A stretch of 64,000 nt of DNA from Bacillota bacterium. GTDB taxonomy: Bacteria; Bacillota; Clostridia; Christensenellales; CAG-138. Below the pieces are notes generated by a model. The model ran no database searches and was not told where the DNA came from. It saw only the letters and a list, made by a program, of their open reading frames with translations. Every line of letters begins with the position of its first letter. Position 1 is the first letter of the stretch. Of this stretch, positions 1 to 64,000 are shown one piece after another. The DNA lies in NCBI GenBank assembly GCA_016286445.1, contig JAEESS010000007.1, positions 3,318 to 67,317 on the forward strand, written 5' to 3'. The translations under genes and the position numbers were made by a program.

Positions 1-621
1 CCCGCGGTCTACGCAACGCTTGCGAATCGCGGATACTTCGATAAGAAAGAGCTTTTGACGCTGAACCGCGGCGGCACGAATCTGCCGAGCCACTGCGACA
101 TGAACCGCACCGTCGGGATCGACATGACGACGGGGTCTCTCGGTCAGGGCTTTTCCTGCGCGGTGGGCATCGCTTTGGGCAGCAAGCTTGAAAACGACAG
201 CGCGACGATCTACACGCTGATCGGCGACGGCGAAAGCCAGGAGGGACAGATCTGGGAAGCGGCGATGTTCGCGGCGAGCAAGAAGCTGGATAACCTGATC
301 GCCTTTACCGACTACAACAAGCTGCAGATCGACGGCACGGTCGAAGAGGTCAACGGCATCGCGCCTTTGGACGAAAAATGGAGAGCGTTCGGCTGGAACG
401 TGATCGACGTCGAGGACGGCAACGACATCGACGAGGTCAGCGCGGCTGTCAAGCACGCAAAGCTCGGCATCGGCTCCGGCAAGCCCACGATGGTGATCCT
501 GAATACCAGAAAGGGCTGCGGCGTCAAGTGGATCGAGGATCTCGGCACAGCAAACCACAACACGAACGTTTCGGAAGAGCAGGCGGAAGCCGCGATCCGG
601 GAACTCAGAGGGGAGGCATGA
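1..621 (+). CDS. Transketolase, N-terminal (thiamine-diphosphate-binding) subunit; 5' end cut by window edge
   Basis: Frame 1 is open from base 1. Translation contains GSLGQGFSCAVGIALG and IGDGESQEGQIWEAAMFAASKKLDNL (TPP-binding GDG...N region of split transketolases). Its stop overlaps the next start (ATGA at 618-621). Confidence 0.9.
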   Translation, partial: PAVYATLANRGYFDKKELLTLNRGGTNLPSHCDMNRTVGIDMTTGSLGQGFSCAVGIALGSKLENDSATIYTLIGDGESQEGQIWEAAMFAASKKLDNLIAFTDYNKLQIDGTVEEVNGIAPLDEKWRAFGWNVIDVEDGNDIDEVSAAVKHAKLGIGSGKPTMVILNTRKGCGVKWIEDLGTANHNTNVSEEQAEAAIRELRGEA

Positions 622-1550
622 CCATGGAAATGCGGGCGATTTATGCGGAATTTCTCGGTAAGCTGATGGAGCAGGATAAACACGTCGTGCTTTTGGACGC
701 GGACCTTGCGAAGGCGAGCGGCACGATCAAGCTGCGCGAGAAATACTACGGCACGCAGATCTTTGACTGCGGCGTCGCGGAACAGAACATGGCGTCGATC
801 GCGGCGGGACTTAGTAGCTACGGGTTCAAGCCGTGGATCGAAAGCTTCACGCCGTTTGCGAGCCGCCGGATCTGCGATCAGATCGCGATCTCGATCGCGT
901 ATGCGAAGCAGAACGTCAAGATCGTCGGCACCGACCCGGGCATTTCAGCGGAGCTGAACGGCGGTACGCACATGAGCATGGAGGACATCGGCGTGCTGCG
1001 CTCGATCCCCGAGCTCGTGATCTTCGAGCCGGTCGACGGCGTGCAGCTTCGTGCGGCGATGCCGGTGCTCAACGACTACCCCGGCGCGGTCTATGTGCGC
1101 CTGTTCCGCAAGGAGCTTCCGGACGTGTTCCCGGCAGATTACAGGTTCGATCTCTTCAAGGCGGACGTTCTCAAAGAGGGCAAGGACCTTTCGATCTTCG
1201 TTTCCGGCATGCTCACGAAGGACGTGCTGGACGCGGCGGCGGAGCTCGAAAAAGAAGGCGTCTGCTGCGACGTTCTGAACATCCACACCATCAAGCCGAT
1301 CGACCGCGAGGCGGTGCTTGCGTCGGCGAAAAAGACCGGCGCCGTGCTGACGGTCGAAAACCACAACGTGATCGGCGGACTGCACTCCGCGGTGCTCGAA
1401 GCGCTTGCAAAGGAGAAGATCCCGGTCTGCGCGGTGGGCGTCATGGATCGGTTCGGCGAGGTCGGCAAGCTGCCGTATCTTCGCGAGGCGACCGGGCTCA
1501 CAAAAGAAAACATCATCAAGACCGCGAAGGAAGCGGTCACGCTCAAATAA
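618..1550 (+). CDS. Transketolase, C-terminal (pyrimidine-binding) subunit
   Basis: MTMEMRAIYAEFLGKLMEQDKHVVLLDADLAKASG...FDCGVAEQNMASIAAGL is typical of the split-transketolase C subunit. The track ORF 378..1550 extends upstream only by overlapping the previous gene out of frame. Confidence 0.9.
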   Translation: MTMEMRAIYAEFLGKLMEQDKHVVLLDADLAKASGTIKLREKYYGTQIFDCGVAEQNMASIAAGLSSYGFKPWIESFTPFASRRICDQIAISIAYAKQNVKIVGTDPGISAELNGGTHMSMEDIGVLRSIPELVIFEPVDGVQLRAAMPVLNDYPGAVYVRLFRKELPDVFPADYRFDLFKADVLKEGKDLSIFVSGMLTKDVLDAAAELEKEGVCCDVLNIHTIKPIDREAVLASAKKTGAVLTVENHNVIGGLHSAVLEALAKEKIPVCAVGVMDRFGEVGKLPYLREATGLTKENIIKTAKEAVTLK

Positions 1551-1567
1551 TACAGGAGGAACAGTTT

Positions 1568-2044
1568 ATGAAACTTGCAATCGGAAGCGATAAATCCGGC
1601 TTTGCCGTGAAGGAAGCGATCAAGGCGTATCTTACCGAGGCGGGCGCCGAATTCGACGACCTCGGCACTGTGGATCTCAATGAAGTCCATCCCTACTACC
1701 GCGTCGCGAACGACGTCGCGCCGCTTGTGCAGAACGGAACGTATGAGAAGGCGGTTTTGATCTGCGGCACCGGCGCGGGCATGTGCGTCGTGTCCAATAA
1801 GTTCAAGGGCGTCCACGCCGTCGCGTGCGAGGGCGTGTATTCCGCGAAAATGGCGCGCGCAATCAACAACGCGAACGTGCTGTGCATGGGCGGCTGGATC
1901 GTCGGTCCCGAGATGGCGATCGAGATGGTCAAAGCGTTCCTCCATACCGAATGGTGCGAGGGGCTCGAGGACTGGCGCGCGGTGAACATGCACAAGTTCT
2001 CCGCTGAGGTCCAAAAGATCGAGGACGGGATCTATGGCGCTTGA
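1568..2044 (+). CDS. rpiB: RpiB/LacA/LacB-family sugar-phosphate isomerase
   Basis: MKLAIGSDKSGFAVKEAIKAYL...LICGTGAGMCVVSNKFKGVHAVAC matches the RpiB fold pattern. RBS AGGAGGA at 1554-1560. Confidence 0.85.
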   Translation: MKLAIGSDKSGFAVKEAIKAYLTEAGAEFDDLGTVDLNEVHPYYRVANDVAPLVQNGTYEKAVLICGTGAGMCVVSNKFKGVHAVACEGVYSAKMARAINNANVLCMGGWIVGPEMAIEMVKAFLHTEWCEGLEDWRAVNMHKFSAEVQKIEDGIYGA

Positions 2045-3131
2045 GTTTTTGTACCGCCAGCCGGTTGCGATCCGGTTCGGCGTCGGCAGCATCGATCAGC
2101 TCGGCGAAGCGATCAGATCGCTCGGCGCGTCGCGCTGTCTCGTCGTCTGCGACCGGTTTTTAAGGACCAGGGTCGAAGCGATGCAGCGGAAGATCCCGGA
2201 GATCGCGGCGATCTTTTCGGACGTGGAGGAGAACCCGCAGCTGAAAGGCGTCATCGCGGCGACGGCGCTTGCGCGGGAAGCGAACGTCGACGCCATCGTC
2301 GGCGTCGGCGGCGGCAGCACCATGGACACGGCGAAATTCACGGCGGCGATCGCGCGGGAAAACGCCGACGCGCTTGCGTGTTTCAAAGGGGAAATGCCGT
2401 TTCCGAAGACGCGTTTTCCGATGATCGCGGTCCCGACGACCGCCGGCACCGGCAGCGAGGTCACGCAGGTCTCGGTCATCAGCCACGGAAAAGAGAAGAA
2501 GACGATCAACAATCCGGTCTTTATGCCGACGCTTGCGATCGTCGATCCGGCGCTTACGGTCACCGTGCCGCCGCGCACAACGATGAACACCGGGCTCGAC
2601 GCGATGGCGCACGCGCTGGAGGGATACTGGAGCAAACATCATCAGCCAATCTCCGATCTTTGCGCGATCGAAGCGGTGCGGCTCGTGCTCAAAAACCTTG
2701 AGACCGCGTACCGCGACGGAGCAAATCTTGCCGCGCGTGAGAATATGTCGCTTGCGGCGCTTTTGGGCGGCATGAGCTTTGCGCTTCCGAAGACCGCGGG
2801 CAGTCACGCGTGCAGCTATCCGCTTTCCGAGGATTATCATCTGCCGCACGGCGAGGCGTGCGCGTTCACGCTGGACAGCTTTGTGCGCATCAACGCGGAC
2901 GAACGGCTTGAAACGCTCTGCCATAGGGTCGGACTTTCCGGCACGGACGAGCTTGCGGACCGGATCAAAGCGCTCAAAAAGCTTGCGGGGCTTAAAACGA
3001 CACTTTCCGATCTCGGCAACGTCGATTTGGATAAGCTCGCGCGCGACGCGGCAAAGCATCCGCTGATGGGCAACAACCCCGTCGCAATGGACGAAGCCGC
3101 GCTGCGGAATATGTTTGAAGCATTGAAATGA
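2034..3131 (+). CDS. Iron-containing (group III) alcohol dehydrogenase family protein
   Basis: GVGGGSTMDTAKF, AVPTTAGTGSEVT and metal-site His region AMAHALEGYWS...SHACSYPL; 365 aa. Overlaps the rpiB stop. Confidence 0.8.
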   Translation: MALEFLYRQPVAIRFGVGSIDQLGEAIRSLGASRCLVVCDRFLRTRVEAMQRKIPEIAAIFSDVEENPQLKGVIAATALAREANVDAIVGVGGGSTMDTAKFTAAIARENADALACFKGEMPFPKTRFPMIAVPTTAGTGSEVTQVSVISHGKEKKTINNPVFMPTLAIVDPALTVTVPPRTTMNTGLDAMAHALEGYWSKHHQPISDLCAIEAVRLVLKNLETAYRDGANLAARENMSLAALLGGMSFALPKTAGSHACSYPLSEDYHLPHGEACAFTLDSFVRINADERLETLCHRVGLSGTDELADRIKALKKLAGLKTTLSDLGNVDLDKLARDAAKHPLMGNNPVAMDEAALRNMFEALK

Positions 3132-4054
3132 GAGAGAGATTCAAGGACGTCGGTATGATCGCCGGCATGGTGATCGCGTGGACGATCTACTATGCGGTCA
3201 GCAAATTCATGGTGGACCGGACGGGATCCCCGTACGCGGCAGGCTTTCTGCTGCGCGCGGCGGCGCTCGTCTTTCTCACCGTGCAGCTTGCGGCGACCGG
3301 CGGCTTCAAGGATCTGTTCCGGCAGGGCAGGGCGACCGTGATCCTGGTGATCATCGGCGTGTTCGGATTCCTCTTGGATCTCTTTGCCAACCTCGGCTAT
3401 GCAAACGGCGGTTCGCTCGGCACCGGAACGGCGCTACTGAAGACCGATGTGCTGATGGTGAATCTTCTGACCGTTGCGATCTATCGGAAGCGTCTGTACG
3501 CGACCGACTGGATCGGCAGCATTCTGATGCTTGCGGGCGTGCTGCTGGTGCTCGGACTGGATTTTCGGGAGCTCAGTTTCCGTCCGACGGATCTGTTTTT
3601 CATCGCAAGCGCGGCGTGCGTCACGGCAAATGCGTTTATCATCAAGGCTGCGCAGGACAGGCACGGGCAGAAGGCGGACACGATCTCGTATTACAACAAC
3701 TTCGTCGTACTGCTGCTGTTCGCTGCTTTTGCGATTTCCCGCGGGGACCTTGCGGCGCTGAAACCGTCCGAAACACCGGGCTTCTGGTGGCTCGTCGCGC
3801 TCGGCGGACTGGCGCAGACCGGGATCTATTTCTTCTATTACCGGAACCTCAAACGGCACGAGGTCTGGATCGTCAAGCTCTGGCTTCTTCTGATGCCGGT
3901 TTTGAGCTGCATCGTCGGCGTGCTGTTTCTGAACGAGGAACCGACGGTATGGAAGCTTGTCGGTGTCGGCGTGGTGCTTTTGGGCGCAACGGTCATCCTG
4001 CTGCGCAGCAAGCTGCATCCGGAGAACAAACAACCGAAACGGGAGGACGCGTAA
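3128..4054 (+). CDS. EamA/DMT-superfamily membrane transporter
   Basis: 308 aa and hydrophobic throughout, with a two-half layout typical of EamA repeats. Start overlaps the previous stop (ATGA). Family call is by resemblance only. Confidence 0.65.
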   Translation: MRERFKDVGMIAGMVIAWTIYYAVSKFMVDRTGSPYAAGFLLRAAALVFLTVQLAATGGFKDLFRQGRATVILVIIGVFGFLLDLFANLGYANGGSLGTGTALLKTDVLMVNLLTVAIYRKRLYATDWIGSILMLAGVLLVLGLDFRELSFRPTDLFFIASAACVTANAFIIKAAQDRHGQKADTISYYNNFVVLLLFAAFAISRGDLAALKPSETPGFWWLVALGGLAQTGIYFFYYRNLKRHEVWIVKLWLLLMPVLSCIVGVLFLNEEPTVWKLVGVGVVLLGATVILLRSKLHPENKQPKREDA

Positions 4055-5275
4055 ATGCGAACCGAAGGCGACAACATGATCGGGTTGAGACGCCAGAACC
4101 GCGCCGCGGTGCTTCTGCTGCTGCACCGGCACGGCGGGCTTTCCAGAAAGCGTCTTGCGGCGCTTTTGGGGCTGACGCCTGCCGCCGTGACCAAGATCGC
4201 GGCGGAGCTCATCGGGGAGGGGCTGATTTATGAGGACGGCTCCGTGCCCTCCGACGGCGCAGGGCGGCGGGAGATCACGCTGCGGCTTGCGGACCATAGA
4301 ATGTCGGCGCTCGGCGTTTCGATCGGGCTCGGAAAGGCAAGCGTGTCCGCCGTGCGGGCGGACGGGACCGTGCTGTTCTTTGAAACGGTTCCGCTGCCGA
4401 TTCGCGCGTCTGCGGAACAGACGGTGCAGCTGCTCTGCGATCATCTGATGAAACAGATTCATGCGTGCAGATCCGGCTTCGGCAAGCTTCTCGGCATCGG
4501 CATTGCGGTCCGCGGCGTGATCGGCGCGGACGGCAGGACCGTGAAGTCGAGCTTTGACGCGCTGGACGCGGAGGATTTTCCGATCTGCGACAGCTTCGAG
4601 GCGTACACGGGCTTTCCCACGGTGCTCTCAAACAACGTCCGCGCGCTGCTTTCGGCGGAGGCGTATCTGTCCCGGGACGAAAAGCCGCAGAGCATCTTCT
4701 TTCTGCGGTGCGGTACGGGCATCGGCGCGGCGTTTGCCGTCGGCAACGAGATCATGGAGGGTGATCGTCGGCAGTTTGCCGAGATCGGGCATATCCCGGT
4801 GATCCGACGCGGCGGAAAACCCTGTCACTGCGGAAAGTCCGGCTGTCTCGAAACGATCGCGTCTCCTGCGGCAATGCGTGAGGACGCGCAGACGATCCTT
4901 TCGCCGGAGCAGACGCCGCTTCTATGGCAAATGACAAACGGAAACCGCGACGCGGTCACGACCGCGCATGTTCTGGACGCGGCGCGCGGCGGCGATGCCG
5001 GCGCAATGAAGCTTGCGGATCGGGCGGCGGAAGCGCTTGCGGGCGCGCTGAAGAGCGTCGTTTACCTCATGGATCCGGGCAAGATCGTGCTGTACGGCGA
5101 GATCTTCGAGCATCCGTATTTTCTGTCAAAGCTTCTTGCGGAGATGGACGTCGGCGTGGACGCGGCGCATGCGGTGCCGATGGAGAAGAGCCGCTTCAAC
5201 GGACAGCTTGAACGCAAGGCGGCGGGGCTTTTGTACATCATGCAGTTTTATAAGGACGGAGGAATTATTGAATGA
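4055..5275 (+). CDS. ROK-family transcriptional regulator
   Basis: N-terminal winged HTH (LSRKRLAALLGLTPAAVTKIAAELIGEGLI) plus a ROK domain with zinc motif GHIPVIRRGGKPCHCGKSGCLET. Confidence 0.8.
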   Translation: MRTEGDNMIGLRRQNRAAVLLLLHRHGGLSRKRLAALLGLTPAAVTKIAAELIGEGLIYEDGSVPSDGAGRREITLRLADHRMSALGVSIGLGKASVSAVRADGTVLFFETVPLPIRASAEQTVQLLCDHLMKQIHACRSGFGKLLGIGIAVRGVIGADGRTVKSSFDALDAEDFPICDSFEAYTGFPTVLSNNVRALLSAEAYLSRDEKPQSIFFLRCGTGIGAAFAVGNEIMEGDRRQFAEIGHIPVIRRGGKPCHCGKSGCLETIASPAAMREDAQTILSPEQTPLLWQMTNGNRDAVTTAHVLDAARGGDAGAMKLADRAAEALAGALKSVVYLMDPGKIVLYGEIFEHPYFLSKLLAEMDVGVDAAHAVPMEKSRFNGQLERKAAGLLYIMQFYKDGGIIE

Positions 5276-5940
5276 ACACACTCGATGCGCTTCGTAGCAA
5301 GAATCCGGATCTGCCGCTGTTTGCGGTGACCGATCCCGCGTTTGCGCCGTACGGGCGGATCCTTCCCTGCGCGGACAAAGCGGCGCTTTCCCTTGCGATG
5401 GAAAAGACCGGCATTCCGGAAAACGGCAATTGCTATGTGGCGAGCGATCCGGCGCTGGAAGCGCTCAGAGCGATCGAAACGGTGGGCAAGACCGTGTTCG
5501 GCGGCATGCCGATCCAGGCGGGCTTCTGTAACGGCAGAGGTTTTACGCTGAACGCCGAGGAGTATCATAAGTGCAGCGAGGTCAATTATACGACCACGGG
5601 GCTTGTGCTGCTGCTTGCACTGCCGTCGGATATCCGCGACCGCACGCTTGATGCGAGGGACGTTAAGGGCTTTTACCTCCCGCCCGAAACGCTTATAGAG
5701 ATCCATCCGCGCGTGCTGCATTTCGCGCCGTGCCGGATCAAAGAATCCGGCTTCAACTGCCTTGTCGTGCTTGAACGCGGCACGAACGCGCCTTTGGACG
5801 CGGTCGACACGTCCGCGCCGGGCGAAGCGGGTCTTTTGTGGATGCAAAACAAATGGCTTATCTGCCATCCGGATTCCCCGCAGGCAGGCAAGGGCGCATT
5901 TGTCGGTATTACGGGGGAAAACCTGACGCTGAAGATCTGA
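5272..5940 (+). CDS. Conserved hypothetical protein, DUF4867-like (family name recalled, not verified)
   Basis: 222-aa ORF overlapping the ROK stop (ATGA). N-terminus ...LPLFAVTDPAFAPYGRIL... resembles DUF4867/ureidoglycolate-lyase-like cupins. No catalytic motif recognised. Confidence 0.5.
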   Translation: MNTLDALRSKNPDLPLFAVTDPAFAPYGRILPCADKAALSLAMEKTGIPENGNCYVASDPALEALRAIETVGKTVFGGMPIQAGFCNGRGFTLNAEEYHKCSEVNYTTTGLVLLLALPSDIRDRTLDARDVKGFYLPPETLIEIHPRVLHFAPCRIKESGFNCLVVLERGTNAPLDAVDTSAPGEAGLLWMQNKWLICHPDSPQAGKGAFVGITGENLTLKI

Positions 5941-6034
5941 CGCGCCCATAACGCGGCGGGACAGAACGTTTTTCAGCCGATCGGATCGCACCCGCCGGCG
6001 CAGCAAAGCGGTCCCGGGGCAAAAAGACGGCAGG

Positions 6035-6063
6035 TTGACAAAGCCATGGGGCGCGAGTATACT
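6035..6063 (+). promoter_or_regulatory. Sigma-A-type promoter (TTGACA-17-TATACT)
   Basis: TTGACA at 6035-6040, a 17-nt spacer, then TATACT at 6058-6063. The ATG at 6070 lies 7 nt after the -10 box. Confidence 0.45.
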
Positions 6064-6069
6064 GTCATT

Positions 6070-7038
6070 ATGAAAAATGTACGATATTTGATAAAAAGAA
6101 CGTTCGAAATTTTGTTTGCCGTGCTGTTTCTGACAAGCGGCTGCGCGCCGGCGCAGTCTGCGGAGCAGGCGGCGGAGTCGTCCGCTGCACAAAGCGCGAC
6201 GTCTGAGGCTTCCGATGAAATTGAATCGATACAGACGCAAACGGCGTCGCCCGCGCCGACCGCGTCGCCGACGCCCGAACCCACGCCGACTGCGACGCCG
6301 ACGTCTGTTCCGACGCCGACTGCGGTGCCGACGCCTGTGCCTGTTTCGGACGAGGAGCTGAACAGCGGCGCGCTGGATTCGTTTTTCAACGATTCGGTTT
6401 TGATCGGCGATTCGATGACCTCGGGCTTTTCGCACTATATTATTGCGCAGCGCGATAAAGACGGCGCGTGCCTCGGCAATATGAAATGCATCGGAGAAAG
6501 CGGACTGTTTTTGAAACTTGCATATCAAGTGGAGATCGGGAAGCGCTTACCGGGTCTGCCGTATCGCGGACGCAATTACAGCGTTTCCGATCTGGTACAG
6601 CTGCTCGGCGTAAAGACACTTTATCTGATGCTCGGCGTGAACGACGGGTATGCGTACAGCAGCACCATTGAAGACAGCATTCATCATTTCGACGAGATTA
6701 TCCGCTACACGCGGGAGAAATCGCCAGATGTGCGGATCGTGCTTATCACGATCCCTCCGGTGCTGAAAATCTATGCGCAGAAATATCCCTGCGATCCCCG
6801 TTATAATTTCGACGTCAATGAAGCGCTGTACCGGTACTGCGAAGAAAACGGCTTCGATGTGGTGGAGCTTGCCGAGCGCTTGCGCGGAGAGGACGGGTAT
6901 TTGGACCGAACCTATTGCAGCGACAATGCGTTTCATCTGAATTACGACGGCGACGCGGTGTGGCTTGCGGCGCTGCGTGAATATGCAAGGACGCAGTATG
7001 AGACCGGCGCATGGACGCCGGAAGAAACGGGAAACTGA
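6070..7038 (+). CDS. Secreted/lipoprotein SGNH (GDSL) hydrolase with Pro/Thr-rich linker
   Basis: MKNVRYLIKRTFEILFAVLFLTSGC (signal peptide plus lipobox-like Cys). PT-rich linker PTASPTPEPTPTATPTSVPTPTAVPTPVP. SGNH block I VLIGDSMTSGF and block V DNAFHL. The track start 6046 would sit inside the promoter. Confidence 0.7.
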   Translation: MKNVRYLIKRTFEILFAVLFLTSGCAPAQSAEQAAESSAAQSATSEASDEIESIQTQTASPAPTASPTPEPTPTATPTSVPTPTAVPTPVPVSDEELNSGALDSFFNDSVLIGDSMTSGFSHYIIAQRDKDGACLGNMKCIGESGLFLKLAYQVEIGKRLPGLPYRGRNYSVSDLVQLLGVKTLYLMLGVNDGYAYSSTIEDSIHHFDEIIRYTREKSPDVRIVLITIPPVLKIYAQKYPCDPRYNFDVNEALYRYCEENGFDVVELAERLRGEDGYLDRTYCSDNAFHLNYDGDAVWLAALREYARTQYETGAWTPEETGN

Positions 7039-7100
7039 AGCCGATCCTGCCGTATCGCGGTTCTGACAAGACTTTGACCGCATCCCTTTCACACACAATC

Positions 7101-7141
7101 AAAAAAAACGGTCTGCCGAGATCATTTCGGCAGACCGTTTT
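7101..7141. terminator. Bidirectional intrinsic terminator between convergent genes
   Basis: Perfect 15-bp inverted repeat AAAACGGTCTGCCGA / TCGGCAGACCGTTTT (7105-7119 / 7127-7141), flanked by an A-run and a T-run. Confidence 0.75.
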
Positions 7142-7148
7142 GCATTCG

Positions 7149-8321
7149 TCAGATTCTTGCAACGCCGCTCTTACGCGCCGCTTCTGCGACCGCCGCCGCG
7201 ACCGCCTTGCCCACGCGCGGGTCGAAGGCTTTCGGAATGATGTAGTCCGGGGAAAGCTCCTCAGGGGAGATCAGATCCGCGAGCGCCTTTGCCGCCGCCA
7301 TCTTCATCTCCTCGTTGATGTCGCTTGCGCGGACGTCGAACGTGCCGCGGAAGATGCCCGGGAACGCCAGAACGTTGTTGATCTGGTTCGGGTAGTCGCT
7401 TCTGCCCGTTGCGATGACCTTTGCGCCGCCCGCCTTTGCGTCGTCCGGGAAGATCTCGGGCGTCGGGTTCGCGCAGGCAAAGACGATCGCGTCGCGGTTC
7501 ATGGTCTTTACCATCTCGGTCGTGACCGTGCCGGGCGCCGAAACGCCGATGAACACGTCCGCGCCGACGAGCATGTCCGCGATGCTGCCCGCTTTGCGAT
7601 CGAGGTTCGTGACCTCCGCCATCTCCTCCTTGATCCAGTTCAGTCCGTCTCTGCCCTTGTAGATCGCACCCTTGCGGTCGCACATGGTGACGTTTTTGAA
7701 GCCCGCGGAAAGCAGCAGCTTCACGATCGAGACCGCCGCCGCGCCTGCGCCGGAGGTGACGACTTTGACGTCCTCCTTCTTCTTGCCAACCACTTTCAGC
7801 GCATTGGTAAGTCCCGCAAGCGTGATAACCGCGGTGCCGTGCTGATCGTCGTGGAAGATCGGAATGTCGCACTTCTCCTTGAGCTTGCGCTCGATCTCAA
7901 AACAGCGGGGCGCCGAGATGTCCTCAAGATTGATGCCGCCGAAAGATCCGGAGAGCAGATACACCGCGTTGACGAACTCATCCACGTCGTGCGTCTTGAT
8001 GCACAGCGGGAACGCGTCGACGTTGCCGAACGACTTGAAGAGCACGCACTTGCCCTCCATGACCGGCATGCCGGCTTCGGGACCGATGTCGCCGAGACCC
8101 AGCACCGCGCTGCCGTCGGTGATGACCGCGCAGAGGTTGTGGCGGCGGGTCAGCTCATAGCTCTTGTTGATATCCTTCTGGATCTCCAGGCACGGCTGCG
8201 CCACGCCGGGGGTGTAAGCGAGGCTCAGGTCGTCCTTTGTGGCGACGGGAACCGTTGCGATGACTTCGATCTTGCCCTTCCATTCTCCGTGCAGCCGGAG
8301 CGATTCTTTTGCGTAATCCAT
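7149..8321 (-). CDS. NAD(P)-dependent malic enzyme (short, YtsJ-like form)
   Basis: MDYAKESLRLHGEWKGKIEVIATVPVATKDDLSLAYTPGVAQPC...FHDDQHGTAVITLAGL...GAGAAAV is a classical malic-enzyme N-terminal plus NAD-binding pattern. Confidence 0.9.
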   Translation of the reverse strand: MDYAKESLRLHGEWKGKIEVIATVPVATKDDLSLAYTPGVAQPCLEIQKDINKSYELTRRHNLCAVITDGSAVLGLGDIGPEAGMPVMEGKCVLFKSFGNVDAFPLCIKTHDVDEFVNAVYLLSGSFGGINLEDISAPRCFEIERKLKEKCDIPIFHDDQHGTAVITLAGLTNALKVVGKKKEDVKVVTSGAGAAAVSIVKLLLSAGFKNVTMCDRKGAIYKGRDGLNWIKEEMAEVTNLDRKAGSIADMLVGADVFIGVSAPGTVTTEMVKTMNRDAIVFACANPTPEIFPDDAKAGGAKVIATGRSDYPNQINNVLAFPGIFRGTFDVRASDINEEMKMAAAKALADLISPEELSPDYIIPKAFDPRVGKAVAAAVAEAARKSGVARI

Positions 8322-8342
8322 GTATATTCTCCTTTTTTGAGT

Positions 8343-9305
8343 TTACTTTCTTGCGAGCACGTTTTTGACCTGTGATTCAATGTGCGCGGCGGTCAGACCG
8401 AAGCGCTCCTGGAGATATCCCTGCGTGCCGACCTCGCCGAACTCGTCCTCGACCGCAACGCAGGCGGCGGGGACAGGGCAGCGCTCCGCGAGCACTTCGA
8501 GGATCATGCTGTACAGACCGCCGTGGCGGTTTCCGTTCTCCGCGACGATAACCGCACCGCACTTCTTCGCCCACGCTTCGACCGCGTCTGCGTCGATCGG
8601 CTTGATCGTGAAGCAGTCGACGACCGCAGCGCTGATGCCCTGCGCTTCCAAGGAGGCGGCGGCTTTCATGGCTTCGTGCAGCATGATGCCCGCGGCGAAG
8701 ATCACAACGTCCTTGCCCTCTTTGAGCGTGACCGCCTTGCCGATCGGAAGCTCCGTGCCGTCCTCATAGATGCGGGCGTACTGCTTTCTGCCGACACGGA
8801 TGTACTTGACGCCGGGGCGGTTCACGCACTGCTTCAATGCGCTTGCAAGGCACGTCGGGTCGGACGCGTCGATCACCGTTGCGCCGGGCAGCGCATCATA
8901 GAGCGCGACGTCCTCGAACGGCATATGCGTGCCGCCGTTCATCGCCGCGGTGACGCCGGGATCGGTGCCGATCACGGTGATGTCGTTCTTCGCGTAGCCG
9001 CCGGACAGGAAGATCTGGTCGTAGATGCGGCGCGAGGCGAACGTGCCGAAGCTGTGGATGATCGGCTTGAAGCCCGCGGCGGAAAGACCTGCCGCAACGC
9101 CCGCCATATTCGCTTCGGCGATGCCGCAGTCGATCGCGCGGTCGCCGTGCGTTTTGGACCACTTCAGCGTGCCGGAGCAGCTCATCAGGTCCGCGTCCAA
9201 AAAGATCACGTCGGGATCATGCTCGCATAGATCGGCAACCGTTGCGCCGATCACGTCCTTGCAAAGCCGCGGATCCATTTCTCCGTTATAAACGATCTTT
9301 GTCAT
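8343..9305 (-). CDS. Transketolase, C-terminal subunit (second copy)
   Basis: ...DVIFLDADLMSCSGTLKW...IDCGIAEANMAGVAAGLSAAGFKP... is paralogous to 618..1550. Confidence 0.9.
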   Translation of the reverse strand: MTKIVYNGEMDPRLCKDVIGATVADLCEHDPDVIFLDADLMSCSGTLKWSKTHGDRAIDCGIAEANMAGVAAGLSAAGFKPIIHSFGTFASRRIYDQIFLSGGYAKNDITVIGTDPGVTAAMNGGTHMPFEDVALYDALPGATVIDASDPTCLASALKQCVNRPGVKYIRVGRKQYARIYEDGTELPIGKAVTLKEGKDVVIFAAGIMLHEAMKAAASLEAQGISAAVVDCFTIKPIDADAVEAWAKKCGAVIVAENGNRHGGLYSMILEVLAERCPVPAACVAVEDEFGEVGTQGYLQERFGLTAAHIESQVKNVLARK

Positions 9306-9308
9306 TTT

Positions 9309-10151
9309 TCAGCCCTCCAATGCATCGAGCTTTGTCTTAAGCTCCGCCGTCCAGTTTGCAAACCGTTCGTCGGTCACCGGCATGCTGTGGTTCATCGCGG
9401 TGTTCTCGACCTCCGTAACGCCGTGACCCTTGATCGAATCGAGCACGATCGCGTACGGTTTGTCACCGCCGTTTCTTGTACGTTCAAGCGCCGCCGCGAT
9501 CGCTTCCACGTCGCCGCCGTCGACCTTGACGGTATCGAAGCCGAACGCTTCCATCTTGGCGACGAAATCGCCCATCGGCAGGACCTCTTCGAGATAGCCG
9601 TCGAGCTGACGCTTGTTCCAGTCGATCAGCACGACGAGATTGCCGAGCTTCTTCGCGCTTGCGAACAGGAAGGATTCCCAGCACTGACCTTCCTGCATTT
9701 CGCCGTCGCCGACGATCAGGAAAACGCGGTTCTTGCGGCCCTTGAGCTTGTTGCCGAGCGCAAGACCCGCCGCCTGCGACGTGCCCTGACCGAGGGATCC
9801 GGTCGTCATATCCACGCCGGGCGTCTTGTTGCGGTCGCAGTGGCTCGGAAGCCGCGTGCCGCCGCGGTTCAGCGTCTTGAGCTCTTCGTACGGGAAGAAG
9901 CCTTTGAGCGCGAGGGTCGCATAGACGGCAGGTCCTGCATGTCCCTTCGACATGACAAGGTAATCACGATCCGGCCATTTCGGATCGGCGGGGTTCACGC
10001 GCATCTCACGTCCGTACAGAACCGCGAGCGCATCGGATATGCTCATAACGCCGCCGACGTGTCCGGAACCGATGGAGTGGATCGCTTCGAGCGCTGCCAT
10101 GCGGATTTTGAGAGCAAACGCTTCGATCGCTTTTTTCTCTTGGTTTTCCAT
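9309..10151 (-). CDS. Transketolase, N-terminal subunit (second copy)
   Basis: True start MENQEKKAIEAF... (CAT at 10149-10151, RBS AGGAGG just upstream). GSGHVGGVMSISD and VGDGEMQEGQCWE motifs. The track ORF extends to 10367 without support. Confidence 0.9.
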   Translation of the reverse strand: MENQEKKAIEAFALKIRMAALEAIHSIGSGHVGGVMSISDALAVLYGREMRVNPADPKWPDRDYLVMSKGHAGPAVYATLALKGFFPYEELKTLNRGGTRLPSHCDRNKTPGVDMTTGSLGQGTSQAAGLALGNKLKGRKNRVFLIVGDGEMQEGQCWESFLFASAKKLGNLVVLIDWNKRQLDGYLEEVLPMGDFVAKMEAFGFDTVKVDGGDVEAIAAALERTRNGGDKPYAIVLDSIKGHGVTEVENTAMNHSMPVTDERFANWTAELKTKLDALEG

Positions 10152-10257
10152 AGCTTCCTCCTGTTGATTTCTTTTGCGGCGGAATGGTCCCGCCGTTTTC
10201 ATACCTAATACAGTATTATACCTGATTTCCGATCCTTCCGCAATGGTTTTCGGCGGA

Positions 10258-11523
10258 TTATTCTCGATCGGAAAAGAATATGAGCGGGGCTCCAGCGGAT
10301 GCGACCGCGCCGTTTTCCACGGTGCGGCGTTCATCGGAAAGATACTCCCGATACAGACCGTCCGCAAGCGGGACCTCGACGACGGACGGCTTTCCGCACA
10401 TGCTGAATACGCCGACCGCCTTGCGATCGCCGAGCGTCCATGTCGACACGATCACGTCGTTTTCCCGCGCTTCGAGCGTATAGACGCCGTCCGCAAACAG
10501 CGGGTCCTTCTTCATGGCGATCAGCTTTTTCAAAAGCGCTTCGTGCATCGGCTCGCCTTCGCGCGGGACCGGATCCGGATCGAACAGCGACGGGGTGCGG
10601 TCCGCCGCCCATTCCTGTCCGCAGTAGAGCAGCGCAAGACCCTTTTGGAAGAAATTCCATGCAAGACGGTTTTCCCGCACGATCGGATCCGGGAACAGCT
10701 CTGCCGTGCGCGGACGGTCGTGGTTCTCGGTACAGCGCAGCTTGACGTAATCCGCCGGGTAGGTGCTTTCCTGCCGCTCGATCGCCTTGACGTACGCGGA
10801 CAGCGGGATCCTTCCCTCGGCATACGCGATAAAATCTTCGTAGATGTCATAATCGTAGCAGATATCGAACGCCCGATAGAGCTCGGAATCGGACAGGGCG
10901 GGAAGCCCTTCGGCGCGAAGATACCGGATAAATTCGTGCTCGACCGATTCCGCAAGCCAGATGCAGCCGGGACGGACCGCTTCCACGCGCTTTCTTGCTT
11001 CCAGCCAGAAGCCGAGCGGAATGAGCGGCGCGACGTCGCAGCGGAACCCGTCGACAAATTGCGCCCAGAAGCACAGCGTGTCAATGAGCTCGTCCCACAG
11101 CGCGCGGTTTTCAAAATCGAGATCGATGACGTCGCTCCAGTCGCCGATATGGTTGCCGAACGAGCCGTCGGGCTTTCGGTAGAAGTATTCCGGATGCGTT
11201 TTCACGAGGACGGAATCCGGTGAGGTGTGGTGATACACGACGTCGATCAGCACCTTCAGCCCGAGCGCGTGCGCGGCGTCGCACAGATGCGTAAAATCGT
11301 CCATCGTGCCAAATTCCGGATTGACGGCGCGATAGTCTTTGATCGCGTACGGCGAGCCGAGCGAGCCCTTGCGCTTCTCCGCGCCGACCGGATGGATCGG
11401 CAGCAGCCAGATCGCGTCGGCGCCGAGCGCGCGGATGCGCGGAAGATCCGCCTCGACGGCTTTGAACGTGCCGCCGAAGTTGCGGACAAAGATCGAATAC
11501 AGGGTCATGTTCCGAAGCTGCAT
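10258..11523 (-). CDS. GH13 alpha-amylase-family glycoside hydrolase (catalytic domain only)
   Basis: GH13 conserved regions: GLKVLIDVVYHHTS (I), GFRCDVAPLIP (II, nucleophile Asp), WLAESVEHEF (III, Glu), CTENHDRPR (IV). Confidence 0.85.
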   Translation of the reverse strand: MQLRNMTLYSIFVRNFGGTFKAVEADLPRIRALGADAIWLLPIHPVGAEKRKGSLGSPYAIKDYRAVNPEFGTMDDFTHLCDAAHALGLKVLIDVVYHHTSPDSVLVKTHPEYFYRKPDGSFGNHIGDWSDVIDLDFENRALWDELIDTLCFWAQFVDGFRCDVAPLIPLGFWLEARKRVEAVRPGCIWLAESVEHEFIRYLRAEGLPALSDSELYRAFDICYDYDIYEDFIAYAEGRIPLSAYVKAIERQESTYPADYVKLRCTENHDRPRTAELFPDPIVRENRLAWNFFQKGLALLYCGQEWAADRTPSLFDPDPVPREGEPMHEALLKKLIAMKKDPLFADGVYTLEARENDVIVSTWTLGDRKAVGVFSMCGKPSVVEVPLADGLYREYLSDERRTVENGAVASAGAPLIFFSDRE

Positions 11524-11539
11524 GGGAGACCTCCTTTAT

Positions 11540-12274
11540 TTACAATTCATCCGGCGCATAGGCGAGGGAGAGCTTAAAGAGCTTTTGTCCTTCGCTTTCG
11601 CCGGCAAGCAGGAACGTGTCGCCGAAAAGCTCGCTTTTCAGCGTGATCGTATCATCAAGCAGCGCTTCGCGCGAGTACTCGGTCTTGACCTCGCAAAGCG
11701 TCCGCATGCGCAGCGCGTCCGGCATTCGGTCCTCGGCAAGATCGAAATAGCGGGTGTTGTTCATATGCCCGTTCTGATCGACGTAGCTGTACGGCACGGT
11801 AAACGACGAGGTTTCATCGGTCGTCGGTGCCTGCGGCGGGCGCGGAAGCGCAGTCTCCAGCCCGGTCTGCATGCCGGGCACCGCAATGCCGCACTGCTCC
11901 GGAAAGACCGCTTTCCGCGTGTTCTGATCCATCAGCGCCCACAAAGAGCTTGCCTCGATCAGCGCGTCGCCGCGTTCATCGGTGATCCGGTAATAACGCG
12001 GAAACAGCAGATGCTTCGGCTTGCCGGGCCAGGTGACGATCCGTACGGGCTCGTCATAGACCGGCATGCGGCGCACGGTCGCCTGCTGCAGCGTCACGAT
12101 CCAAAGGATCCCGCGGTCCAACGTCTTCTCGCGTCCCGCGCCGAGCAGCGCCGCGTGATCGGTCGCCGCCTCCTGCAGCAGCGTAAACAACCGCGAAAGC
12201 CGCAGACGCCGCTTGAGGTCGGTATCGGAATAGGCGATTCGATAGTCGCGTTCAAACGGTTCAAACGTGCTCAT
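11540..12274 (-). CDS. Acyl-ACP thioesterase
   Basis: YRIAYSDTDLKRRLRLSRLFTLLQEAATDHAA...ILWIVTLQQATVRRMPVYDEPVRIVTWPG shows the double hot-dog FatA/B-like pattern. Start MSTFEPF... (CAT 12272-12274) overlaps the upstream stop. Confidence 0.75.
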   Translation of the reverse strand: MSTFEPFERDYRIAYSDTDLKRRLRLSRLFTLLQEAATDHAALLGAGREKTLDRGILWIVTLQQATVRRMPVYDEPVRIVTWPGKPKHLLFPRYYRITDERGDALIEASSLWALMDQNTRKAVFPEQCGIAVPGMQTGLETALPRPPQAPTTDETSSFTVPYSYVDQNGHMNNTRYFDLAEDRMPDALRMRTLCEVKTEYSREALLDDTITLKSELFGDTFLLAGESEGQKLFKLSLAYAPDEL

Positions 12275-13041
12275 GCGTTCACCATATCTTGAGCGAGGTA
12301 TTTCATGAAATCGGGGATGCGCTTTTCCCACGCCGCTTCATTGTGCGCAGCGCCGGGGATCACGTTTGCCGAAACGTCCGCGCCGGCTTCGGAAAGCGCC
12401 TTTGCAGTCTCGAACATGCCCGAAAGCGCTCGGCGTTTCGGGTCGATCTCGCAGGTTCCCATGTCGATCCAGACGCGCGTGGGATCGGCAAGCGGATGCG
12501 AGCGGATCAGCCCCTTGAGCTTTGACGGCGAGACCCAAAGGCTCGGGGAAAGCGCCGCCGCGCGGGAAAAGACGGAGTTGTATTCCACGGCGGCATAGAG
12601 CGACATCAGCCCGCCCATGGAGCTGCCGGCGATCATCGTGTGTTCGCGGTCGGGCAGCGTTCGGTACTGCGCGTCGATCTCCGGCTTCAGAACGGTCGTG
12701 AACCAGTCCATCGTGACCTTGCCGACCCCTTCGATATGACCGACCGGGCGCGGCGAGGAAAAGTCCCACGGGCTGTATTCGGAAAGCCGCCGAAACCCTT
12801 CCGGATTGCACTCGACCGCGACGACGATCAGCGGGAGCTTGGTCTTTTTCAGATATTCGCGCATGCCCCAGCTTTTGCCGTAGGTCGCATGGCGGTCATA
12901 GAATACATTGTGCCCGTCAAACATATACAGGACGGGATAACGGCGATCGCCGGCTTCATAGCCCTTCGGGAGACAGACGTACAGCCGACGCGGTTTTTCG
13001 GTCGGAAGTTCGGGGATCCGGATCTTTGTGATGTGAATCAT
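12271..13041 (-). CDS. Alpha/beta-hydrolase esterase (esterase-D / putative-esterase type)
   Basis: RYPVLYMFDGHNVF and nucleophile elbow IAGSSMGGLMS; 256 aa. Confidence 0.75.
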   Translation of the reverse strand: MIHITKIRIPELPTEKPRRLYVCLPKGYEAGDRRYPVLYMFDGHNVFYDRHATYGKSWGMREYLKKTKLPLIVVAVECNPEGFRRLSEYSPWDFSSPRPVGHIEGVGKVTMDWFTTVLKPEIDAQYRTLPDREHTMIAGSSMGGLMSLYAAVEYNSVFSRAAALSPSLWVSPSKLKGLIRSHPLADPTRVWIDMGTCEIDPKRRALSGMFETAKALSEAGADVSANVIPGAAHNEAAWEKRIPDFMKYLAQDMVNA

Positions 13042-13127
13042 GAACGCACTCCTCTTTGCGGATTTCTTACATTATATAGCAAATGCACCTGCGCCGCAAG
13101 TCCGGAATCCCGACAATGTGCAGATTC

Positions 13128-13156
13128 TTGACAACGGAGGCGGCGCTTTCTATAAT
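13128..13156 (+). promoter_or_regulatory. Consensus sigma-A promoter (TTGACA-17-TATAAT) for the NusG paralog
   Basis: TTGACA at 13128-13133, a 17-nt spacer, then TATAAT at 13151-13156. Confidence 0.6.
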
Positions 13157-13184
13157 GGGTACACCGAGTACGCAAAGGAGGAGG

Positions 13185-13730
13185 ATGCCGATGGAAAGCT
13201 ATTGCCTGTTCTGCAAAAGCGGGCAGGAAGGTCTTGTGATCGATCTTTTGAAGCACGGCGGATATGCGGCGTTTTCTCCGTTTGCGGTGCGAAACAGACC
13301 GGACGCCGGCGGTCTTCGGAGAACGAAAGCGCGTTTGCTGCCGGGCTATGTGTTCTTTGAAGCGGAAAACGAGCCGGAATGGGACACGATCCGGCGATAC
13401 TCCGGCGTGCTGAAGATTCTGCGCTATGAGGACGGAAGCCGCGCGTTGCACGGAGATGATCTTGCGTTCGTCAAATGGCTGAAGCGCTACGAGGGCGTGA
13501 TCGATGTGTCGCAGGTCGTCAAGGTCGGCACGAAGATCGCGTTTGCCGGAGGACCGCTCGTCGGTATGGAAGCGAAGGTGCTGAAGGTCAACAAAAGCCG
13601 AAAGGCGGTTCAGATCGCGCTCGGCGACGGCGACGCGATATTCCGGAATATATGGTGCTCGATCGAGTACATCGGGGAAAACGCGGACATCGATATGCTG
13701 CATCAGTCGTCAGCGCAGCCGGAACAGTAA
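13185..13730 (+). CDS. Specialised NusG paralog (LoaP/UpxY-like transcription antiterminator)
   Basis: NGN-like LLPGYVFFEAENEPEWDTIRRYSGVLKIL and KOW-like VGTKIAFAGGPLVGMEAKVLKVNKSRKAVQIAL. RBS AAGGAGGAGG at 13175-13184 (the start may be the second ATG at 13191). Not in a secE-nusG-rplK context; sits at the head of a polysaccharide locus. Confidence 0.75.
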   Translation: MPMESYCLFCKSGQEGLVIDLLKHGGYAAFSPFAVRNRPDAGGLRRTKARLLPGYVFFEAENEPEWDTIRRYSGVLKILRYEDGSRALHGDDLAFVKWLKRYEGVIDVSQVVKVGTKIAFAGGPLVGMEAKVLKVNKSRKAVQIALGDGDAIFRNIWCSIEYIGENADIDMLHQSSAQPEQ

Positions 13731-13746
13731 TGTCATGAAAAAGGAT

Positions 13747-13776
13747 CCGACGGATTGAATGCCGTCGGTTTTTTAT
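13747..13776 (+). terminator. Intrinsic terminator after the NusG paralog
   Basis: CCGACGG (13747-13753) / CCGTCGG (13762-13768) stem followed by TTTTTTATT. Confidence 0.75.
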
Positions 13777-13906
13777 TCTAAAAGAATAAAATGTCGAATT
13801 ATGGAAAATCGATTGACGAAATAACGCAAAAGATGTATGCTGACAGCAGCAGAAACGTCCGGGGAAATCCATATGCAAGCCGCGATTCGGATCGGAAAGG
13901 AACATA

Positions 13907-13935
13907 TTGACGGATGTACAGCATTTGTGTATAAT
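13907..13935 (+). promoter_or_regulatory. Sigma-A-type promoter of the polysaccharide operon (TTGACG-17-TATAAT)
   Basis: TTGACG at 13907-13912, a 17-nt spacer, then TATAAT at 13930-13935, in an AT-rich gap. Confidence 0.6.
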
Positions 13936-13954
13936 AGTATCATCTCATATTATG

Positions 13955-13985
13955 CGATATTGTGCGCGTAGTACGCAAAATATCG
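13955..13985 (+). promoter_or_regulatory. Leader RNA hairpin (candidate antiterminator recruitment element)
   Basis: CGATATT(G)TGCG - CGTAGTA - CGCA(A)AATATCG: 11 bp with one mismatch. It starts about 20 nt after the -10 box and has no U-tract. Function is inferred only. Confidence 0.3.
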
Positions 13986-14093
13986 ATAATATAGACAGAA
14001 AAATATGATAGCTTGCGAAAAATGCACGACAGAAGACGCATTGGGGAACGGACAGCGACGGATTTTGTGCTTTTTCCGGAAAGGATTTTTGCA

Positions 14094-14876
14094 TTGGAAC
14101 AGGTGAGACGGGACAAAAATGAAGTTGAGATCAATCTCGGAGATGTTTTCCAGATTCTGATCTCGAAATGGATCTATATTTTGCTTGCAGGCGTCCTTAC
14201 CGCGCTTGCGGTCGGTTTGTTTACGCATTTCCTTGTGCATAAGAAATACACGGCGTCGGTTTCCATGTATATCTACACGACGAACGACCAGAACCAGACC
14301 GGTACGATCAGCTACAGCGAACTGAGCGCGGCGGACAACCTGATCAAAACCTATCAAGTCATCGTAAAGAGCAATTCCGTTCTGGATACGGTTGCGGAGC
14401 GATTCAATGCCGAGCATCCGGAGTATGCGGAATGGGATATTCAGTCGAGCAACTTGTCGAGAGCAACGTCCGTCTCCGTTCCGAACGGGACCAAACTGAT
14501 TCAGGTGAGCGTTACGACCCGTGATCCGAAGCTGTCCGCGGACATCGCCAATACGTTTGCGAAGTATGTTCCCGAGCAGATCATCCGCATCACGAAAGCG
14601 GGCGGCGTTGAGATCGTGGACTATGCGACCGTTCCGAACGGTCCGTCCAGTCCGAATCTGACCAGAAACACGGTCCTCGGCTTTGCCGCGGGCTTCATAC
14701 TGGTCGCGGTATACTTCCTGCTGCGCGCATATCTTGATACGACGATCTATACGTCGGAGGAGGTCCAGAAGGTCAGCCGCTGCCCGGTGATCGGAACGGT
14801 ACCGATGATCGTTGCAAGCGGAGAGGAAACGGCACAATGGGAGGTCACGCTCCGGGAGGAAATCGTCAATGAGTAA
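14094..14876 (+). CDS. Wzz/CpsC-type polysaccharide co-polymerase (BY-kinase transmembrane modulator)
   Basis: ...EINLGDVFQILISKWIYILLAGVLTALAVGLF... N-terminal TM, a periplasmic-type Wzz domain and a C-terminal TM (VLGFAAGFILVAVYFLL). Start chosen at in-frame TTG 14094 behind GGAAAGGA (14077-14084). Alternatives are TTG 14013 and ATG 14022. Confidence 0.8.
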   Translation: MEQVRRDKNEVEINLGDVFQILISKWIYILLAGVLTALAVGLFTHFLVHKKYTASVSMYIYTTNDQNQTGTISYSELSAADNLIKTYQVIVKSNSVLDTVAERFNAEHPEYAEWDIQSSNLSRATSVSVPNGTKLIQVSVTTRDPKLSADIANTFAKYVPEQIIRITKAGGVEIVDYATVPNGPSSPNLTRNTVLGFAAGFILVAVYFLLRAYLDTTIYTSEEVQKVSRCPVIGTVPMIVASGEETAQWEVTLREEIVNE

Positions 14877-16422
14877 GATCACGATGAAACGTTCCGCTAA
14901 GAGCGGGAACAGCAAGCAGGAAGAACGCGCACAGATCCGGGAAAACCGGAGAAAGATCCTGACCGAATCCAGCGCCTTCGCCATCCGCGAGGCGTATGTG
15001 CAGCTTCGTACGAATCTGATGTACAGCGTGGCGTCGATGGACGACCGCGGCTGCAAGGTTTTCGGTGTAACGAGTGCGAATCCGTCCGAGGGCAAGAGCT
15101 TAACGGCGTCGAACATTGCGGTATCGTTCGCAATGCTCGGCAAAAAAACGCTGCTGATCGACTGCGACATGCGCAAGCCGAACATTGCGCGGCTTTGGCA
15201 TATCCATACGAACAACGGTCTGAGCGATCTGATCGCCAAGGTGGATGTATGCGATGTTTACGGCGTTGAAGGACTTCCGCTTTCGATCATCGCCTGCGGT
15301 AAAATTCCGCCGAATCCGTCGGAGATGCTGGCGTCCGCCGCGTTCCAGAATGCGATTGAGCGCTTCCGCAGAAAATACAATTACATCATCATCGATACTC
15401 CGCCGATCAACGAGGTCGCGGACGCGCAGATCGTATCGCGCGTGGTCGACGGCATGGTGCTGGTCATCCGTTCCGCAAAGACGAAGCAGAGAGATCTTGC
15501 GGAAGCCGAGAGCACGCTTCAAAGCGCAGGCGCACGGATCTGCGGCGTCGTGATCAACGATCTGAACCTCAAGCAGGGCGGAAAATACGGTTATAAGTAC
15601 GGCTATAAGTACGGTTATAAGTATGGCTATAAGTACGGGTACAAGTACGAGTATCAGTACGGCTACCGTTACGGGGATACGCCGGACTACGGCACGGATA
15701 CAGGCTCGGCGGCAGTCAAAAAACCGGTAAAGAAAGCTGCGGTAAGGGAGATTGATTTCCACGCGCATATTCTGCCCGGGCTCGATCACGGCAGCAAGGA
15801 TCTCGACAATTCGCTCGAACAGATCCGCCTTGCAAAGGCGGGCGGCGTCGATGTGATCTGCGCGACCTCACATTTTTACGGGCAGCAGATCGGCGTCGAA
15901 ACGTTCCTGGAGCAGCGCGCGCGCAGCTGGCTGGAATTGAAATCCAAGCTGGAGGAAGGCAGTCCCCGGATCGTTCTCGGGGCGGAAGTGCTCGCGTTTG
16001 AGGGGATCGATAAGCTGCCGCAGATTGAGAATCTGTGCATTGTCGGAACGAACATCCTGCTTCTTGAGATGCCGTTCGCACACTGGTCCGAGCGCTTGAT
16101 CGATTCGATCGAAACCCTGAGCGAGCGCGGCGATCTTGAGATCGTTCTTGCGCATGTGGATCGTTACGATCGCAAGCAGATCGAACGGCTGCTGGCAATG
16201 GACCATATCAAAGGACAGGTCAATGTGTCTGCGCTGACCAAGCATCTGCAGAGCAGCTATCTGCGCGACTGGATCAAGGAAGGAAAGATCGTCGCAGTGG
16301 GAAGCGATATCCACGGAACAAAGACCGGCTATACGGAGTGGCAATCCGTAAAGCAGCGGTATCCGGAGGAATGGAAAACCGTGATGCGGGAGACCGAAGC
16401 GCTGCTTTCGGATCTTCTCTGA
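14869..16422 (+). CDS. Fusion protein: BY-kinase (CpsD/YwqD-like), extended Tyr cluster, PHP-family phosphotyrosine phosphatase (CpsB/YwqE-like)
   Basis: Walker A GVTSANPSEGKSLTASN, A' LLIDCDMRKP, B IIIDTPP. Tyr cluster GGKYGYKYGYKYGYKYGYKYGYKYEYQYGYRYGDTPDYG. CpsB-like IDFHAHILPGLDHG, ATSHFY, LAHVDRY, GSDIH. One uninterrupted frame. Start MSKITMK at 14869 behind GGGAGGA. Confidence 0.85.
   Translation: MSKITMKRSAKSGNSKQEERAQIRENRRKILTESSAFAIREAYVQLRTNLMYSVASMDDRGCKVFGVTSANPSEGKSLTASNIAVSFAMLGKKTLLIDCDMRKPNIARLWHIHTNNGLSDLIAKVDVCDVYGVEGLPLSIIACGKIPPNPSEMLASAAFQNAIERFRRKYNYIIIDTPPINEVADAQIVSRVVDGMVLVIRSAKTKQRDLAEAESTLQSAGARICGVVINDLNLKQGGKYGYKYGYKYGYKYGYKYGYKYEYQYGYRYGDTPDYGTDTGSAAVKKPVKKAAVREIDFHAHILPGLDHGSKDLDNSLEQIRLAKAGGVDVICATSHFYGQQIGVETFLEQRARSWLELKSKLEEGSPRIVLGAEVLAFEGIDKLPQIENLCIVGTNILLLEMPFAHWSERLIDSIETLSERGDLEIVLAHVDRYDRKQIERLLAMDHIKGQVNVSALTKHLQSSYLRDWIKEGKIVAVGSDIHGTKTGYTEWQSVKQRYPEEWKTVMRETEALLSDLL
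15583..15676 (+). repeat. In-frame 12-nt tandem repeat (TACGGNTATAAG-like, about 5 near-perfect plus 2-3 degenerate units) encoding (YGYK)n
   Basis: Read directly: tacggttataag tacggctataag tacggttataag tatggctataag tacgggtacaag tacgagtatcag tacggctaccgt. Confidence 0.9.
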
Positions 16423-16589
16423 GGGTAAGGCGAAAAAAGGGGAAAAGAGACCGAAACGGGCGGTGCGCGGCCACAGTCGCCCCGAAAACGAGCGGTCGAA
16501 CAAAGCGTGATCCGGAGGATGCGGAGCGAGTGAAAACGCGCCGTATGCCGAAGGCAACGCAAAAATCCGAATAACAGGAGACCCCTGCA

Positions 16590-18131
16590 GTGCAAGAAAC
16601 CAACACAAATCAGACGAACCAACTGCATCAAAAACCGAAATCCCGGAAAAAAAGAACGGTTCTGTGGATCGTTCTGTCGATCGCGGCGCTTGCTTTGATC
16701 GGCGGCGGGATCTACGCGTGGCATGTACTGAAGCGACCGGATGTATTTTTCGATCAGACTGCGCGCATATCCGCCCAATCGACGCCGGAAACGACGCCCG
16801 CTTTCGATATAGAAGCGTATCTGCCGACGGCAGAGCCCGGCACAGCGCCGAGTTTGACGGCAGCGCCGGAGGAGACGTCCGGATCTGCTGAGCAAGCGAA
16901 TGAAAGCATACCCATGACGGGGATCGTCAATATCGCCCTGTTCGGGATCGACGCATATGAGGACGGGACGTCGACAAGCGGCACCATGCCGCATACCGAC
17001 GCCAATATGATCGTCGCGATCAATTTCGAGAAAAAGGAAGTCAGTCTGATTTCCATCGCGCGCGACTGTCTGACGACTGCGCCGGGTCATACCGGGTTTT
17101 ATAAGTTCAACGGCGTTTTCAACGTCGGCGGCGGCATGAAGGACCCGAAGGCGGGGTTTGAACTGAGCTCCCGCGCCGCGGAGGAGTGGCTCGGCGGTGT
17201 TTCCGTTCCGTATTATTACGGCGTGGACTTCCAGGCGGTGATCGATCTGGTCGATATGATCGGCGGGATTGATTTTGATGTGGAGATCAGACTGACAACG
17301 CTTAACGGCAGGACGATCAATCCGGGCAGGCGCCATCTGGACGGCAACGGCGTAATGGCATATATGCGTATGCGCAAAACCGCGGACGGCCTCGATTCAA
17401 GCCGGACCGCACGCCAGCGCAAGATGCTGATCGCAATCTTCAAGAAGCTGAAGCAGGAAAGCAAGCTTTCCATGATCCCGGATCTTCTGAAGACCATGGG
17501 CGACAATGTCTATACGAATACAAGTCTGACGCAAACGATGTCGCTCGTGAATTTTGCGCAGGGACTGGACGAAGACAGCATCCGTTCTTACAGCATTCAG
17601 GGGCGTATGCATTATCAGTACGATTGGCGGTATTGCTTTATCGATCAGCAGGCGCGAATCGATATTCTGAAGGAAGTGTACGGGATCGATGCGGAGCCGA
17701 TGCGGATCGATTCGCTTGTGTATGAAACCTTTCTTTACGACAGCGGATTTCGGGCGATCCAGTATCTGACGATTGCGCAAAAGCTGTTTGCAGCCATACA
17801 TGAACTGGGACCCGCCGACGCCATGAGCGAGGAGCAGAAGACCGCCTATGCCGTCTGCTGGAAGGATTACGAGAACCTGCGCGACCGGTTCCGCGCCGTC
17901 GACCGCTGGACGCAGGAGCATTATGACAGTACCGGATTCACGAAAGAGGAACAACAGAAGCGTACGAATGATTACGAAGAACTGAAAGCGCTTGAGGCAA
18001 AGCTGAAGGAATCGGGCGACGCGCTCAATACGCTGTTCCGGAATCCGATCACATTGAGATGGAACCGAAGCATCATCAATTGGTACAAAGAGGACAGCGA
18101 TATCAACGACGTTTACGTTGATTTCCGATAA
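16590..18131 (+). CDS. LCP (LytR-CpsA-Psr) family glycopolymer phosphotransferase, copy 1
   Basis: N-terminal TM, then NIALFGIDAYEDG...HTDANMIVAINFEKKEVSLISIARD...YYYGVDFQAVIDLVDMIGGIDFDV...RTARQRKMLIAIFKKLK. GTG start with RBS-like CAGGAGA. Confidence 0.85.
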   Translation: MQETNTNQTNQLHQKPKSRKKRTVLWIVLSIAALALIGGGIYAWHVLKRPDVFFDQTARISAQSTPETTPAFDIEAYLPTAEPGTAPSLTAAPEETSGSAEQANESIPMTGIVNIALFGIDAYEDGTSTSGTMPHTDANMIVAINFEKKEVSLISIARDCLTTAPGHTGFYKFNGVFNVGGGMKDPKAGFELSSRAAEEWLGGVSVPYYYGVDFQAVIDLVDMIGGIDFDVEIRLTTLNGRTINPGRRHLDGNGVMAYMRMRKTADGLDSSRTARQRKMLIAIFKKLKQESKLSMIPDLLKTMGDNVYTNTSLTQTMSLVNFAQGLDEDSIRSYSIQGRMHYQYDWRYCFIDQQARIDILKEVYGIDAEPMRIDSLVYETFLYDSGFRAIQYLTIAQKLFAAIHELGPADAMSEEQKTAYAVCWKDYENLRDRFRAVDRWTQEHYDSTGFTKEEQQKRTNDYEELKALEAKLKESGDALNTLFRNPITLRWNRSIINWYKEDSDINDVYVDFR

Positions 18132-18190
18132 GCAGAGACAAATATGGCAATATCCGCCGACGATGCCGGCGTGATGCGGAGTGCTGCATT

Positions 18191-20260
18191 ATGAACAAAA
18201 CCATGACAGAACAAGAATCAAAGCGCAAAACGGACAAGCGGAAAGGAAAAACGAAGATCCTCTTTTCCGTTCTTCTCGGCGTATATGATTTCATTGCCGT
18301 ATGCGCCGCCTATTTTCTGGCGCTTTGGATGCGGTTTGATTTCTTCTTTTCCCATATAGAACAGAAATATCTGGATGCATTCGGCAAATTCATCCTGTTT
18401 TACGGCGCGTTTTCCGTGCTGGTTCTTTGGCTGTTCCGCCTTTACAAGACGCTGTGGAGATACATCGGGATCAGCGAGATGGTCCGCACGCTTGCGGTAT
18501 CCCTGCTGCTCTCTGTTGTGCACGCCGTTGCGATCACGCTCATATTCTGGCACCGCATGCCGTTCTCTTATTATATCGGCGGCGCGATGATTCAGGCGGT
18601 CTTTCTGATCGGCATGCGGTTTTCGGCGCGTATGTACAGCAACTGGCACAGCCGAAAGGCGTTCAGCCATATGCCGATGGATCGCGTAATGCTGATCGGC
18701 GCGGGCAATGCGGGACAAATGATCCTGAAGGACATGGTTGCAAATCCCGTTAACCGTGACAAGGTCGTCTGCATCATTGACGACGATCCGAACAAGCAGG
18801 GCAGGTATCTGGAAAGCGTCCCGATCGTCGGCGGACGCGAGGACATCCTTTCCGCGGTACAAAAATATCGGATCGACAAGATCTACCTTGCGATTCCCAG
18901 TGCGACGGCAGAACAGAAACGCGATATCCTGGCGATCTGCAACGAGACGGACTGTGAGCTCAAGCAGCTCCCGGGCATTTATCAGCTGATTTCCGGACAG
19001 GTGACCGTCAGCGCGATGAAGGATGTTGCGGTGGAGGATCTTTTGGGCCGTGAACCGATCCGACCCGATCTTTCCGGCGTTTACTCCTTTATCAACGGAA
19101 AAACCGTTCTTGTCACCGGCGGCGGCGGATCCATCGGAAGCGAGCTTTGCCGCCAGATCGCGGCGCACGGACCGAAGCAGCTGATCATCTTCGATGTATA
19201 TGAGAACAGCGCATATGAGATCCAGCAGGAGCTGAAGGAACTGTATCCGACGATGGATCTTGTCGTGCTGATCGGTTCCGTCCGCGACAGCCGCAGGATG
19301 TTCAAGGTGTTCGATACCTACCGCCCGCAGATCGTTTACCATGCGGCGGCGCACAAGCATGTTCCGCTGATGGAGGACAGCCCGTGCGAAGCGATCAAGA
19401 ACAATGTGCTCGGAACGTACAAAACCGCGTATGCCGCGATGGTCCACGGCTGCGAGCGTTTTGTTCTGATCTCCACGGACAAGGCGGTCAATCCGACAAA
19501 CGTCATGGGCGCCAGCAAGCGCCTGTGCGAGATGATCGTGCAGTGCTTCGACGCAAAGATCAAGGCGGGCAAAGCAAGCGAGATCCCGCAGCTCTTTACG
19601 CATGAAGGCTGGGAAAACGCCGACAAGGACGGCACCGGAAGCGTGTTCCGCAGCATCAGGACCGAGTTTGTCGCGGTGCGGTTCGGCAATGTTCTCGGCA
19701 GCAACGGTTCCGTGATCCCGCTGTTTAAGAAGCAGATCGCGAAGGGCGGTCCCGTTACGGTCACGCATCCGGACGTCGTCCGCTACTTTATGACGATCCC
19801 GGAGGCGGTCAGCCTTGTCATGCTGGCAGGAACATACGCAAAAGGCGGCGAGATCTTTGTGCTGGATATGGGAAGTCCGGTCAAGATCGACACGCTTGCC
19901 AGAAATCTCATCCGGCAGGCGGGATTGAAACCGGACGTCGATATCAAGATCGAGTATACCGGTCTTCGTCCCGGCGAAAAACTGTATGAGGAAAAGCTGA
20001 TGGCAGCGGAAGGTCTCAGAAAGACGGAAAACGAGCTGATCCACATCGGCGCGCCGATCAAACTCGACCAGGATCTTCTTTTCAAAAACCTCAATACGCT
20101 CATGAACGCAGCGTATGCCAATGACGAACGGATCCGCGCGCTTCTGCTCGATATAGTACCGACCTATCATCCTGCAGACAACAGCGGAGACAAGCCGACG
20201 ATTACGATATACGGCGCACATGGGAAGGAAGAGAAGGACGAACTGCATGCCGCAGGCTGA
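18191..20260 (+). CDS. Membrane-anchored NDP-sugar 4,6-dehydratase (CapD/PglF/WbpM family)
   Basis: 4 N-terminal TM helices. Rossmann motifs MLIGAGNAGQ and LVTGGGGSIGSEL. HAAAHKHVPLME and STDKAVNPTNVMGASKR are Polysacc_synt_2 hallmarks. Confidence 0.85.
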   Translation: MNKTMTEQESKRKTDKRKGKTKILFSVLLGVYDFIAVCAAYFLALWMRFDFFFSHIEQKYLDAFGKFILFYGAFSVLVLWLFRLYKTLWRYIGISEMVRTLAVSLLLSVVHAVAITLIFWHRMPFSYYIGGAMIQAVFLIGMRFSARMYSNWHSRKAFSHMPMDRVMLIGAGNAGQMILKDMVANPVNRDKVVCIIDDDPNKQGRYLESVPIVGGREDILSAVQKYRIDKIYLAIPSATAEQKRDILAICNETDCELKQLPGIYQLISGQVTVSAMKDVAVEDLLGREPIRPDLSGVYSFINGKTVLVTGGGGSIGSELCRQIAAHGPKQLIIFDVYENSAYEIQQELKELYPTMDLVVLIGSVRDSRRMFKVFDTYRPQIVYHAAAHKHVPLMEDSPCEAIKNNVLGTYKTAYAAMVHGCERFVLISTDKAVNPTNVMGASKRLCEMIVQCFDAKIKAGKASEIPQLFTHEGWENADKDGTGSVFRSIRTEFVAVRFGNVLGSNGSVIPLFKKQIAKGGPVTVTHPDVVRYFMTIPEAVSLVMLAGTYAKGGEIFVLDMGSPVKIDTLARNLIRQAGLKPDVDIKIEYTGLRPGEKLYEEKLMAAEGLRKTENELIHIGAPIKLDQDLLFKNLNTLMNAAYANDERIRALLLDIVPTYHPADNSGDKPTITIYGAHGKEEKDELHAAG

Positions 20261-20696
20261 AACAGGACGCCCGTCGCGTAAACGGATGATCCTGCTGATC
20301 GCGACAGGACTTGTGCTCATCTTCATCTTCGCGCAATCCCTGCTTCCGCAGAACGTTTCCGCGGAGGAGAGCGGATGGATGACAGAGAAGATCATCAATC
20401 CGTTCCTCAATCTGTTCGGACTCCGGTCGATGATGCACGGCACGGTCCGCAAGCTTGTGCACATCGCAGAGTTTGCGATCCTGTCCGTCCTGCTTGTGTT
20501 TTGCTTTCGCGGGAAACCGATCAAAGGCGCAGGCGCCGGTTTTACAGCCGCCTTTCTGGACGAAAGCATCCAGCTTCTGTCCGACCGCGGCGCTTTGATT
20601 TCCGATGTCTGGATCGACCTGATCGGCGTTGCTCTGGGTTCATTGCTCGGTTTTTTGGTTTATCGTGCGATCATTCGACGCAGACAGGCATCTTGA
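20247..20696 (+). CDS. VanZ-family membrane protein
   Basis: RKLVHIAEFAILSVLL...FLDESIQLLSDRGALISDVWIDLIGVALG matches the VanZ pattern. Start uncertain (20220, 20247 or 20286). Confidence 0.6.
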   Translation: MPQAETGRPSRKRMILLIATGLVLIFIFAQSLLPQNVSAEESGWMTEKIINPFLNLFGLRSMMHGTVRKLVHIAEFAILSVLLVFCFRGKPIKGAGAGFTAAFLDESIQLLSDRGALISDVWIDLIGVALGSLLGFLVYRAIIRRRQAS

Positions 20697-20781
20697 CAAT
20701 AAGCAAAGAAAAAATGATTGTTTCGTGAATGATTTGATGTAAAGATCGATAGTATGCAGTAACAGAAATAGAAGGTGTAAT

Positions 20782-22092
20782 ATGAACAAGTTTTCTGAAG
20801 ATCCGCGTTTTGCCGGGATCAAACCGTTTGAAAAAAAGGTTTGGCTGAGCTCACCGACCATGCACGGCGACGAACAGCATTGGGTGGACGACGCCATACA
20901 GACGAACTGGGTATCGACCATCGGTGCGAATATCAACGAGGTAGAGAAGCAGATCGCCGAACGGATCGGCGTCAAGTATGCCGTCGCGCTTTCCTGCGGG
21001 ACAGCGGCGCTGCATCTTGCAACAAAGCTTGCCGGTGAAAAACTCTACGGGCAGGCACGTCCGAACGAAGGTACCCTGCAAGGACACAAGGTCTTTTGCT
21101 CCGATATGACGTTCGACGCTTCCATCAATCCGGTCGCCTATGAAGACGGCGAGGCGATCTTTATCGATACCGAACGCGATACATGGAACATGTCCCCGGA
21201 AGCTCTTGAAAAAGCGTTTGAAATCTATCCGGACGTCAGATTGGTCGTCATCGCGCATCTGTACGGAACGCCGGGCAAGATGGAGGAGCTGAAGTCGATC
21301 TGTGAAAAACACGGCGCGCTGATTGTCGAAGACGCAGCGGAATCCCTCGGCGCAAAGTACAAGCTGAACGGCGCGTGGGTGGAAACCGGTACGCTCGGCG
21401 ACTACAACTGCATCAGCTTCAACGGCAACAAGATCATCACCGGCAGCGCGGGCGGCATGTTCCTCACGAACAATGTTGAGGACGCAAACAAGGTTCGCAA
21501 ATGGTCCACGCAAAGCCGCGAAGCAGCGCCGTGGTACCAGCATGAAGAGATCGGCTATAACTACCGCATGAGCAATATCATTGCAGGCGTCGTTCGCGGA
21601 CAGCTTCCGTATATCGAGGAGCATATGGCACAGAAAAAGGCGATCTACGAGCGCTACAAAGCCGGTCTTGCGGATCTGCCGGTCAAAATGAACCCCTACG
21701 ATCCCGACAAGTCCCAGCCGAACTTCTGGCTCTCCTGCATGATCATCGACGAAGACGCCATGGCGCCGCAGGTGCGCGGCGAACGGGACTATCTTTACAA
21801 GTCCGTTTCCGGAAAGAGCAGTCCGCAGGAGATCCTTGACGCCATCTTCGCCTTTAACGCGGAAGGCCGCCCGATTTGGAAGCCGATGCATATGCAGCCG
21901 ATCTACCGCACGCACGCCTTCATCACCGCCGAAGGCAACGGTCGCGGACGCTCCAACGCCTACATCGCGGGCTCCGGCGTCGACGTCGGTGCGGACATCT
22001 TCCGCCGCGGTCTCTGCCTGCCCTCCGACAACAAGCTGACGCCGGAGCAGCAGGACAGGATCATCGACATAATTCATCGCTGCTTCCGGTGA
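20782..22092 (+). CDS. DegT/DnrJ/EryC1-family PLP-dependent sugar aminotransferase
   Basis: ...LSCGTAALHLA...EDAAESLGAKY...ISFNGNKIITGSAGGMF... with the Schiff-base Lys in NGNKIIT. Confidence 0.85.
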   Translation: MNKFSEDPRFAGIKPFEKKVWLSSPTMHGDEQHWVDDAIQTNWVSTIGANINEVEKQIAERIGVKYAVALSCGTAALHLATKLAGEKLYGQARPNEGTLQGHKVFCSDMTFDASINPVAYEDGEAIFIDTERDTWNMSPEALEKAFEIYPDVRLVVIAHLYGTPGKMEELKSICEKHGALIVEDAAESLGAKYKLNGAWVETGTLGDYNCISFNGNKIITGSAGGMFLTNNVEDANKVRKWSTQSREAAPWYQHEEIGYNYRMSNIIAGVVRGQLPYIEEHMAQKKAIYERYKAGLADLPVKMNPYDPDKSQPNFWLSCMIIDEDAMAPQVRGERDYLYKSVSGKSSPQEILDAIFAFNAEGRPIWKPMHMQPIYRTHAFITAEGNGRGRSNAYIAGSGVDVGADIFRRGLCLPSDNKLTPEQQDRIIDIIHRCFR

Positions 22093-23111
22093 TGTTTTTT
22101 GCTGTCGGAGCTTTCGCCATGCTATCCGTTATCGTTCCGGTGTACAATGTTGAGCCATATTTGAAAAGATGTCTTGACAGTATTCTTCATCAATCGTATC
22201 AGGATTTGGAAATATTAATCATTGATGATGGTTCTACAGATGGATCACAGGATATATGTGATGACTTTGAGAAAAAAGACAAGAGAATCAAGGTATTCCA
22301 TACGGAGAACAGAGGACTGTCTTGTGCGCGCAATTTAGGGCTTCAGCATGCAAAAGGCAACTGGATCGGGTTTGTCGATTCAGACGACTGGATCGAGCCG
22401 GATATGTATGAACATTTGATTCGGTCTGCAATTGATAATTGCGCAGATATTTCCTGCTGCGGATACGATAGAGAATATAATGACAGATCAGTATCTCATT
22501 CATTAATCAGTGAAGAAAGATGCTATGATGGTGATGAAATGGTTGCTTCGACCATGAAAGGAAGCACATTTGGCCATTATGCATGGAACAAGATTTATAA
22601 AAGAGAATTGTTCAGTGAGGAATGTAAGTTTCCTCCCGGTATGCTGTTTGAAGATATAGCCACCATATGGAAACTCATCGTGAAATGTCATCGTGTAGTA
22701 TGTGTTCCGGGTACACTCTATCATTATTTGATTCGCAAAGACAGTATCGGCAATACCAAGACAATGAAAAATCTTGCAGATCGTTGGACAGCATTCAAAG
22801 AGCGCTTTGATATAATGGCGTCGAAAAGTGATGAACTACAGATGATTTGCACAAAAGGTTGCCTTGAAACGATCGGTTATACCTGGCGATGGCTGTACGT
22901 CACAAAGAAAAAGGACAGAGTCTGCTATGAAGGACGCCTTCGGGAAATGAGGGAATTTGCAAAAGCAAATCGCAGCATGATGCGTTCTTGTTCGATAGCT
23001 ACACGCATATCTCTTCTTTGTGCTATATACTCAAATCCGATCTCTATATTCGGATGCTATTGGCTGAATCAGGTATTCAGAAGGGCAAGAAGATTGGATC
23101 GGATGACGTGA
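22092..23111 (+). CDS. Glycosyltransferase family 2
   Basis: LSVIVPVYNVEPYLKRCLDSILHQSYQDLEILIIDDGSTDGS...FVDSDDW (DxD). Start at 22092 or 22119. The AT-richer region begins here. Confidence 0.85.
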   Translation: MFFAVGAFAMLSVIVPVYNVEPYLKRCLDSILHQSYQDLEILIIDDGSTDGSQDICDDFEKKDKRIKVFHTENRGLSCARNLGLQHAKGNWIGFVDSDDWIEPDMYEHLIRSAIDNCADISCCGYDREYNDRSVSHSLISEERCYDGDEMVASTMKGSTFGHYAWNKIYKRELFSEECKFPPGMLFEDIATIWKLIVKCHRVVCVPGTLYHYLIRKDSIGNTKTMKNLADRWTAFKERFDIMASKSDELQMICTKGCLETIGYTWRWLYVTKKKDRVCYEGRLREMREFAKANRSMMRSCSIATRISLLCAIYSNPISIFGCYWLNQVFRRARRLDRMT

Positions 23112-23138
23112 TGGCGGAAGCGCCGACAAAAAGATAAT

Positions 23139-24032
23139 GTGAAAAAATACGTTCAAGATATAGATGGCTGGCAATACTATAATCATGCAATGATTCCATC
23201 ATCTGCTCCGCATGCAGATGTTGATCTTTCCACTATTCTGAACGGGGAGATATGGCGTTATAGAAACGGAAAAGACCGTCCGCTTCTCGTCAGATGGACA
23301 ACAGACTGGGATTGTGATTGTGAGACAGGATGGTGGTTTGTTGTCCGTGAAAGACCTTTTGACTTGAAGGATCTGTCTTCCTCTTCCCGGAGGAACATTA
23401 GGAAATCCCTTAGGAATTGCAGAGTCGAAAGGATCAATCCCGGAGAGTATGCTGAGGATTTATGGCGGGTATTCAATGAAGCTGCGGAGAGGTATCGGAA
23501 TTACCGCATCACTGTTACAAAACAAGAGTTTGTAAACAGAATAATTGACAGCGAAACAGAACAGGAATACTGGGGCGGTTTTGACAATCAAACGGGAAGG
23601 ATGATAGGATATGCGATCTTTCAACCGCATCAGGATTGGGTTGAGTTTCTTGTATCAAAGTATTCGACCCGATATTTGAAGCTCAGGGTCAGCGATGCCA
23701 TCAATGCGAAAGCGTTGGACTATTACCTGAATCAATTGAAAAAAAGGTACATATCCGACGGAGCGCGTTCTGTCTTTCATAAGACGAGTTTTCAGGAATA
23801 CCTAAGAGACCACTTTGGATACCGATGCGCTTTTTGCAGACTTCATGTATTGTACAAAAAACCGGTTAAGCTGTTAATTGATTTGCTGTATCCACTCAGG
23901 TCTGTTTTCCGTCGGTTTGATGATATCGGAGCAATTCATCAGATGAATTCCTTGCTCTATATGGAAGAGATCATTAGGGAGGAAAGCAAGAGAACTGTTG
24001 CTGCGGGATCGGTTCGATTGCGGCAGTTTTAG
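23139..24032 (+). CDS. Uncharacterised protein, possibly FemAB-like/GNAT-fold (Acetyltransf_6-type)
   Basis: 297 aa with a GTG start. SSSSRRNIRKSLRNCRVERI resembles the ...R.NIRKA.K.GV... segment of FemX/MurM-like and CelD-like GNAT proteins. Weak, motif-level only. Confidence 0.4.
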   Translation: MKKYVQDIDGWQYYNHAMIPSSAPHADVDLSTILNGEIWRYRNGKDRPLLVRWTTDWDCDCETGWWFVVRERPFDLKDLSSSSRRNIRKSLRNCRVERINPGEYAEDLWRVFNEAAERYRNYRITVTKQEFVNRIIDSETEQEYWGGFDNQTGRMIGYAIFQPHQDWVEFLVSKYSTRYLKLRVSDAINAKALDYYLNQLKKRYISDGARSVFHKTSFQEYLRDHFGYRCAFCRLHVLYKKPVKLLIDLLYPLRSVFRRFDDIGAIHQMNSLLYMEEIIREESKRTVAAGSVRLRQF

Positions 24033-24057
24033 TATACAGCAATGATCAGATATTGAA

Positions 24058-24786
24058 ATGCGGAAGATCGGCTTTTACGAAAAGTATATCAAACGGATTC
24101 TGGACATTATCTGCTCGCTTCTGGCGCTGATTGTGTTTAGCTGGTTATATGCAATTGTTGCCATAGCCGTGCGGATCAAATTAGGGTCGCCTGTTGTTTT
24201 CAAGCAGCCGCGCCCCGGGCTGATTGATCCGAAAACCGGTAAAGAACGAATCTTTCATTTATACAAGTTTCGGTCTATGACGGATGAGCGTGATCAATCC
24301 GGAAATCTTCTTCCTGATGAACAGAGATTGACGAAATTCGGAAGAATGCTGAGAGCGACCAGCTTGGATGAACTTCCGGAAGCGATCAACATTCTCAAAG
24401 GCGATATGTCGGTAATAGGTCCGCGACCGCAGCTTGTGCGGGATATGGTGTTTATGTCCGAGGAACAGCGAATGCGTCATACGGCAAGGCCGGGATTAAG
24501 CGGGTTAGCGCAAGTAAGAGGAAGGAACGCGATTTCGTGGGAAGATAAAATCAACTGGGACTTGGAATATATTAATGATGTTTCTTTTAAAAACGATTTC
24601 AGACTGGTTGTTGAAACGATCAAAGTTGCACTAATAGAGCAAGAAGGCATAACAGATGGAGAAAATGCCACTGCTTTGGATTACGGTGACATGCTGTTGA
24701 AAACAGGAAAAATATCCAAAACACAATATGATGCATGTCAAGCATATGCAAAGCAGATTCTGGAGGAAAGAGATGAAGTTCGTTAA
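24058..24786 (+). CDS. Monotopic phosphoglycosyl transferase (PglC/WbaP C-terminal type, Bac_transf)
   Basis: KRILDIICSLLALIVFSWL re-entrant helix, KFRSM and DELPEAINILKGDMSVIGPRP motifs. Confidence 0.9.
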   Translation: MRKIGFYEKYIKRILDIICSLLALIVFSWLYAIVAIAVRIKLGSPVVFKQPRPGLIDPKTGKERIFHLYKFRSMTDERDQSGNLLPDEQRLTKFGRMLRATSLDELPEAINILKGDMSVIGPRPQLVRDMVFMSEEQRMRHTARPGLSGLAQVRGRNAISWEDKINWDLEYINDVSFKNDFRLVVETIKVALIEQEGITDGENATALDYGDMLLKTGKISKTQYDACQAYAKQILEERDEVR

Positions 24787-25297
24787 GTGGGCATATGAGA
24801 AGATCAGAAAAAAACCTGCACCGTACTATTATCAATACTCATTGTTCTCTTATTTGTTCAAACCAATCCGGAAATGGATAACGCAGGTAATCGCTCCCAA
24901 TTGCGTTTTTAACAAAATTCGCATTTTGCTGTATCGCATGTGTGGGTTTAAAATCGGGAAACGTGTGTTTATCGGGATGCGCTGCTATTTGGACGATATG
25001 TGTTACCAACTGTTGACCATAGGAGATGATGTAACAATATCCTATGGCGTCTATTTCGCATGCCATGGAAGGCACCAAGGTCATTATCCGATTGTTATCG
25101 AAAAAGGTGCATATATCGGCATGAGGGCATCCATTATCAGCAAAAATGCCGTCAAAACAAATAATCATGCAGGGGGGGTCACGATTGGGGAAAACTCGGT
25201 TGTGGGAGCGTGTGCGCTTGTAAACCGTGATATCCCGAATGGTGCAACTGCCGTTGGGGTCCCGTGCAGGATTATTGAGAAAGGCAAACAAGAATGA
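24773..25297 (+). CDS. Left-handed beta-helix (hexapeptide) acetyltransferase
   Basis: Hexapeptide repeats ...IGDDVTISYGVYF...IEKGAYIGMRASII...VTIGENSVVGACALV.... Start MKFVKW at 24773 behind GGAGGAAAG. Confidence 0.8.
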   Translation: MKFVKWAYEKIRKKPAPYYYQYSLFSYLFKPIRKWITQVIAPNCVFNKIRILLYRMCGFKIGKRVFIGMRCYLDDMCYQLLTIGDDVTISYGVYFACHGRHQGHYPIVIEKGAYIGMRASIISKNAVKTNNHAGGVTIGENSVVGACALVNRDIPNGATAVGVPCRIIEKGKQE

Positions 25298-26070
25298 ATG
25301 ATTTGGTTTCCATTATCATGCCATCATATAATACGGGGGCATGTATTTCGGAATCGATTCAATCCGTTCAAGCGCAAACGTATAAAAACTGGGAACTGAT
25401 CATTGTGGATGATTGTTCAACGGACGATACGGATACGGTTATTCAGAGTTTTTTAGCAGATTCACGGATTCGATATCTGAAAAATGAAAATAACTGTGGG
25501 GCTGCTGTAAGCAGGAATTATGCTTTGCGTGAAGCTAAGGGAAAGTGGATTGCTTTTCTGGATTCAGATGATATCTGGATGCCGCATAAATTAGAGAAAC
25601 AGATCCGATTCATGCAGGAAAACGATTATCATTTTTCCTATACGAATTATGATGAAATGACTGCTGAAGGAGTACGGAATGACGTTTTCGTTACCGGTCC
25701 GAAAAGGATCACGAAAAACGGTTTCTATAATTATTGCTGGCCGGGCTGTCTTACGGTCATGTATGATGCGGAAACGGTTGGCTTGATTCAGATCGCCGAC
25801 ATCAAAAAGAACAATGATTACGCGATGTGGCTGAAGGTGTGTCGAAAGGCGGATTGTTATCTTTTGGATGAGAACTTGGCGATATATCGTCGCGGACGTA
25901 AAGGAAGCGTCAGTACACACAGCATCAGAACAATGATTGCTTGGCATTACCGTCTGTTTCATGAAGCGGAAGGGCAGAATTCTCTGTATGCGGCGATCAA
26001 CACAATTCGAAATTTAGTATTCGGATTATATAAGAAAAGCAGATATGTAAAAAGAGGATACATGCAATGA
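25294..26070 (+). CDS. Glycosyltransferase family 2
   Basis: VSIIMPSYNTGACISESIQSVQAQTYKNWELIIVDDCSTDDT...FLDSDDIW. Confidence 0.85.
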   Translation: MNDLVSIIMPSYNTGACISESIQSVQAQTYKNWELIIVDDCSTDDTDTVIQSFLADSRIRYLKNENNCGAAVSRNYALREAKGKWIAFLDSDDIWMPHKLEKQIRFMQENDYHFSYTNYDEMTAEGVRNDVFVTGPKRITKNGFYNYCWPGCLTVMYDAETVGLIQIADIKKNNDYAMWLKVCRKADCYLLDENLAIYRRGRKGSVSTHSIRTMIAWHYRLFHEAEGQNSLYAAINTIRNLVFGLYKKSRYVKRGYMQ

Positions 26071-27185
26071 CTGCAACCGTTTTTCTGATAGGATTTCTTC
26101 CAAATCCAAGAATATATAAGAGAATTGCATTAGCCCAAAATTACAGTAATGTTCATCTGATATGTTGGGATAGAGGAAAGGAGATGCTGGAAAGCCCAAC
26201 GGGACGCGGCTTTTCATGCAATATCATCAGAATCAATGCAGGTAATGATCCTGTGTCAAGAGTGTTTCCTTTTGAAAAGTTTAAAAAAAAGGCGTTAGAG
26301 ATTCTTACGGAAAAACATCCGGACATAATACATGTTCAAGGGCTAGACATGCTTCAAATTGCCTGTAAGTATAAGTCCATTCACAAGCATGTACATATTA
26401 TTTATGAAATCGCAGACCTTCATAGATTGCTCGTAGATAAACAAACCGGCATATTGAGGGCGTTGGCTCAAAAGTATTTGTTGTGGTTGGACCATAAATG
26501 CAGCAAACAGATTGATTTGCTAATTGTTACTTCTCAACAATACTATACCACGTATTTTTCATCATTCATTCCTAAAGAGAAAGTGATGTTCTTTCCGAAT
26601 ATACCTGATTTATCCGTTTTTGACACTTATCAAAAGAAAGAAAACCACGAACAGTTCACAATTGGTTATTTCGGCGTAATCCGGTATAAAAATGAGATAA
26701 GACTATTGATTAATTCCTTAACGAAACACAATGCGAGATTAATCATTGCAGGTTACGAAGAAAACGGAACGGATATAGAGGAGCTATGCAGAAATCGTTC
26801 AGATATTGAATGGAAAGGCAGATATGATTTCAAGAACAGTGCAGCCTCTTTATATTCACAATGTGATTGTATTTACGCTGTATATGATGCAAGTATGTCA
26901 AATTGCAAAGTAGCATTACCGAATAAACTCTATGAAGCAGTTTATTGCGAATTACCGATTCTGGTTGCAGATCAGACACACGTCGGTGATATTGTACGAA
27001 AGCAGCATGTTGGCATTCCCGTTGCGCATGACTCCCAATCAGCGATAGATTCAGCATTAGCCAGGTTGGAGAACAAAGAAGAGTATGACGGCTTTGTTAG
27101 TGGATGCAAACGATATAAGAAAGAGCTTGATTTAGAGCGTTATAATAATGAATTAGTAAAGAGGATAGAAGCTTTTATATCATAA
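26067..27185 (+). CDS. GT-B fold glycosyltransferase (GT4-like)
   Basis: 372 aa. C-terminal ...ALPNKLYEAVYCELPILVADQTHVGDIV... resembles the GT4 donor-binding segment. Confidence 0.6.
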   Translation: MTATVFLIGFLPNPRIYKRIALAQNYSNVHLICWDRGKEMLESPTGRGFSCNIIRINAGNDPVSRVFPFEKFKKKALEILTEKHPDIIHVQGLDMLQIACKYKSIHKHVHIIYEIADLHRLLVDKQTGILRALAQKYLLWLDHKCSKQIDLLIVTSQQYYTTYFSSFIPKEKVMFFPNIPDLSVFDTYQKKENHEQFTIGYFGVIRYKNEIRLLINSLTKHNARLIIAGYEENGTDIEELCRNRSDIEWKGRYDFKNSAASLYSQCDCIYAVYDASMSNCKVALPNKLYEAVYCELPILVADQTHVGDIVRKQHVGIPVAHDSQSAIDSALARLENKEEYDGFVSGCKRYKKELDLERYNNELVKRIEAFIS

Positions 27186-27212
27186 TTGAAAGGTTCAAGG
27201 GAGAATAAGACT

Positions 27213-28433
27213 ATGGTAAACGTAATCGGTTTGGGGTACATCGGACTTCCGACGGCGATGATGTTGGCGTCACACGGCGTTGAGGTCATCGGAACGGACT
27301 ACAATAAGGAACTGGTAGCCACGCTGAACGCAGGCAAAATGACGTTCAAGGAAAAAGGAATAGACGAGCTGTTCCAAGAAGCGGTCGCTGCCGGAATCAA
27401 GTTTACAACGGAATATCAGGTGACGGATACTTACATCGTTTCGGTTCCGACGCCCTATGATAAGTTCAGCAAGAAGGTCGATGCCTGTTATGTCGTTGCT
27501 GCGGTCAAGGATGTCATGAAGGTCTGTCCGAAGGGCGCGACAGTCGTCATCGAATCCACCGTTTCGCCGGGAACGATCGAAAAGTATGTCCGTCCGGTCA
27601 TTGAGGCAAACGGCTTTACGATCGGCGAGGATCTGAACCTGGTCCATGCGCCGGAGCGCATCATTCCGGGCAACATGGTCTATGAGCTGCTGCACAACAA
27701 CCGTACCATCGGTGCGGACGACCGTGCGATCGGCGAAAAGATCAAGGAGTTGTATGCATCCTTCTGTCAGGGCGAGATCGTCGTGACCGACATTAAGACC
27801 GCCGAAATGACCAAGGTCGTGGAGAATACCTTCCGCGCGGTTAATATTGCGTTTGCAAACGAGCTTGCAAAAATCTGCCGCCATGACAACATGGATGTGT
27901 ACGAGATCATCCGCATCTGCAACATGCATCCGCGCGTGAACATTCTGCAACCGGGCCCCGGCGTCGGCGGACACTGTATTTCCGTCGATCCGTGGTTCCT
28001 GGTCGGCGATTATCCGTCGCTTGCCAAGGTCATCGACGAGTCGATGAAGACCAACGACGGGATGCCGGATTTCGTGCTCAACCGCATCTATGAGATTATG
28101 AAAGAAAAAGGCATGACCGATATCAGCCGCGTCGGTCTTTACGGTCTGACCTATAAGGAGAATGTGGACGATATGCGCGAGTCTCCCACGCTGCAGCTTC
28201 TGGAAAGTCAGGAACGTCACCTTGCCACCGGACTCAAGGTCTATGATCCGTTCATCGAGAAGGACGTCGTCGCAAATCAGTATCACAACCTGGACAAATT
28301 CCTTGCAGCGGTCGATTTCGTGGTCATTATGGTCAAGCACAACGAGATCAAGGAAAACATGGACAAGCTTGCCGGCAAGGTCGTTTTGGATTGCCACAAC
28401 ATTTGCAAACTGCCGGGCGTGTATCATATTTGA
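27213..28433 (+). CDS. wecC: UDP-N-acetyl-D-mannosamine dehydrogenase (WecC/Cap5O-like)
   Basis: MVNVIGLGYIGLPTAMMLASHG...GPGVGGHCISVDPWF (catalytic Cys). Visibly GC-richer than its neighbours. The track start 27186 (TTG) is less likely than ATG 27213 behind AAGGGAG. Confidence 0.85.
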   Translation: MVNVIGLGYIGLPTAMMLASHGVEVIGTDYNKELVATLNAGKMTFKEKGIDELFQEAVAAGIKFTTEYQVTDTYIVSVPTPYDKFSKKVDACYVVAAVKDVMKVCPKGATVVIESTVSPGTIEKYVRPVIEANGFTIGEDLNLVHAPERIIPGNMVYELLHNNRTIGADDRAIGEKIKELYASFCQGEIVVTDIKTAEMTKVVENTFRAVNIAFANELAKICRHDNMDVYEIIRICNMHPRVNILQPGPGVGGHCISVDPWFLVGDYPSLAKVIDESMKTNDGMPDFVLNRIYEIMKEKGMTDISRVGLYGLTYKENVDDMRESPTLQLLESQERHLATGLKVYDPFIEKDVVANQYHNLDKFLAAVDFVVIMVKHNEIKENMDKLAGKVVLDCHNICKLPGVYHI

Positions 28434-28467
28434 CGGCAGAACACTACGTAAGAATCTGGGTGAGAAA

Positions 28468-29244
28468 ATGGCAAAAATCAAACAGCTTTTGAGAAAAGTC
28501 AAGAGACTGATACTGAAAAACCGGATCAAAAAACATGAGAAACTATTTGATCGGTTATCATATTGCTTCTTTCCCTGTGAAAAGAGCAAAACGTTGATCG
28601 TCGTATTTTCGGCATTCCCCGGAAAGGACTGTCCGCCGGTCTATAATTATCTAACAACGCTCTCCGGAATCAAAGCCAACAAACTGTTTCTGTTGGACGA
28701 TGTTTGGAATCCGGTCAATGTCGGAAGCTATTACCTCGGAAAGGACGGGGATTGGTATCTTGAACAGGATGTTTTGGACCTTTTACAGAAGATAAAAGCC
28801 GAGCATGCGTATGATAAAGTGATCACCGTCGGCTCCAGCAAGGGCGGCACATCCGCGCTGTATTTCGGAATAAAAACGGAGGCGGATACTTGTATCATCG
28901 GCGCACCGCAGTATCATGTGGGAAGTTATCTGTCATCCGAGCATTCGAGACCGATTTTGAAGGTGATCATGGGCGACAGCAGTCAGTCGTCCATTGATAA
29001 ACTCAACAGCTATATCGTTGATGAAATGCGGAAAGATCATTCGAAAAAATCTACGATCTATATCCATTATTCTCCGAAAGAGCATACGTATAAGGATCAT
29101 ATCAAGGACATGATTGCAGATTTGCATGAAAATGGCTATCAGGTGATCGAAGATAATGCATACGATTATGAACAGCACAGCGATGTCGCTAAGCATTTCC
29201 CTGCTTACCTTGTAAGTACCGTTAAGCGTGAAATACAGGATTGA
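28468..29244 (+). CDS. Alpha/beta-hydrolase-fold protein of unknown role
   Basis: KTLIVVFSAFPG...LFLLDD...ITVGSSKGGTSALYFG (GxSxG elbow). The track ORF 28162 start overlaps wecC and is rejected. Confidence 0.45.
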   Translation: MAKIKQLLRKVKRLILKNRIKKHEKLFDRLSYCFFPCEKSKTLIVVFSAFPGKDCPPVYNYLTTLSGIKANKLFLLDDVWNPVNVGSYYLGKDGDWYLEQDVLDLLQKIKAEHAYDKVITVGSSKGGTSALYFGIKTEADTCIIGAPQYHVGSYLSSEHSRPILKVIMGDSSQSSIDKLNSYIVDEMRKDHSKKSTIYIHYSPKEHTYKDHIKDMIADLHENGYQVIEDNAYDYEQHSDVAKHFPAYLVSTVKREIQD

Positions 29245-29291
29245 ACAAAGGTTGGTATGAACAAACGTTCGGATTATTACAGGAAACACAA

Positions 29292-30476
29292 ATGTTGGAT
29301 CATGTTTTGATTATAAAGTTACAGGCATATAACAGCTTATCATCATCCAATATGCGCATGCTGGCCATGATGAAAGGGCTTAATGAACTGGGGTATAAAA
29401 TGGACTTGCTTTGTACCCCGGTCAGTGCTGTTACGCATATTAATGATATGAGCGACTATGCGTTTCTGAAGGGCGTCAATATCATTACAACTTCACAAAA
29501 CAAGGCGTATGAGAGCTTGGTATCCTCTCCGAAGGGAACAAAAAAGGGACTGAAGCAAAAGCTGCTTCCCGTACTCAGAAAGGTGTATCATAAGTTATCC
29601 CTTTATACAAGCTCATCAACAATAGCAAAGAAGCTGACGTTGGATATTCTTCCGCGAAAAGAATATCAGTATGTCATTTCCGTTTCTGATCCGAAGATTT
29701 CTCAAATTGCGTTAAGAGCGCTGCTAAAGGATGGTTTAAGAAGTGAAAAGGTGATCGAATACTGGGGGGATCCGATGACCGGTGACATTACACAGAGGGC
29801 AATTTATCCGGAGTTTATCATCAAAAGAGAAGAAAGAAAATACCTTAAGATCGCGGACAGAATTGTATACACATCCCCGTTTACTTTGGAGATGGAGCAG
29901 AAAACGCATCCGATGTATGCGGATAAAATGCTTTTTGTTCCGACAGCGAACGCATTCCGAAAGATATACCCGGATACGAAGAACGATTTGTTTACGGTCG
30001 GGTATTACGGCGCTTATCATTCCGGGATCAGGAATATTATGCCGCTTTACAATGCGTTTTCTTCTTTGATAGGGATTGCAAAGCTCAATCTGGTCGGCGA
30101 CTCGGATTTGCAATTACAGCCTACTGAGAATATCATGATCCGCCCGCGGGGAGTTGTAAAGGACTTGGAAGAACAAACCGATTTGTTTGTTTGCGTTTTG
30201 AACAGTTCAGGGACGCAGATCCCCGGAAAGCTCTACCATAATGCAGCAACAAACCGTCCGATCCTTGTCATTCTTGACGGGGAGCGGCAAGATGAAATGC
30301 GAGAGTACTTGGAATCGTTTGATCGGTTTATCCTTTGCGGTAATTCGGAGACGGAAATCGCATCCGCAATCAAATCTGTTATGAACGACAAGAGGGTATG
30401 GGAGCCGTGTAAATTGTTGGAGCCCAAAACAATTGCTGCAAAAATCATCGATTTTGATGGGGAAACAAAGGAATGA
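29292..30476 (+). CDS. Putative GT-B fold glycosyltransferase
   Basis: MLDHVLIIKLQAYNSLSSSNMRMLAMMKGL... and C-terminal ...GTQIPGKLYHNAATNRPILVILDG.... Start uncertain (TTG 29241 or ATG 29292). Confidence 0.45.
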   Translation: MLDHVLIIKLQAYNSLSSSNMRMLAMMKGLNELGYKMDLLCTPVSAVTHINDMSDYAFLKGVNIITTSQNKAYESLVSSPKGTKKGLKQKLLPVLRKVYHKLSLYTSSSTIAKKLTLDILPRKEYQYVISVSDPKISQIALRALLKDGLRSEKVIEYWGDPMTGDITQRAIYPEFIIKREERKYLKIADRIVYTSPFTLEMEQKTHPMYADKMLFVPTANAFRKIYPDTKNDLFTVGYYGAYHSGIRNIMPLYNAFSSLIGIAKLNLVGDSDLQLQPTENIMIRPRGVVKDLEEQTDLFVCVLNSSGTQIPGKLYHNAATNRPILVILDGERQDEMREYLESFDRFILCGNSETEIASAIKSVMNDKRVWEPCKLLEPKTIAAKIIDFDGETKE

Positions 30477-31615
30477 TCAAAAAGCTATGTGTTATTTCGG
30501 CATATTATCCGTCTGAAAACGATCCGCATTATGCGTTTGTCGGAACGTTGATCAGTGCAATCGCCGATCAGGGAATTGAATGTCATGTGATTTCTCCGGT
30601 TTCCAATATGGAGAAACAACACAGAGCGGAATCCAGAATTGAGACAACGCTGAACGGCGCAAAAATCCATGTGTATTGTCCGTCCTATACGGTTTTTCCG
30701 AGTAGAAGGATTTTTGGCTATGAGACATATCGTCTTACCGTTTCATCGAAGCAGCGTGCGATTCGTAAAACCTTTGAAAGGTATATTCATGATTGCGATG
30801 CAATCTATTCCCATTTCATCGACTCCGGGGTGCATGCGGCGCTGTTGTCTGAAAAAACAGGGGTTCCGGCGTTTGTTGCCATCGGTGAGAGCAATCTTAA
30901 CAATAAACAGCTGAACTATTCACTGTATATGAAGGAACTGCAGAGATATATTAAAGGCGTGGTGTCTGTATCTTCTGAGCTAAAGAAAGATGCGCTTGAT
31001 ATCGGCATATTCTCTGCAGAGACGCCGATCGAAGTCTTTCCGAACAGCATCGATACGGATCTTTTCAAGCCGATGGATAAAGCCGAACAGCGAAAGAATC
31101 TGGGGTTATCCGATACGGATTTTGTCGTTTCCTTTGTAGGCGGTTTTATCGAGCGAAAGGGCTTTGATAAGGTACAGCAGATTATCAGACGCCATCCGGA
31201 TTGGAAGTGTATTCTGATCGGAGGCGGGGATATCCCCATAACCGTTCCCAAAGAACAAATTGCTTTCGCCGGAAGGATCAGTCACGACCGGATACCGGCA
31301 TATCTTTGTGCATCCGACGTATTTGTTCTTCCTACAAAGGCGGAAGGCTGCTGCAATGCGATCGTCGAGGCGATGGGGTGCGGGTTGCCGATCGTTTCCT
31401 CCGATAGAGGGTTTAATTACGACATTTTGAATCGCGAGTATGCGATTCTGGTCGATCCGGAGAATATTGACGAAATTGAACAAGCGTTGATGACATATGC
31501 ATCTGATCAGCAGCTCCGAAAGGAACATGCGGACAAAAGCTTGCAGGCGGGCAAGCTCTTGTCGATCGAAAACCGTGCAAACGGAATTGTTCGTTTTATG
31601 GAGAAGAATCTATGA
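30473..31615 (+). CDS. Glycosyltransferase family 4
   Basis: ...FVGGFIERKGFDKV...LPTKAEGCCNAIVEAMGCGLPIVSS... (EX7E region). Confidence 0.85.
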   Translation: MIKKLCVISAYYPSENDPHYAFVGTLISAIADQGIECHVISPVSNMEKQHRAESRIETTLNGAKIHVYCPSYTVFPSRRIFGYETYRLTVSSKQRAIRKTFERYIHDCDAIYSHFIDSGVHAALLSEKTGVPAFVAIGESNLNNKQLNYSLYMKELQRYIKGVVSVSSELKKDALDIGIFSAETPIEVFPNSIDTDLFKPMDKAEQRKNLGLSDTDFVVSFVGGFIERKGFDKVQQIIRRHPDWKCILIGGGDIPITVPKEQIAFAGRISHDRIPAYLCASDVFVLPTKAEGCCNAIVEAMGCGLPIVSSDRGFNYDILNREYAILVDPENIDEIEQALMTYASDQQLRKEHADKSLQAGKLLSIENRANGIVRFMEKNL

Positions 31616-32859
31616 ACCGTTCTCTGGGATTACGGATAAATTGTCAAATACTAAGCAAAGTATTGTTTGCTTTTTATATTGTATATACAAACGTCCTAAG
31701 CTATTCGCTTTTCTTTGTACGAGGATTGTCTTCTGCGTTACTGATCGGCGCAATTGCATTGCAATTGCTGCATGAAAGATTTAGGATCCGTTTGGATAGA
31801 AGCCTGATTGCATTGCTGGTTTTTGCAGCATATTTGTTATTGTCGGGTTTGCTTGTCGCCTATGATTACAGCAAGACATTTAGTACGGTCCTATCATTTT
31901 TGGAGTATTTGGGTGTTTTTTATTTGGTGGTTTATTATATTCAATCTGACAACAAACCGGATTTTCCTATGTATGTTTTTATCATACAAGCGATCGCAGC
32001 AACACTCATCTTGATTCTGAATGGCGTCGGGGTGAAAAGAGTCAGCATTGCTGAAAACGTAAATGTAAATACCATCGGTGTAACACTTACATTTGCGATA
32101 GGGTTTGTTTTATATTTATTGATTGCAAGGAAAAACAGCGCTGTTAAGTGGGGAATCAGCATTACAGCGATTGCAGTTTTGCTTATTGGTGTATTATTGA
32201 CTGTTTCCAAGAAAGCAATTATCGGCGGCGCTGCTTTGATTATACTGTGGACGGTTCTCTGCTATCGTTATACGTTTGCACGAATTAAGTGGTTTTGGAA
32301 ACTCTTTCTTGTTGCTGTACTAGTATTCTCCGGAATACTCATATATAGGTGGTACACTTCAAGATACGCGCTTCAGATGGAAGTGTTTATGTTTCGAATG
32401 AGCGAGACGTATGTTGGTGACAGTGATCAGGAAAGGATAGAATTGTTTAAAGAAGGACTACTGCTTTTCCTTTCTCATCCATTCTTCGGTGTGGGATTTA
32501 ACAATGCAAGATACTATACTTCGTGGAGCACCTACACACATTGTCTGTATAGTGAAATGTTGGCATGTACGGGTATTATTGGGACGCTGATCTTTGGATA
32601 TACGCTCGTCCGACCGTGGGTGATCATCTCAAGGAAACGGGAATCATACAAACGGACAGATCTAATTCTCAATACGCGCACAAAATACTTGTTAGCGATA
32701 TTTGTCGTTTTCTTTGCAATCAGCTTTACAACGATTGCGTTTTATGCACAAAACCTGATGTATATTGTGGCGGTCGTCGCAGGATATGCGATCACAACGC
32801 CGCTTGCGAGAGAGGAAGAAAGGAATGCAGCAGATGAAAAGATTACGCTCGTTTGTTAA
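31612..32859 (+). CDS. wzy: O-antigen polymerase/ligase-like membrane protein (Wzy candidate)
   Basis: 415 aa with 10 or more hydrophobic segments and a larger loop ...RMSETYVGDSDQERIELFKEG.... Lies among GT genes with a separate Wzx. No strict motif exists for Wzy. Confidence 0.65.
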   Translation: MNRSLGLRINCQILSKVLFAFYIVYTNVLSYSLFFVRGLSSALLIGAIALQLLHERFRIRLDRSLIALLVFAAYLLLSGLLVAYDYSKTFSTVLSFLEYLGVFYLVVYYIQSDNKPDFPMYVFIIQAIAATLILILNGVGVKRVSIAENVNVNTIGVTLTFAIGFVLYLLIARKNSAVKWGISITAIAVLLIGVLLTVSKKAIIGGAALIILWTVLCYRYTFARIKWFWKLFLVAVLVFSGILIYRWYTSRYALQMEVFMFRMSETYVGDSDQERIELFKEGLLLFLSHPFFGVGFNNARYYTSWSTYTHCLYSEMLACTGIIGTLIFGYTLVRPWVIISRKRESYKRTDLILNTRTKYLLAIFVVFFAISFTTIAFYAQNLMYIVAVVAGYAITTPLAREEERNAADEKITLVC

Positions 32860-33736
32860 ATATGCTATGAAAAAAGGCTTTTTCAATTGCCTCGGTGATG
32901 AACCGTATCTAAAGCTGTTTTATTGGATCTATATGGGAAAAAGATTGAACCTCAAGAACCCGAAACGGTTTACCGAGAAGCTGCAGTGGTTGAAGATTCA
33001 TGACCGAAAACCGTATTACAGTACGATGGTTGACAAGTATGCGGCAAAAGAGTACGTTGCGGGAATCATTGGGCAGGAGTATATTATCCCGACGTACGGC
33101 GTTTGGGATTCGCCGAGAGACATCGATTTTGATGCACTCCCCGATCAATTCGTCTTGAAGACGACACATGATTCCGGAACGGTCAGAATCATTGATAAAT
33201 CAAAAGGCTTTGATAAAGAAGCTCTGATCGATTATTTCGAAGGGAGACAGAAAAGGAATCTGGGTATTATTGCAAGGGAGTGGCCGTATAAGCAGGTAAA
33301 ACCGCGCATTATTGCGGAACAGTATCTAGAAGGGCCAGAAACGGCATCGGGAGAGCATGACGTCAGAGATTATAAGTTCTTTTGTTTTAATGGAATCGTC
33401 AAGTGTATGAAGGTCGATTACAACAGATTTACCTGTCATCATACAAATTATTACGGTAGGAATAAAGAACGGCTGCCTTTTTGCGAAAGGCGTCTTCCGA
33501 GTGACGACAGTCAAACGATCGAACTACCCGTTCATTTTGATGAAATGGTGTCCCTTGCTGAAATGCTTGCAAAGGATATACCTTTCTTAAGAGCCGATTT
33601 TTATGAGGTCAATGACAAGGTTTATTTCGGGGAACTGACATTTTTCCCGGCTTCCGGAGCAAGCAGTCCCTTTGAACCGGATGAATGGGATTATACGCTT
33701 GGAAGCTGGATCAAGCTTCCGAATGAAGAACAATAA
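32825..33736 (+). CDS. TupA-like ATP-grasp protein
   Basis: NLKNPKRFTEKLQWLKIHDRKPYYSTMVDKYAAKEYV...FVLKTTHDSG...DYKFFCFNG...RADFYEVNDKVYFGELTFFP is the characteristic ATPgrasp_TupA pattern. Confidence 0.7.
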   Translation: MQQMKRLRSFVKYAMKKGFFNCLGDEPYLKLFYWIYMGKRLNLKNPKRFTEKLQWLKIHDRKPYYSTMVDKYAAKEYVAGIIGQEYIIPTYGVWDSPRDIDFDALPDQFVLKTTHDSGTVRIIDKSKGFDKEALIDYFEGRQKRNLGIIAREWPYKQVKPRIIAEQYLEGPETASGEHDVRDYKFFCFNGIVKCMKVDYNRFTCHHTNYYGRNKERLPFCERRLPSDDSQTIELPVHFDEMVSLAEMLAKDIPFLRADFYEVNDKVYFGELTFFPASGASSPFEPDEWDYTLGSWIKLPNEEQ

Positions 33737-33748
33737 GAGGTTTATAGG

Positions 33749-34825
33749 ATGAGAGTAATGTTGCATGGAGCGGTGAATATGAGTAACTATGGAGATTACA
33801 TATTTGCCGAGTTATTCTATCAATCACTTTTGAATAATGGGGTACAAGTAGAGTTTTATACGCATCCCAAGTATGGTATAAGCAGTTATTTTCAGAAGCA
33901 TCTCGATTATAAGCCTGAAACGCGAAATTACAAAAAGCTATTACATCAATGTGATGCCTTTATTTTTTTCTCGGGCGGATATATCGCTGAACCAAGAAAA
34001 AAAGGCTTTTTGGCAGAAACACGTCATATTCATCGGTATTTGTATCCGGCTTCTTTGTTTATGAAAGCAGGAAAGCCGATTTATGTTATGGGTGTTGGAG
34101 CTGGACCGTTTGATGAAAATGCTGCATTCAGTAAAAGAGCCAGAGAGATTCTTAATTATGCGACAGTTATTACAGTCCGGAATGAAGAGTCACTGCAGTA
34201 TTGTAAAGAGTTCGGGATAAATAACGATATTCAGGTAACGGCCGATACCGCCTTGGTGATCAAAGAGTTTCTGGATCGGGAAAAACAGGATGTACCGAGA
34301 TTTGAAACAGAAAACGGAAAGAAGATGCTTCTGTTCCATATCGACAGCAATGCGGAAGTGACGGCAAAATTGAAGGAGATCGTTGTTCCGGCAACGATAC
34401 GCTTTTTGAAAGCGCACCCCGATTATCAGCTGTATCTGGCTGCTGACGGGATAAAGCGTGATTCGCACTATCAGGAATATGAAACGATATTTGCGGGATG
34501 CGATCCGATTACTTTGAAATATGATGATCCGTGGAAATTGACGCGACAGATTGAGCGCGCGGATCTGATCATCACGACAAAGCTGCATGTCGGCATCGTT
34601 GGCTCTGCGCTGGGCAGATCGGTCGTTTCGTTCCCGTTCGTTCCCAATAAAACATTACGTTTTTATAAGCAAATCGGCGAAGCAGACAGATGCGTCCCGC
34701 TGAAAGAAATCACAACGGAAAAAGCTTATCAAATGCTTGAAGCATATAAGGATCGGATGGTTACTGTGCCGCAGGAATTGATCGATAAGGCCAAGCTGAA
34801 TTTGGAGTTGCTTCCCAAAGAATAG
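33749..34825 (+). CDS. Polysaccharide pyruvyl transferase
   Basis: MRVMLHGAVNMSNYGDYIFAELF...FFSGGYI...ITTKLHVGIVGSALGRSVV (PS_pyruv_trans-like). Confidence 0.7.
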   Translation: MRVMLHGAVNMSNYGDYIFAELFYQSLLNNGVQVEFYTHPKYGISSYFQKHLDYKPETRNYKKLLHQCDAFIFFSGGYIAEPRKKGFLAETRHIHRYLYPASLFMKAGKPIYVMGVGAGPFDENAAFSKRAREILNYATVITVRNEESLQYCKEFGINNDIQVTADTALVIKEFLDREKQDVPRFETENGKKMLLFHIDSNAEVTAKLKEIVVPATIRFLKAHPDYQLYLAADGIKRDSHYQEYETIFAGCDPITLKYDDPWKLTRQIERADLIITTKLHVGIVGSALGRSVVSFPFVPNKTLRFYKQIGEADRCVPLKEITTEKAYQMLEAYKDRMVTVPQELIDKAKLNLELLPKE

Positions 34826-34847
34826 TTGATCAAAGGTCGCTATTGAA

Positions 34848-36383
34848 ATGAGAAAAAAGAAAGCACTTATAAATACGATTTTTTCGATGCTGTTGGAAGT
34901 GATCACGGTTGTTGCCGGGTTTATCCTTCCCAGATTGTTCATCGGAACGTTTGGATCGGAAGTCAACGGGTTGGTGTCTTCGATAACAAGTTTTATCGGT
35001 TACATCACGCTTCTTCAATCCGGCGTCGGAACGGTCGCCAAGGCTGCCATGTACAAGCCTCTGGCAAAGAAGGATCATGACAAGCTTTGCGTTATCGCAA
35101 AAACCGTAGAATCCTTTTTCCGGAAGATCGCATTTATTACCATCGCATATATAGCCGTTCTCGCAGGCCTGTTTCCGACGCTGATCGCGCCGGACACGGG
35201 ATCGTTTTTGTATACGGCTTCATTGGTGGTGATCATAGGCGTTAGCACCGCAGCGCAGTATTTCTTTGGCATTACGCACCAAATGCTGCTGGAGGCGGAT
35301 CAAAACTCCTATGTCTATTCAATCCTGCAGATTGCGACAGTCATCGTCAACACGGCGGTGTCCGTAGTTTTGATCAAAGCCGGTTGCTCGGTTCAGATCG
35401 TGAAACTGGGCAGTGCTGCTATCTTTGTATTGCGTCCGCTGCTGCTCAGCATCTACACCAAGAGGAAATATAAGCTTTACGGCAAATATGAGGTTGATAA
35501 TTCGCTGATCAAGCAACGCTGGGACGGCTTTGCGCAGGCGATAGCATATTTCATTCATTCAAAGACCGATATTTTTGTGCTGACGCTGTTTGCCAGATTC
35601 AGCCCAAATGTTTCATTGAGCCTGGTTTCCGTTTACAGCGTTTATCACTTGGTCACGACCGGTTTGACGTCATTTATCCGTGCGATTGAACGAGCAGTTA
35701 CGTCGGCACTCGGCAATATCATTGCATTGGGCGAGCGAGATACCCTTGTCAAGACATTTCAGGCATATAACAATTTCATGCATATTCTGTGTACGACGGT
35801 GTTTGCGACCGCAAGCATAACGGTGTTCAAGTTTGTCGGTATCTATGTCAAAAACATTACCGATGTGGAATATGTGCAATATGCATTCGGTTATATCATT
35901 ATTGCAGCCGAATATCTGTTTTGTTTGCGGTTACCGTACACCAGCCTCATCAATGCGGCAGGAAAGTTCAAAGAGACAAGAACCTCGGCAATCGTAGAAG
36001 CAGTCTCGAACATTGCTGTTTCTGTGATACTGGTATCGAGATTCGGGTTGATCGGCGTAGCGATCGGCACGTTTGTTGCTATGGCATATCGAACGGTTTC
36101 CTTTATGATCTTTTTGCATAAAGACGTTATCTGCTTGAGTATCGGCACACAGATCAAGAGGTATTTGCTTTCTTTTGTGATCTACGGGGCTTTGGTTTAT
36201 GCAGCTTCACTGATCAATATTCAAATCACACACTATGTGTCATGGATTCTTTATGCGGGAATTACGTTTGCGGCGACCGGCGCGGTTACATTACTGGTCA
36301 ATCTCCTTATCATGCGAAAAGAAACTGTTGCCGTAATCAAAACGTTCATCAGACGTCTGCCCAAAAAACGGGCGGATTCTTGA
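34848..36383 (+). CDS. wzx: MOP-superfamily oligosaccharide flippase (Wzx)
   Basis: 511 aa with about 12-14 TM segments. N-terminus MRKKKALINTIFSMLLEVITVVAGFILPRLFIGTFGSEVNGL is typical of polysaccharide-biosynthesis flippases. Confidence 0.75.
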   Translation: MRKKKALINTIFSMLLEVITVVAGFILPRLFIGTFGSEVNGLVSSITSFIGYITLLQSGVGTVAKAAMYKPLAKKDHDKLCVIAKTVESFFRKIAFITIAYIAVLAGLFPTLIAPDTGSFLYTASLVVIIGVSTAAQYFFGITHQMLLEADQNSYVYSILQIATVIVNTAVSVVLIKAGCSVQIVKLGSAAIFVLRPLLLSIYTKRKYKLYGKYEVDNSLIKQRWDGFAQAIAYFIHSKTDIFVLTLFARFSPNVSLSLVSVYSVYHLVTTGLTSFIRAIERAVTSALGNIIALGERDTLVKTFQAYNNFMHILCTTVFATASITVFKFVGIYVKNITDVEYVQYAFGYIIIAAEYLFCLRLPYTSLINAAGKFKETRTSAIVEAVSNIAVSVILVSRFGLIGVAIGTFVAMAYRTVSFMIFLHKDVICLSIGTQIKRYLLSFVIYGALVYAASLINIQITHYVSWILYAGITFAATGAVTLLVNLLIMRKETVAVIKTFIRRLPKKRADS

Positions 36384-36419
36384 CACCCATATGGACAGGA
36401 CAGAAAGAGGAAATAATAT

Positions 36420-37535
36420 ATGAAAAAGATCATGACTGTATTCGGCACACGGCCGGAGGCAATCAAAATTTGCCCGCTCGTCAATGAAATGAAAAAACGG
36501 GCGGGGCTGCAGGTCGTTGTCTGCGTGACGGCGCAGCACCGGCAGATGCTGGATCAGGTGCTGGAAACGTTCGGCGTCGTGCCGGATTACGACCTGAACA
36601 TCATGAAGGACCGGCAGACGCTGTTCGACATTACGACCAACATTCTGAACGGGATCAAGGCGGTGCTGGAGAAGGAAAAGCCGGACGTCGTGCTTGTTCA
36701 CGGCGATACCAGCACGACGTTCGTCACGGCGCTCGCGTGTTTCTATCTGCAGATCCCGGTCGGACATGTGGAAGCGGGGCTTCGGACGTACAATATTTAC
36801 AGCCCGTATCCGGAGGAATTCAACCGCGAAGCCGTTTCGATCATCTCGCAGTATAACTTTGCGCCGACGCCGCTGTCCCGTGACAATCTGCTGCGCGAGG
36901 GAAGAAAGGCGGAGAATATCTATGTCACCGGCAACACGGTCATCGACGCGATGCAGCATACGGTGAAAGCGGATTACTCACATCCCGAATTGGATTGGGT
37001 CGGCGACGGCAAGCTGATCTTTATTACGGCGCACCGCCGCGAAAACCTCGGCGAGCCGATGCATCATATGTTCCGTGCTATTCGCCGCGTCCTCGACGAG
37101 CATCCGGAGTGCAAGGCGGTCTATCCAATCCATATGAATCCGGTCGTACGGCAGGCGGCGGACGAGGAGCTCGGCGACTGCAAGCAGATCCATATCATTG
37201 AGCCGATCGAGGTCTTTGACTGTCACAACTTTGAAGCGCGGTCCTATCTGTGCCTGACCGATTCCGGCGGGATCCAGGAGGAGTGTCCGTCCTACGGCGT
37301 ACCGGTACTGGTCATGCGCGATACGACGGAACGTCCCGAAGGCGTCGATGCCGGGACGCTGAAGCTGGTCGGTACGAATGAGGAGACGATCTACAATACC
37401 TTTAAGCTGCTGCTTGAAAACAAAGAGGAATACGAGAAGATGTCGCACGCATGCAATCCGTACGGAGACGGACACGCCTGCGAACGCATTGCAGACATTC
37501 TGGAAGGCAAAGCCTATACTCCTTGGGAACCGTGA
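36420..37535 (+). CDS. wecB: UDP-N-acetylglucosamine 2-epimerase (non-hydrolysing)
   Basis: MKKIMTVFGTRPEAIKICPLV...VLVHGDTSTTF...HVEAGLRTYN...LTDSGGIQEE. GC-richer than its neighbours. Confidence 0.9.
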   Translation: MKKIMTVFGTRPEAIKICPLVNEMKKRAGLQVVVCVTAQHRQMLDQVLETFGVVPDYDLNIMKDRQTLFDITTNILNGIKAVLEKEKPDVVLVHGDTSTTFVTALACFYLQIPVGHVEAGLRTYNIYSPYPEEFNREAVSIISQYNFAPTPLSRDNLLREGRKAENIYVTGNTVIDAMQHTVKADYSHPELDWVGDGKLIFITAHRRENLGEPMHHMFRAIRRVLDEHPECKAVYPIHMNPVVRQAADEELGDCKQIHIIEPIEVFDCHNFEARSYLCLTDSGGIQEECPSYGVPVLVMRDTTERPEGVDAGTLKLVGTNEETIYNTFKLLLENKEEYEKMSHACNPYGDGHACERIADILEGKAYTPWEP

Positions 37536-37565
37536 CCAGGGATCGTTTTGCGGAACAAGAAGAAA

Positions 37566-38720
37566 ATGAAACAGACGGAACAGATCTTATTGCAAGCGAT
37601 ACAAAAATCGTTATGGGGTCGTGACATTGCATTTTCGCCGGATACCGATTGGAAAGCTGTGCTGGATGAGGCGGAGAAGCAAACGATATTATGCATTGCG
37701 ATTTCGGCTGCACCGGCAGAGTATCAAAGCAAATACCAAAGCAGAGCAGGTTTCGGCGTTGCACATTTTATTCGGATCCTGCATTTTCAGTCTGCTTTGT
37801 GCGAGCTGTTTCAGGCAAACGGTATCCCTATGGTAATTCTGAAAGGGACTGCGGCTGCAATCTATTACCCGAACCCGATGCAGCGTACAATGGGCGATAT
37901 CGATTTTCTTGTTCCGGAAGAGTCGTTTGAACGGGCAAAGGAATTGCTTGATTTGAACGGGTATCGGATTGCCGAAGACCCTCTGTATCCGCGGCACATC
38001 GAAGCCTGCAAAGAAGGTGTCTCTTTCGAGATGCATCGTTTTTTCACGAATGACGACGGAGTTGACGTCGACCGTTTCCTTTTTGCGGGCATGCAGAATA
38101 TAAAGACCGGTAGGATCTATCATTCGGAGTTTCCTATGCTGCCTGTCATGGAAAACGGTTTGGTACTGCTTGCACATATTGCGCACCACCTTCGTGCCGG
38201 ATTGGGACTTCGTCAGATGATCGACTGGATGATGTTTGTCGATCAAGAACTGGATGATGAGCTTTGGCTGCAATCATTCAAAACTGCGGCGGAACAGACC
38301 GGTCTCGATAAATTGGCGCGAACGGCGACAAAAATGTGTCAGATGTATCTCGGACTGTCGGATCGGATCAACTGGTGCAAAGATGCGGACAGCAGACTAT
38401 GTGCGGAACTGATGGATAATTTGCTGTCCTCCGGAAACTTTGGGAAGAAAAGGGGGTCCGGGTTACAGGTTGAAAGTGCGGTCTCACACCTTAAGAGAAA
38501 GGGCTTCCGATATCTGCAGCAAGCCGGAGAGTATAACTGGAAGGCATATCATAAGCATAAATGGCTGAAGCCGTTTGCGTGGATCTATCAGATCGGCAGA
38601 TATGCAAGGCAGGGATTGCAGACGAAACGAGAAGGAAAACAAATCATAGAGGACATCGGACGGGGAAAGAAACGAAGCGATCTATATCAGAAACTGATAC
38701 CGGGACAATCAAAGGAATAA
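37566..38720 (+). CDS. Uncharacterised nucleotidyltransferase-family protein (NTP_transf_5-like)
   Basis: ...ILKGTAAAIYYPNPMQRTMGDIDFLVPEESFERAKELLDLNGY... carries the GDxD nucleotidyltransferase signature of this family. Confidence 0.6.
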   Translation: MKQTEQILLQAIQKSLWGRDIAFSPDTDWKAVLDEAEKQTILCIAISAAPAEYQSKYQSRAGFGVAHFIRILHFQSALCELFQANGIPMVILKGTAAAIYYPNPMQRTMGDIDFLVPEESFERAKELLDLNGYRIAEDPLYPRHIEACKEGVSFEMHRFFTNDDGVDVDRFLFAGMQNIKTGRIYHSEFPMLPVMENGLVLLAHIAHHLRAGLGLRQMIDWMMFVDQELDDELWLQSFKTAAEQTGLDKLARTATKMCQMYLGLSDRINWCKDADSRLCAELMDNLLSSGNFGKKRGSGLQVESAVSHLKRKGFRYLQQAGEYNWKAYHKHKWLKPFAWIYQIGRYARQGLQTKREGKQIIEDIGRGKKRSDLYQKLIPGQSKE

Positions 38721-38724
38721 AACA

Positions 38725-38760
38725 AAAGCGCCGGACAGGGTGACCTAATCCGGCGCTTTT
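38725..38760. terminator. Bidirectional intrinsic terminator between convergent operons
   Basis: AAAAGCGCCGGA (38725-38736) / TCCGGCGCTTTT (38749-38760), a perfect 12-bp stem with A/T runs on both sides. Confidence 0.8.
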
Positions 38761-38769
38761 GTTTTCGAT

Positions 38770-39849
38770 TTATGCCTTGTAGTACTCTTTATACCACTCC
38801 GCGAATCTGCGCAGACCTTCGCGGATGCCGATGGCCGGGCGGAAGCCGTAGTCGGTCTCGAGCGCGGCGCTGTCTGCATAGGTCACGGGAACGTCGCCCG
38901 GCTGCATGCCGACGAGCTCGCGGTGTCCTTCAAAGTCATAGTCTGCGGGCAGAACGCCGGCACGGACGAGTTCTTCCTGCAGCGTGGCGATGTAGTCCAG
39001 GAGGTTTTCCGGCGTGCCGCCGCCGATGTTGTAGACCGCGTAGGGAGGCAGGGGCAGCCCGTCCTCGCCGGTCGCTTTCTCCGGCGCGCCCTGCATGATG
39101 CGGATCACGCCCTCCACGATATCGTCCACATAGGTGAAGTCGCGCTTGCAGTTGCCGTAGTTGAAGATCTGGATGGTCTTTCCTGCGACCAGTTTTTGCG
39201 TTGCGGAGAAATAGAACATATCCGGACGGCCTGCGGGACCGTAAACGGTAAAGAAGCGCAGTCCCGTCGAGGGAATATTGTAGAGCTTACTGTAGCTGTG
39301 CGCCAACAGCTCATTCGACTTCTTCGTTGCCGCATAGAGGGAAACGGGATTGTCGACCTTGTCGTCGGTAGAAAACGGCACCTTCTTGTTGCCGCCGTAG
39401 ACCGAAGAGGACGAGGCATAGACCAGATGCTCCACCGGATTGTGACGGCAGGCCTCCAGGATATTGTAGAACCCGATCAGGTTCGATTCGATGTATACGT
39501 CCGGATGATCGATCGAATAGCGCACGCCCGCCTGCGCGGCAAGGTTCACGACGATTGCAGGCTTGTACTCCTGAAAGACGCGGTCGACCAGCGCTTTATC
39601 CGCAATCGAGCCCTTGACAAAGATGTGCCTGACGGGCGAAGTCTCCGCCGCCTGTGCGATCAAGGACAGGCGGTATTCTTTTAATGCGGGATCGTAGTAA
39701 TCGTTCATGTTGTCGAACGAAATGACCGTGCCGCCCTGCAGTTCTTTCAGAAGCCGCAGCACGAGAAACGCGCCGATAAAGCCCGGCGAGCCGGTGACGA
39801 GGATCGTTTTGTTGTTGAGATCAATGTGCTGTTTTCCCATTTGAGTCAC
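38770..39849 (-). CDS. NAD-dependent epimerase, UDP-glucuronate 4-epimerase type
   Basis: VTGSPGFIGAF...YASSSSVYGGNKKVPFSTDD...SLYAATKKSNELLAHSYSKLY...FFTVYGPAGRPDM closely follows the Cap1J/LpsL-type pattern. Confidence 0.8.
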   Translation of the reverse strand: MTQMGKQHIDLNNKTILVTGSPGFIGAFLVLRLLKELQGGTVISFDNMNDYYDPALKEYRLSLIAQAAETSPVRHIFVKGSIADKALVDRVFQEYKPAIVVNLAAQAGVRYSIDHPDVYIESNLIGFYNILEACRHNPVEHLVYASSSSVYGGNKKVPFSTDDKVDNPVSLYAATKKSNELLAHSYSKLYNIPSTGLRFFTVYGPAGRPDMFYFSATQKLVAGKTIQIFNYGNCKRDFTYVDDIVEGVIRIMQGAPEKATGEDGLPLPPYAVYNIGGGTPENLLDYIATLQEELVRAGVLPADYDFEGHRELVGMQPGDVPVTYADSAALETDYGFRPAIGIREGLRRFAEWYKEYYKA

Positions 39850-40583
39850 CCTTTGATTCCTTTGTATGTATTTTGTACGGTTTCGTAGCTTTCGAGATTG
39901 CCGATGTCATAGCGGCTGCCGGGCATTTCCATGCTGTACATGACGCTGTGACTGCACATCCATGCAACGAGTGAGCCCGGGGCGTCCGTACCGCAGCCGT
40001 CGGAAATGGCGTCTCGGATGCGGGCGGCGTCGGCTTTCGTGTAGAAATAAAACGGCGGCGTGCACCAGTGCGACTTCGGGCTCTCAGGTTTCTCCTCCAA
40101 AGAGAGCAGCCGTTCCTGTTCGTCGATCTCGGAGATGCCGAAGCGATGCAGCCTGTTCCCGTCCGGCTCGTAATAGCGCATCGTACAGGACGTGCCCTTT
40201 TTCAGAGCGTACCGAAGGAAGGACGTCAGCGAAAAATCCAGCAGATTATCGCCGGCAATGACCAGAAGGTCGTCGTTGAGACCCAGCTTGTCGATCGCAA
40301 ACTGAATATCGCAGACCGCGCCGAGCCGCGTTTCGTTGGTGCTTGTACCGTCGTCGACCACTGTGATCGGCAGTGTGTGCGCTTTTGCCCAAGCTTCAAA
40401 GTGCTGCGCGAACTTGTGATTTGTGATCACAATGTATTCATCAATCAATTTGACGGCGTCAATGTCCTCGATCAGCCAATCGAGGATCGTTTTTTCGCCG
40501 ACCTTCAAAAGCGGCTTCGGAAAGTTCTCCGTCAGCGGGTAAAGCCGGGTCGCGTACCCCGCGGCAAGGATCAAACACTTCAT
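39846..40583 (-). CDS. Sugar-1-phosphate nucleotidyltransferase
   Basis: MKCLILAAGYATRLYPLTENFPKPLLKVGEKTILDWLIE (G-x-G-T-R-L signature); 245 aa. Confidence 0.8.
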   Translation of the reverse strand: MKCLILAAGYATRLYPLTENFPKPLLKVGEKTILDWLIEDIDAVKLIDEYIVITNHKFAQHFEAWAKAHTLPITVVDDGTSTNETRLGAVCDIQFAIDKLGLNDDLLVIAGDNLLDFSLTSFLRYALKKGTSCTMRYYEPDGNRLHRFGISEIDEQERLLSLEEKPESPKSHWCTPPFYFYTKADAARIRDAISDGCGTDAPGSLVAWMCSHSVMYSMEMPGSRYDIGNLESYETVQNTYKGIKG

Positions 40584-40592
40584 AGCGGTACC

Positions 40593-41768
40593 TCACAGGC
40601 TTGCGCCGTCTGCACTCTCGGTGATGCGGACGGCATATTTTTCTTTCAGCTGCGGGAAATCTTTGCAATACGCTTCGCTGACTTTGCGTACGATGGATTC
40701 CTCGAATGCCGGGTCGATCAGCGCCATGCAGCAGCCCTTGAAGCCTGCGCCGCAAAACCGTCCGCCGTAGACGCCGTCGGTCTTGCGCAGGAGCTCGTAG
40801 AGCCGGATCTGCTCCGGCGCGCCGGATTCCCAGTTTTCGATGCTGCTTCGACCGGACTCGAACGACAGCCGTCCGAAGGTTTCGATGTCGCTTCTGCGCC
40901 ACGCCTCCGCACCCTGTTCGACCCGCTGAAATTCCGTATACCAGTGCTCGCAGCGCTTTGCCCACGGCTCGGGCAGTCGGTCCCTGTACCTGAGATAGAC
41001 CTCGTATGGGACGCTGCGCGCATTCGCTTCCGCAAACTTACCGTACTCCATGCCGGATAGCGCCATCAGCGCGTACACGCCCGCACGCAGCTCATCCACG
41101 CGCATATTGAACTTGGATCCCATAAGGCTGTGTTCGAGCCCGCTGAAAAAGATCGCGATCTTGTACGGCTTCATGGCGGGATCGGTCGGAATCAGTTCGA
41201 AACTGCCGTCCGCAGTGTCGAGATACAGCAGATGATCCTTTCGTCCCAAAACCTCGCAGCTTTGGTCCAGCTTGCCCACGTTGACGCCGACATAGTTTCG
41301 TTCCGCGTCAAATGCCGTGTCGATCAGCTCCTGCGGCGACAGATGGACGTCGTTGACCTTCGCAAGCGCGGAAAGGAACGCCAGCGTGACTGCCGCCGAG
41401 GACGACAGCCCGCCGATCGGAAGAGAGCCTTCAAAAACGCCGCAGACGCCGACGGTCAGAGGATGCATTTTTGCAAGCGCCCACGATGCGCCGCGCAGGT
41501 AATCTGCCCAGTCGTTTTGTCTGTTCGGCACGGCGGCGATATGCCACTGTGCGCGCTTCGGAAACTGCAGCGAAGTCAGTTCGACCACGCCGTTTTCCTT
41601 GGGACGGTAGGCAAAATGGATTCCCTGATCGATCGCAAAGCCGGTGATCTTGCCGAGATTGTGATCGGAGTGCGCACCGATCGGGCAGACCCGATAGGGG
41701 CTGAAGCTGAGCCCCTCGGGATCTTTGCCGTAGAGCTTATGGAATTGTTGTTCGCAGAGCCGGTGCAT
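40593..41768 (-). CDS. GHMP sugar-1-kinase of the galactokinase family (non-canonical, possibly uronate kinase-like)
   Basis: GHMP motif PIGGLSSSAAVTLAFLSAL. The N-terminal motif YRVCPIGAHSDHNLG replaces the canonical GRVNLIGEHTDY. Start MHRLCEQQF (CAT 41766-41768) lies 1 nt from the ugd stop. Confidence 0.8.
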   Translation of the reverse strand: MHRLCEQQFHKLYGKDPEGLSFSPYRVCPIGAHSDHNLGKITGFAIDQGIHFAYRPKENGVVELTSLQFPKRAQWHIAAVPNRQNDWADYLRGASWALAKMHPLTVGVCGVFEGSLPIGGLSSSAAVTLAFLSALAKVNDVHLSPQELIDTAFDAERNYVGVNVGKLDQSCEVLGRKDHLLYLDTADGSFELIPTDPAMKPYKIAIFFSGLEHSLMGSKFNMRVDELRAGVYALMALSGMEYGKFAEANARSVPYEVYLRYRDRLPEPWAKRCEHWYTEFQRVEQGAEAWRRSDIETFGRLSFESGRSSIENWESGAPEQIRLYELLRKTDGVYGGRFCGAGFKGCCMALIDPAFEESIVRKVSEAYCKDFPQLKEKYAVRITESADGASL

Positions 41769-41769
41769 C

Positions 41770-42993
41770 TCAATCCCTGCGGAACAGATCGCGCGTGTAG
41801 ACCTTGTCGGCAACGTCGCCGAGGATGTGCTCGTCGAAACGATTGGCAAGGATCACATCGCTTTCCCTCTTGAAGCGATCGAGATCGTTGACGACCTCCG
41901 AACGGAAGAACTCACTGCCGTTTTCCAGCGTCGGCTCGTAGATAATGATCGGGATGCCCTTCGCCTTGATGCGCTTCATGACGCCCTGGATCGCGGACGC
42001 GCGGAAGTTGTCGCTGTTCGACTTCATCGTCAGACGGTAGACGCCGACGGTGCGCGGGTTGCGTTTGATGATCTGATCCGCGATGAAGTCCTTGCGGACC
42101 GTGTTCGACTTGACGACCGCCTCGATCATCGTCTGCGGAACGTCCTTGTAGTTTGCCAAAAGCTGCTTGGTGTCCTTGGGCAGGCAGTAGCCGCCGTAGC
42201 CGAACGACGGGTTGTTGTAATGCCCGCCGATGCGCGGGTCCATGCAGACGCCGTCGATGATCATCTGCGTGTCAAGCCCCTTGGTCTGCGCGTAGGTGTC
42301 GAGCTCGTTGAAGTAGCTGACACGCACCGCAAGGTAGGTGTTCGCAAACAGCTTGATCGCCTCGGCTTCGGTGAGATGCGCAAGCAGTACCGGGATGTTC
42401 TGCGGGGCAGTACCCGCACGTTCTTCTTCGGCTCTCGCGCCTTCCAAAAGCAGGTCTGCAAACATCTGCGCTTCTTTCTTTTGCGTGTCGTCGCAGCCGA
42501 CCACGATGCGACTCGGATGCAGATTGTCGTACAGCGCCTTGGATTCGCGCAGAAACTCCGGGCTGAAAATGATGTTGTTCACACCGTACTTTTTGCGGAC
42601 GGACTCGGTATAGCCGACCGGGATCGTGGACTTGATGACCATCAGCACGTTCGGGTTGACCTTCAAAGTCCATTCGATCGCGTCCTCGACCGCGCTGGTA
42701 TCAAAGAAGTGGTTTTCGTCGTCGTAATTGGTCGGGGTGGCGATGATGACAAGCTCTGCGCTGCCGTACGCCGCCGCCTTGTCGGTGGTGGTGAAAAGGT
42801 TCAGCTTGCGAGAGCCTTCTCTTGCTTCGCGGAAGAAACGCTCGATCTCGTCGTCCTGGATCGGGCTGATGAATTGATTCAGCTTTTCGGCTTTCTTTTC
42901 GGTGGTCGTGATGGCGGTGACTTCGTGTTTCTGCGCCAGCAGAACGGCAAGGGACAGTCCCACATATCCGACGCCTGCAACGGTAATCTTCAT
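41770..42993 (-). CDS. ugd: UDP-glucose 6-dehydrogenase
   Basis: [20 protein letters not shown]...[16 protein letters not shown]...[14 protein letters not shown] (catalytic Cys). Confidence 0.9.
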
Positions 42994-43017
42994 GTCGTTT
43001 CTCCTTTGTTTGATTTT

Positions 43018-44520
43018 TTAATCTCTGCGGAACAGGTCCCGCGTATAAACCTTTTCTTCGACGTCGTCCAACGCCGTATCATAGCGGTTGGCGATGATGC
43101 AGCCGCACATCCTCTTGAACTTCTTGAGATCGTTGACGACCCGGCTTCCGAAAAACGTGCTGCCGTTTTCGAGCGTCGGCTCGTAGATCACGACCGTTGC
43201 GCCTTTCGCTTTGATGCGCTTCATAACGCCTTGGATCGAGCTTTGCCGGAAGTTGTCGGAGTTCGCCTTCATGGTGAGACGGTAGACGCCGACGACCAGC
43301 TCGCGCTGCTTTTTCTCCTGCGCTTTGTTGTAGTTTGCCGAAGCCGTATAGCTGCCCGCGATCTCCAGCACGCGGTCCGCAATAAAGTCCTTGCGCGTGC
43401 GGTTGCTCTCGACGATCGCGGTCATCATGTTCTGCGGCACATGCTGATAGTTGGCTAAAAGCTGCTTCGTGTCCTTCGGCAGGCAGTAGCCGCCGTAGCC
43501 GAACGACGGATTGTTGTAATAATCGCCGACGCGCGGATCGAGGCAGACACCCTTGATGATCGACGCGGTGGAAAGACCCTTGACCTCGGCGTAGGTATCC
43601 AGCTCGTTGAAGAACGACACGCGCAGCGCAAGGTAGGTGTTGACAAACAGCTTGGTCGCCTCGGCTTCCGTATAGCCCATGAACAGCGTTTCGATCGGGC
43701 TTTTGATCGCGCCTTGCCTGAGAAGCGCGGCAAAGGTGTGCGCGGCGTCTTCCGTGTTCGGATCGCAGCCGACAATGATGCGGGAGGGGTAAAGGTTGTC
43801 GTAGAGCGCTTTGCTTTCGCGCAAAAACTCCGGACTGAAGATGATGTTGTCCGCTTGGTACAGCTTACGCACGTGCTCCGTATAGCCGACCGGAATCGTG
43901 GACTTGATGACGATGGTGGGCTTCGTTTCCCGCTCCTTGGTGCTTTCCAGGATCAGCCGGATCACCGCTTCGACCGCCGAGCAGTCAAAGAAGTTCTGCT
44001 TGGGATCGTAGTTGGTCGGCGCGGCGATGATGATGTAATCCGCATTCCGATAGGCGCCTGCGCCGTCGGTGGTCGCGGTTAAATGCAGCGCGCGTGTGCC
44101 TGCCTGCGCTTCGGCAAGATACTGTTCGATGTATTCATCCTGGATCGGCGAGACGAAGCGGTTCAGCTTTTCGACCTTCTCGGGCACGATATCGACCGCC
44201 GTGACGTCGTTGTGCTGCGCAAGCAGAACGGCAAGCGACATACCGACATAGCCGGTTCCCGCGACCGCGATCCTGCAGGAGCGCACGGCGTGCAGTTCGT
44301 GCGGCGCGGGGCTTTCCAGCACATCGCCGATCTCAAACCGCAGCACTTCGGACAGCGCCAAAAGCTGATTGATCGAGGGTTCATAGTCCCGGTTTTCGAT
44401 ACGGGACAGCAATGCGCGGTTGATCCCGGTCGCTTTGGAAAGCTGAAGCTGCGTCATTTTCATTGCCTTGCGCCGGGCGGCGACGGTCTGCGCCAATCGC
44501 ACAGGGGACAGTTTTCGCAT
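43018..44520 (-). CDS. XRE-type HTH domain fused to UDP-glucose 6-dehydrogenase
   Basis: N-terminal about 70 aa [41 protein letters not shown] (HTH_3/XRE). A full Ugd follows: [18 protein letters not shown]...[14 protein letters not shown]. Single frame, 500 aa. Confidence 0.85.
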
Positions 44521-44578
44521 GATATTCCTCCGGACGGGACTGAGTATCCGCTTGTAATATAAGACCCGTCACTGGCAT

Positions 44579-44607
44579 ATTATAACGGATCCGATCGCGC
44601 TTTGCAA
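44579..44607 (-). promoter_or_regulatory. Sigma-A-type promoter (TTGCAA-17-TATAAT, minus strand) for the HTH-ugd operon
   Basis: Minus-strand TTGCAA (plus 44602-44607), a 17-nt spacer, then TATAAT (plus 44579-44584). Confidence 0.5.
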
Positions 44608-44813
44608 CAGGATGTGACGGTTTTTCATCAATTATATAGATTTTAATGCAGGATGCGGGGATATTTTGTTATGAATAATAACATATCATGCGCAACACAG
44701 CAAATTGGGAAGGATTTGCCGGAACGATGCGGTTCGGCTGCGCCTGCGAACAAAGGAAGGTGCGCGGCGTGTGGACGGGGATACGGAACTTGTGCTTTTC
44801 AGAAGACCGTGAT

Positions 44814-44865
44814 ACAATGTAACAAACATACCGGGTAGATTTTGCCGCGCATAACAATGTAACAA
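44814..44865 (+). repeat. Direct repeat ACAATGTAACAA x2, starts 40 bp apart
   Basis: Identical 12-mers at 44814-44825 and 44854-44865 in the divergent intergenic region. Each contains the TGT-N-ACA half-palindrome. Confidence 0.7.
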
Positions 44866-44892
44866 GATCAACTATTATGACAGGAGACGGAA

Positions 44893-46539
44893 ATGGAAGA
44901 GCTTTTTGAAGTAAAGGAGCCGCCGAAAAAGAAGAAGAAAAAGAAATCCGGAAGGACTTTGCTGATCGTTCTGGGCGGCATTTTGCTTGTGCTGGGCGTC
45001 GCTGCCTTTTTCGGGTATCGGTATGTCAACAGGATCCTGAAGCGTCCGGAGACGATGTTCGATCGCGAAACGGAAACGCCGATCCCGGAGAAAACGCCGA
45101 TAGCGCCTGCGTTCGAGATCCCTGTGGAGGTGCCGGACAGGGATGATTCCTCTGCGGAAGCTTCCGATCCGTTCGGGATCGAGCCGCAGACGACGGAACA
45201 GTCGGAGCGTTCGGAGGAGACGCCTGCCGATTCCGACAGTGTTGCATACAATGGGATTCTGAACGTCATGCTGATGGGGATCGACGCCTATGAGGATGGC
45301 AGGACGACGAGCGGAACGATGCCGCATACCGACAGCATGATGGTGATCACGGTGAATTTCGATCAGGATACGGTGGACGTTATTACGCTGCCGCGCGACA
45401 CGTTTACGACTGTACCGGGGTATTCGGGCTTTTATAAGCTGAACGGCGTGTTTAATGTGGGACTCGGCGGCAAGTTCAGCACGACCGGAAAAGCAGACGA
45501 CCTTGCGGACGGATTCAAGCTGGTATGCCGCACGGCGGAGAAATGGCTCGGCGGGATCTCCATTCCGTATTATTACGGCGTGGACTTTCAGGCGGTGATT
45601 GATATCGTCGATGCGATCGGCGGGATCGACTATGATGTGGATCAACAGTTCCGGTCGATGAACCGCAGACAGAGCTATCACGTCGGCATGCAGCATCTCG
45701 ACGGCGATGCGGTCATGGGATATTTGCGTATCAGAAACTCGGCGGACGGACTTGACAGCTCCCGCACGGCAAGACAGCGCAAAATGATGGTGGCAATCTT
45801 TAAGAAACTGAAGAACGAAGGAAAGCTTTCGCAGATCCCGGCTTTGATTTCGGCGGCAAACAGCGGGATATACACGAATACTTCCTTGGGACAAACGGCG
45901 GCGCTGGTCAACTATGCGGCAAAGCTGGATTCGGACAATATCCGTACAAGAGCGATGTACGGCGATATCGGCGATATCGAAGCGTATTGGAGATTCGCCT
46001 ATGTGAATCAGCAGAATCGCCTCGATATCATTAGCGAAGTATACGGCATCGAAGCTAAACCCGTCGGGTTCTGCACCAGACAGTACGAACGATGGCTGGG
46101 CCGGATCGGCTTTTTGACCATAAAGTATCTGCATCAGGTTGAAAAGGTCCTGCAGACGGTTCAGGAGAAGAAGGACGCAGGGGAATCGTTTACGGATGAG
46201 CAGATCGCGCTGTATGCCGCTTGTTATAACGACTATATCGCGCTGCATAACGTGTATGATACCGATTTTGCGGCGCTTGCCGCGGAATATGCCGCGGCCC
46301 CGTGGCGGGAGAAGCTGAATGAACAGAAGACGCTGACAACAGAGCAGGAGCAGAAAAACACCGAGATCAGCAACCGGGAAACGGAACTCTTTGCGCATAC
46401 TCAGGATCTGATGAAGAACCTGAAGAAATCGACCGAGGATCTTGTGCACTCGATCAAATGTCGGAATTGCTCCTGGCGGTTGGCGGATAGATGGTATGAA
46501 GATAAGGACATAAACGAAGTATTCGTGAACTTCGGTTAA
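44893..46539 (+). CDS. LCP (LytR-CpsA-Psr) family phosphotransferase, copy 2
   Basis: Lys-rich N-terminus plus TM, then LNVMLMGIDAYEDG...HTDSMMVITVNFDQDTVDVITLPRD...YYYGVDFQAVIDIVDAIGGIDYDV...RTARQRKMMVAIFKKLK. Paralog of 16590..18131. Confidence 0.85.
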   Translation: MEELFEVKEPPKKKKKKKSGRTLLIVLGGILLVLGVAAFFGYRYVNRILKRPETMFDRETETPIPEKTPIAPAFEIPVEVPDRDDSSAEASDPFGIEPQTTEQSERSEETPADSDSVAYNGILNVMLMGIDAYEDGRTTSGTMPHTDSMMVITVNFDQDTVDVITLPRDTFTTVPGYSGFYKLNGVFNVGLGGKFSTTGKADDLADGFKLVCRTAEKWLGGISIPYYYGVDFQAVIDIVDAIGGIDYDVDQQFRSMNRRQSYHVGMQHLDGDAVMGYLRIRNSADGLDSSRTARQRKMMVAIFKKLKNEGKLSQIPALISAANSGIYTNTSLGQTAALVNYAAKLDSDNIRTRAMYGDIGDIEAYWRFAYVNQQNRLDIISEVYGIEAKPVGFCTRQYERWLGRIGFLTIKYLHQVEKVLQTVQEKKDAGESFTDEQIALYAACYNDYIALHNVYDTDFAALAAEYAAAPWREKLNEQKTLTTEQEQKNTEISNRETELFAHTQDLMKNLKKSTEDLVHSIKCRNCSWRLADRWYEDKDINEVFVNFG

Positions 46540-46546
46540 GCCTCAG

Positions 46547-46572
46547 AGCCCCCTTCTTCGGGGGCTTTTTTA
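46547..46572 (+). terminator. Intrinsic terminator
   Basis: AGCCCCC-TTCTTC-GGGGGCT followed by TTTTTT. Confidence 0.8.
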
Positions 46573-46625
46573 TGCGTAAACGCAGTCGTGCCGGACGGCT
46601 TCCGACCGCGGCGTGCAGCGAAGAA

Positions 46626-46653
46626 TTGACTTTTTGCATGGGAATGGTATAAT
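46626..46653 (+). promoter_or_regulatory. Sigma-A-type promoter (TTGACT-16-TATAAT)
   Basis: TTGACT at 46626-46631 and TATAAT at 46648-46653, about 75 nt upstream of the ATG at 46731. Confidence 0.55.
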
Positions 46654-46730
46654 GATCTGACGTTGCGGAAGAGAGACGGGGAAAGAAGGAGCGAACGTAC
46701 CGTAAAGCGGTTTTGCCGGGGTAGGGAACG

Positions 46731-47876
46731 ATGGAGAATGCAGGAAAGCGCAGTGCTGTTTTTCGAGTGGTAAAGGGCTTTGTCAGGAAAAATCTTGTCA
46801 TGGTCATCGCGCTTGTCGCCGCGGCGGTCACGATGTTTTTTGTGCCGCCGGACAAGGCGTATCTCGGCTACTTCGATTTCAAGACGCTGACCTGTCTCTT
46901 CTGCGTGCTCGCGGTCGTCTGCGCGCTGAAGGATATCCGGTTCTTTTATGTTCTTGCGCGCAAGGTCGTGCAGCTGTTCAAAAACGCCCGCATGAGCGTG
47001 CTCGGTCTCGTCTACATCACATTTATCGGCTCCATGCTGATCGCAAACGACATGGCGCTTCTGACGTTCCTTCCGCTCGGGTTCTTCGTACTGTCCACGA
47101 CGCGCAAGGAAAAATACATGTCGTTCACCTTCATCATGCAGAACATCGCGGCGAATCTCGGCGGCATGCTGACGCCGTTCGGCAACCCGCAGAACCTGTA
47201 TCTGTACACAAAATTCGAGATCCCGAACCTCGAATTTATGCGGATCATGGCGCCGCCGTTTTTGTTCTCCGTTGCGCTGATCACGCTCTGCTGCATCATT
47301 TTCGTGAAACCCGAGCCGCTGAAGCTCGACGACGAAAGGATCCATCTGCCGGAGGGGCGGACGATCCTGTATCTTTGCCTGTTTGCGCTTGCGATCGCGA
47401 TCGTGTTCCGCGGCATTCCGTACTGGGTCGGACTGATCGTCATTCCGGCGGTGCTGCTGTTTGCGGATCGGAAAGCGCTCCTGGAGGTCGATTATCCGCT
47501 GCTCATGACGTTCGTGTTCTTCTTCGTGTTTGCGGGCAATATGGCAAGGATCGACGCTGTCCGCAACTTCTTCTCGGGGCTTCTTGCGAAGAACACGCTG
47601 CTGTTTTCCGTTCTTTCGTGTCAGTTCATCAGCAACGTGCCGTCCGCCGTGCTGCTTTCGCAGTTTACGACAAACTATCCGGACCTTCTCGTCGGCGTCA
47701 ACATCGGCGGCGTCGGCTCGCTGATCGCGTCGCTGGCAAGCCTGATCACGCTGCGCGAGCATATCAAGAACAATCCGGGCAGGACGATGTCGTATATCGG
47801 CAAGTTCTCCCTGTTTAATTTCTCGTTTCTGATCCTGCTCGTCGGCTTTATGCTGCTGCTGAAATGGATCGCGTAA
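46731..47876 (+). CDS. ArsB/NhaD-superfamily anion permease (CitMHS-like)
   Basis: 381 aa polytopic protein. ...GSMLIANDMALLTFLP... and ...GGMLTPFGNPQNLYLY... resemble this permease superfamily. Substrate unknown. Confidence 0.6.
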   Translation: MENAGKRSAVFRVVKGFVRKNLVMVIALVAAAVTMFFVPPDKAYLGYFDFKTLTCLFCVLAVVCALKDIRFFYVLARKVVQLFKNARMSVLGLVYITFIGSMLIANDMALLTFLPLGFFVLSTTRKEKYMSFTFIMQNIAANLGGMLTPFGNPQNLYLYTKFEIPNLEFMRIMAPPFLFSVALITLCCIIFVKPEPLKLDDERIHLPEGRTILYLCLFALAIAIVFRGIPYWVGLIVIPAVLLFADRKALLEVDYPLLMTFVFFFVFAGNMARIDAVRNFFSGLLAKNTLLFSVLSCQFISNVPSAVLLSQFTTNYPDLLVGVNIGGVGSLIASLASLITLREHIKNNPGRTMSYIGKFSLFNFSFLILLVGFMLLLKWIA

Positions 47877-47885
47877 GGAGGACGT

Positions 47886-48449
47886 ATGGAGAGCATTCAT
47901 GAGAAGAAAAAAGCGCTTCGCAAATCGGTCACGACGCGGGTGAAACTGCTGCCCGGCGCGTACCGCGCAGCGGCGAGCTGCAGCATCGCAAAGCAGGTGC
48001 TGACCTCCGAAGAGTACCGCGCGGCAAAGCGGATCTTCCTCTATATCGGCATGCCGACGGAGCCGGACACCGCGGGGATCATCGAAGCGGCGCTTTCGGA
48101 CGGCAAGGACGTCTATGTTCCGAAATGCATCAGCAGGACCGAAATGCTCGCCGTGCGCATCCGAAGCACTGCCGATCTCGTGCCCGGGGCATACGGCATT
48201 CCGGAGCCGACCGATCTTTCCGAAACGATCGAGCCGGACGCGATCGACCTGATCCTCGTGCCGTGCGTGTCCGCGTGGACGGACGGCAGGCGTCTCGGGC
48301 ACGGCGCGGGCTATTACGACCGCTTCCTCGCGGGCGGCGCGGACAAAACGCTCTGTCTCTGCTTTCGCAAAGCGCTTTCGCCCGACATTCCGACGGACGA
48401 AAACGACGTCCGCATGCATCGCGTGATCTTTGATCCGGAATCCGTTTGA
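47886..48449 (+). CDS. 5-formyltetrahydrofolate cyclo-ligase
   Basis: ...KKALRKSV...IFLYIGMPTEPDT...GAYGIPEP...DLILVPCVSAWTDGRRLGHGAGYYDRFL. Confidence 0.85.
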   Translation: MESIHEKKKALRKSVTTRVKLLPGAYRAAASCSIAKQVLTSEEYRAAKRIFLYIGMPTEPDTAGIIEAALSDGKDVYVPKCISRTEMLAVRIRSTADLVPGAYGIPEPTDLSETIEPDAIDLILVPCVSAWTDGRRLGHGAGYYDRFLAGGADKTLCLCFRKALSPDIPTDENDVRMHRVIFDPESV

Positions 48450-48481
48450 ATGCCGACACGGGCAAAACAGAATAGAAAAGC

Positions 48482-48516
48482 AAATCGGAGAAAGCCCCGG
48501 CTCTCTCCGATTTTTG
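48482..48516 (+). terminator. Intrinsic terminator
   Basis: AAATCGGAGA (48482-48491) / TCTCCGATTT (48504-48513), a 10-bp stem running into a T-run. Confidence 0.7.
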
Positions 48517-48587
48517 TTATTTCTATGGATTTTCGGCGAGGAATCAGATCCCGGCACGGGTGCTCGTACCCATACAGACGCGTTTTG

Positions 48588-48877
48588 TCATCCGATATTC
48601 CGGACGATGCCGGAGAAAAGAATGGAACCGTCTCTGCCCGTGATAAGGAACAGGAAGGGCCGGTCCAGAACAAAGTCGATTTCCGCGTCCGGCCCCGCAG
48701 CGCCTTCCGCCATAGCGAGCGCGTAAATGCCGCGCCGGTCACGCCCTGCTCGTCGATCTCCACCGTTGCGGCATGTTCCGCCGCGCTCAGGTAAAGGTCG
48801 TCCCGGTCCGTCGCCAGCGGCGTAAAGTCCGCAAGGACGGGATCCAAAGCGTCCGTCAGCCCGAGCGATTGGATGAT
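48588..48877 (-). pseudogene. Serpin gene remnant (C-terminal ~95 codons, with a frameshift in the reactive-centre-loop region)
   Basis: One frame reads IIQSLGLTDALDPVLADFTPLATDRDDLYLSAAEHAATVEIDEQGVTGAAFT. A second frame continues ALAMAEGAAGPDAEIDFVLDRPFLFLITGRDGSILFSGIVRNIG*. Together these give the serpin hinge, RCL and C-terminal signature. TGA TGA lies immediately upstream in the first frame (plus 48878-48883), and no N-terminal ~300 aa are present. Confidence 0.6.
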
Positions 48878-49023
48878 TCATCATCCAAACCGGCTCGCCT
48901 CCTTTCACCCATATACACGACGTCCGCAGCAAAATTTTACAACGGTTTATAAAAACAGCATGAAAACAAAAACGGAACGGTCCGCCGGGAACCGCTCCGA
49001 ATGTCACCGCTCAGGCGGTTTTG

Positions 49024-49452
49024 TTATTCTTTCGCTTTCATCCGTTCGAGCAGTTTCCGCTTCAAAAGCTCGTAGCGCTCGCGCTTTTCTTCCTTTGCAA
49101 AATGCACCTCGCGGAACTGCTCGGGACAGTTTGTGTAATCGAGCGTTACGGTTCCGAACTGCTCGCTGGTCAGATCAAACGTGCGGCCTTCGACTGCGTT
49201 GAAGCAATGATAATTTCCATCCGGAAGCGGCACGCCGTACACCTTTCCGCCGAAAAGATCCTGCAGGAGAAACGCCGTGATCGAACACTGCCCGAGCGTT
49301 GGGTTTTCAGGGCTCCAGTCGGCGCGCATGCGCGGCGCACAGGTCTTTACGCACCACACGTCCGAAAGAAGATCATAGTAATCCCGCGGCGTCAGACCGT
49401 TTTTGTCCGTGACCGTCGCTGTTTCCCAACCGTAAAACCGATATGTTTTCAT
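49024..49452 (-). CDS. Conserved hypothetical protein (YunG-like, name recalled only)
   Basis: 142-aa ORF whose ATG overlaps the SRAP stop (ATGA). ...NPTLGQCSITAFLLQDLFGGKVY...NYHCFN...FDLTSEQF. Confidence 0.5.
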   Translation of the reverse strand: MKTYRFYGWETATVTDKNGLTPRDYYDLLSDVWCVKTCAPRMRADWSPENPTLGQCSITAFLLQDLFGGKVYGVPLPDGNYHCFNAVEGRTFDLTSEQFGTVTLDYTNCPEQFREVHFAKEEKRERYELLKRKLLERMKAKE

Positions 49453-50057
49453 GATAGCGGTCCTCCTTCGACCGGAACGGAAAGGTTATAGATAAACTCG
49501 TGGAAGTCCGTGTCGGGCGAGAGCCATTCCTCCGCGCGGGAGAACGGCACGAGCACCGGCATGCGCGGATGGATGTCGCGGATCGACGGTTCGGCGTCCT
49601 GCGTGAGGATGGAGAAGCAGGGGAGACGGTGTTCGTCCGAGGTGCGGATATAGAGCCCCGCCAGATACAGCGGCTCCCGGTTGACCGCGCCGATTGCGCA
49701 GCGGACCTTTTTGTTTGATTCGGTCTTTTTCCACTCGAAGTAGCGGGATGCGGGGATCAGGCACCGGCGCTCGTCGATGCTCGAAACGAACAGATCCTTT
49801 TCCGGCGCGGTCTCCATGCGGGTATTGAACACGAGCATTCCGCGGGTCGGATGCGTAAAGCCCCACTGCATCGGAAACGCGCCGAGGCGGCGGTTCAAAG
49901 CGCTCGGCGCGATGACCGGCGCAATGTCGGTCGGACGGATCTCGCCGGACGTTTTCATGTTCGCGCAGATCTTTCCGGACACGCGCAAAGCCTGCCGGAT
50001 CAGCTCTTCGAGCTGTTCGTCCCGGATCTCCTGATAAATCTCATATCTTCCGCACAT
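49449..50057 (-). CDS. SOS-response-associated peptidase (SRAP/YedK family)
   Basis: Starts MCGRY (Cys2 nucleophile after Met removal). ...FNTRMETAPEKDLF...RCLIPASRYFEWKK...FSILTQDA...IHPRMPVLV. The track start 50066 adds 3 unsupported codons. Confidence 0.85.
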   Translation of the reverse strand: MCGRYEIYQEIRDEQLEELIRQALRVSGKICANMKTSGEIRPTDIAPVIAPSALNRRLGAFPMQWGFTHPTRGMLVFNTRMETAPEKDLFVSSIDERRCLIPASRYFEWKKTESNKKVRCAIGAVNREPLYLAGLYIRTSDEHRLPCFSILTQDAEPSIRDIHPRMPVLVPFSRAEEWLSPDTDFHEFIYNLSVPVEGGPLS

Positions 50058-50189
50058 ATCCGTCACCGCCTTTTTTCCATTTTACCAGCTTTTCCCGCGT
50101 TTGAAAAGCCCCCGCCGCACACGAATCCCGTCGAAAACGGCTTCTTGCCGCAAAGAAAAAAGCCTCGCGGGGAGGCTTTTTGCTCTCGG

Positions 50190-52412
50190 TTATTTCACCT
50201 TGGCGGAAAGCACGTTCGACCAGTCGCCGAAGTACGTCATACCCTCGAACACCTGATACGAGCGTACCGTCACATAATAGGTCGTGCCGGATTTCAGGTT
50301 TTTGATCACGTTCTGATACTGATCCGGACGCGTGATCTTGATCGCGGTGACGTTCTTGGTAAAGCTCCGGTCCGTTGCGTACTTGATCTGATAGCCGGTA
50401 AAGACCTTGGAGCCGGACCATTTGACGGTCAGCTGCTTCGATCCGGGCGTAACGGCGTTCAGCTTGCGCGTTGTGATGCGTACGGTCGTTTTCAACGGTC
50501 CGACAAGCCCGAGGTTGAAGTTGTCCATCGGATCCTCGAAATACGCCTTGACGCCGTACTGATAGCGCGTTCCGGCATAAACGGTCGTGTCGATCCACGA
50601 CGCGGCAGTCGTGTTGTTCCAGCGTTCAAACGTCGTCCAGCCCGCGCTTGCAAGGTTCCATGCGCGGCGATAGATGACATAGCCCCTTGCACCGGAGACC
50701 GGTTCCCAACTCAGTCGAATGCCATTGTCAACGTTCTGCACGGCGGTCGTGTTCGTTGCGGGCAGATAGATCTTGAACCAAAGCGTCAGCATTCGATCCG
50801 TCCCCTTGAACGCGACAGTCGCCTTTGCTGTGCCGGGGGTCGTATTGTTTGTATAGCGCACGGTATAGTATGCGGGATCGATCTCACTGCCGGACGGATC
50901 CGTTACGACGACGGAGGGCTTCTGGGCAAAACCGTTCGCGACGACGTACGCCGTCGTGCCCTTATACTGCACGGCGCCGTCCCGGAACGAGGCAAAGGCA
51001 TCGCCGGTATATGCGGGAACGAGGGAGACGTCCACCTGCATCGAACCCTTGCCGGTGTCGTACAGATAGGTGAAGGAATCGACCGCTTCCTGTGCTGTCA
51101 CGACGCCGGTCGCGGGATCGTAGGAGAGCGCCGCGTCGGAAACCGAGACGCGGGACGGATCCGAAACAAGCGCATGCATGTCGAACGTGTACGCACCGCC
51201 GTCCGCCGCAAACCCGCCGACGGCGGTCACCGTCTGCGTGCCGGGTTGGCAGTTCTTCAGCGTCCCGTATCTGCCGAGATCCAGTTCAGACAAACAGTTT
51301 CCGCCGCACCAAAGCAGATACAGCTTTGATGCGGGGTCAAGGATCAGTTCGGACAGGCGATTGTTCGGGCAGTAGATGTTCTCGATCTTCGGACAGGCGG
51401 AAAGATCGAGAACCGACAGCCTTCCGACGATCTCCAGAATGTTCAGGTTCGGGCAGGCGGAAAGATCGAGCGCATCCAGATCGGTGGAAACAAGCATCAG
51501 ATCGGTCAGCGCGGGCTTGCTGCCGAGCTTCAGCGTGTGCAGCTTCACGTCGTCGTACATGTTGTCGTTCTCATAAAGGATCCGGATCAGCTTCTCGCAG
51601 TTGGAAAGATCGAGTGCCCCGACCGGGCAGCTGTCCAGATGCAGCGATTGAAGCTTTGTGCATTTGGTCAGATCGAGCGCGGTGATCGGCACGTCCATCA
51701 GACCAACACTGCGCAGGTATGTGCAATTCGTAACGTCCAGCGCTGCAACGGGACAAGACATGAGAAAGAGCGATTTCAAAAGCCTGCAGTTTGTAAGATC
51801 GAGCTCCGTGATCGGCGCATCGGTCAGATCCAATGTATGCAGATCGGTGTTTTCGGAAACGTTCAGCGCTTCGATCGGAACGCTATACAGGAGCAGATCG
51901 GTAAGCTTTTTGTTGTGCGAAAGATCCAGCGTGCGCAGCGAGGCGTTTTCGATGCTGAGGTAAGTCAGCTCCGCAAGCTGAGAAAGATCGATCGACGCCG
52001 TGTCACAATTCTGAAGCGTCAGCTTGAGAAGCTTTGTGTTTGCCGAAAGATTCAGACGGGTCACGATCGTATCGGTGTGAAGGGCCAGCACCGTCAGCTC
52101 CGTAAAGTGTTCAAGCCCGGTAAAATCGGATACGCTTGCGTCGATCTCCATCTCCCTGACGGAAAGGACCCGGTCCCTTGTCAGATACCAGACACGGTCG
52201 TCAAAGTCGGCTTCATCGTCGGGATCGCATTGTCCGTAGTGTTCCCGAATGAACAGACGGAACTGCTCATCCGGGAACGTCCGTTCGTTGATCTCAAGAT
52301 AGTGCGCATCGCGCGGCGTTTCGATTTCGGCGCCTTCCTCCGCGATCGCGGCAGGCGCAAGCGCAAAGAGCATCAGCAATGCCAGCATCAGTGCAAGACA
52401 TCGTTTCATCAT
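50190..52412 (-). CDS. Secreted protein with leucine-rich repeats followed by Ig/FN3-like domains
   Basis: Signal peptide MMKRCLALMLALLMLFALAPAAIA. About 22-aa LRR units (LDLSHNKKLTDLLL..., LDLTNCRLLKSLFL..., LDLTKCTKLQSLHL...). C-terminal FN3-like segments (GIRLSWEPVSGARGYVIYRR, LTVKWSGSKVFTGYQIKY). Paralogous to the ectodomain of 52539..54779. Confidence 0.75.
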   Translation of the reverse strand: MMKRCLALMLALLMLFALAPAAIAEEGAEIETPRDAHYLEINERTFPDEQFRLFIREHYGQCDPDDEADFDDRVWYLTRDRVLSVREMEIDASVSDFTGLEHFTELTVLALHTDTIVTRLNLSANTKLLKLTLQNCDTASIDLSQLAELTYLSIENASLRTLDLSHNKKLTDLLLYSVPIEALNVSENTDLHTLDLTDAPITELDLTNCRLLKSLFLMSCPVAALDVTNCTYLRSVGLMDVPITALDLTKCTKLQSLHLDSCPVGALDLSNCEKLIRILYENDNMYDDVKLHTLKLGSKPALTDLMLVSTDLDALDLSACPNLNILEIVGRLSVLDLSACPKIENIYCPNNRLSELILDPASKLYLLWCGGNCLSELDLGRYGTLKNCQPGTQTVTAVGGFAADGGAYTFDMHALVSDPSRVSVSDAALSYDPATGVVTAQEAVDSFTYLYDTGKGSMQVDVSLVPAYTGDAFASFRDGAVQYKGTTAYVVANGFAQKPSVVVTDPSGSEIDPAYYTVRYTNNTTPGTAKATVAFKGTDRMLTLWFKIYLPATNTTAVQNVDNGIRLSWEPVSGARGYVIYRRAWNLASAGWTTFERWNNTTAASWIDTTVYAGTRYQYGVKAYFEDPMDNFNLGLVGPLKTTVRITTRKLNAVTPGSKQLTVKWSGSKVFTGYQIKYATDRSFTKNVTAIKITRPDQYQNVIKNLKSGTTYYVTVRSYQVFEGMTYFGDWSNVLSAKVK

Positions 52413-52432
52413 TTCGTAATACCTCCGTTTTC

Positions 52433-52462
52433 AGTATAAATCGCATCAAATCTTCGTGTCAA
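52433..52462 (-). promoter_or_regulatory. Sigma-A-like promoter (TTGACA-18-TATACT, minus strand) upstream of the secreted LRR protein
   Basis: Minus-strand TTGACA (plus 52457-52462) and TATACT (plus 52433-52438). Preceded by an 11-bp perfect hairpin at 52475-52515 (GCAAAGCCGCA / TGCGGCTTTGC). Confidence 0.4.
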
Positions 52463-52538
52463 TCGGGCCGGCGGGCAAAGCCGCACATGGTACGGGGTGT
52501 GAAATGCGGCTTTGCGCCGTTCCGTCCCGAAACCTCGG

Positions 52539-54779
52539 TCATTCGATCGTACAGCTTCGGATGTTCGACCACGGACTGTGGACCGTATTTCCGAAGCGGT
52601 TGTAGATCACGCGGACACGGACGTAATACCGCGTGCCTGCAGTCAGTCGATCGATCGTACCTTCCTGTACGGCGAGATAGAAGAACTCACCGGAATGCAC
52701 GTCCTCGGCAAAGCCCGGGTCGCTTGAGACCTGCATCTCGTATGCGTCTGCGCCGTCAATGCCGGACCATACCGCCGTGACCTCGTCTGCCTCTCCGGAG
52801 ACCGAAAGCAGCGTCGGCGGCTGAATGTACAGGACGTCGTTTGAATACGAGCTTTCGCCGGCGGCGTCGGGATTGCCGCCGAGACATGCCTTTACGATAT
52901 ACCGGTATTGCATGAACGACGAGACGCCGCCGTCCGACCAGCCTGCCTCCGCTGTTCTTCCGAGCAGCGCGGGATCGCTCCATTCGCCGCGCGTGACGGG
53001 CTTTTCGATGCGGTACACCAGATAGCTCTCTGCGCCGCTGATCGCCGTCCATGAGACACGCACGCCGCCGGACGACGCGGACGCGCTCAGACCGGAGACC
53101 TGCGGTGCGATGATCCGGAACGTGGCGACCGCGAAGATGTCCGAATTGTGCATGGTGACGTTCACAAACGCCGTGCCGAGGTTTACGTTGTTCGAGTAGG
53201 TGACGTCGTACAGCTTCGGATTGAGGATCACGCCGTTCTGGTCGAGTACGCGGATCGGCGGCTGCTTCGCATTGCCGTTGTAGATCATGTACGGCGTGCT
53301 GCCGTCAAAGCGCACAAAGGTGTCGCCGGGCTTGAATGCGGTTTCAAACTCGATCCGGATGCTTCTGACGGGCGGAGGTGTTTTGCTTGGCGTCTGCGGG
53401 GCGGCGGTTGCGGAAACGTTCGGTTCCGGAAGCGTAACCTCTACCTCAAAGACCGAGCTGCCGGTATGGTAACGGTAAACGAATGTTTTGAACGCGGTAT
53501 CGGTGCGAAGGATGCCGGTTGCAGGGTCGTAGCGCATGCCTTCGCCCGCGAACGACACGCGTGAGGGATCGTCGACCAGCAGATGCAGATCGAAGTACCA
53601 ACCCTGCGTGTCCTGCTTAAACGGCGCGGATGCGCGAACCGACTGCTTTCCGCCGTCGATCGCCGCTTCCGACGCGCCGACGGTGAGCTCACGCAGATGA
53701 TTTCCGGAAACGGAAACGGACCGAAGCGCTGTGTTGGCGGACAGATCGAGCGACTGCAGGTTGTTTCCGTCGACGGAAAGCTGTTCGAGGTTCGGACAGC
53801 CCGTGACGTCCAGCGTTTCGAGCGCGTTGTCGGAAAGCGTCAGCGTATGAAGCGCCGGAAGCGTTCCGAGCTCCAATTCGCAGAGCGCACCGCCGGAAAC
53901 GGTCAGCGAACCGAGTTTTTCGTTTGCGCTGACGTCCAGCGTTTCCAAACCGCCCTCAACAACAACGGCAACCAGGTCCGTATTTGCGGAAAGATCAAGT
54001 GCCTGTACAGACGGAAGCGCAAGGTCGAGCGAGATGAGCGCGGTCAGCCCGGAAAGCGACGCGGCTTCGACCGATCCGTCGGCATGCCACGACAGCGAGG
54101 TGAGTGCAGGGAACTGCTCGAGCCCGCGAAGATCGCGCACGCTGTCCGGCAGTTCGAGCGAGCAAACGCTGCGCGTCTGCGCTTCGGTCAGATAGTATCC
54201 GTATTCGTCCTGTTCGGCGCCTGCCGTGTCGATCAGGTATGCGCGCAGGGCTTCGTCCGGAATGCTCTCGGCGTCGAGAGACAGATACCGGTCGGACGGA
54301 ACCGGATCCGTCGGCGCGGGGGACGTTGCCGGGACGACGGTCGCCGCGGGCTCGGGCGTTTTTTCATCAACGGGCGCTTCGATCGAAGGAGATTCCGGAG
54401 CAGCGCCGGGACGGAAGAGATCGCCCAAAAGCCCTCTGCCGAACGGCGTGAGTGCAAAGAACCCGACGATCAGCAGCACGGCGGCAGCGGGGATCAGACG
54501 CGGCGCATACGCACGGAAGCTTTCGCCGACGCTTGAAAGTTGCAGCTTCAGCCTGCGGGTCCTTTTACGGCGCGGCGGCTCCCGCATCAGCCGTTCGATG
54601 GTTTCGGTAAGCTCCGGCGGCCAGTCCGCGCGCGCGGAAGCGCGGTTCAGGATCGCTTCGACCGACGGACAGACGTGCCGTTCGGCAAGCGCCGCCGCCT
54701 CGTCCTCTCCGATGGAAAAGGCGTCGTTCAAAAGATACGGTTTTTTGCGGAGCAGTTTTTTCAGTTTGCGATTGGTCAT
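52539..54779 (-). CDS. Single-pass membrane protein, candidate anti-sigma factor with LRR + FN3 ectodomain
   Basis: Start overlaps the sigma-factor stop (ATGA). About 110-aa cytoplasmic N-terminus, TM LIPAAAVLLIVGFFALTPF, Pro-rich spacer, LRRs (LDLSANTDLVAVVV, LDVSANEKLGSLTV, LDVTGCPNLEQLSV, LDLSANTALRSVSV) and FN3-like repeats (VRVSWTAISGAESYLVYR, VTAVWSGIDGADAYEMQV). Confidence 0.7.
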   Translation of the reverse strand: MTNRKLKKLLRKKPYLLNDAFSIGEDEAAALAERHVCPSVEAILNRASARADWPPELTETIERLMREPPRRKRTRRLKLQLSSVGESFRAYAPRLIPAAAVLLIVGFFALTPFGRGLLGDLFRPGAAPESPSIEAPVDEKTPEPAATVVPATSPAPTDPVPSDRYLSLDAESIPDEALRAYLIDTAGAEQDEYGYYLTEAQTRSVCSLELPDSVRDLRGLEQFPALTSLSWHADGSVEAASLSGLTALISLDLALPSVQALDLSANTDLVAVVVEGGLETLDVSANEKLGSLTVSGGALCELELGTLPALHTLTLSDNALETLDVTGCPNLEQLSVDGNNLQSLDLSANTALRSVSVSGNHLRELTVGASEAAIDGGKQSVRASAPFKQDTQGWYFDLHLLVDDPSRVSFAGEGMRYDPATGILRTDTAFKTFVYRYHTGSSVFEVEVTLPEPNVSATAAPQTPSKTPPPVRSIRIEFETAFKPGDTFVRFDGSTPYMIYNGNAKQPPIRVLDQNGVILNPKLYDVTYSNNVNLGTAFVNVTMHNSDIFAVATFRIIAPQVSGLSASASSGGVRVSWTAISGAESYLVYRIEKPVTRGEWSDPALLGRTAEAGWSDGGVSSFMQYRYIVKACLGGNPDAAGESSYSNDVLYIQPPTLLSVSGEADEVTAVWSGIDGADAYEMQVSSDPGFAEDVHSGEFFYLAVQEGTIDRLTAGTRYYVRVRVIYNRFGNTVHSPWSNIRSCTIE

Positions 54780-55309
54780 GATAGAGTCCTCCCGATCAAG
54801 AATACCAGCAGTAAGGTTTGATACAGCTTTGACTTGTTCTTCTTGATGTGAGCCCGCATTCGCTTGAATCGCTGTGCAACCGTGTTCACGCTGACGCCGA
54901 GCGCCGCGGCGATCTCCCTCTGCGAGTAGCCGTCCAGATAGAAGGCTTCAAACGCCTCGATCCATTCGGGCGGCGCGTCGGAGAGCATCTCGCGCAAAAG
55001 CGCGCGCGCCCGCTTGTCCTCGTATGCGGCGTCGCGCGGTTCGCCGTTCGCGGCAAGCTGCGGCGCAAGCTCCTTGAACCGGCGATCCCTACGCACCTCG
55101 CTGCAGTACGCGTGCCGCATGCAGGTCTTGAGATACGCGATCGGCTCGTGAACGGTCTCCGGGATCTTCCCGGAATAGATCAACAGCGCAAGATCGGCGA
55201 CAAGATCGCTTGCGGCTTCGTGGTCACCTGTGAGCATCAGCGCATAGCGATACAGCTTATTGCGGTTCGCATCATTCAGATAGACCGTTAACAACTCTTC
55301 AATTTGCAT
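54776..55309 (-). CDS. ECF-type sigma-70 family RNA polymerase sigma factor
   Basis: Region 2-like ...LYRYALMLTGDHEAASDLVADLAL... and region 4 HTH YLDGYSQREIAAALGVSVNTVAQRFKRMR; 177 aa. Confidence 0.85.
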   Translation of the reverse strand: MQIEELLTVYLNDANRNKLYRYALMLTGDHEAASDLVADLALLIYSGKIPETVHEPIAYLKTCMRHAYCSEVRRDRRFKELAPQLAANGEPRDAAYEDKRARALLREMLSDAPPEWIEAFEAFYLDGYSQREIAAALGVSVNTVAQRFKRMRAHIKKNKSKLYQTLLLVFLIGRTLS

Positions 55310-55443
55310 ACCACACCCCGCATATACCGATTGGCAAGATTGTATAACAGCTGTACGGCAGAGACAAGCCCTGCCTTTTGTACATCTCCGTAACTAAGAC
55401 GTATGATCCGGGCGGATTCTGTCACGCGTTTTTCTTTTTTTAT

Positions 55444-55468
55444 AAAAAAAACGACGCCGGGCGGCGCC
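55444..55468 (-). terminator. Intrinsic terminator (minus strand)
   Basis: Minus strand reads GGCGCC-GCCC-GGCGTC followed by TTTTTTTT. Confidence 0.6.
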
Positions 55469-55482
55469 GAAGGAGAATCCTG

Positions 55483-56310
55483 TTACTGTATGAGCCGATA
55501 GACGTCCGTTCTGCGCTGTCTGAGAAGCGGCAGCTCGGCACGGATCTGTTCGAGCCGGTCAAGGTCGAGCGTCGTGACCGCGACGGCTTCCTGCTCGTCA
55601 AGCTGCGCGAGGACGTTGCCCCACGGCGAACAGACGATCGAATGTCCCCAGGACCGATAGGAAGCGTTCGGGTCGCGCGCGGGCGCGGTGCCGACCGTGT
55701 AGACCTGGTTATCGACCGCGCGGCTTCTGAACAGCAGCTCCCAGTGTGCGGGACCGGTCGTCATGTTGAAGGCGGCGGGAACCAGGATGACCTTTGCGCC
55801 GGCGTCGACCATCAGCCGGGAGAGCTCCGGAAAACGAAAATCGTAGCAGATGCAGAGCCCGAAGCTGCAGAACGGGGTGGAAAAGGTCGTCACAGCGTTT
55901 CCGGGCGAAAGCGTGTCGGACTCGAAAAAACGCTGTCCGCCCTTTACGTCGATGTCGAACAAATGCATTTTGCGGTGCTTTGCGATCTGTCTGCCGTCGG
56001 GATCAAAGACGTATGCCGTGTTGTATACGCAATCGTTTTCACGCTCTGCGATCGAGCCGCCGCAAAGGTATGCGTGCCGTTCCTTCGCAAGCGCGGAAAG
56101 AAACTGCCACGACGGTCCGCCCTCGGGCTCGGCAAAGGTCGGGAACAGCCGCGCTTCATACGGTCCGTTCCACATTTCGGGCAGCATAAAAAGGTCCGCC
56201 GCGCCGTCCGGGACCGATCCGATAAGCGCCCGGATATGCGCGTATGTTTCTTCCTTTGTCGGTTTTCCGAGAAGCTGTATGCTTGCGATGCGCAGTAAAT
56301 GCCGGTTCAA
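55483..56310 (-). CDS. Carbon-nitrogen hydrolase (nitrilase-superfamily amidase, omega-amidase-like)
   Basis: LRIASIQLLG...MLPEMWNGPY (Glu)...HRKMHLFD (Lys)...FGLCICYDFRFPEL (Cys) forms the E-K-C triad. Start taken at TTG 56310 behind GGAAGGAGGA; the track start 56394 is unsupported. Confidence 0.8.
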   Translation of the reverse strand: MNRHLLRIASIQLLGKPTKEETYAHIRALIGSVPDGAADLFMLPEMWNGPYEARLFPTFAEPEGGPSWQFLSALAKERHAYLCGGSIAERENDCVYNTAYVFDPDGRQIAKHRKMHLFDIDVKGGQRFFESDTLSPGNAVTTFSTPFCSFGLCICYDFRFPELSRLMVDAGAKVILVPAAFNMTTGPAHWELLFRSRAVDNQVYTVGTAPARDPNASYRSWGHSIVCSPWGNVLAQLDEQEAVAVTTLDLDRLEQIRAELPLLRQRRTDVYRLIQ

Positions 56311-56423
56311 GGCAGATCCTCCTTCCATGCGGCGACGGGGAGACGCGCGCTCCTGTTCGACAGACGGGATTTTCCGTGGGGAAATCCGAATCAATTCTTC
56401 GGGTTGCCGTGCTTACGGCTTGT

Positions 56424-57287
56424 TCAGAGGACGGCAAGGTCCTGCAGAAAACGCAGCATTCCCTTTGGAAGCGGCGCGTCGGGGGAGAGCCCGGTGTCCG
56501 CAAGCGGGATCAGCTTATTGCTTCCGTGGTAATCGCTGCCGGCGGTGACGTAAAGATCAAACGCCTCCGACAGCGCAAGGATCTGCTCCCGCAGAATGTC
56601 GGTATAGCCGGAGTAGCAGCCCTCCAGTCCCGAAAGCCCGAAGCCGATCAAGCGGCGAACGCGATCTTCGAGCTCGGCGCCGAGAATCAGCTGATCGCCG
56701 TCGCCGAAGCACGGATGCGCCAGCACCGGCACGCCGCCGGCGTCGAGGATCGCGCGGATCGCATCCTCGGGACGCGTATAGAGATCCGGCACATGCAGAC
56801 GGTTCAGCACCGTATGAAACGCAGATTTGATCGTTTCGGCGCGTCCGTATCGGACCATCAGCTTTGCCAGATGCGGTTTTCCGGGGTTTGAAAGCGCGTG
56901 CAGCGCTTCGACGTCCGCGTTCGGAAAGGTGATCCCGTATTCCGTTTTGAGCTGTTCCAGCCGCAGATCGAGCTTTTTCAGACGGTTTGCATGTCCCGCA
57001 TCCACAACGGCGCGGATCGAAGGCGCGTCCGGACTGTAGCCGTAGCCTAAGATGTGATACTTTCCGCACGCGTCCTTGCAGGAAAACTCCACGCCGAACA
57101 GAAAGCGCGGATCGTCCTGCCGGAGCTGCGCTTTGATCCGATCGCATGCGGCGATCGCATCGTGATCCGTGACGGAAAACACATCGATGCCCGCTGCGCG
57201 CACATGGGAAAGGAGCTCCTCCGGCGTGTCTGTGCCGTCGGAAACGTTCGTGTGCATATGCAGGTCGATGATCGGATGCGTTTTCAT
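56424..57287 (-). CDS. PHP-domain phosphoesterase (TrpH/YciV-like)
   Basis: IDLHMHTNVSDGTDTPEELL...FSVTDHDAI...VLAHP...GSDYHG. Confidence 0.85.
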   Translation of the reverse strand: MKTHPIIDLHMHTNVSDGTDTPEELLSHVRAAGIDVFSVTDHDAIAACDRIKAQLRQDDPRFLFGVEFSCKDACGKYHILGYGYSPDAPSIRAVVDAGHANRLKKLDLRLEQLKTEYGITFPNADVEALHALSNPGKPHLAKLMVRYGRAETIKSAFHTVLNRLHVPDLYTRPEDAIRAILDAGGVPVLAHPCFGDGDQLILGAELEDRVRRLIGFGLSGLEGCYSGYTDILREQILALSEAFDLYVTAGSDYHGSNKLIPLADTGLSPDAPLPKGMLRFLQDLAVL

Positions 57288-57299
57288 GATGCCCGTCCT

Positions 57300-58844
57300 T
57301 TACGCCCGTTTGACCAGCGTCAGGATGTTCTGTCCGTTGCGGTATTCATAGTGAACGTCGTCCATCAGCTTCTTGGTCAAGAACACCCCGAGCCCGCCGA
57401 TGGCGCGTTCGTCCGCGGAAAGGGTCACGTCCGGATCCTGCTTTTTCAGCGGATCATACGGTACGCCGCGGTCGATGAACGTGATCGTAACGCCGTCGGG
57501 ATCGACCGCGATCCGCACGGTTGCTTTGCCCTTTTCGGGCGCGTAGGCATAGCTTGCGATGTTGATGAAGATCTCCTCCGCGGCAAGCCCGATCTGCATC
57601 CGGGATCTCGGCGGGAACTGGATTTTCGCAAGCTGTTCTTCCAGAAAGCTCTGCACCTCGGCAAGATTCTCCGCGGAGGCTTCGATGGTCAGCTCTTCCC
57701 GGGAGAAGGTCAGCGTGTCGACGGTTTCAAGCAGCTCGATCAGCTCGCGGGTCCAGAGCGCGTTTTCCGTTCGTCCCTGCTCGGTTTTGATCTCCCCGCG
57801 GCGGATCCCGCGGCGGATGAGCCGTGTATACCCGATAATGCGGGCTTTGTTTTCAACCTCGCGGATCTTTGTTTCGGAGGTTGTGCCGAGATAGGAGGCA
57901 AGCGTTTCATGCCAGAATCGCTTTGCCGTTTCAAAATCATAGCCCTGGAACCGCTTGATGATTTCGTGATCCACCTCGGAGAAGCCGACGAACGCGTTGT
58001 ACATGCTGCCGAGCTCAAAGATCGGATATCCCATGGCAAGCGTATCCATGTCGATCAGAAGGACCTCGTCGTTCTGAAGCTCTAAATTCTTGGTGTGATA
58101 GTCGCCGTGGATCAGGTGGTTGTCGCGCGGGACCGCCTCGATCAGCGCAAGAAGCTTCTTTTCGGATTCCTCCGGCAGGGTATCCTGCAGGAATCGCGCC
58201 CACGAAAGCGCGGTCTGCTTCATGTCCGTGAGCTTTCCTTCCGGCGCTTCGGTGCCGTGGATTTTCAGAAGCATTTCCGAAAACTCCTTTACGCACCAGT
58301 CGAACTTCTCCGGCTGCGTCGAAAGGATCTTTGCAAACGAGCGCGCGTTCAGAAGCTCAAAGACCGAGCCGTAGCTATTGCCGACCTTTACGACGTCATA
58401 GGAGATCGCGGTGGGGATGCCGAGGATCAGCGCAAGCTTTGCCATCTCGCGCTCATTCTGAATGTCTCCGAGCGCGTCGGCATTCCGGTAGACCTTTACC
58501 ACATTGTCGCTGTCGATGCGGTACAGCGAACCGTTTGAACCGTGGCCGATCTCCTCGCAGCCCTCGATGGAAACGACGCGGTACGCTTTTTCCACCGTCA
58601 GGATCTCCGTGAAGCCGGTCATGTCCAGGATTTCATAGACCTCGGAACTGACGTTAATGATCCGCATATCGGGATGCGTTTTGCGGATCCGCAGCAGGAC
58701 GCGAAGCCCTGCGGAGGAAATGTATTCGAGATGCTCCGCATCCAGCACGACCGGTTCGCCGTCAGCGGTAAGCTTCTCAAGCATCCGCGCTTCCGCCGCG
58801 GCGGCGTTCTGGGAATCGATTCGTCCGTTCAACGTAATTATCAT
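57300..58844 (-). CDS. Tri-domain protein: STAS, APH/protein-kinase-like phosphotransferase, GHKL (RsbW/SpoIIAB-like) ATPase
   Basis: STAS: MIITLNGRIDSQNAAAAE...LEYISSAGLRVLLRI...VYEILDMTGFTEIL. PKL: IGHGSNGSLYRI...VVKVY...LIHGDYHTKNL...LLIDMDTL. GHKL: ...LAAEEIFINIASYAY...DRGVPYDP...GGLGVFLTKKLMD.... Start at 58844 behind AAGGAG. Confidence 0.8.
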   Translation of the reverse strand: MIITLNGRIDSQNAAAAEARMLEKLTADGEPVVLDAEHLEYISSAGLRVLLRIRKTHPDMRIINVSSEVYEILDMTGFTEILTVEKAYRVVSIEGCEEIGHGSNGSLYRIDSDNVVKVYRNADALGDIQNEREMAKLALILGIPTAISYDVVKVGNSYGSVFELLNARSFAKILSTQPEKFDWCVKEFSEMLLKIHGTEAPEGKLTDMKQTALSWARFLQDTLPEESEKKLLALIEAVPRDNHLIHGDYHTKNLELQNDEVLLIDMDTLAMGYPIFELGSMYNAFVGFSEVDHEIIKRFQGYDFETAKRFWHETLASYLGTTSETKIREVENKARIIGYTRLIRRGIRRGEIKTEQGRTENALWTRELIELLETVDTLTFSREELTIEASAENLAEVQSFLEEQLAKIQFPPRSRMQIGLAAEEIFINIASYAYAPEKGKATVRIAVDPDGVTITFIDRGVPYDPLKKQDPDVTLSADERAIGGLGVFLTKKLMDDVHYEYRNGQNILTLVKRA

Positions 58845-59041
58845 TTCGGTGGTCTCCTTCTCCTGAATCATATAAGATACTGTATTATAACATATCTTTT
58901 CGCTAAAAGCATGAACTATTTCAAGAAATATCAAAATAACTTCTTGAAAAGCGCCGCTCCAGCGTGTACAATACAATCAATCGGGATAACGTACGGTGCG
59001 TGATCGCCTGTCAACGCTTGGCGGGCGGGAAAGGATTATAC

Positions 59042-59656
59042 ATGAAAACGGATATCATTCAAATCGAACCGAGCGGCGCGGGCATTGAGAAAGCGCTTGC
59101 GGAGACCGAAAAGGCCGCCGCTTTTCGGGGACTGGATCCCAAGCAGACGTTAAGACTCCGGCTGCTTGCCGAGGAGATGACGGGCATGCTGAAAACGATC
59201 ACCGGGCAAACGCAGTATCGCTACTGGGCGGAATCGGAAGGGAACGTTTTTTCGCTGCATCTGATGACGAATATGCAGGTGGATCCGGAAATGCGCGAAA
59301 CGCTTCTGAAAACGTCGACCACCGGTAAAAATGCCGCCGCGAAGGGCTTTATGGGACGGCTGAAGGATATTTTTCTGCGGCTCGGCGAATCGACCGACGC
59401 CAATGCGTTTGCCACGGAATACGGTTACGGCTACGTCGGCGTGGTCGGCTATGACGCTTCGGTGGATATGTCGCCGAACGCCGTGCTGTACGGCTGGTCG
59501 ATGTCCGCCTATCGGGATGCCGTTGCAAAGCATCAGTCCGAGGAACCGGAGAAGTGGGATGAACTGGAAAAATCGATCACGGCAAAGCTGGCGGATGAGG
59601 TCAAGATCTTCATTCGCGGCAAATCCGTGGAAATGGTAATCGAAAAAGCATTCTGA
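59042..59656 (+). CDS. Hypothetical protein (no family recognised)
   Basis: 205-aa ORF MKTDIIQIEPSGAGIEKALAETEKAAAF...LRLRLLAEEMTGML..., 21 nt upstream of the STAS gene. Coding-like composition. Confidence 0.5.
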   Translation: MKTDIIQIEPSGAGIEKALAETEKAAAFRGLDPKQTLRLRLLAEEMTGMLKTITGQTQYRYWAESEGNVFSLHLMTNMQVDPEMRETLLKTSTTGKNAAAKGFMGRLKDIFLRLGESTDANAFATEYGYGYVGVVGYDASVDMSPNAVLYGWSMSAYRDAVAKHQSEEPEKWDELEKSITAKLADEVKIFIRGKSVEMVIEKAF

Positions 59657-59677
59657 TTTCGGAAGGGAGATACAAAC

Positions 59678-59974
59678 ATGACGATTGAAAAAACAAAAAA
59701 CGGCAGCGCTCTTTTGATCGCGCTTTCCGGCAGACTGGACACCATGACCGCACCGGACCTCGAAGCGGAGCTCAAGGACGGACTTGAAGGGATCGAGGAG
59801 CTGACCTTTGATCTTGATAAGCTCGACTACATCTCTTCCGCAGGGCTTCGAGTGCTGCTTTCGGCGCAAAAGACCATGAACCGTCAGGGCAGCATGAAGG
59901 TGCAGCATCCGAATGAGGTGATCGCGGAGATCTTCGAGGTTACCGGCTTTACGGATATCCTCACGATCGAATAA
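59678..59974 (+). CDS. STAS-domain protein (anti-sigma-factor antagonist, SpoIIAA/RsbV-like)
   Basis: LSGRLDTMTAPDLEAEL...LDYISSAGLRVLLSAQK...VIAEIFEVTGFTDILTI; 98 aa. Confidence 0.85.
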   Translation: MTIEKTKNGSALLIALSGRLDTMTAPDLEAELKDGLEGIEELTFDLDKLDYISSAGLRVLLSAQKTMNRQGSMKVQHPNEVIAEIFEVTGFTDILTIE

Positions 59975-60001
59975 CTGTTTCGGAAGAACCACCGGACCGA
60001 A

Positions 60002-60040
60002 AACCGTCTGTGCATAAGATCGGCACGGACGGTTTTTTAT
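60002..60040 (+). terminator. Probable intrinsic terminator
   Basis: ACCGTCTGTGC ... GCACGGACGGT (one mismatch or wobble) followed by TTTTTTATTT. Confidence 0.6.
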
Positions 60041-60226
60041 TTGTCCGATCCATGGAACGGATTTGCACAGAAAATTAACAATTTGACGGATAATTTCGTT
60101 CGGATGCTATAGACAAATCTGCCGGCATTATAATATATATGTAAAAGTATATTGCGTAAACCAGCATGATCCACGGACCGAAACGAAAAAACAGACAGAT
60201 CCGGACGCAATCAAAAAGCGGAGGCA

Positions 60227-63200
60227 ATGAAATACATGAGGAACGGAGCAATGAAAAGAGCGGCGTCGCTGCTGCTTGCGCTGATCATGGTATTCGGCAT
60301 AATCGGCAGCGTGGCAGCGGCAGACTCGAATGTATACTATTTGATCGGTACAATGACAGATTGGTCGGTCAACGCGGATTACCAGCTTACGGAGAATCCC
60401 AATGTGCCGGGTGAATATCAGATCACGGTGGACCTTCCGGCAAACGCGGAGTTCAAGGTTGTCAAAGGAAACACAGAAACATGGTATCCGGATAATGCCG
60501 GCAATTATGCGGTTTCCGAAGCGGGCAACTATACCGTATCTTTCCGTCCGGACGGACAAGGCGGCAGCGACTGGTATTACGGCTATTTCTACGTTGCAAA
60601 GAACGTGATCCCGACCTACGCAATCACCGTCACCACCGACGGACATGGCACAGCGGTCGCGGACAAGACCGCGGCGCAGGCGGGCGAAACCGTCACCGTC
60701 ACCATCGCACCGGACGAGGGCTACGAGCTCGATACCGTTACCGGCACGCCCGGAACATGGAATCTGTCCGGTAACATCGGCACCTTCACAATGCCCGCGG
60801 AAGCGGTTGCGTTGCGTGTGACGTTCAAGGAGCAGCACGTTCCTGAAGAGCACCGGATCCATACAATCGTCACTGGCGAAGGCACAGTAACCGTTGCGGA
60901 ACGGGCAACGGAGGGCGATACCGTCACCGTCACGCTGATGCCTGCGGAGAACTATGCGCTCCGCACGCTGAAGGTCGACGGACGCGATGTTACCTCGGCG
61001 GGAGTGCTTTCCGCTCTTTCCTATTCCTTTGTGATGCCGGGCTACGACATTACGATTGAGGCGGTCTTCGACGCGGTCGCGACAGGTGAGCATGCGATCC
61101 ATGTGTTCGTGTCCGGTCTCGGCACGGCGTTTGCGGACAAGACCACGGCGGCGGAGGGCGAACGCGTTACTTTCACCATTGAAAACGGCGTCGGCTATGT
61201 GTTCCAGCAGATCGTGGTCAATGACATTCCACAGCTCAAGAATCAAACATGGTTTGAGATGCCGAATGCGGATGCGATCGTTTACATTTATTTCGATCGC
61301 GTGGATTATCCAATCACGCTGAACAGCGGCGTACAGGGCACGATGAATGCGATCCCGCGTACCAATTCTGCATTTGCCGGCACCGAGGTGCAGGTCATCG
61401 TCAACGCGAACGAGGATTACGACGTCAAGACGCTGACCGTCATAGAGACCGAAACGAATGAACCGGTGGATGTGAAGCTGAAGGAGAAGGACGGACAGAC
61501 TTCGATCTATACATTCACGATGCCTGCCGCGTCGGTTACCGTCACGGCGACCTATAAAAAGCGCGCGACCAACGGCTACTACCTCCTGAAGGGGCAGGGG
61601 GGCAATTGGACGGTCGATCAGATCGACGGCAACGACAAGTTTGTCGACGACCTTTCGGTCTCCGGACAGATGCTGCTGACGACGGAGCTCTTCGCCGGCG
61701 ATGAGATCAAGGTCGTGCACGTCACAAAAGGCGCGATCGACGTATGGTATCCGGACGGTTTGGATAATCAGTATCACGTTACGCAGAACGACACGGGCGC
61801 CGTAACGATTTATTTCAGAACGTCATATTATAATGAATGGTCAGCTTTCGGCGGATACTTCTTCGTCAAACGATTCGAGAACCAGTACTATTTGGTAAAC
61901 GCAGATAATGAAGCCATCCGTTGGGACGACCATCTGTATATCAATAAAGAGTTTAACGCGAATGCGATCATCAATGACAAGAACGAGACCATCAAAGGAC
62001 TTTACGGATCCGATCATGAGCATATGGTCCTGACCTGGCGCAATTCCGGCGAAAAGCTCAAGGTTGTGAAAGTTGCCAACGGGACAATTGCGGAATGGCT
62101 GCCCGACGGTGTCAGCAATGCATATCCGGAATGGATTACGCCGAACTCCACGCAGGACAAGATGCACTATGGCGCGCAGAACAGCGCGGGCAGATACGGC
62201 GTATTCGAAGGCATGGTCTTTGTCTTCTTTGAGGAGCAGATCGGTCATGTATACGGCACCGACAACGTGCTGCGCAGTGATCGCATCGACTGGACGAACA
62301 ACGTCTTCGACGTGCAGAAGGCGTTCAAGGCGGACGCCGCTGACAAATCGACGGTCAATCCGCTGAACGCCGAATCGCTGACCTACAACCTTGCGCACGG
62401 CAGCATCAGCCTCTCCACCGGCACGCCGTTCATCCGGGAAGGACGCAGCGATGAGGGCAGTATCCCTGAGGCGATGAGCAACATCATCTATGAGCTCGGA
62501 CTGAATCAGGAGGTCTACGTCTCCATCCTTGCAGAGGCGGGCTATGCGCTCGACGGCACGCCGTACATCACTTACGGCAATGCCCGCGCCGATATGACGA
62601 AGGACGGCGATCGCTGGTACTTCACCATGCCGAGAGCCGACGTCGTGATCCACGCGCCGATGAAAAAGGTGTTCCGCACGCAGTCCGTGCTGCTGTCCGG
62701 ACAGATCGGCGTCAATTTCTTCGTCGATCTTTCGGCGTATACCGACGAGGAGAAGCATAACTGCCGGATGAAGTTTACGGTCGGAAAGGACAGCGAGCCG
62801 CAGTGGGCGGATTTCGGTTCGGATTTCCACAGCACGATCACGCCGACGAACTACGGCTTCACCTGCTTTGTGAATGCGATCCAGATGGCGGACGAGATCA
62901 CGGCGAAGCTCTATTACGGCAACGAGGAGATCTCGTATAAGCACTATTCGCTCGAAGAGTATGTCAAGTATTTCGATCGTTCGGACAGCACGCAGAACAA
63001 CAACGTTGAAGCGCTGCGCGTCATCCGCGCCATGATCGACTTCGGCTATTATGCGCAGCAGTATTTCAAAGAGCTAAACGCTTCGCTCTTCGATGAATAT
63101 ACGGAGGTCAAGCGCTACTACGCGACGCAGTACGATTTCGCCTCAATCAAGCGCATGACCGAAGGACATTCGCTGAAAAATGCGGAAAACGTCGATCTCG

Positions 63201-63625
63201 GCACATCGGACATTGATTCTCTTTCCGCGTCGATCGCCGTGGATTCCGCCACTGCGCTGATCGTGTATCTGACTATGAAATCCGGCACGACATCGACGCC
63301 GGAGATCAAGGTCGGCACGCAGACGCTTTCGATGTCAAATCCGGAGGTCAAAAACGGCAGCTTTACCTGGAAGCTTACGGATGAGTTCTCGGGCTCGACA
63401 CGGAAATACGCAGTCCGGATCGAGGGCATCAGCCCGCACAATCTGGATAAGCGGTTCACGATCAAGGGAACGGCGGGCAGCAATTTCACGATCAAGGCGT
63501 CGACGTTCTCCTATATTGATTTGGTTCTGTCTTCGGAATCTGTGTCGAACGAGATGAAGATGCTGGTCGCGTCGATGTACGCGTTCCATGAAGCGGAAGT
63601 TGCGTACCGCAACCAATCGAACTGA
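60227..63625 (+). CDS. Large secreted repeat-containing protein (three YYL-W beta-sandwich-like modules plus four ~75-aa tandem repeats)
   Basis: Signal peptide MKRAASLLLALIMVFGIIGSVAAA. Repeats YAITVTTDGHGTAVADKTAAQAGETVTVTIAPDEGYEL / HTIVTGEGTVTVAERATEGDTVTVTLMPAENYAL / HVFVSGLGTAFADKTTAAEGERVTFTIENGVGYVF / YPITLNSGVQGTMNAIPRTNSAFAGTEVQVIVNANEDYDV. No sortase or choline-binding motif seen. Exact start ambiguous (60227, 60236 or 60251). Confidence 0.7.
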   Translation: MKYMRNGAMKRAASLLLALIMVFGIIGSVAAADSNVYYLIGTMTDWSVNADYQLTENPNVPGEYQITVDLPANAEFKVVKGNTETWYPDNAGNYAVSEAGNYTVSFRPDGQGGSDWYYGYFYVAKNVIPTYAITVTTDGHGTAVADKTAAQAGETVTVTIAPDEGYELDTVTGTPGTWNLSGNIGTFTMPAEAVALRVTFKEQHVPEEHRIHTIVTGEGTVTVAERATEGDTVTVTLMPAENYALRTLKVDGRDVTSAGVLSALSYSFVMPGYDITIEAVFDAVATGEHAIHVFVSGLGTAFADKTTAAEGERVTFTIENGVGYVFQQIVVNDIPQLKNQTWFEMPNADAIVYIYFDRVDYPITLNSGVQGTMNAIPRTNSAFAGTEVQVIVNANEDYDVKTLTVIETETNEPVDVKLKEKDGQTSIYTFTMPAASVTVTATYKKRATNGYYLLKGQGGNWTVDQIDGNDKFVDDLSVSGQMLLTTELFAGDEIKVVHVTKGAIDVWYPDGLDNQYHVTQNDTGAVTIYFRTSYYNEWSAFGGYFFVKRFENQYYLVNADNEAIRWDDHLYINKEFNANAIINDKNETIKGLYGSDHEHMVLTWRNSGEKLKVVKVANGTIAEWLPDGVSNAYPEWITPNSTQDKMHYGAQNSAGRYGVFEGMVFVFFEEQIGHVYGTDNVLRSDRIDWTNNVFDVQKAFKADAADKSTVNPLNAESLTYNLAHGSISLSTGTPFIREGRSDEGSIPEAMSNIIYELGLNQEVYVSILAEAGYALDGTPYITYGNARADMTKDGDRWYFTMPRADVVIHAPMKKVFRTQSVLLSGQIGVNFFVDLSAYTDEEKHNCRMKFTVGKDSEPQWADFGSDFHSTITPTNYGFTCFVNAIQMADEITAKLYYGNEEISYKHYSLEEYVKYFDRSDSTQNNNVEALRVIRAMIDFGYYAQQYFKELNASLFDEYTEVKRYYATQYDFASIKRMTEGHSLKNAENVDLGTSDIDSLSASIAVDSATALIVYLTMKSGTTSTPEIKVGTQTLSMSNPEVKNGSFTWKLTDEFSGSTRKYAVRIEGISPHNLDKRFTIKGTAGSNFTIKASTFSYIDLVLSSESVSNEMKMLVASMYAFHEAEVAYRNQSN

Positions 63626-63656
63626 AGCGATCAAATCGGAACAGGAGGCTGAAAAA

Positions 63657-63770
63657 ATGAAAGAGCAATATGAAAAAGCATCCATGGAAGTGATCCGGTT
63701 CGATTGCACAACGGACGTGATCGTCACAAGCCCGAACAGCGATACGCCGCTCCCCGAAACCGACGAATAA
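63657..63770 (+). CDS. Candidate 37-aa small protein
   Basis: MKEQYEKASMEVIRFDCTTDVIVTSPNSDTPLPETDE. RBS ACAGGAGG at 63641-63648, 8 nt before the ATG. Begins 31 nt after the big surface-protein gene. The track ORF 63588 start overlaps that gene. Confidence 0.35.
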   Translation: MKEQYEKASMEVIRFDCTTDVIVTSPNSDTPLPETDE

Positions 63771-63836
63771 CGGAATGCAAAAGTCCCCGAAGCTGTTTGG
63801 ACTAACCCCCTGAAAAACGGACATTGGAAAAAAGAG

Positions 63837-63870
63837 CCCCCTGTCGTAGAATAGGAACTACGACAGGGGG
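63837..63870. other. Perfect 13-bp stem-loop
   Basis: CCCCCTGTCGTAG-AATAGGAA-CTACGACAGGGGG. An A-run precedes it, so the U-tract would be on the minus strand. On the plus strand only TT follows. Confidence 0.6.
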
Positions 63871-63878
63871 TTAAACGT

Positions 63879-64000
63879 ATGAGGCAAAAATACACAAAGA
63901 TGGAAGAATTGGCCGAGATAATCTTCGAGAGGAAAGCTGCCGGAGAAACGAATCGACAAATCGGAGAAAGTTTCGGATTGACGAAGAAACAAGTAAAGGG
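63879..64000 (+). CDS. 5' end of an HTH protein, possibly an IS3-family transposase OrfA; truncated by window edge
   Basis: MRQKYTKMEELAEIIFERKAAGETNRQIGESFGLTKKQVK... resembles N-termini of Clostridial IS3-type OrfA proteins. Only about 40 codons are visible. Confidence 0.3.
   Translation, partial: MRQKYTKMEELAEIIFERKAAGETNRQIGESFGLTKKQVK

Follow-up and report, generated by a model that had tools for sequence, protein, structure and literature searches.

An ECF sigma factor, a putative anti-sigma factor with an internalin-like leucine-rich-repeat ectodomain and a secreted paralog of that ectodomain form a conserved module in a narrow clade of uncultured bacteria

Much of the signalling across bacterial membranes runs through pairs of ECF sigma and anti-sigma factors, most of which have no known signal, while the leucine-rich repeat (LRR) is the receptor fold classically associated with innate immunity in eukaryotes and with the invasion proteins of Listeria. 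The locus described here, from a 64-kb window (the whole stretch of DNA that was analysed, 64,000 nucleotides from an uncultured, gut-type member of the Clostridia), raises the question of whether the two have been joined, i.e., whether an ECF sigma factor is held by a membrane protein with an LRR sensor and in turn raises the level of a secreted paralog of that sensor. Three co-directional genes on the minus strand make up the module and were recovered exactly at the coordinates given in an earlier note on this DNA: an ECF sigma gene (54776-55309, 177 aa), a gene for a 746-aa single-pass membrane protein (52539-54779) and a gene for a secreted paralog of its ectodomain (50190-52412, 740 aa). 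As that note had recognised, the ATG of the 746-aa ORF overlaps the TGA of the sigma gene in an ATGA at 54776-54779, by which the two are translationally coupled. Terminator-like hairpins lie at both ends of the module. Upstream, an intrinsic-terminator-like hairpin with a T-run (55452..55469, minus strand; 7-bp stem with 6 GC pairs, TTTTTTTT) closes a carbon-nitrogen hydrolase gene (CN_hydrolase match), and downstream a direct reading of the sequence gives AGCCTC-CCCGC-GAGGCT followed by TTTTTCTTT (50152..50181, minus strand). The complete module is also present in L001, L002, L003, L004, L005 and L009, with the SRAP gene now on one side of it and now on the other, and only one narrow, uncultured clade of bacteria carries it; both its linkage and its intergenic sequence persist in seven loci in which the flanking genes are rearranged.

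The product of 54776-55309 is, by its profile matches, a genuine ECF sigma factor, as had been proposed. It scores 59.2 bits against TIGR02937 (cutoff 42.9, E=3.7e-16), 25.9 against Sigma70_r2 (cutoff 24) and 39.5 against Sigma70_r4_2 (cutoff 25.7), and its 177 residues contain the sigma2 and sigma4 domains only, the layout of ECF (group IV) sigma-70 factors. The closest solved structures in a PDB profile search are SigL, SigE and SigH of M. tuberculosis (E ~5e-8), and every NCBIfam subfamily model falls far under its cutoff. Orthologs are 77-80% identical and share a short hydrophobic tail at the C-terminus. The sigma gene is preceded by a Shine-Dalgarno region (GGGGTGTG; 55312..55319, minus strand) that is invariant in six loci. 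Further upstream, TGACA-N18-CGTCTTA(G) (55395..55424, minus strand) forms a candidate autoregulated promoter of the ECF type. The pattern TGACA-N18-CGTC[T/A]TAG is conserved in the window, L001, L002, L004 and L009 (where it reads TGACA-N18-CGTCATAG) and carries one mismatch in L005 (TGTCTTA); a similar motif, CAACA-N18-CGTCATTAG, precedes the sigma gene of the distant relative L006, and no conserved counterpart was found upstream of the sigma genes of L007, L008 and L010-L012. A scan of the 64-kb window returned a single copy, before the sigma gene, and none upstream of the paralog. A search upstream of both 55309 and 52412, which the earlier note had suggested, has thus yielded a candidate at the first position and none at the second, and lends no support to the idea that the sigma factor drives the paralog from an ECF promoter of the paralog's own.

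The single-pass nature of the 746-aa protein is borne out by a single hydrophobic stretch (maximum Kyte-Doolittle value 2.31 over 19 residues, starting at residue 95), and an N-in/C-out topology is predicted because 11 K/R residues precede this segment as against two that follow it. The single TM helix (residues ~95-117; 54429..54497, minus strand), which overlaps a long helix at 70-110 in the AF2 model, is the best-conserved segment among the orthologs (79%) and carries the family-wide motif FFxLxPxGR at its C-terminal end. The cytoplasmic domain in front of it (residues 1-94; 54498..54779, minus strand), a putative anti-sigma domain of an undescribed family, retains 64% identity among the orthologs versus 39% in the linker beyond the membrane, and appears from this to be under constraint. 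Its gene stands directly after the sigma gene in all six orthologous loci that cover the latter.

The relatives of this N-terminus add a wider context. A phmmer search of 1.84 billion representative sequences gave 31 matches, all of which cover residues 1-117; apart from a few fragments they are 240-305 aa long, and P0003 is the sole LRR type among them. The LRR ectodomain is limited, on this family, to the present lineage (8 clusters), and in ~28 other representative clusters the N-terminal 117 residues are joined to a small ectodomain of quite another kind. Each of the six distant loci inspected (L006, L007, L008, L010, L011, L012) has the gene of the N-terminal family directly 3' of a homologous ECF sigma gene (product 176-185 aa, 35-45% identical to the 177-aa sigma factor), with start and stop codons overlapping or adjacent, an arrangement which is thereby seen in 12 loci besides the window. 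Since it is conserved independently of the ectodomain and follows a cognate sigma factor, the N-terminus fits a sigma-binding domain rather than a simple anchor.

A comparison with anti-sigma domains, of the kind which the earlier note had called for and made here with Pfam, PDB sequence profiles and Foldseek, revealed no similarity to any. Residues 1-120 of the protein and of 26 relatives match no family in Pfam or NCBIfam, excepting a trace of DUF4179 in two relatives (E=0.2), and homology to the class I anti-sigma factors (ASD/ZAS; RsiW, RslA, ChrR, RseA type) was not found with zf-HC2, RskA, DUF4179 and other models. Likewise, a profile of the N-terminus against PDB sequences returned nothing relevant and Foldseek matched its model to no PDB entry; the AF2 model, of low global confidence (pLDDT 77, pTM 0.32), has four short helices (3-12, 25-35, 40-48, 55-66) before the TM helix. 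The lack of a zinc-binding anti-sigma motif, noted earlier, also holds: there is no HxxxCxxC in residues 1-94, which contain only one His and one Cys (H35, C37), and no His or Cys is invariant in the family alignment. The proposal that the 746-aa protein is an anti-sigma factor is well supported by context, the cognate sigma neighbour, translational coupling and predicted single-pass N-in/C-out topology being those of a membrane anti-sigma factor, but not by a match to a known anti-sigma domain; residues 1-94 probably represent an unnamed family of cytoplasmic domains that bind ECF sigma factors.

Outside the membrane, the protein begins with a low-complexity linker of 43 residues (118-160; 54300..54428, minus strand; 56% Pro/Ala/Ser/Thr), right after which the AF2 model (overall pLDDT 89.3) starts with the LRR cap. 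The LRR array followed by Ig/FN3-like domains, read earlier from the letters, is seen in matches to the LRR_4, LRR_EndoS and InlJ-like profiles, in a weak match to Pfam fn3, and in this model, in which a cap-LRR-Ig module is followed by three beta-sandwich domains. The former (residues 161-450; 53430..54299, minus strand; pLDDT ~90-96) combines an N-cap, ~8 LRRs and a fused Ig-like inter-repeat domain, the defining layout of internalins. Foldseek aligns its model with the internalin domain of InlB at a TM score (target) of 0.60-0.66 over ~315 columns, and also with InlJ. The likeness to these Listeria proteins is one of predicted fold, with an identity of only ~15%, and NCBIfam internalin_J gives partial matches of 33.9 and 47.8 bits for the two large proteins of the module against a cutoff of 1700. 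Further, in contrast to the LPXTG or GW anchoring of internalins, neither C-terminus bears such a module; the sensor is held by its N-terminal TM helix, the paralog carries no anchor, and the LRR module is here coupled to a sigma factor. The three beta-sandwich domains (residues 473-746; 52542..53363, minus strand) rest on the AF2 model, tandem Ig/FN3 matches in Foldseek and weak Pfam fn3 matches; the first looks like an MBG-type domain in the model, an identity for which Pfam gives no confirmation, and the other two like FN3. The literature searched contains no description of an anti-sigma factor with LRRs, or with an LRR and beta-sandwich ectodomain, in line with the earlier statement that such sensors are not a described class.

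A classical signal peptide (MMKRCLALMLALLMLFALAPAAIA/EE) opens the 740-aa protein, which continues (50190..52412, minus strand) with a cap, ~13 LRRs, an Ig-like domain, a beta-sandwich domain and two FN3 domains, the same layout as the ectodomain, as had been claimed, and no cell-wall anchor motif was found in it. The homology between the two, too, is upheld: in a BLASTP alignment of 524 aa they are 30% identical (E=1e-59), and a further one, of the LRR cap region, gives 33% over 206 aa, a similarity far beyond chance that marks them as true paralogs. They resemble each other most in the Ig-like and beta-sandwich domains. Sensor and paralog need not share a ligand, given that their repeat numbers differ (~8 versus ~13) and that only ~30% of residues are identical. 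Orthologs of the paralog are 64-97% identical; its wider secreted relatives, at 34-44%, all have signal peptides, as does every other relative of the ectodomain inspected, and never the anti-sigma N-terminus. No sigma gene lies near three of four such wider relatives. In L014, an unrelated ECF-type regulator, a 721-aa fusion of sigma factor, TM segment and ectodomain, is encoded directly upstream of a paralog relative of 40% identity, an arrangement which suggests that ECF sigma factors and the secreted LRR-FN3 family are recurrently linked in regulation.

Of the non-coding elements at the locus, the most strongly conserved lies between the two large genes. The 11-bp hairpin that had been marked at 52475-52515 exists as the inner part of a larger stem-loop, whose real extent is 52463..52530 (minus strand; 20 interrupted pairs), with the loop core CACACCCC at 52494-52501. 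It is nearly invariant in seven loci, L009 and L092 among them, with a mean identity of 88% across five loci versus only ~60-70% for the flanking proteins; 98.6% of the cells in its alignment are paired, one compensatory and four wobble changes fit a sense-strand RNA, the predicted MFE is -39 to -44 kcal/mol, and Rfam has no match for it. A U-tract is missing after it in six of seven loci, which makes read-through likely, and the paralog may possibly be co-expressed with the sigma operon in this way. Between the stem-loop and the paralog is the sigma-A-like promoter reported earlier (TTGACA-18-TATACT; 52433..52462, minus strand), with 11 of 12 consensus matches. Six of the seven loci keep its -10 element and TTG, and with them a canonical GGAGG ribosome-binding site; L092 retains the hairpin and the paralog and lacks the promoter.

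Two known kinds of system help to place these features. In common with the sigmaW-RsiW and sigmaV-RsiV pairs of Firmicutes, which signal by regulated intramembrane proteolysis, the locus has a sigma gene and, coupled to it on its 3' side, a gene for a single-pass protein of N-in/C-out topology, a cytoplasmic domain of ~90 aa that is predicted to be helical, an alanine-rich TM segment and a candidate autoregulated promoter with a CGTC-type -10 element. It departs from them in a cytoplasmic domain that matches no ASD, ZAS, DUF4179 or RskA and has no zinc motif, in an ectodomain made of an internalin-like LRR module and three beta-sandwich domains, and in the hydrophobic tail of the sigma factor. 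With RsiV it may share the use of the ectodomain as a receptor, the ectodomain of RsiV being the direct receptor of a protein ligand, lysozyme (PMC4183432). The second comparison, which the earlier note had drawn, is with SigI/RsgI of Clostridium thermocellum, where sensor modules mirror secreted modules (PMC10328401, PMC6852018, PMC4711584). Both occur in Clostridia and both have a membrane protein, here a putative anti-sigma factor, the ectodomain of which shares homology with secreted modules. However, the sigma factor here is of the ECF type (sigma2 and Sigma70_r4_2) and not of the SigI type, and the 746-aa protein has no match to RsgI_N. Its juxtamembrane region is the 43-aa low-complexity linker, with no SEAL-type autoproteolytic domain and no room for a folded one; the sensor is an LRR module and not a CBM, PA14 or GH; and the sensor mirrors one neighbouring paralog and not a dispersed regulon. 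The parallel is one of logic and does not extend to membership.

The best explanation of these observations, to which we give a probability of about 0.6, is a three-gene signalling module of an ECF sigma factor, an anti-sigma factor with an LRR sensor and a secreted paralog raised by read-through. The 94-residue helical cytoplasmic domain would sequester the sigma factor, while the internalin-like cap-LRR-Ig receptor, on its stalk of three beta-sandwiches and spaced from the membrane by the flexible Pro/Ala-rich linker, would bind an extracellular macromolecule, probably a protein or a glycan exposed on the surface of a host, a food particle or a microbe. Binding would open the anti-sigma factor to proteolysis or conformational change, for which RsiV and RsgI offer precedents, and so free the sigma factor, which would act at TGACA-N18-CGTCTTAG to transcribe its own operon; transcription continuing beyond the stem-loop, which lacks a U-tract, would lift the paralog above a basal level provided by the sigma-A-like promoter. 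The sensor may have arisen when a copy of a member of the wider secreted LRR-FN3 family was fused onto an older sigma/anti-sigma pair, of which the usual ectodomain is small (~160 aa). A more elaborate version, in which the LRR anti-sigma factor senses a surface macromolecule of a host or a microbe, or its own paralog, the ECF sigma factor raises the paralog and the C-rich loop of the stem-loop additionally masks the ribosome-binding site of the sigma gene, is tentative; it would bring the logic of LRR-receptor signalling to a prokaryote, with the receptor wired directly to transcription.

A true sigma/anti-sigma pair could also stand beside a paralog that is expressed independently or constitutively, the adjacency being then a record of the duplication that donated the ectodomain. 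This is a credible possibility, if one to which we do not incline: the conserved TTG...N18...TATACT promoter and GGAGG site, the lack of a candidate ECF motif in front of the paralog, the strong stem-loop that separates it from the anti-sigma gene and the solitary position of most of its wider relatives all agree with it, but it leaves unexplained the linkage and intergenic sequence kept in seven loci despite rearranged flanks, the likely read-through of a hairpin without a U-tract in six of these, the survival of hairpin and paralog without the sigma-A-like promoter in L092 and the separate ECF-LRR-FN3 adjacency in L014. That the 746-aa protein is no anti-sigma factor, and instead a membrane-anchored internalin-like adhesin or scaffold whose gene is simply transcribed along with that of the sigma factor, as its target, is unlikely. 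The sigma factor would in that case be controlled otherwise, e.g., by its conserved hydrophobic C-terminal extension or by transcription alone, and the absence of detectable homology or fold match between residues 1-94 and anti-sigma domains would be expected; set against this are the constraint on the cytoplasmic domain (64% versus 39% in the linker), its conservation with a small ectodomain in ~28 other clusters and its place after a cognate sigma gene in six of six loci. Very unlikely is a self-referential circuit without an external ligand, in which homotypic contacts between LRR or FN3 domains would tie the anti-sigma ectodomain to its own secreted paralog and the sigma factor would report exported or unbound paralog. 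Although sensor and paralog are homologous, strictly co-inherited and most alike in their Ig-like and beta-sandwich domains, an identity of 30% points to an ancient duplication and diverged proteins. Further, the short-type relatives of the anti-sigma factor show no homology to their own conserved small secreted neighbour, and for this reason the mirroring of sensor and paralog is not a family-wide feature.

If the signalling module operates as proposed, its sensor, a recognisable protein- or glycan-binding module of the internalin-like LRR kind, would be the first of LRR type on an anti-sigma factor. The system would also offer a tractable case, in a gut anaerobe, of surface-ligand recognition coupled to the expression of a related secreted binding protein. 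The previously unnamed domain family, which probably binds ECF sigma factors, would be an addition to the catalogues of anti-sigma domains, and the module illustrates the swapping of sensor domains onto a fixed core of putative sigma-binding domain and TM helix.

A separate observation concerns the loop of the intercistronic stem-loop, of which the core CACACCCC is complementary to the Shine-Dalgarno region GGGGTGTG of the sigma gene, both being invariant in six loci; shuffle controls on the duplex energy of the predicted pairing are weak. In the icaR mRNA of Staphylococcus aureus, a C-rich motif of the 3'-UTR pairs with the Shine-Dalgarno region of the same mRNA (PMC3868564). Here, too, an exposed C-rich segment that follows a coding region has its complement in the ribosome-binding site at the 5' end of the transcript to which both putatively belong; unlike in icaR, it forms the loop of an intercistronic 20-pair stem, ~2.8 kb from that site, and the pairing is a predicted one. 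The stem-loop is in this respect a candidate for 3'-to-5' mRNA feedback in Clostridia.

Three consecutive minus-strand genes, placed by the earlier note where ORF positions and translations now confirm them, make up the module: a predicted ECF sigma gene (54776-55309, 177 aa), a gene for a 746-aa membrane protein (52539-54779) and one for a 740-aa secreted paralog of its ectodomain (50190-52412). The overlap described for the first two genes is present, with the ATG of the 746-aa ORF overlapping the TGA of the sigma gene (ATGA). The gene 5' of the module encodes a carbon-nitrogen hydrolase and ends in a hairpin with a T-run (55469-55452), while past the paralog ORF come AGCCTC-CCCGC-GAGGCT and TTTTTCTTT (50181-50152) and then, as the next gene in the window, that of an SRAP peptidase. 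These hairpins, together with the unrelated housekeeping neighbours, indicate that the three genes form a bounded unit. Further, the SRAP gene lies downstream of the module in the window and in the orthologous loci L001 and L009 and upstream of it in L002, L004 and L005; either this gene or the module relocated as a block, and the occurrence of the SRAP gene on either side indicates that the module behaves as a unit.

The 177-aa protein scores 59.2 bits on TIGR02937 (cutoff 42.9), also matches Sigma70_r2 and Sigma70_r4_2 and, by these profile matches, is an ECF sigma, with SigL, SigE and SigH of M. tuberculosis as its closest solved relatives. After region 4 it carries a hydrophobic tail, KLYQTLLLVFLIGRTLS (residues about 159-177; window 54779-54835, minus strand), an uncommon feature among ECF sigmas that might serve to contact either the membrane or the anti-sigma. 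A hydrophobic tail is likewise carried by the distant sigmas of L006, L007, L008 and L010, which belong to a set of loci where a homologous sigma is followed by a small-ectodomain homolog of the 746-aa protein (short-type loci). The sigma family appears scarce: a profile scan of 185,579 species representatives gave four loci (Clostridia, Christensenellales, Oscillospiraceae), meaning either that the family is rare or that the peptide patterns were over-strict. A search of the 64-kb window found no further copy of the sigma, N-terminal domain or paralog, and none of the small secreted protein known from the short-type loci.

The 746-aa protein has a single hydrophobic segment from residue 95, and the distribution of Lys/Arg around it (11 within the preceding 35 residues, 2 within the following 43) points to an N-in/C-out topology, with residues 118-160 forming a Pro/Ala/Ser/Thr-rich linker. 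An AlphaFold2 model of the ectodomain (residues 160-746; 26 sequences in the alignment) is confident (pLDDT 89.3) and predicts, in order, a helical cap, about eight ~21-residue LRRs, an Ig-like domain, a short disordered linker and three more beta-sandwich domains. Foldseek with this model finds tandem Ig/FN3 proteins and, for the first half, the internalin domain of Listeria InlB (TM normalised to target 0.60-0.66) and InlJ, in agreement with sequence matches to LRR_4, LRR_EndoS and InlJ. Hence, sequence matches and model both uphold the earlier description of an LRR array and Ig/FN3-like domains on a single-pass protein; the fold is one held in common with the internalins, whereas the internalin family signatures are not.

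Comparison of the cytoplasmic domain with known anti-sigma domains, a check proposed in the earlier note, returned no match by any route. Residues 1-120 match no Pfam or NCBIfam entry, and Pfam on 27 family members found no N-terminal family, its traces being a weak DUF4367 in one short-type ectodomain and a faint DUF4179 in two members. The N-terminal family profile (A6, 25 sequences) retrieved no solved anti-sigma from the PDB sequences, its hits being noise from GPCRs and TM segments. The AF2 model of residues 1-120, four short helices followed by a long TM helix (pLDDT 77, pTM 0.32), found no Foldseek match in the PDB, the two hits returned (E>4) being meaningless. The domain is not recognisable as a member of the ASD/ZAS class, and HxxxCxxC is not present, in line with the absence of an obvious zinc-binding motif noticed earlier.

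The genomic context of this domain is more telling. An exhaustive phmmer search with residues 1-120 against 1.84 billion representative proteins, on which our survey of the family is based, returned 31 proteins, all aligning over residues 1-117 with the signature MTxRKLKKLLxxxPYLxDD...FFxLxPxGR; P0003 alone among them is of the LRR type, the remainder being 240-305-aa proteins or fragments. The A6 profile search in the 5.8-billion-protein collection gave two fragments only, probably on account of its word-index prefilter. In every one of the six short-type loci inspected (L006, L007, L008, L010, L011 and L012), the short-type gene comes directly after that of a 176-185-aa sigma which is 35-45% identical to the window sigma (alignment A4), with stop and start codons overlapping or adjacent. 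Among the eight LRR-type orthologs, mean pairwise identity is 64% in the cytoplasmic domain, 79% in the TM helix and 39% in the extracellular linker. A sigma-binding anti-sigma module would be expected to look like this, a cytoplasmic and TM core that accompanies its own sigma while its ectodomain can be exchanged, and on this contextual evidence the 746-aa protein is probably an anti-sigma factor.

The short-type pair is followed by a convergent small secreted gene (124-135 aa) in L010 (8511-8906, minus strand), L012 (8411-8785, minus), L011 (about 3884-4300, minus) and L007 (4872-5246, minus), the products in L010 and L012 being homologous (29% identity, E=3e-14). The idea that mirroring of the sensor by a secreted paralog might be a family-wide trait was rejected, the short-type ectodomain and this conserved small secreted neighbour not being homologous (E=3). 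Additionally, an extra 139-142-aa gene lies directly upstream of the sigma gene in L006 (2992-3420, plus) and L008 (753-1172, plus), and a 133-aa gene occupies the equivalent position on a contig of GCA_016648615.1; this gene is absent from the window's module.

The 740-aa paralog opens with a typical signal peptide and then follows the layout of the 746-aa ectodomain, with more repeats; LPXTG, SLH, GW and dockerin modules were sought in it and none was found. The homology asserted between the two ectodomains is clear (30% identity over 524 aa, E=1e-59; 33% in the cap region). The paralog is a member of a wider secreted LRR-Ig-FN3 family (P0178-P0185, 34-44% identity), and all other ectodomain relatives with an inspected N-terminus start with a signal peptide. 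The full anti-sigma-LRR architecture is seen in only eight clusters (P0001-P0008, 59-100% identical) among 5.8 billion protein clusters, and the module is complete in L001 (GCA_018396355.1), L002/L003, L004, L005 and L009 ("uncultured Clostridia bacterium"). The LRR type likely arose when the N-terminal/TM core of an older sigma/anti-sigma pair received, by fusion, a copy from the secreted family in place of a ~160-aa domain. An independent sigma-LRR-FN3 association in L014 further supports a link between ECF regulators and the secreted family: an unrelated 721-aa fusion protein (3786-5951, plus strand), with an ECF sigma in residues about 1-190, a TM segment at about 265-287 and a large ectodomain that is not of the LRR type, is encoded directly upstream of P0185, a secreted LRR-FN3 protein 40% identical to the paralog. 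Three other relatives of the paralog have no sigma gene nearby.

With respect to expression, a candidate promoter, TGACA-N18-CGTCTTAG (55424-55395), precedes the sigma gene and is conserved in the orthologous loci, with the variants CGTCATAG in L009 and CAACA-N18-CGTCATTAG in the distant L006; -10 elements of the CGTC type are typical of ECF promoters, and the 64-kb window contains a single copy of the motif. The suggested comparison of the regions upstream of sigma and paralog found this motif conserved before the former but not before the latter. The sigma-A-like promoter claimed for the paralog was recovered as TTGACA-18-TATACT (11 of 12 consensus matches), its TTG and -10 element being kept in six of seven loci; L092, a further locus with the intercistronic stem-loop, has no sigma-A-like promoter. 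Taking GGAAC, within the conserved GGGACGGAACGG, for the -35 element of an ECF promoter of the paralog was rejected as the main reading, since GGAAC sits in the 5' stem arm and the conserved motif before the sigma gene itself is a different one. A hairpin in the putative 5' leader of the sigma gene, GGCAG...CTGCC (window 55357-55375, minus), has arms that are changed yet still pair, by eye in the alignment of upstream regions (A2), in L002/L004 (GGCG.../...CGCC) and L009 (GCGGG...CCCGC).

The two large genes are separated by 126 nt whose identity across five loci, 88%, exceeds that of the proteins on either side. The hairpin placed here by the earlier note exists but is larger than the 11 bp ascribed to it, the RNA folding into a 20-pair interrupted stem (52530-52463; MFE -39 to -44 kcal/mol). 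Across seven loci 98.6% of cells pair, 15 pairs are invariant, one change is compensatory (A-U to G-C) and all four one-sided changes yield G-U wobbles, which fit a sense-strand RNA only. These patterns support an RNA structure, one too conserved for covariation statistics. Rfam matched no family in the module; a metagenome scan with the 16-mer TTTCGGGACGGAACGG gave at least 119 matches, nearly all by chance, the full element being present in just one newly fetched contig, L092. A U-tract after the stem is absent in six of seven loci, L092 alone having a short run of four T, and the stem-loop is thus probably not an efficient terminator. The retention of the stem-loop in L092 without a sigma-A-like promoter argues for read-through into the paralog at least there.

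Taken as a whole, the following mechanism is given a probability of about 0.6. The sigma would be co-produced with the 746-aa protein and held by it at the membrane; the internalin-like ectodomain would bind an extracellular macromolecule; the anti-sigma would then be inactivated, most plausibly through regulated proteolysis, as with RsiV and RsgI (PMC4183432, PMC10328401); and the freed sigma would transcribe its own operon, with read-through lifting the secreted paralog above a sigma-A-driven basal level. That the paralog is instead independent of the sigma fits its own promoter and the lack of an ECF motif before it; the probable inefficiency of the stem-loop as a terminator and the arrangement in L092 weigh on the other side, and this alternative appears doubtful, if the most serious of those considered. 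The anti-sigma claim itself stood on sigma coupling but not on homology or fold match to known anti-sigmas, and it is this latter gap that leaves room for the 746-aa protein being a mere co-transcribed surface protein, which is improbable given a sigma-coupled N-terminal family. A sensor that binds its own secreted paralog would draw on the homology of the two ectodomains and is rated slightly lower still beside the ligand binding of the favoured mechanism.

The module resembles Firmicute ECF/anti-sigma pairs in gene order, topology and probable logic. The parallel drawn earlier with SigI/RsgI holds in that sensor modules are mirrored in secreted modules, but the module is not a member of that system, whose sigma type, RsgI_N and juxtamembrane domain were looked for and not found. 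Full-text literature searches found no LRR-bearing anti-sigma, consistent with the claim that such a class is undescribed, and the accessible part of the 2021 ECF re-classification makes no mention of LRR or fibronectin. Judged from its sequence, the locus is a probable ECF sigma/anti-sigma module of a known general kind, in which the sensor is of a new type and the sigma-coupled cytoplasmic domain is unnamed; its carriers are a narrow uncultured clade of Clostridia. Its architecture is unusual and open to clean experiments, though ectodomain diversity among anti-sigmas is expected anyway.

A further detail concerns the intercistronic element and the sigma gene. The loop core of the intercistronic element, CACACCCC (52494-52501, minus), is the reverse complement of the sigma ribosome-binding region, GGGGTGTG (55312-55319, minus); both are invariant, and the 8-mer has no other occurrences on either strand of the 64-kb window. 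By manual base-pair count the complementarity spans 8-12 bp in each of six loci, and when the translation-initiation region of the sigma gene is paired with the intergenic RNA in RNAduplex, the loop/SD core is the best duplex in five of the six; duplex energies lie beyond all 300 dinucleotide shuffles in L001 only, the energy test alone being unconvincing. In S. aureus, the Shine-Dalgarno region of icaR is base-paired by a C-rich motif from the 3'-UTR of that mRNA (PMC3868564); by analogy, the present complementarity may provide 3'-to-5' feedback of the icaR type within the mRNA, a testable lead rather than a finding.

Elsewhere in the window, two genes upstream of the module, a 558-aa protein (57300-58976, minus) combines STAS, APH-type phosphotransferase and RsbW-like HATPase_c_2 domains in an unusual partner-switching-type fusion, whose gene is not kept beside the module in L001 or L002. 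Finally, G+C falls from about 0.54-0.62 to 0.41-0.46 across ~14 kb (window about 22000-36000), which suggests a horizontally acquired island.

Follow-up and report, generated by a model that had tools for sequence, protein, structure and literature searches.

The locus described here raises the question of what is controlled by a single protein that carries a STAS domain together with two different kinase folds, and of which enzyme would reset such a switch. A preliminary description of the window (the whole 64-kb stretch of DNA that was analysed) had proposed a partner-switching-like module in which a PHP phosphoesterase stands in place of a PP2C phosphatase. The module itself is supported by its domains, its motifs and a conserved STAS partner; the substitution of one phosphatase for the other is not. 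The output of the module is probably something other than a sigma factor. The reading preferred here, a non-sigma partner switch with an in-cis APH-type kinase and GHKL-like partners as its outputs, has in our judgement a little better than an even chance of being right as a whole. A role in anti-phage defence was also considered, and the five proteins gave no PADLOC match at E ≤ 1e-3.

The tri-domain protein

The central gene (57300..58844, minus strand) encodes a protein of 514 aa. Translation probably starts at the ATG at 58844, which is preceded by a GGAG-rich ribosome-binding site and yields a length that fits most homologues (514–517 aa). The gene caller placed the start at 58871 (523 aa), and the 515 aa reported earlier was one codon off. 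Domains were scored on the ORF 57300–58976 of the minus strand against Pfam gathering thresholds, and all three proposed domains were recovered above threshold in this profile search: a STAS domain (approximately residues 1–88, nt 58581–58844; PF01740, 53.2 bits, E = 2.7e-14), an APH-type kinase domain (approximately residues 96–375, nt 57720–58559; PF01636, 57.9 bits, E = 1.7e-15) and an RsbW-type HATPase_c_2 domain (approximately residues 384–514, nt 57303–57695; PF13581, 86.9 bits, E = 1.4e-24). In NCBIfam, the protein scored over the cutoff of the anti-sigma-antagonist model TIGR00377 and under that of the RsbW model. TIGR02172, a family whose name was given by JGI, matched with 100.7 bits against a cutoff of 228.2 (E = 1e-28, model positions 6–201 of 226); judged by this score, the protein is related to that family but is not a member.

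The motifs quoted in the preliminary description were all found, and conservation across 201 homologues is at least 98% for ISSAGL, the G-loop, the VVKVY lysine, HGDYHxxN, IDMDT, EE..N, DxGxPxDP and GGLG. The presence of two kinase folds and a STAS domain in cis, with intact catalytic motifs, is real. A PDB sequence search aligned Ser44 of the STAS domain with Ser58, the phospho-serine of SpoIIAA, and Ser44 is the predicted phospho-acceptor. The same type of search matched the GHKL domain to RsbW 6m36 (E = 2e-5 to 2e-6), and the N, G1 and G2 boxes expected of an RsbW/SpoIIAB-type kinase are intact. The middle domain has the beta3 lysine, the HxDxxxxN catalytic loop and the DxD metal-binding motif of kinase-like folds, with K117, HGDYHTKN (246–253) and IDMDT (264–268) invariant. 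An AF2 model of the whole protein (pLDDT 86.2, pTM 0.77) was searched with Foldseek, in which this domain matched APH(2''), APH(3'), APH(4) and the choline/ethanolamine kinase family protein 3dxq at a probability of 1.0; capreomycin phosphotransferase was also among the best fold matches.

The architecture is not rare. An architecture search returned more than 8000 protein clusters with the STAS + APH + HATPase_c_2 combination, and relatives of the tri-domain protein were found in 203 species genomes, mostly of rumen Bacillota. The locus comparisons below cover 80 species genomes, among which 46 loci are bordered on both sides by 5 kb or more of sequence and are referred to as well-flanked.

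The STAS protein and the "orphan"

On the other strand lies a gene for a single-domain STAS protein of the anti-sigma-antagonist type (59678..59974, plus strand, 98 aa; PF01740, 54.7 bits; TIGR00377, 68.7 bits against a cutoff of 53.45). Its predicted phospho-acceptor, to judge from the sequence, is Ser54 in LDYISSAGLRVLL, which sits in the same loop as Ser44 of the tri-domain protein; across 66 orthologues, conservation of the pattern L.YISSAGLRVLL is 90% or higher. Of the 46 well-flanked loci, 41 have a small STAS gene, in many cases as the immediate upstream neighbour of the tri-domain gene; the small STAS protein is thereby a true conserved partner.

The gene immediately upstream of the STAS gene, at a gap of 21 nt, encodes 204 aa (59042..59656, plus strand). 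This protein, earlier given as 205 aa and called an orphan, gave no Pfam or NCBIfam match, but the name is a misnomer: cluster searches place it in a large unnamed family of 1022 clusters (1166 representatives at 50% identity), and it has a predicted SpoIIAB/RsbW-like fold. The AF2 model is of medium confidence (pLDDT 71.6). Among its best Foldseek matches are SpoIIAB (1th8, 1tid, 1l0o), UsfX (8ih8) and RsbW (6m36, 6m37), with probabilities of at least 0.99, target-normalised TM scores of 0.52–0.62 and borderline E-values of about 1e-3. Alignment to GHKL domains with hhalign was weak (E about 1e-3, probability 13–21%) and consistent in register. The predicted fold carries an extra helical insert of about 55 aa. 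The N-box asparagine is absent, as the helix reads LLAEEMTGML with a glycine at the asparagine position, and so is the G1 motif DxGxG, with FSLHL at the DxG position; both features are invariant in the family, as are E44 and E45. Provided that the fold assignment is right, the loss of these ATP-binding elements suggests that the protein is kinase-dead. It is accordingly predicted from the model to be a kinase-dead GHKL-fold protein of the SpoIIAB/RsbW type with an insert.

The free-standing form of the orphan adjoins a STAS gene in 11 of the 11 loci that have it. In other loci, the orphan domain is fused to MscS channels. A MatE + HATPase_c_2 fusion was found in related loci, and the N-terminal domain of an SDF (sodium:dicarboxylate) protein aligned with the tri-domain GHKL (hhalign probability 67%, E = 5e-5). 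The attachment of orphan-like or GHKL-like domains to these three kinds of membrane protein suggests targets that are not transcriptional.

Limits of the transcription unit and the sigma question

The 197-nt divergent intergenic region (58845..59041) has sigma-70-like promoter matches on both strands, which are matches to the consensus only: TTGAAA-17-TACAAT at 58944–58972 on the plus strand and TTGAAT-16-TATAAT at 59062–59035 on the minus strand. At the far end of the minus-strand unit, a Nit-family carbon-nitrogen hydrolase (CN_hydrolase; PF00795, 1.4e-58) is encoded by a gene that probably spans 55483..56328 (minus strand, 281 aa) and starts about 95 nt after the PHP gene. The nitrilase is probably on the same transcript as the other two genes. 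It does not belong to the conserved part of the module, being found in none of the 46 well-flanked related loci and missing even in the closest relative, L001.

Just past the nitrilase stop codon lies a terminator-like G+C-rich hairpin (55452..55469, minus strand), with a 7-bp stem of which 6 pairs are G-C, followed by TTTTTTTTAT. It is likely the end of the tri-domain–PHP–nitrilase transcript and would part an ECF sigma gene from the module. That gene is separated from the nitrilase by 170 nt and by this strong terminator, has a promoter-like site of its own, and overlaps by 4 nt the gene of a 746-aa single-pass LRR/fn3 membrane protein, the obvious candidate for its anti-sigma factor. The ECF sigma gene was also found in none of the 46 well-flanked loci. 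Neither it nor the nitrilase is part of the system; they are bystanders. No sigma gene was conserved within ±7 kb in the 80 loci, and a SigF probe found no SigF-like sigma, which is weak evidence. The earlier remark that no group-3 (SigB/SigF-type) sigma lies nearby is in keeping with these results.

A conventional switch is rather unlikely on this evidence. The GHKL domain, the orphan or both would then be the anti-sigma factor of a SigB/SigF-like sigma factor elsewhere or of the nearby ECF factor, with STAS as the anti-anti-sigma factor. Such a switch would agree with the structures that the orphan matches best, which are anti-sigma factors in complex with a sigma factor or an antagonist (1l0o, 8jzt, 1th8), with the TIGR00377 score of the STAS protein and with the short distance to the ECF gene. 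Against it stand the lack of a conserved sigma gene, the negative SigF probe, the separation of the ECF gene by a terminator and its own overlapping partner, and the MscS, MatE and SDF fusions.

The PHP phosphoesterase and the PP2C phosphatase

The PHP gene (56424..57287, minus strand, 287 aa; PF02811) begins 12 nt past the tri-domain stop codon, as described earlier, and it is co-conserved with the tri-domain gene. It is the most frequent and most conserved downstream partner, lying directly downstream in 39 of the 70 loci with enough downstream sequence (56%) and occurring in 33 of the 46 well-flanked loci. The loci with an adjacent PHP gene span several Bacillota lineages, with records labelled Oscillospiraceae, Lachnospiraceae, Solobacterium and Erysipelotrichaceae. 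In the PDB, the protein aligned over nearly its full length (residues 8–264) with 3e0f (E = 9e-30), and also with 2yb1 (Cv1693) and 7ug9 (a 5'-3' exoribonuclease). By inspection, the metal-ligand His/Asp motifs HxH, DHD, LAHP and GSDYHG are kept. The NCBIfam models of pAp phosphatase (NF041577) and RNase RNM (NF047791) were matched at E of about 1e-30, but the scores of 107.9 and 106.7 bits are far under the equivalog cutoffs of 400 and 375, which suggests a separate subfamily. No CpsB/YwqE-type family or chain was among the matches in Pfam, NCBIfam and the PDB at E ≤ 1e-3. Judged by these matches, the protein belongs with the nucleotide phosphoesterases of the TrpH/YciV/Cv1693 class and not with the protein phosphatases. 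It resembles TrpH/YciV (RNase AM) and the Cv1693 3',5'-bisphosphonucleotide phosphatases (COG0613 class) in alignment and motifs, and differs from them in its low equivalog scores and in being genomically tied to a signalling kinase.

The absence of a PP2C gene near the tri-domain gene was confirmed by tblastn and HMM scans, which found no SpoIIE/PP2C, no further STAS and no further HATPase_c_2 gene in the 64-kb window. Nor does a PP2C gene adjoin the tri-domain gene in the three closest relatives (L001, L002 and L004). Across the comparison, 32 of 68 loci have a gene for a sensor phosphatase of the dCache-HAMP-SpoIIE (PP2C) type as the immediate upstream neighbour of the tri-domain gene, and a SpoIIE/PP2C gene occurs anywhere in the locus in 31 of the 46 well-flanked relatives. 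These phosphatases carry a dCache sensor domain; the HAMP match is weak.

Comparison with known systems

The locus shares with RsbV/RsbW/RsbU and SpoIIAA/SpoIIAB/SpoIIE of Bacillus a single-domain STAS protein with a phospho-serine loop, an HATPase_c_2 domain of the RsbW/SpoIIAB type in which the N, G1 and G2 boxes are all preserved and, in most relatives, an adjoining SpoIIE/RsbU-type PP2C gene. Unlike in those systems, the kinase is one of three domains on a chain that also carries a STAS domain and an APH-type kinase, none of the 80 loci has an associated sigma gene, the PP2C of the relatives has an extracellular dCache sensor and is missing from this window, and a TrpH-class PHP protein is a conserved extra member.

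A precedent for a GHKL kinase and a STAS domain on one chain is Rv1364c of M. tuberculosis (PAS-PP2C-RsbW-like kinase-STAS), in which Ser-600 of the STAS domain is phosphorylated by the in-cis kinase domain (PMC9138534). The present protein, which comes from another lineage (Clostridia), differs in having its STAS domain at the N-terminus and an inserted APH-type kinase, and in lacking PAS and PP2C; it is also accompanied by a conserved free STAS protein. In the SigF system of M. smegmatis, RsbW1 is an anti-sigma factor, RsbW2 acts only as a kinase and RsbW3 is a kinase-dead modulator, proposed to work by protein-protein interaction, likely as a heterodimer with RsbW1, and not by catalysis (PMC7693655). 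These paralogues resemble the present combination of a kinase-competent GHKL domain with a predicted kinase-dead GHKL-like protein beside a STAS gene. Unlike RsbW3, the orphan is far more divergent (no Pfam match, a 55-aa insert), forms a large family of its own and is also fused to MscS channels, and no sigma factor is implicated.

Partner switches that do not act on a sigma factor include BtrU/V/W of Bordetella and HsbR/HsbA of Pseudomonas, and the outputs of the Btr, Syp and Hsb switches are type III secretion, biofilm formation and motility. To our knowledge, none of these three includes a kinase domain of the APH type or a PHP partner, or has transporters that carry GHKL-like domains. They share with this locus the logic of a STAS protein, an RsbW-like kinase and a PP2C phosphatase that govern something besides a dedicated sigma factor. 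SypA/SypE of Vibrio is another such switch (PMC10120452).

Proposed mechanism and its alternatives

The first step of the preferred non-sigma partner switch comes from homology and the others from gene context, which is the weaker basis. The RsbW-type GHKL domain of the tri-domain protein, apparently the sole kinase-competent GHKL in the locus, would phosphorylate Ser54 of the free STAS protein, its own Ser44 or both. In most relatives, the membrane-bound dCache-HAMP-SpoIIE (PP2C) would undo this phosphorylation upon binding an extracellular ligand; the PP2C gene of this genome would lie outside the 64-kb window, presumably elsewhere. Unphosphorylated STAS may swap between the tri-domain GHKL and the kinase-dead SpoIIAB-like orphan, and in relatives the GHKL-like domains on MatE, sodium:dicarboxylate and MscS membrane proteins may be further partners. 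Binding or release at the GHKL domain would gate the in-cis APH-type kinase, whose substrate is most likely a small molecule, as its fold matches small-molecule kinases, though it could be a protein, STAS itself included. The co-transcribed TrpH-class PHP protein would then process the product of this kinase or a related phosphorylated nucleotide, and not phospho-STAS; it is the adjacency of the genes that suggests this functional tie.

A further-reaching reading, an intramolecular switch with an enzymatic instead of a transcriptional output, is unlikely as a whole. Here, putative docking between STAS and GHKL would gate the APH-type kinase to make a small-molecule signal, possibly a nucleotide, which the PHP protein would degrade. 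In parallel, the free STAS protein would directly regulate transporters and channels through kinase-dead GHKL "receivers" (the orphan family, MscS-orphan, MatE-GHKL and GHKL-like-SDF).

Among proteins with the APH fold there are also protein kinases, YihE/RdoA being an example. The APH-type domain could then act on STAS or GHKL, giving two kinase inputs on one STAS switch and no small-molecule chemistry, while the PHP protein would have a housekeeping role as a pAp phosphatase or nanoRNase and no tie to the switch beyond the shared operon. The substrate domain in cis and weak NCBIfam matches to the spore-coat protein kinases CotS/CotI and to Bud32 are consistent with this. We consider it distinctly improbable, as the best folds are those of small-molecule kinases and as an unrelated PHP protein is hard to square with its adjacency in more than half of the loci and in several lineages.

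It is highly improbable that the PHP protein took over the PP2C role and dephosphorylates phospho-STAS in a PP2C-free switch: PHP-fold protein phosphatases do exist (the CpsB/YwqE tyrosine phosphatases), and the PHP gene is a co-transcribed neighbour where PP2C is absent, but its matches are nucleotide phosphoesterases and exoribonucleases, no enzyme of the TrpH class is known to us to act on phospho-serine, and PHP and PP2C occur together in 23 of the 46 well-flanked loci against about 22 expected under independence, a co-occurrence at chance level that speaks against substitution.

The locus is a real, uncharacterised and very widespread partner-switching variant of rumen and gut Clostridia. 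If the intramolecular switch with an enzymatic output were true, partner switching would gain an output logic of a new kind, possibly along with a new messenger.

Organization of the Module and the Tri-Domain Protein

The gene set was derived from an ORF listing together with profile searches (Pfam, NCBIfam). The central gene, at 57300–58844 on the minus strand, encodes a protein in which profile search found a STAS domain (PF01740, 53.2 bits), an APH-type kinase domain (PF01636, 57.9 bits) and an RsbW-type GHKL domain (HATPase_c_2, PF13581, 86.9 bits), so the three-domain reading of the preliminary description, made from the sequence alone, holds. The start is most likely the ATG at 58844, which yields 514 aa, because a GGAG-rich ribosome-binding site lies 5' of this codon and most homologues have 514–517 aa; a length of 523 aa came from one gene caller, which chose an ATG further upstream. 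The PHP gene (PF02811; 56424–57287, minus strand) starts 12 nt 3' of the tri-domain gene, and a Nit-family hydrolase gene (PF00795, 1.4e-58) occupies 55483–56328 on the same strand. The 204-aa "orphan" (59042–59656, plus strand) is without a Pfam or NCBIfam match, and the 98-aa STAS protein (59678–59974, plus strand; PF01740, with TIGR00377 over its cutoff) starts 21 nt past the orphan gene. In the 197 nt between the divergent genes, consensus scans showed promoter-like sites facing both ways. Directly 3' of the nitrilase stop, a strong hairpin with a T-run behind it (55469–55452, minus strand) is a predicted terminator and sets the ECF sigma gene apart from the operon. Across the 64-kb window, tblastn and custom HMMs found no further STAS or HATPase_c_2 gene and no SpoIIE/PP2C gene, in agreement with the earlier remark that no PP2C is present. 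Directly 3' of the STAS gene, 60227–63625 (plus strand) encodes a secreted protein of 1132 aa that has repeated domains (Flg_new_2 by precomputed annotation), which is not kept beside the module.

The tri-domain protein is intact and common. A search of a 5.8-billion-protein collection returned at least 8000 candidates, and all of the 120 best matches (68–100% identity) carried the same three Pfam domains. Relatives were found in 203 genomes in a scan using one genome per species; the best 80 come nearly all from rumen or gut Bacillota, among them Oscillospiraceae, Lachnospiraceae (including the cultured Butyrivibrio proteoclasticus P6B7) and Solobacterium/Erysipelotrichaceae. Over 201 homologues, conservation of at least 98% was found for the STAS loop ISSAGL, for the kinase G-loop, the Lys of VVKVY, HGDYHxxN and IDMDT, and for the GHKL N-box (EE..N), G1 (DxGxPxDP) and G2 (GGLG) motifs. 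Alignment puts Ser44 in register with the phospho-serine of SpoIIAA, and the GHKL domain matches RsbW (6m36). The AlphaFold2 model is confident (pLDDT 86.2, pTM 0.77). Consistent with the Pfam APH region, its Foldseek matches to small-molecule kinases (target-length TM 0.41–0.60) comprise APH(2''), APH(3'), APH(4), capreomycin phosphotransferase and a choline/ethanolamine-kinase family protein. The JGI name of the protein refers to TIGR02172, of which it is not a true member (100.7 bits; cutoff 228.2). An Arg-rich helix at residues 333–349 (window ~57798–57848), in the C-terminal helical lobe of the APH-type domain, is nearly invariant at K333, R335, R341, R344, R345, R348 and R349; it may serve to bind an anionic substrate or a phosphorylated STAS domain.

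Neighbouring Genes in Related Loci and the PHP Protein

Proteins from the window and from its relatives were mapped by tblastn on the 80 best loci (L numbers are locus labels), and neighbours were counted in the 46 loci flanked on each side by 5 kb or more. Gene order was read from the tblastn tables; a greedy ORF table was set aside, as it was noisy through high-GC shadow ORFs. The small STAS gene was found in 41 of the 46 loci, PHP in 33, a SpoIIE-type PP2C gene in 31, a DUF218 membrane protein in 19, a MatE+HATPase_c_2 fusion in eight, the orphan in seven and an SDF symporter in three. A PP2C representative at L046:2252–4435 contains dCache_1, SpoIIE (5.8e-53) and a weak HAMP match (E 0.016, under the Pfam cut-off). 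Where upstream sequence sufficed (68 loci), the gene directly 5' of the tri-domain gene was PP2C in 32 cases; where downstream sequence sufficed (70 loci), the gene directly 3' of it was PHP in 39. The typical array is therefore STAS, sensor-PP2C, tri-domain, PHP and, optionally, DUF218. The last is a multi-pass membrane protein encoded 3' of PHP (L046:6903–8111 and 18 other loci) and absent from the window; it may hint at an envelope-related role. A compact array of tri-domain, MatE-GHKL, PP2C, STAS and PHP genes is present in B. proteoclasticus P6B7 (L068).

The preliminary description proposed that the PHP phosphoesterase stands in for the PP2C phosphatase. The window and its closest relatives by identity, L001 (84%), L002 (76%) and L004 (72%), share the order STAS and orphan diverging from tri-domain and PHP, and an adjacent PP2C gene is absent from all four. 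PP2C is present in other orphan-containing loci (L003, L009, L029, L035, L041 and L070), and therefore neither PHP nor the orphan replaces it. PHP and PP2C occur together in 23 of the 46 loci, where ~22 would be expected if they were independent. The sequence class of PHP also speaks against substitution. Among solved structures, it matched 3e0f (9e-30, nearly full length), Cv1693 (2yb1), 9etk and a 5'-3' exoribonuclease (7ug9); in NCBIfam, it matched 3',5'-bisphosphonucleotide phosphatase and RNase RNM at ~1e-30, far under the equivalog cutoffs. No similarity to CpsB/YwqE-type protein phosphatases was found in these structure-sequence and NCBIfam comparisons. The metal-ligand motifs DLHMHT, TDHD, LAHP and GSDYHG were recognized by inspection. 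The best reading is a separate PHP subfamily, of the nucleotide phosphoesterase type, whose gene is linked to that of the tri-domain kinase. Substitution of PP2C by PHP, the most exotic-looking claim, is not supported. The nitrilase and the nearby ECF sigma factor were rejected as members of the module, since each occurs in 0/46 related loci and a predicted terminator precedes the sigma gene.

The Orphan Family

The 204-aa protein was first taken for an orphan, but 1022 relatives were found at E ≤ 0.01 in a clustered collection (1166 representatives at 50% identity), which makes it a member of a large family. Pfam assigns no domain to the matching part of any relative. Stand-alone proteins of ~200 aa predominate, and a few relatives are fusions, such as the 739-aa P0244 (P numbers denote relatives from the protein search), in which a Mbeg1-like hydrolase is joined to several orphan-like stretches. 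Others are tandem duplications of ~400 aa (P0242, P0243, P0246, P0251, P0252, P0261, P0279 and P0296), a single chain of which would resemble a SpoIIAB-like dimer.

The AlphaFold2 model of the orphan (pLDDT 71.6) includes a low-confidence insert at residues 89–136. Among its best Foldseek matches were SpoIIAB (1th8, 1tid, 1til, 1l0o), M. tuberculosis UsfX (8ih8, 8jzt) and RsbW (6m36, 6m37), with probabilities of 0.99–1.0 and target-normalised TM values of 0.52–0.62, though E was only ~1e-3. The orphan profile aligned weakly (E ~1e-3) with the GHKL domains found in the tri-domain protein and in the MatE fusions, and the register was constant: the helix LRLRLLAEEMTG was paired with the N-box helix, FSLHL with the G1 strand and GKNAAAKG with the G2 region. 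The Mg-binding Asn and DxGxG are missing throughout the family. In 11/11 loci, the stand-alone orphan gene adjoins a STAS gene, upstream and on the same strand. Because of the SpoIIAB-like model, the missing Asn and DxGxG and this adjacency, the orphan is, with moderate confidence, predicted to be a kinase-dead SpoIIAB-like partner of STAS.

GHKL-Like Domains on Membrane Proteins and the Question of Output

GHKL or GHKL-like domains on membrane transport proteins recur in the related loci. A MatE transporter, an efflux-type protein, bears a C-terminal, anti-sigma-kinase-like HATPase_c_2 domain at L011:8583–10355, and the same fusion occurs in L003, L010, L017, L021, L027, L033, L034, L042 and L068; the domain was detected by Pfam (2.7e-10) and by hhalign against the tri-domain GHKL domain (probability 97.7%). 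Sodium:dicarboxylate symporters (L053:5301–6911, L014, L072, L073, L077 and L079) have a ~125-aa N-terminal domain that aligned with the same GHKL domain over 103 columns (hhalign probability 67%, E 5e-5, trimmed sequences) and has lost the Asn and G2 motifs. MscS-type channels with a C-terminal orphan-family domain were also found (L022:10718–12151, P0357 and P0360), the first of them inside a tri-domain locus. At L025:42–1934, SpoIIE (PP2C) is fused in one chain to an HATPase_c_2 domain that is a close relative of the one in the tri-domain protein, adjoining STAS and tri-domain genes.

No SigF/SigB-like sigma was found in the window or the 80 loci by tblastn with a B. subtilis SigF query, a weak negative. 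The related loci contain no conserved sigma gene. Taken together with the transporter-borne GHKL-like domains, this suggests that the outputs are non-transcriptional.

Other Loci in the Window

The ECF sigma gene (54776–55309, minus strand) overlaps by 4 nt the gene of a 746-aa protein (52539–54779, minus strand) whose N-terminus is cytoplasmic and which has a single hydrophobic segment together with LRR and fn3 repeats; this protein is probably the dedicated partner of that sigma factor, either as anti-sigma or as surface sensor. Next comes the gene of a 740-aa LRR/fn3 paralogue (50190–52412). The tblastn mapping showed no link of these genes to the STAS module in relatives. The region 22000–36500 is a low-GC island (~0.41–0.46 vs 0.54–0.62 in the flanks) with genes for surface-polysaccharide biosynthesis: glycosyltransferases (GT2 and GT1/GT4), a Wzy_C polymerase or ligase, a polysaccharide pyruvyl transferase and an Asp2-like protein. 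This island is probably a horizontally acquired or variable glycan locus.

Proposed Mechanism and Significance

By homology, the GHKL domain would phosphorylate the conserved STAS serine, and a SpoIIE-type phosphatase, sensor-controlled in most relatives, would reverse this. Genomic context suggests that free STAS may toggle between GHKL-type partners, namely the tri-domain protein, the orphan and the transporter-fused domains, that the in-cis STAS and GHKL domains may gate the APH-type kinase, and that PHP may act on the kinase product or a related phosphorylated nucleotide. A kinase and its STAS substrate in cis are known from Rv1364c (PMC9138534). In M. smegmatis, labour is shared among the RsbW1/2/3 paralogues, of which a kinase-dead one works via protein-protein interaction, likely as a heterodimer with RsbW1 (PMC7693655).

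The system is a variant of partner switching and not a categorically new mechanism. No description of the STAS+APH+HATPase architecture or of TIGR02172 was found in the literature on TIGR02172 and on partner-switching comparative genomics, nor was a characterised member of the tri-domain family found in the literature searched; there were no defence-system (PADLOC) matches. The remaining interest lies in the tri-domain fusion, the tight link to a TrpH-class PHP protein, a putative new family of SpoIIAB-like proteins predicted to lack kinase activity, and the GHKL-like domains carried by transporters.

Partner switching is commonly presented as a means of controlling alternative sigma factors. 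Here, a very abundant family (thousands of protein clusters, rumen and gut Bacillota) joins the STAS/RsbW/PP2C logic to three unusual elements: an in-cis small-molecule-type kinase, a nucleotide-type PHP phosphoesterase and GHKL-like domains on MatE, SDF and MscS proteins. The L068 array in the culturable B. proteoclasticus P6B7 puts experiments within reach. If the inferences hold, a partner switch driven by extracellular Cache sensors would control metabolism or transport post-translationally, and the orphan relatives would make up a new family of SpoIIAB-like, kinase-dead proteins for which Pfam has no entry.
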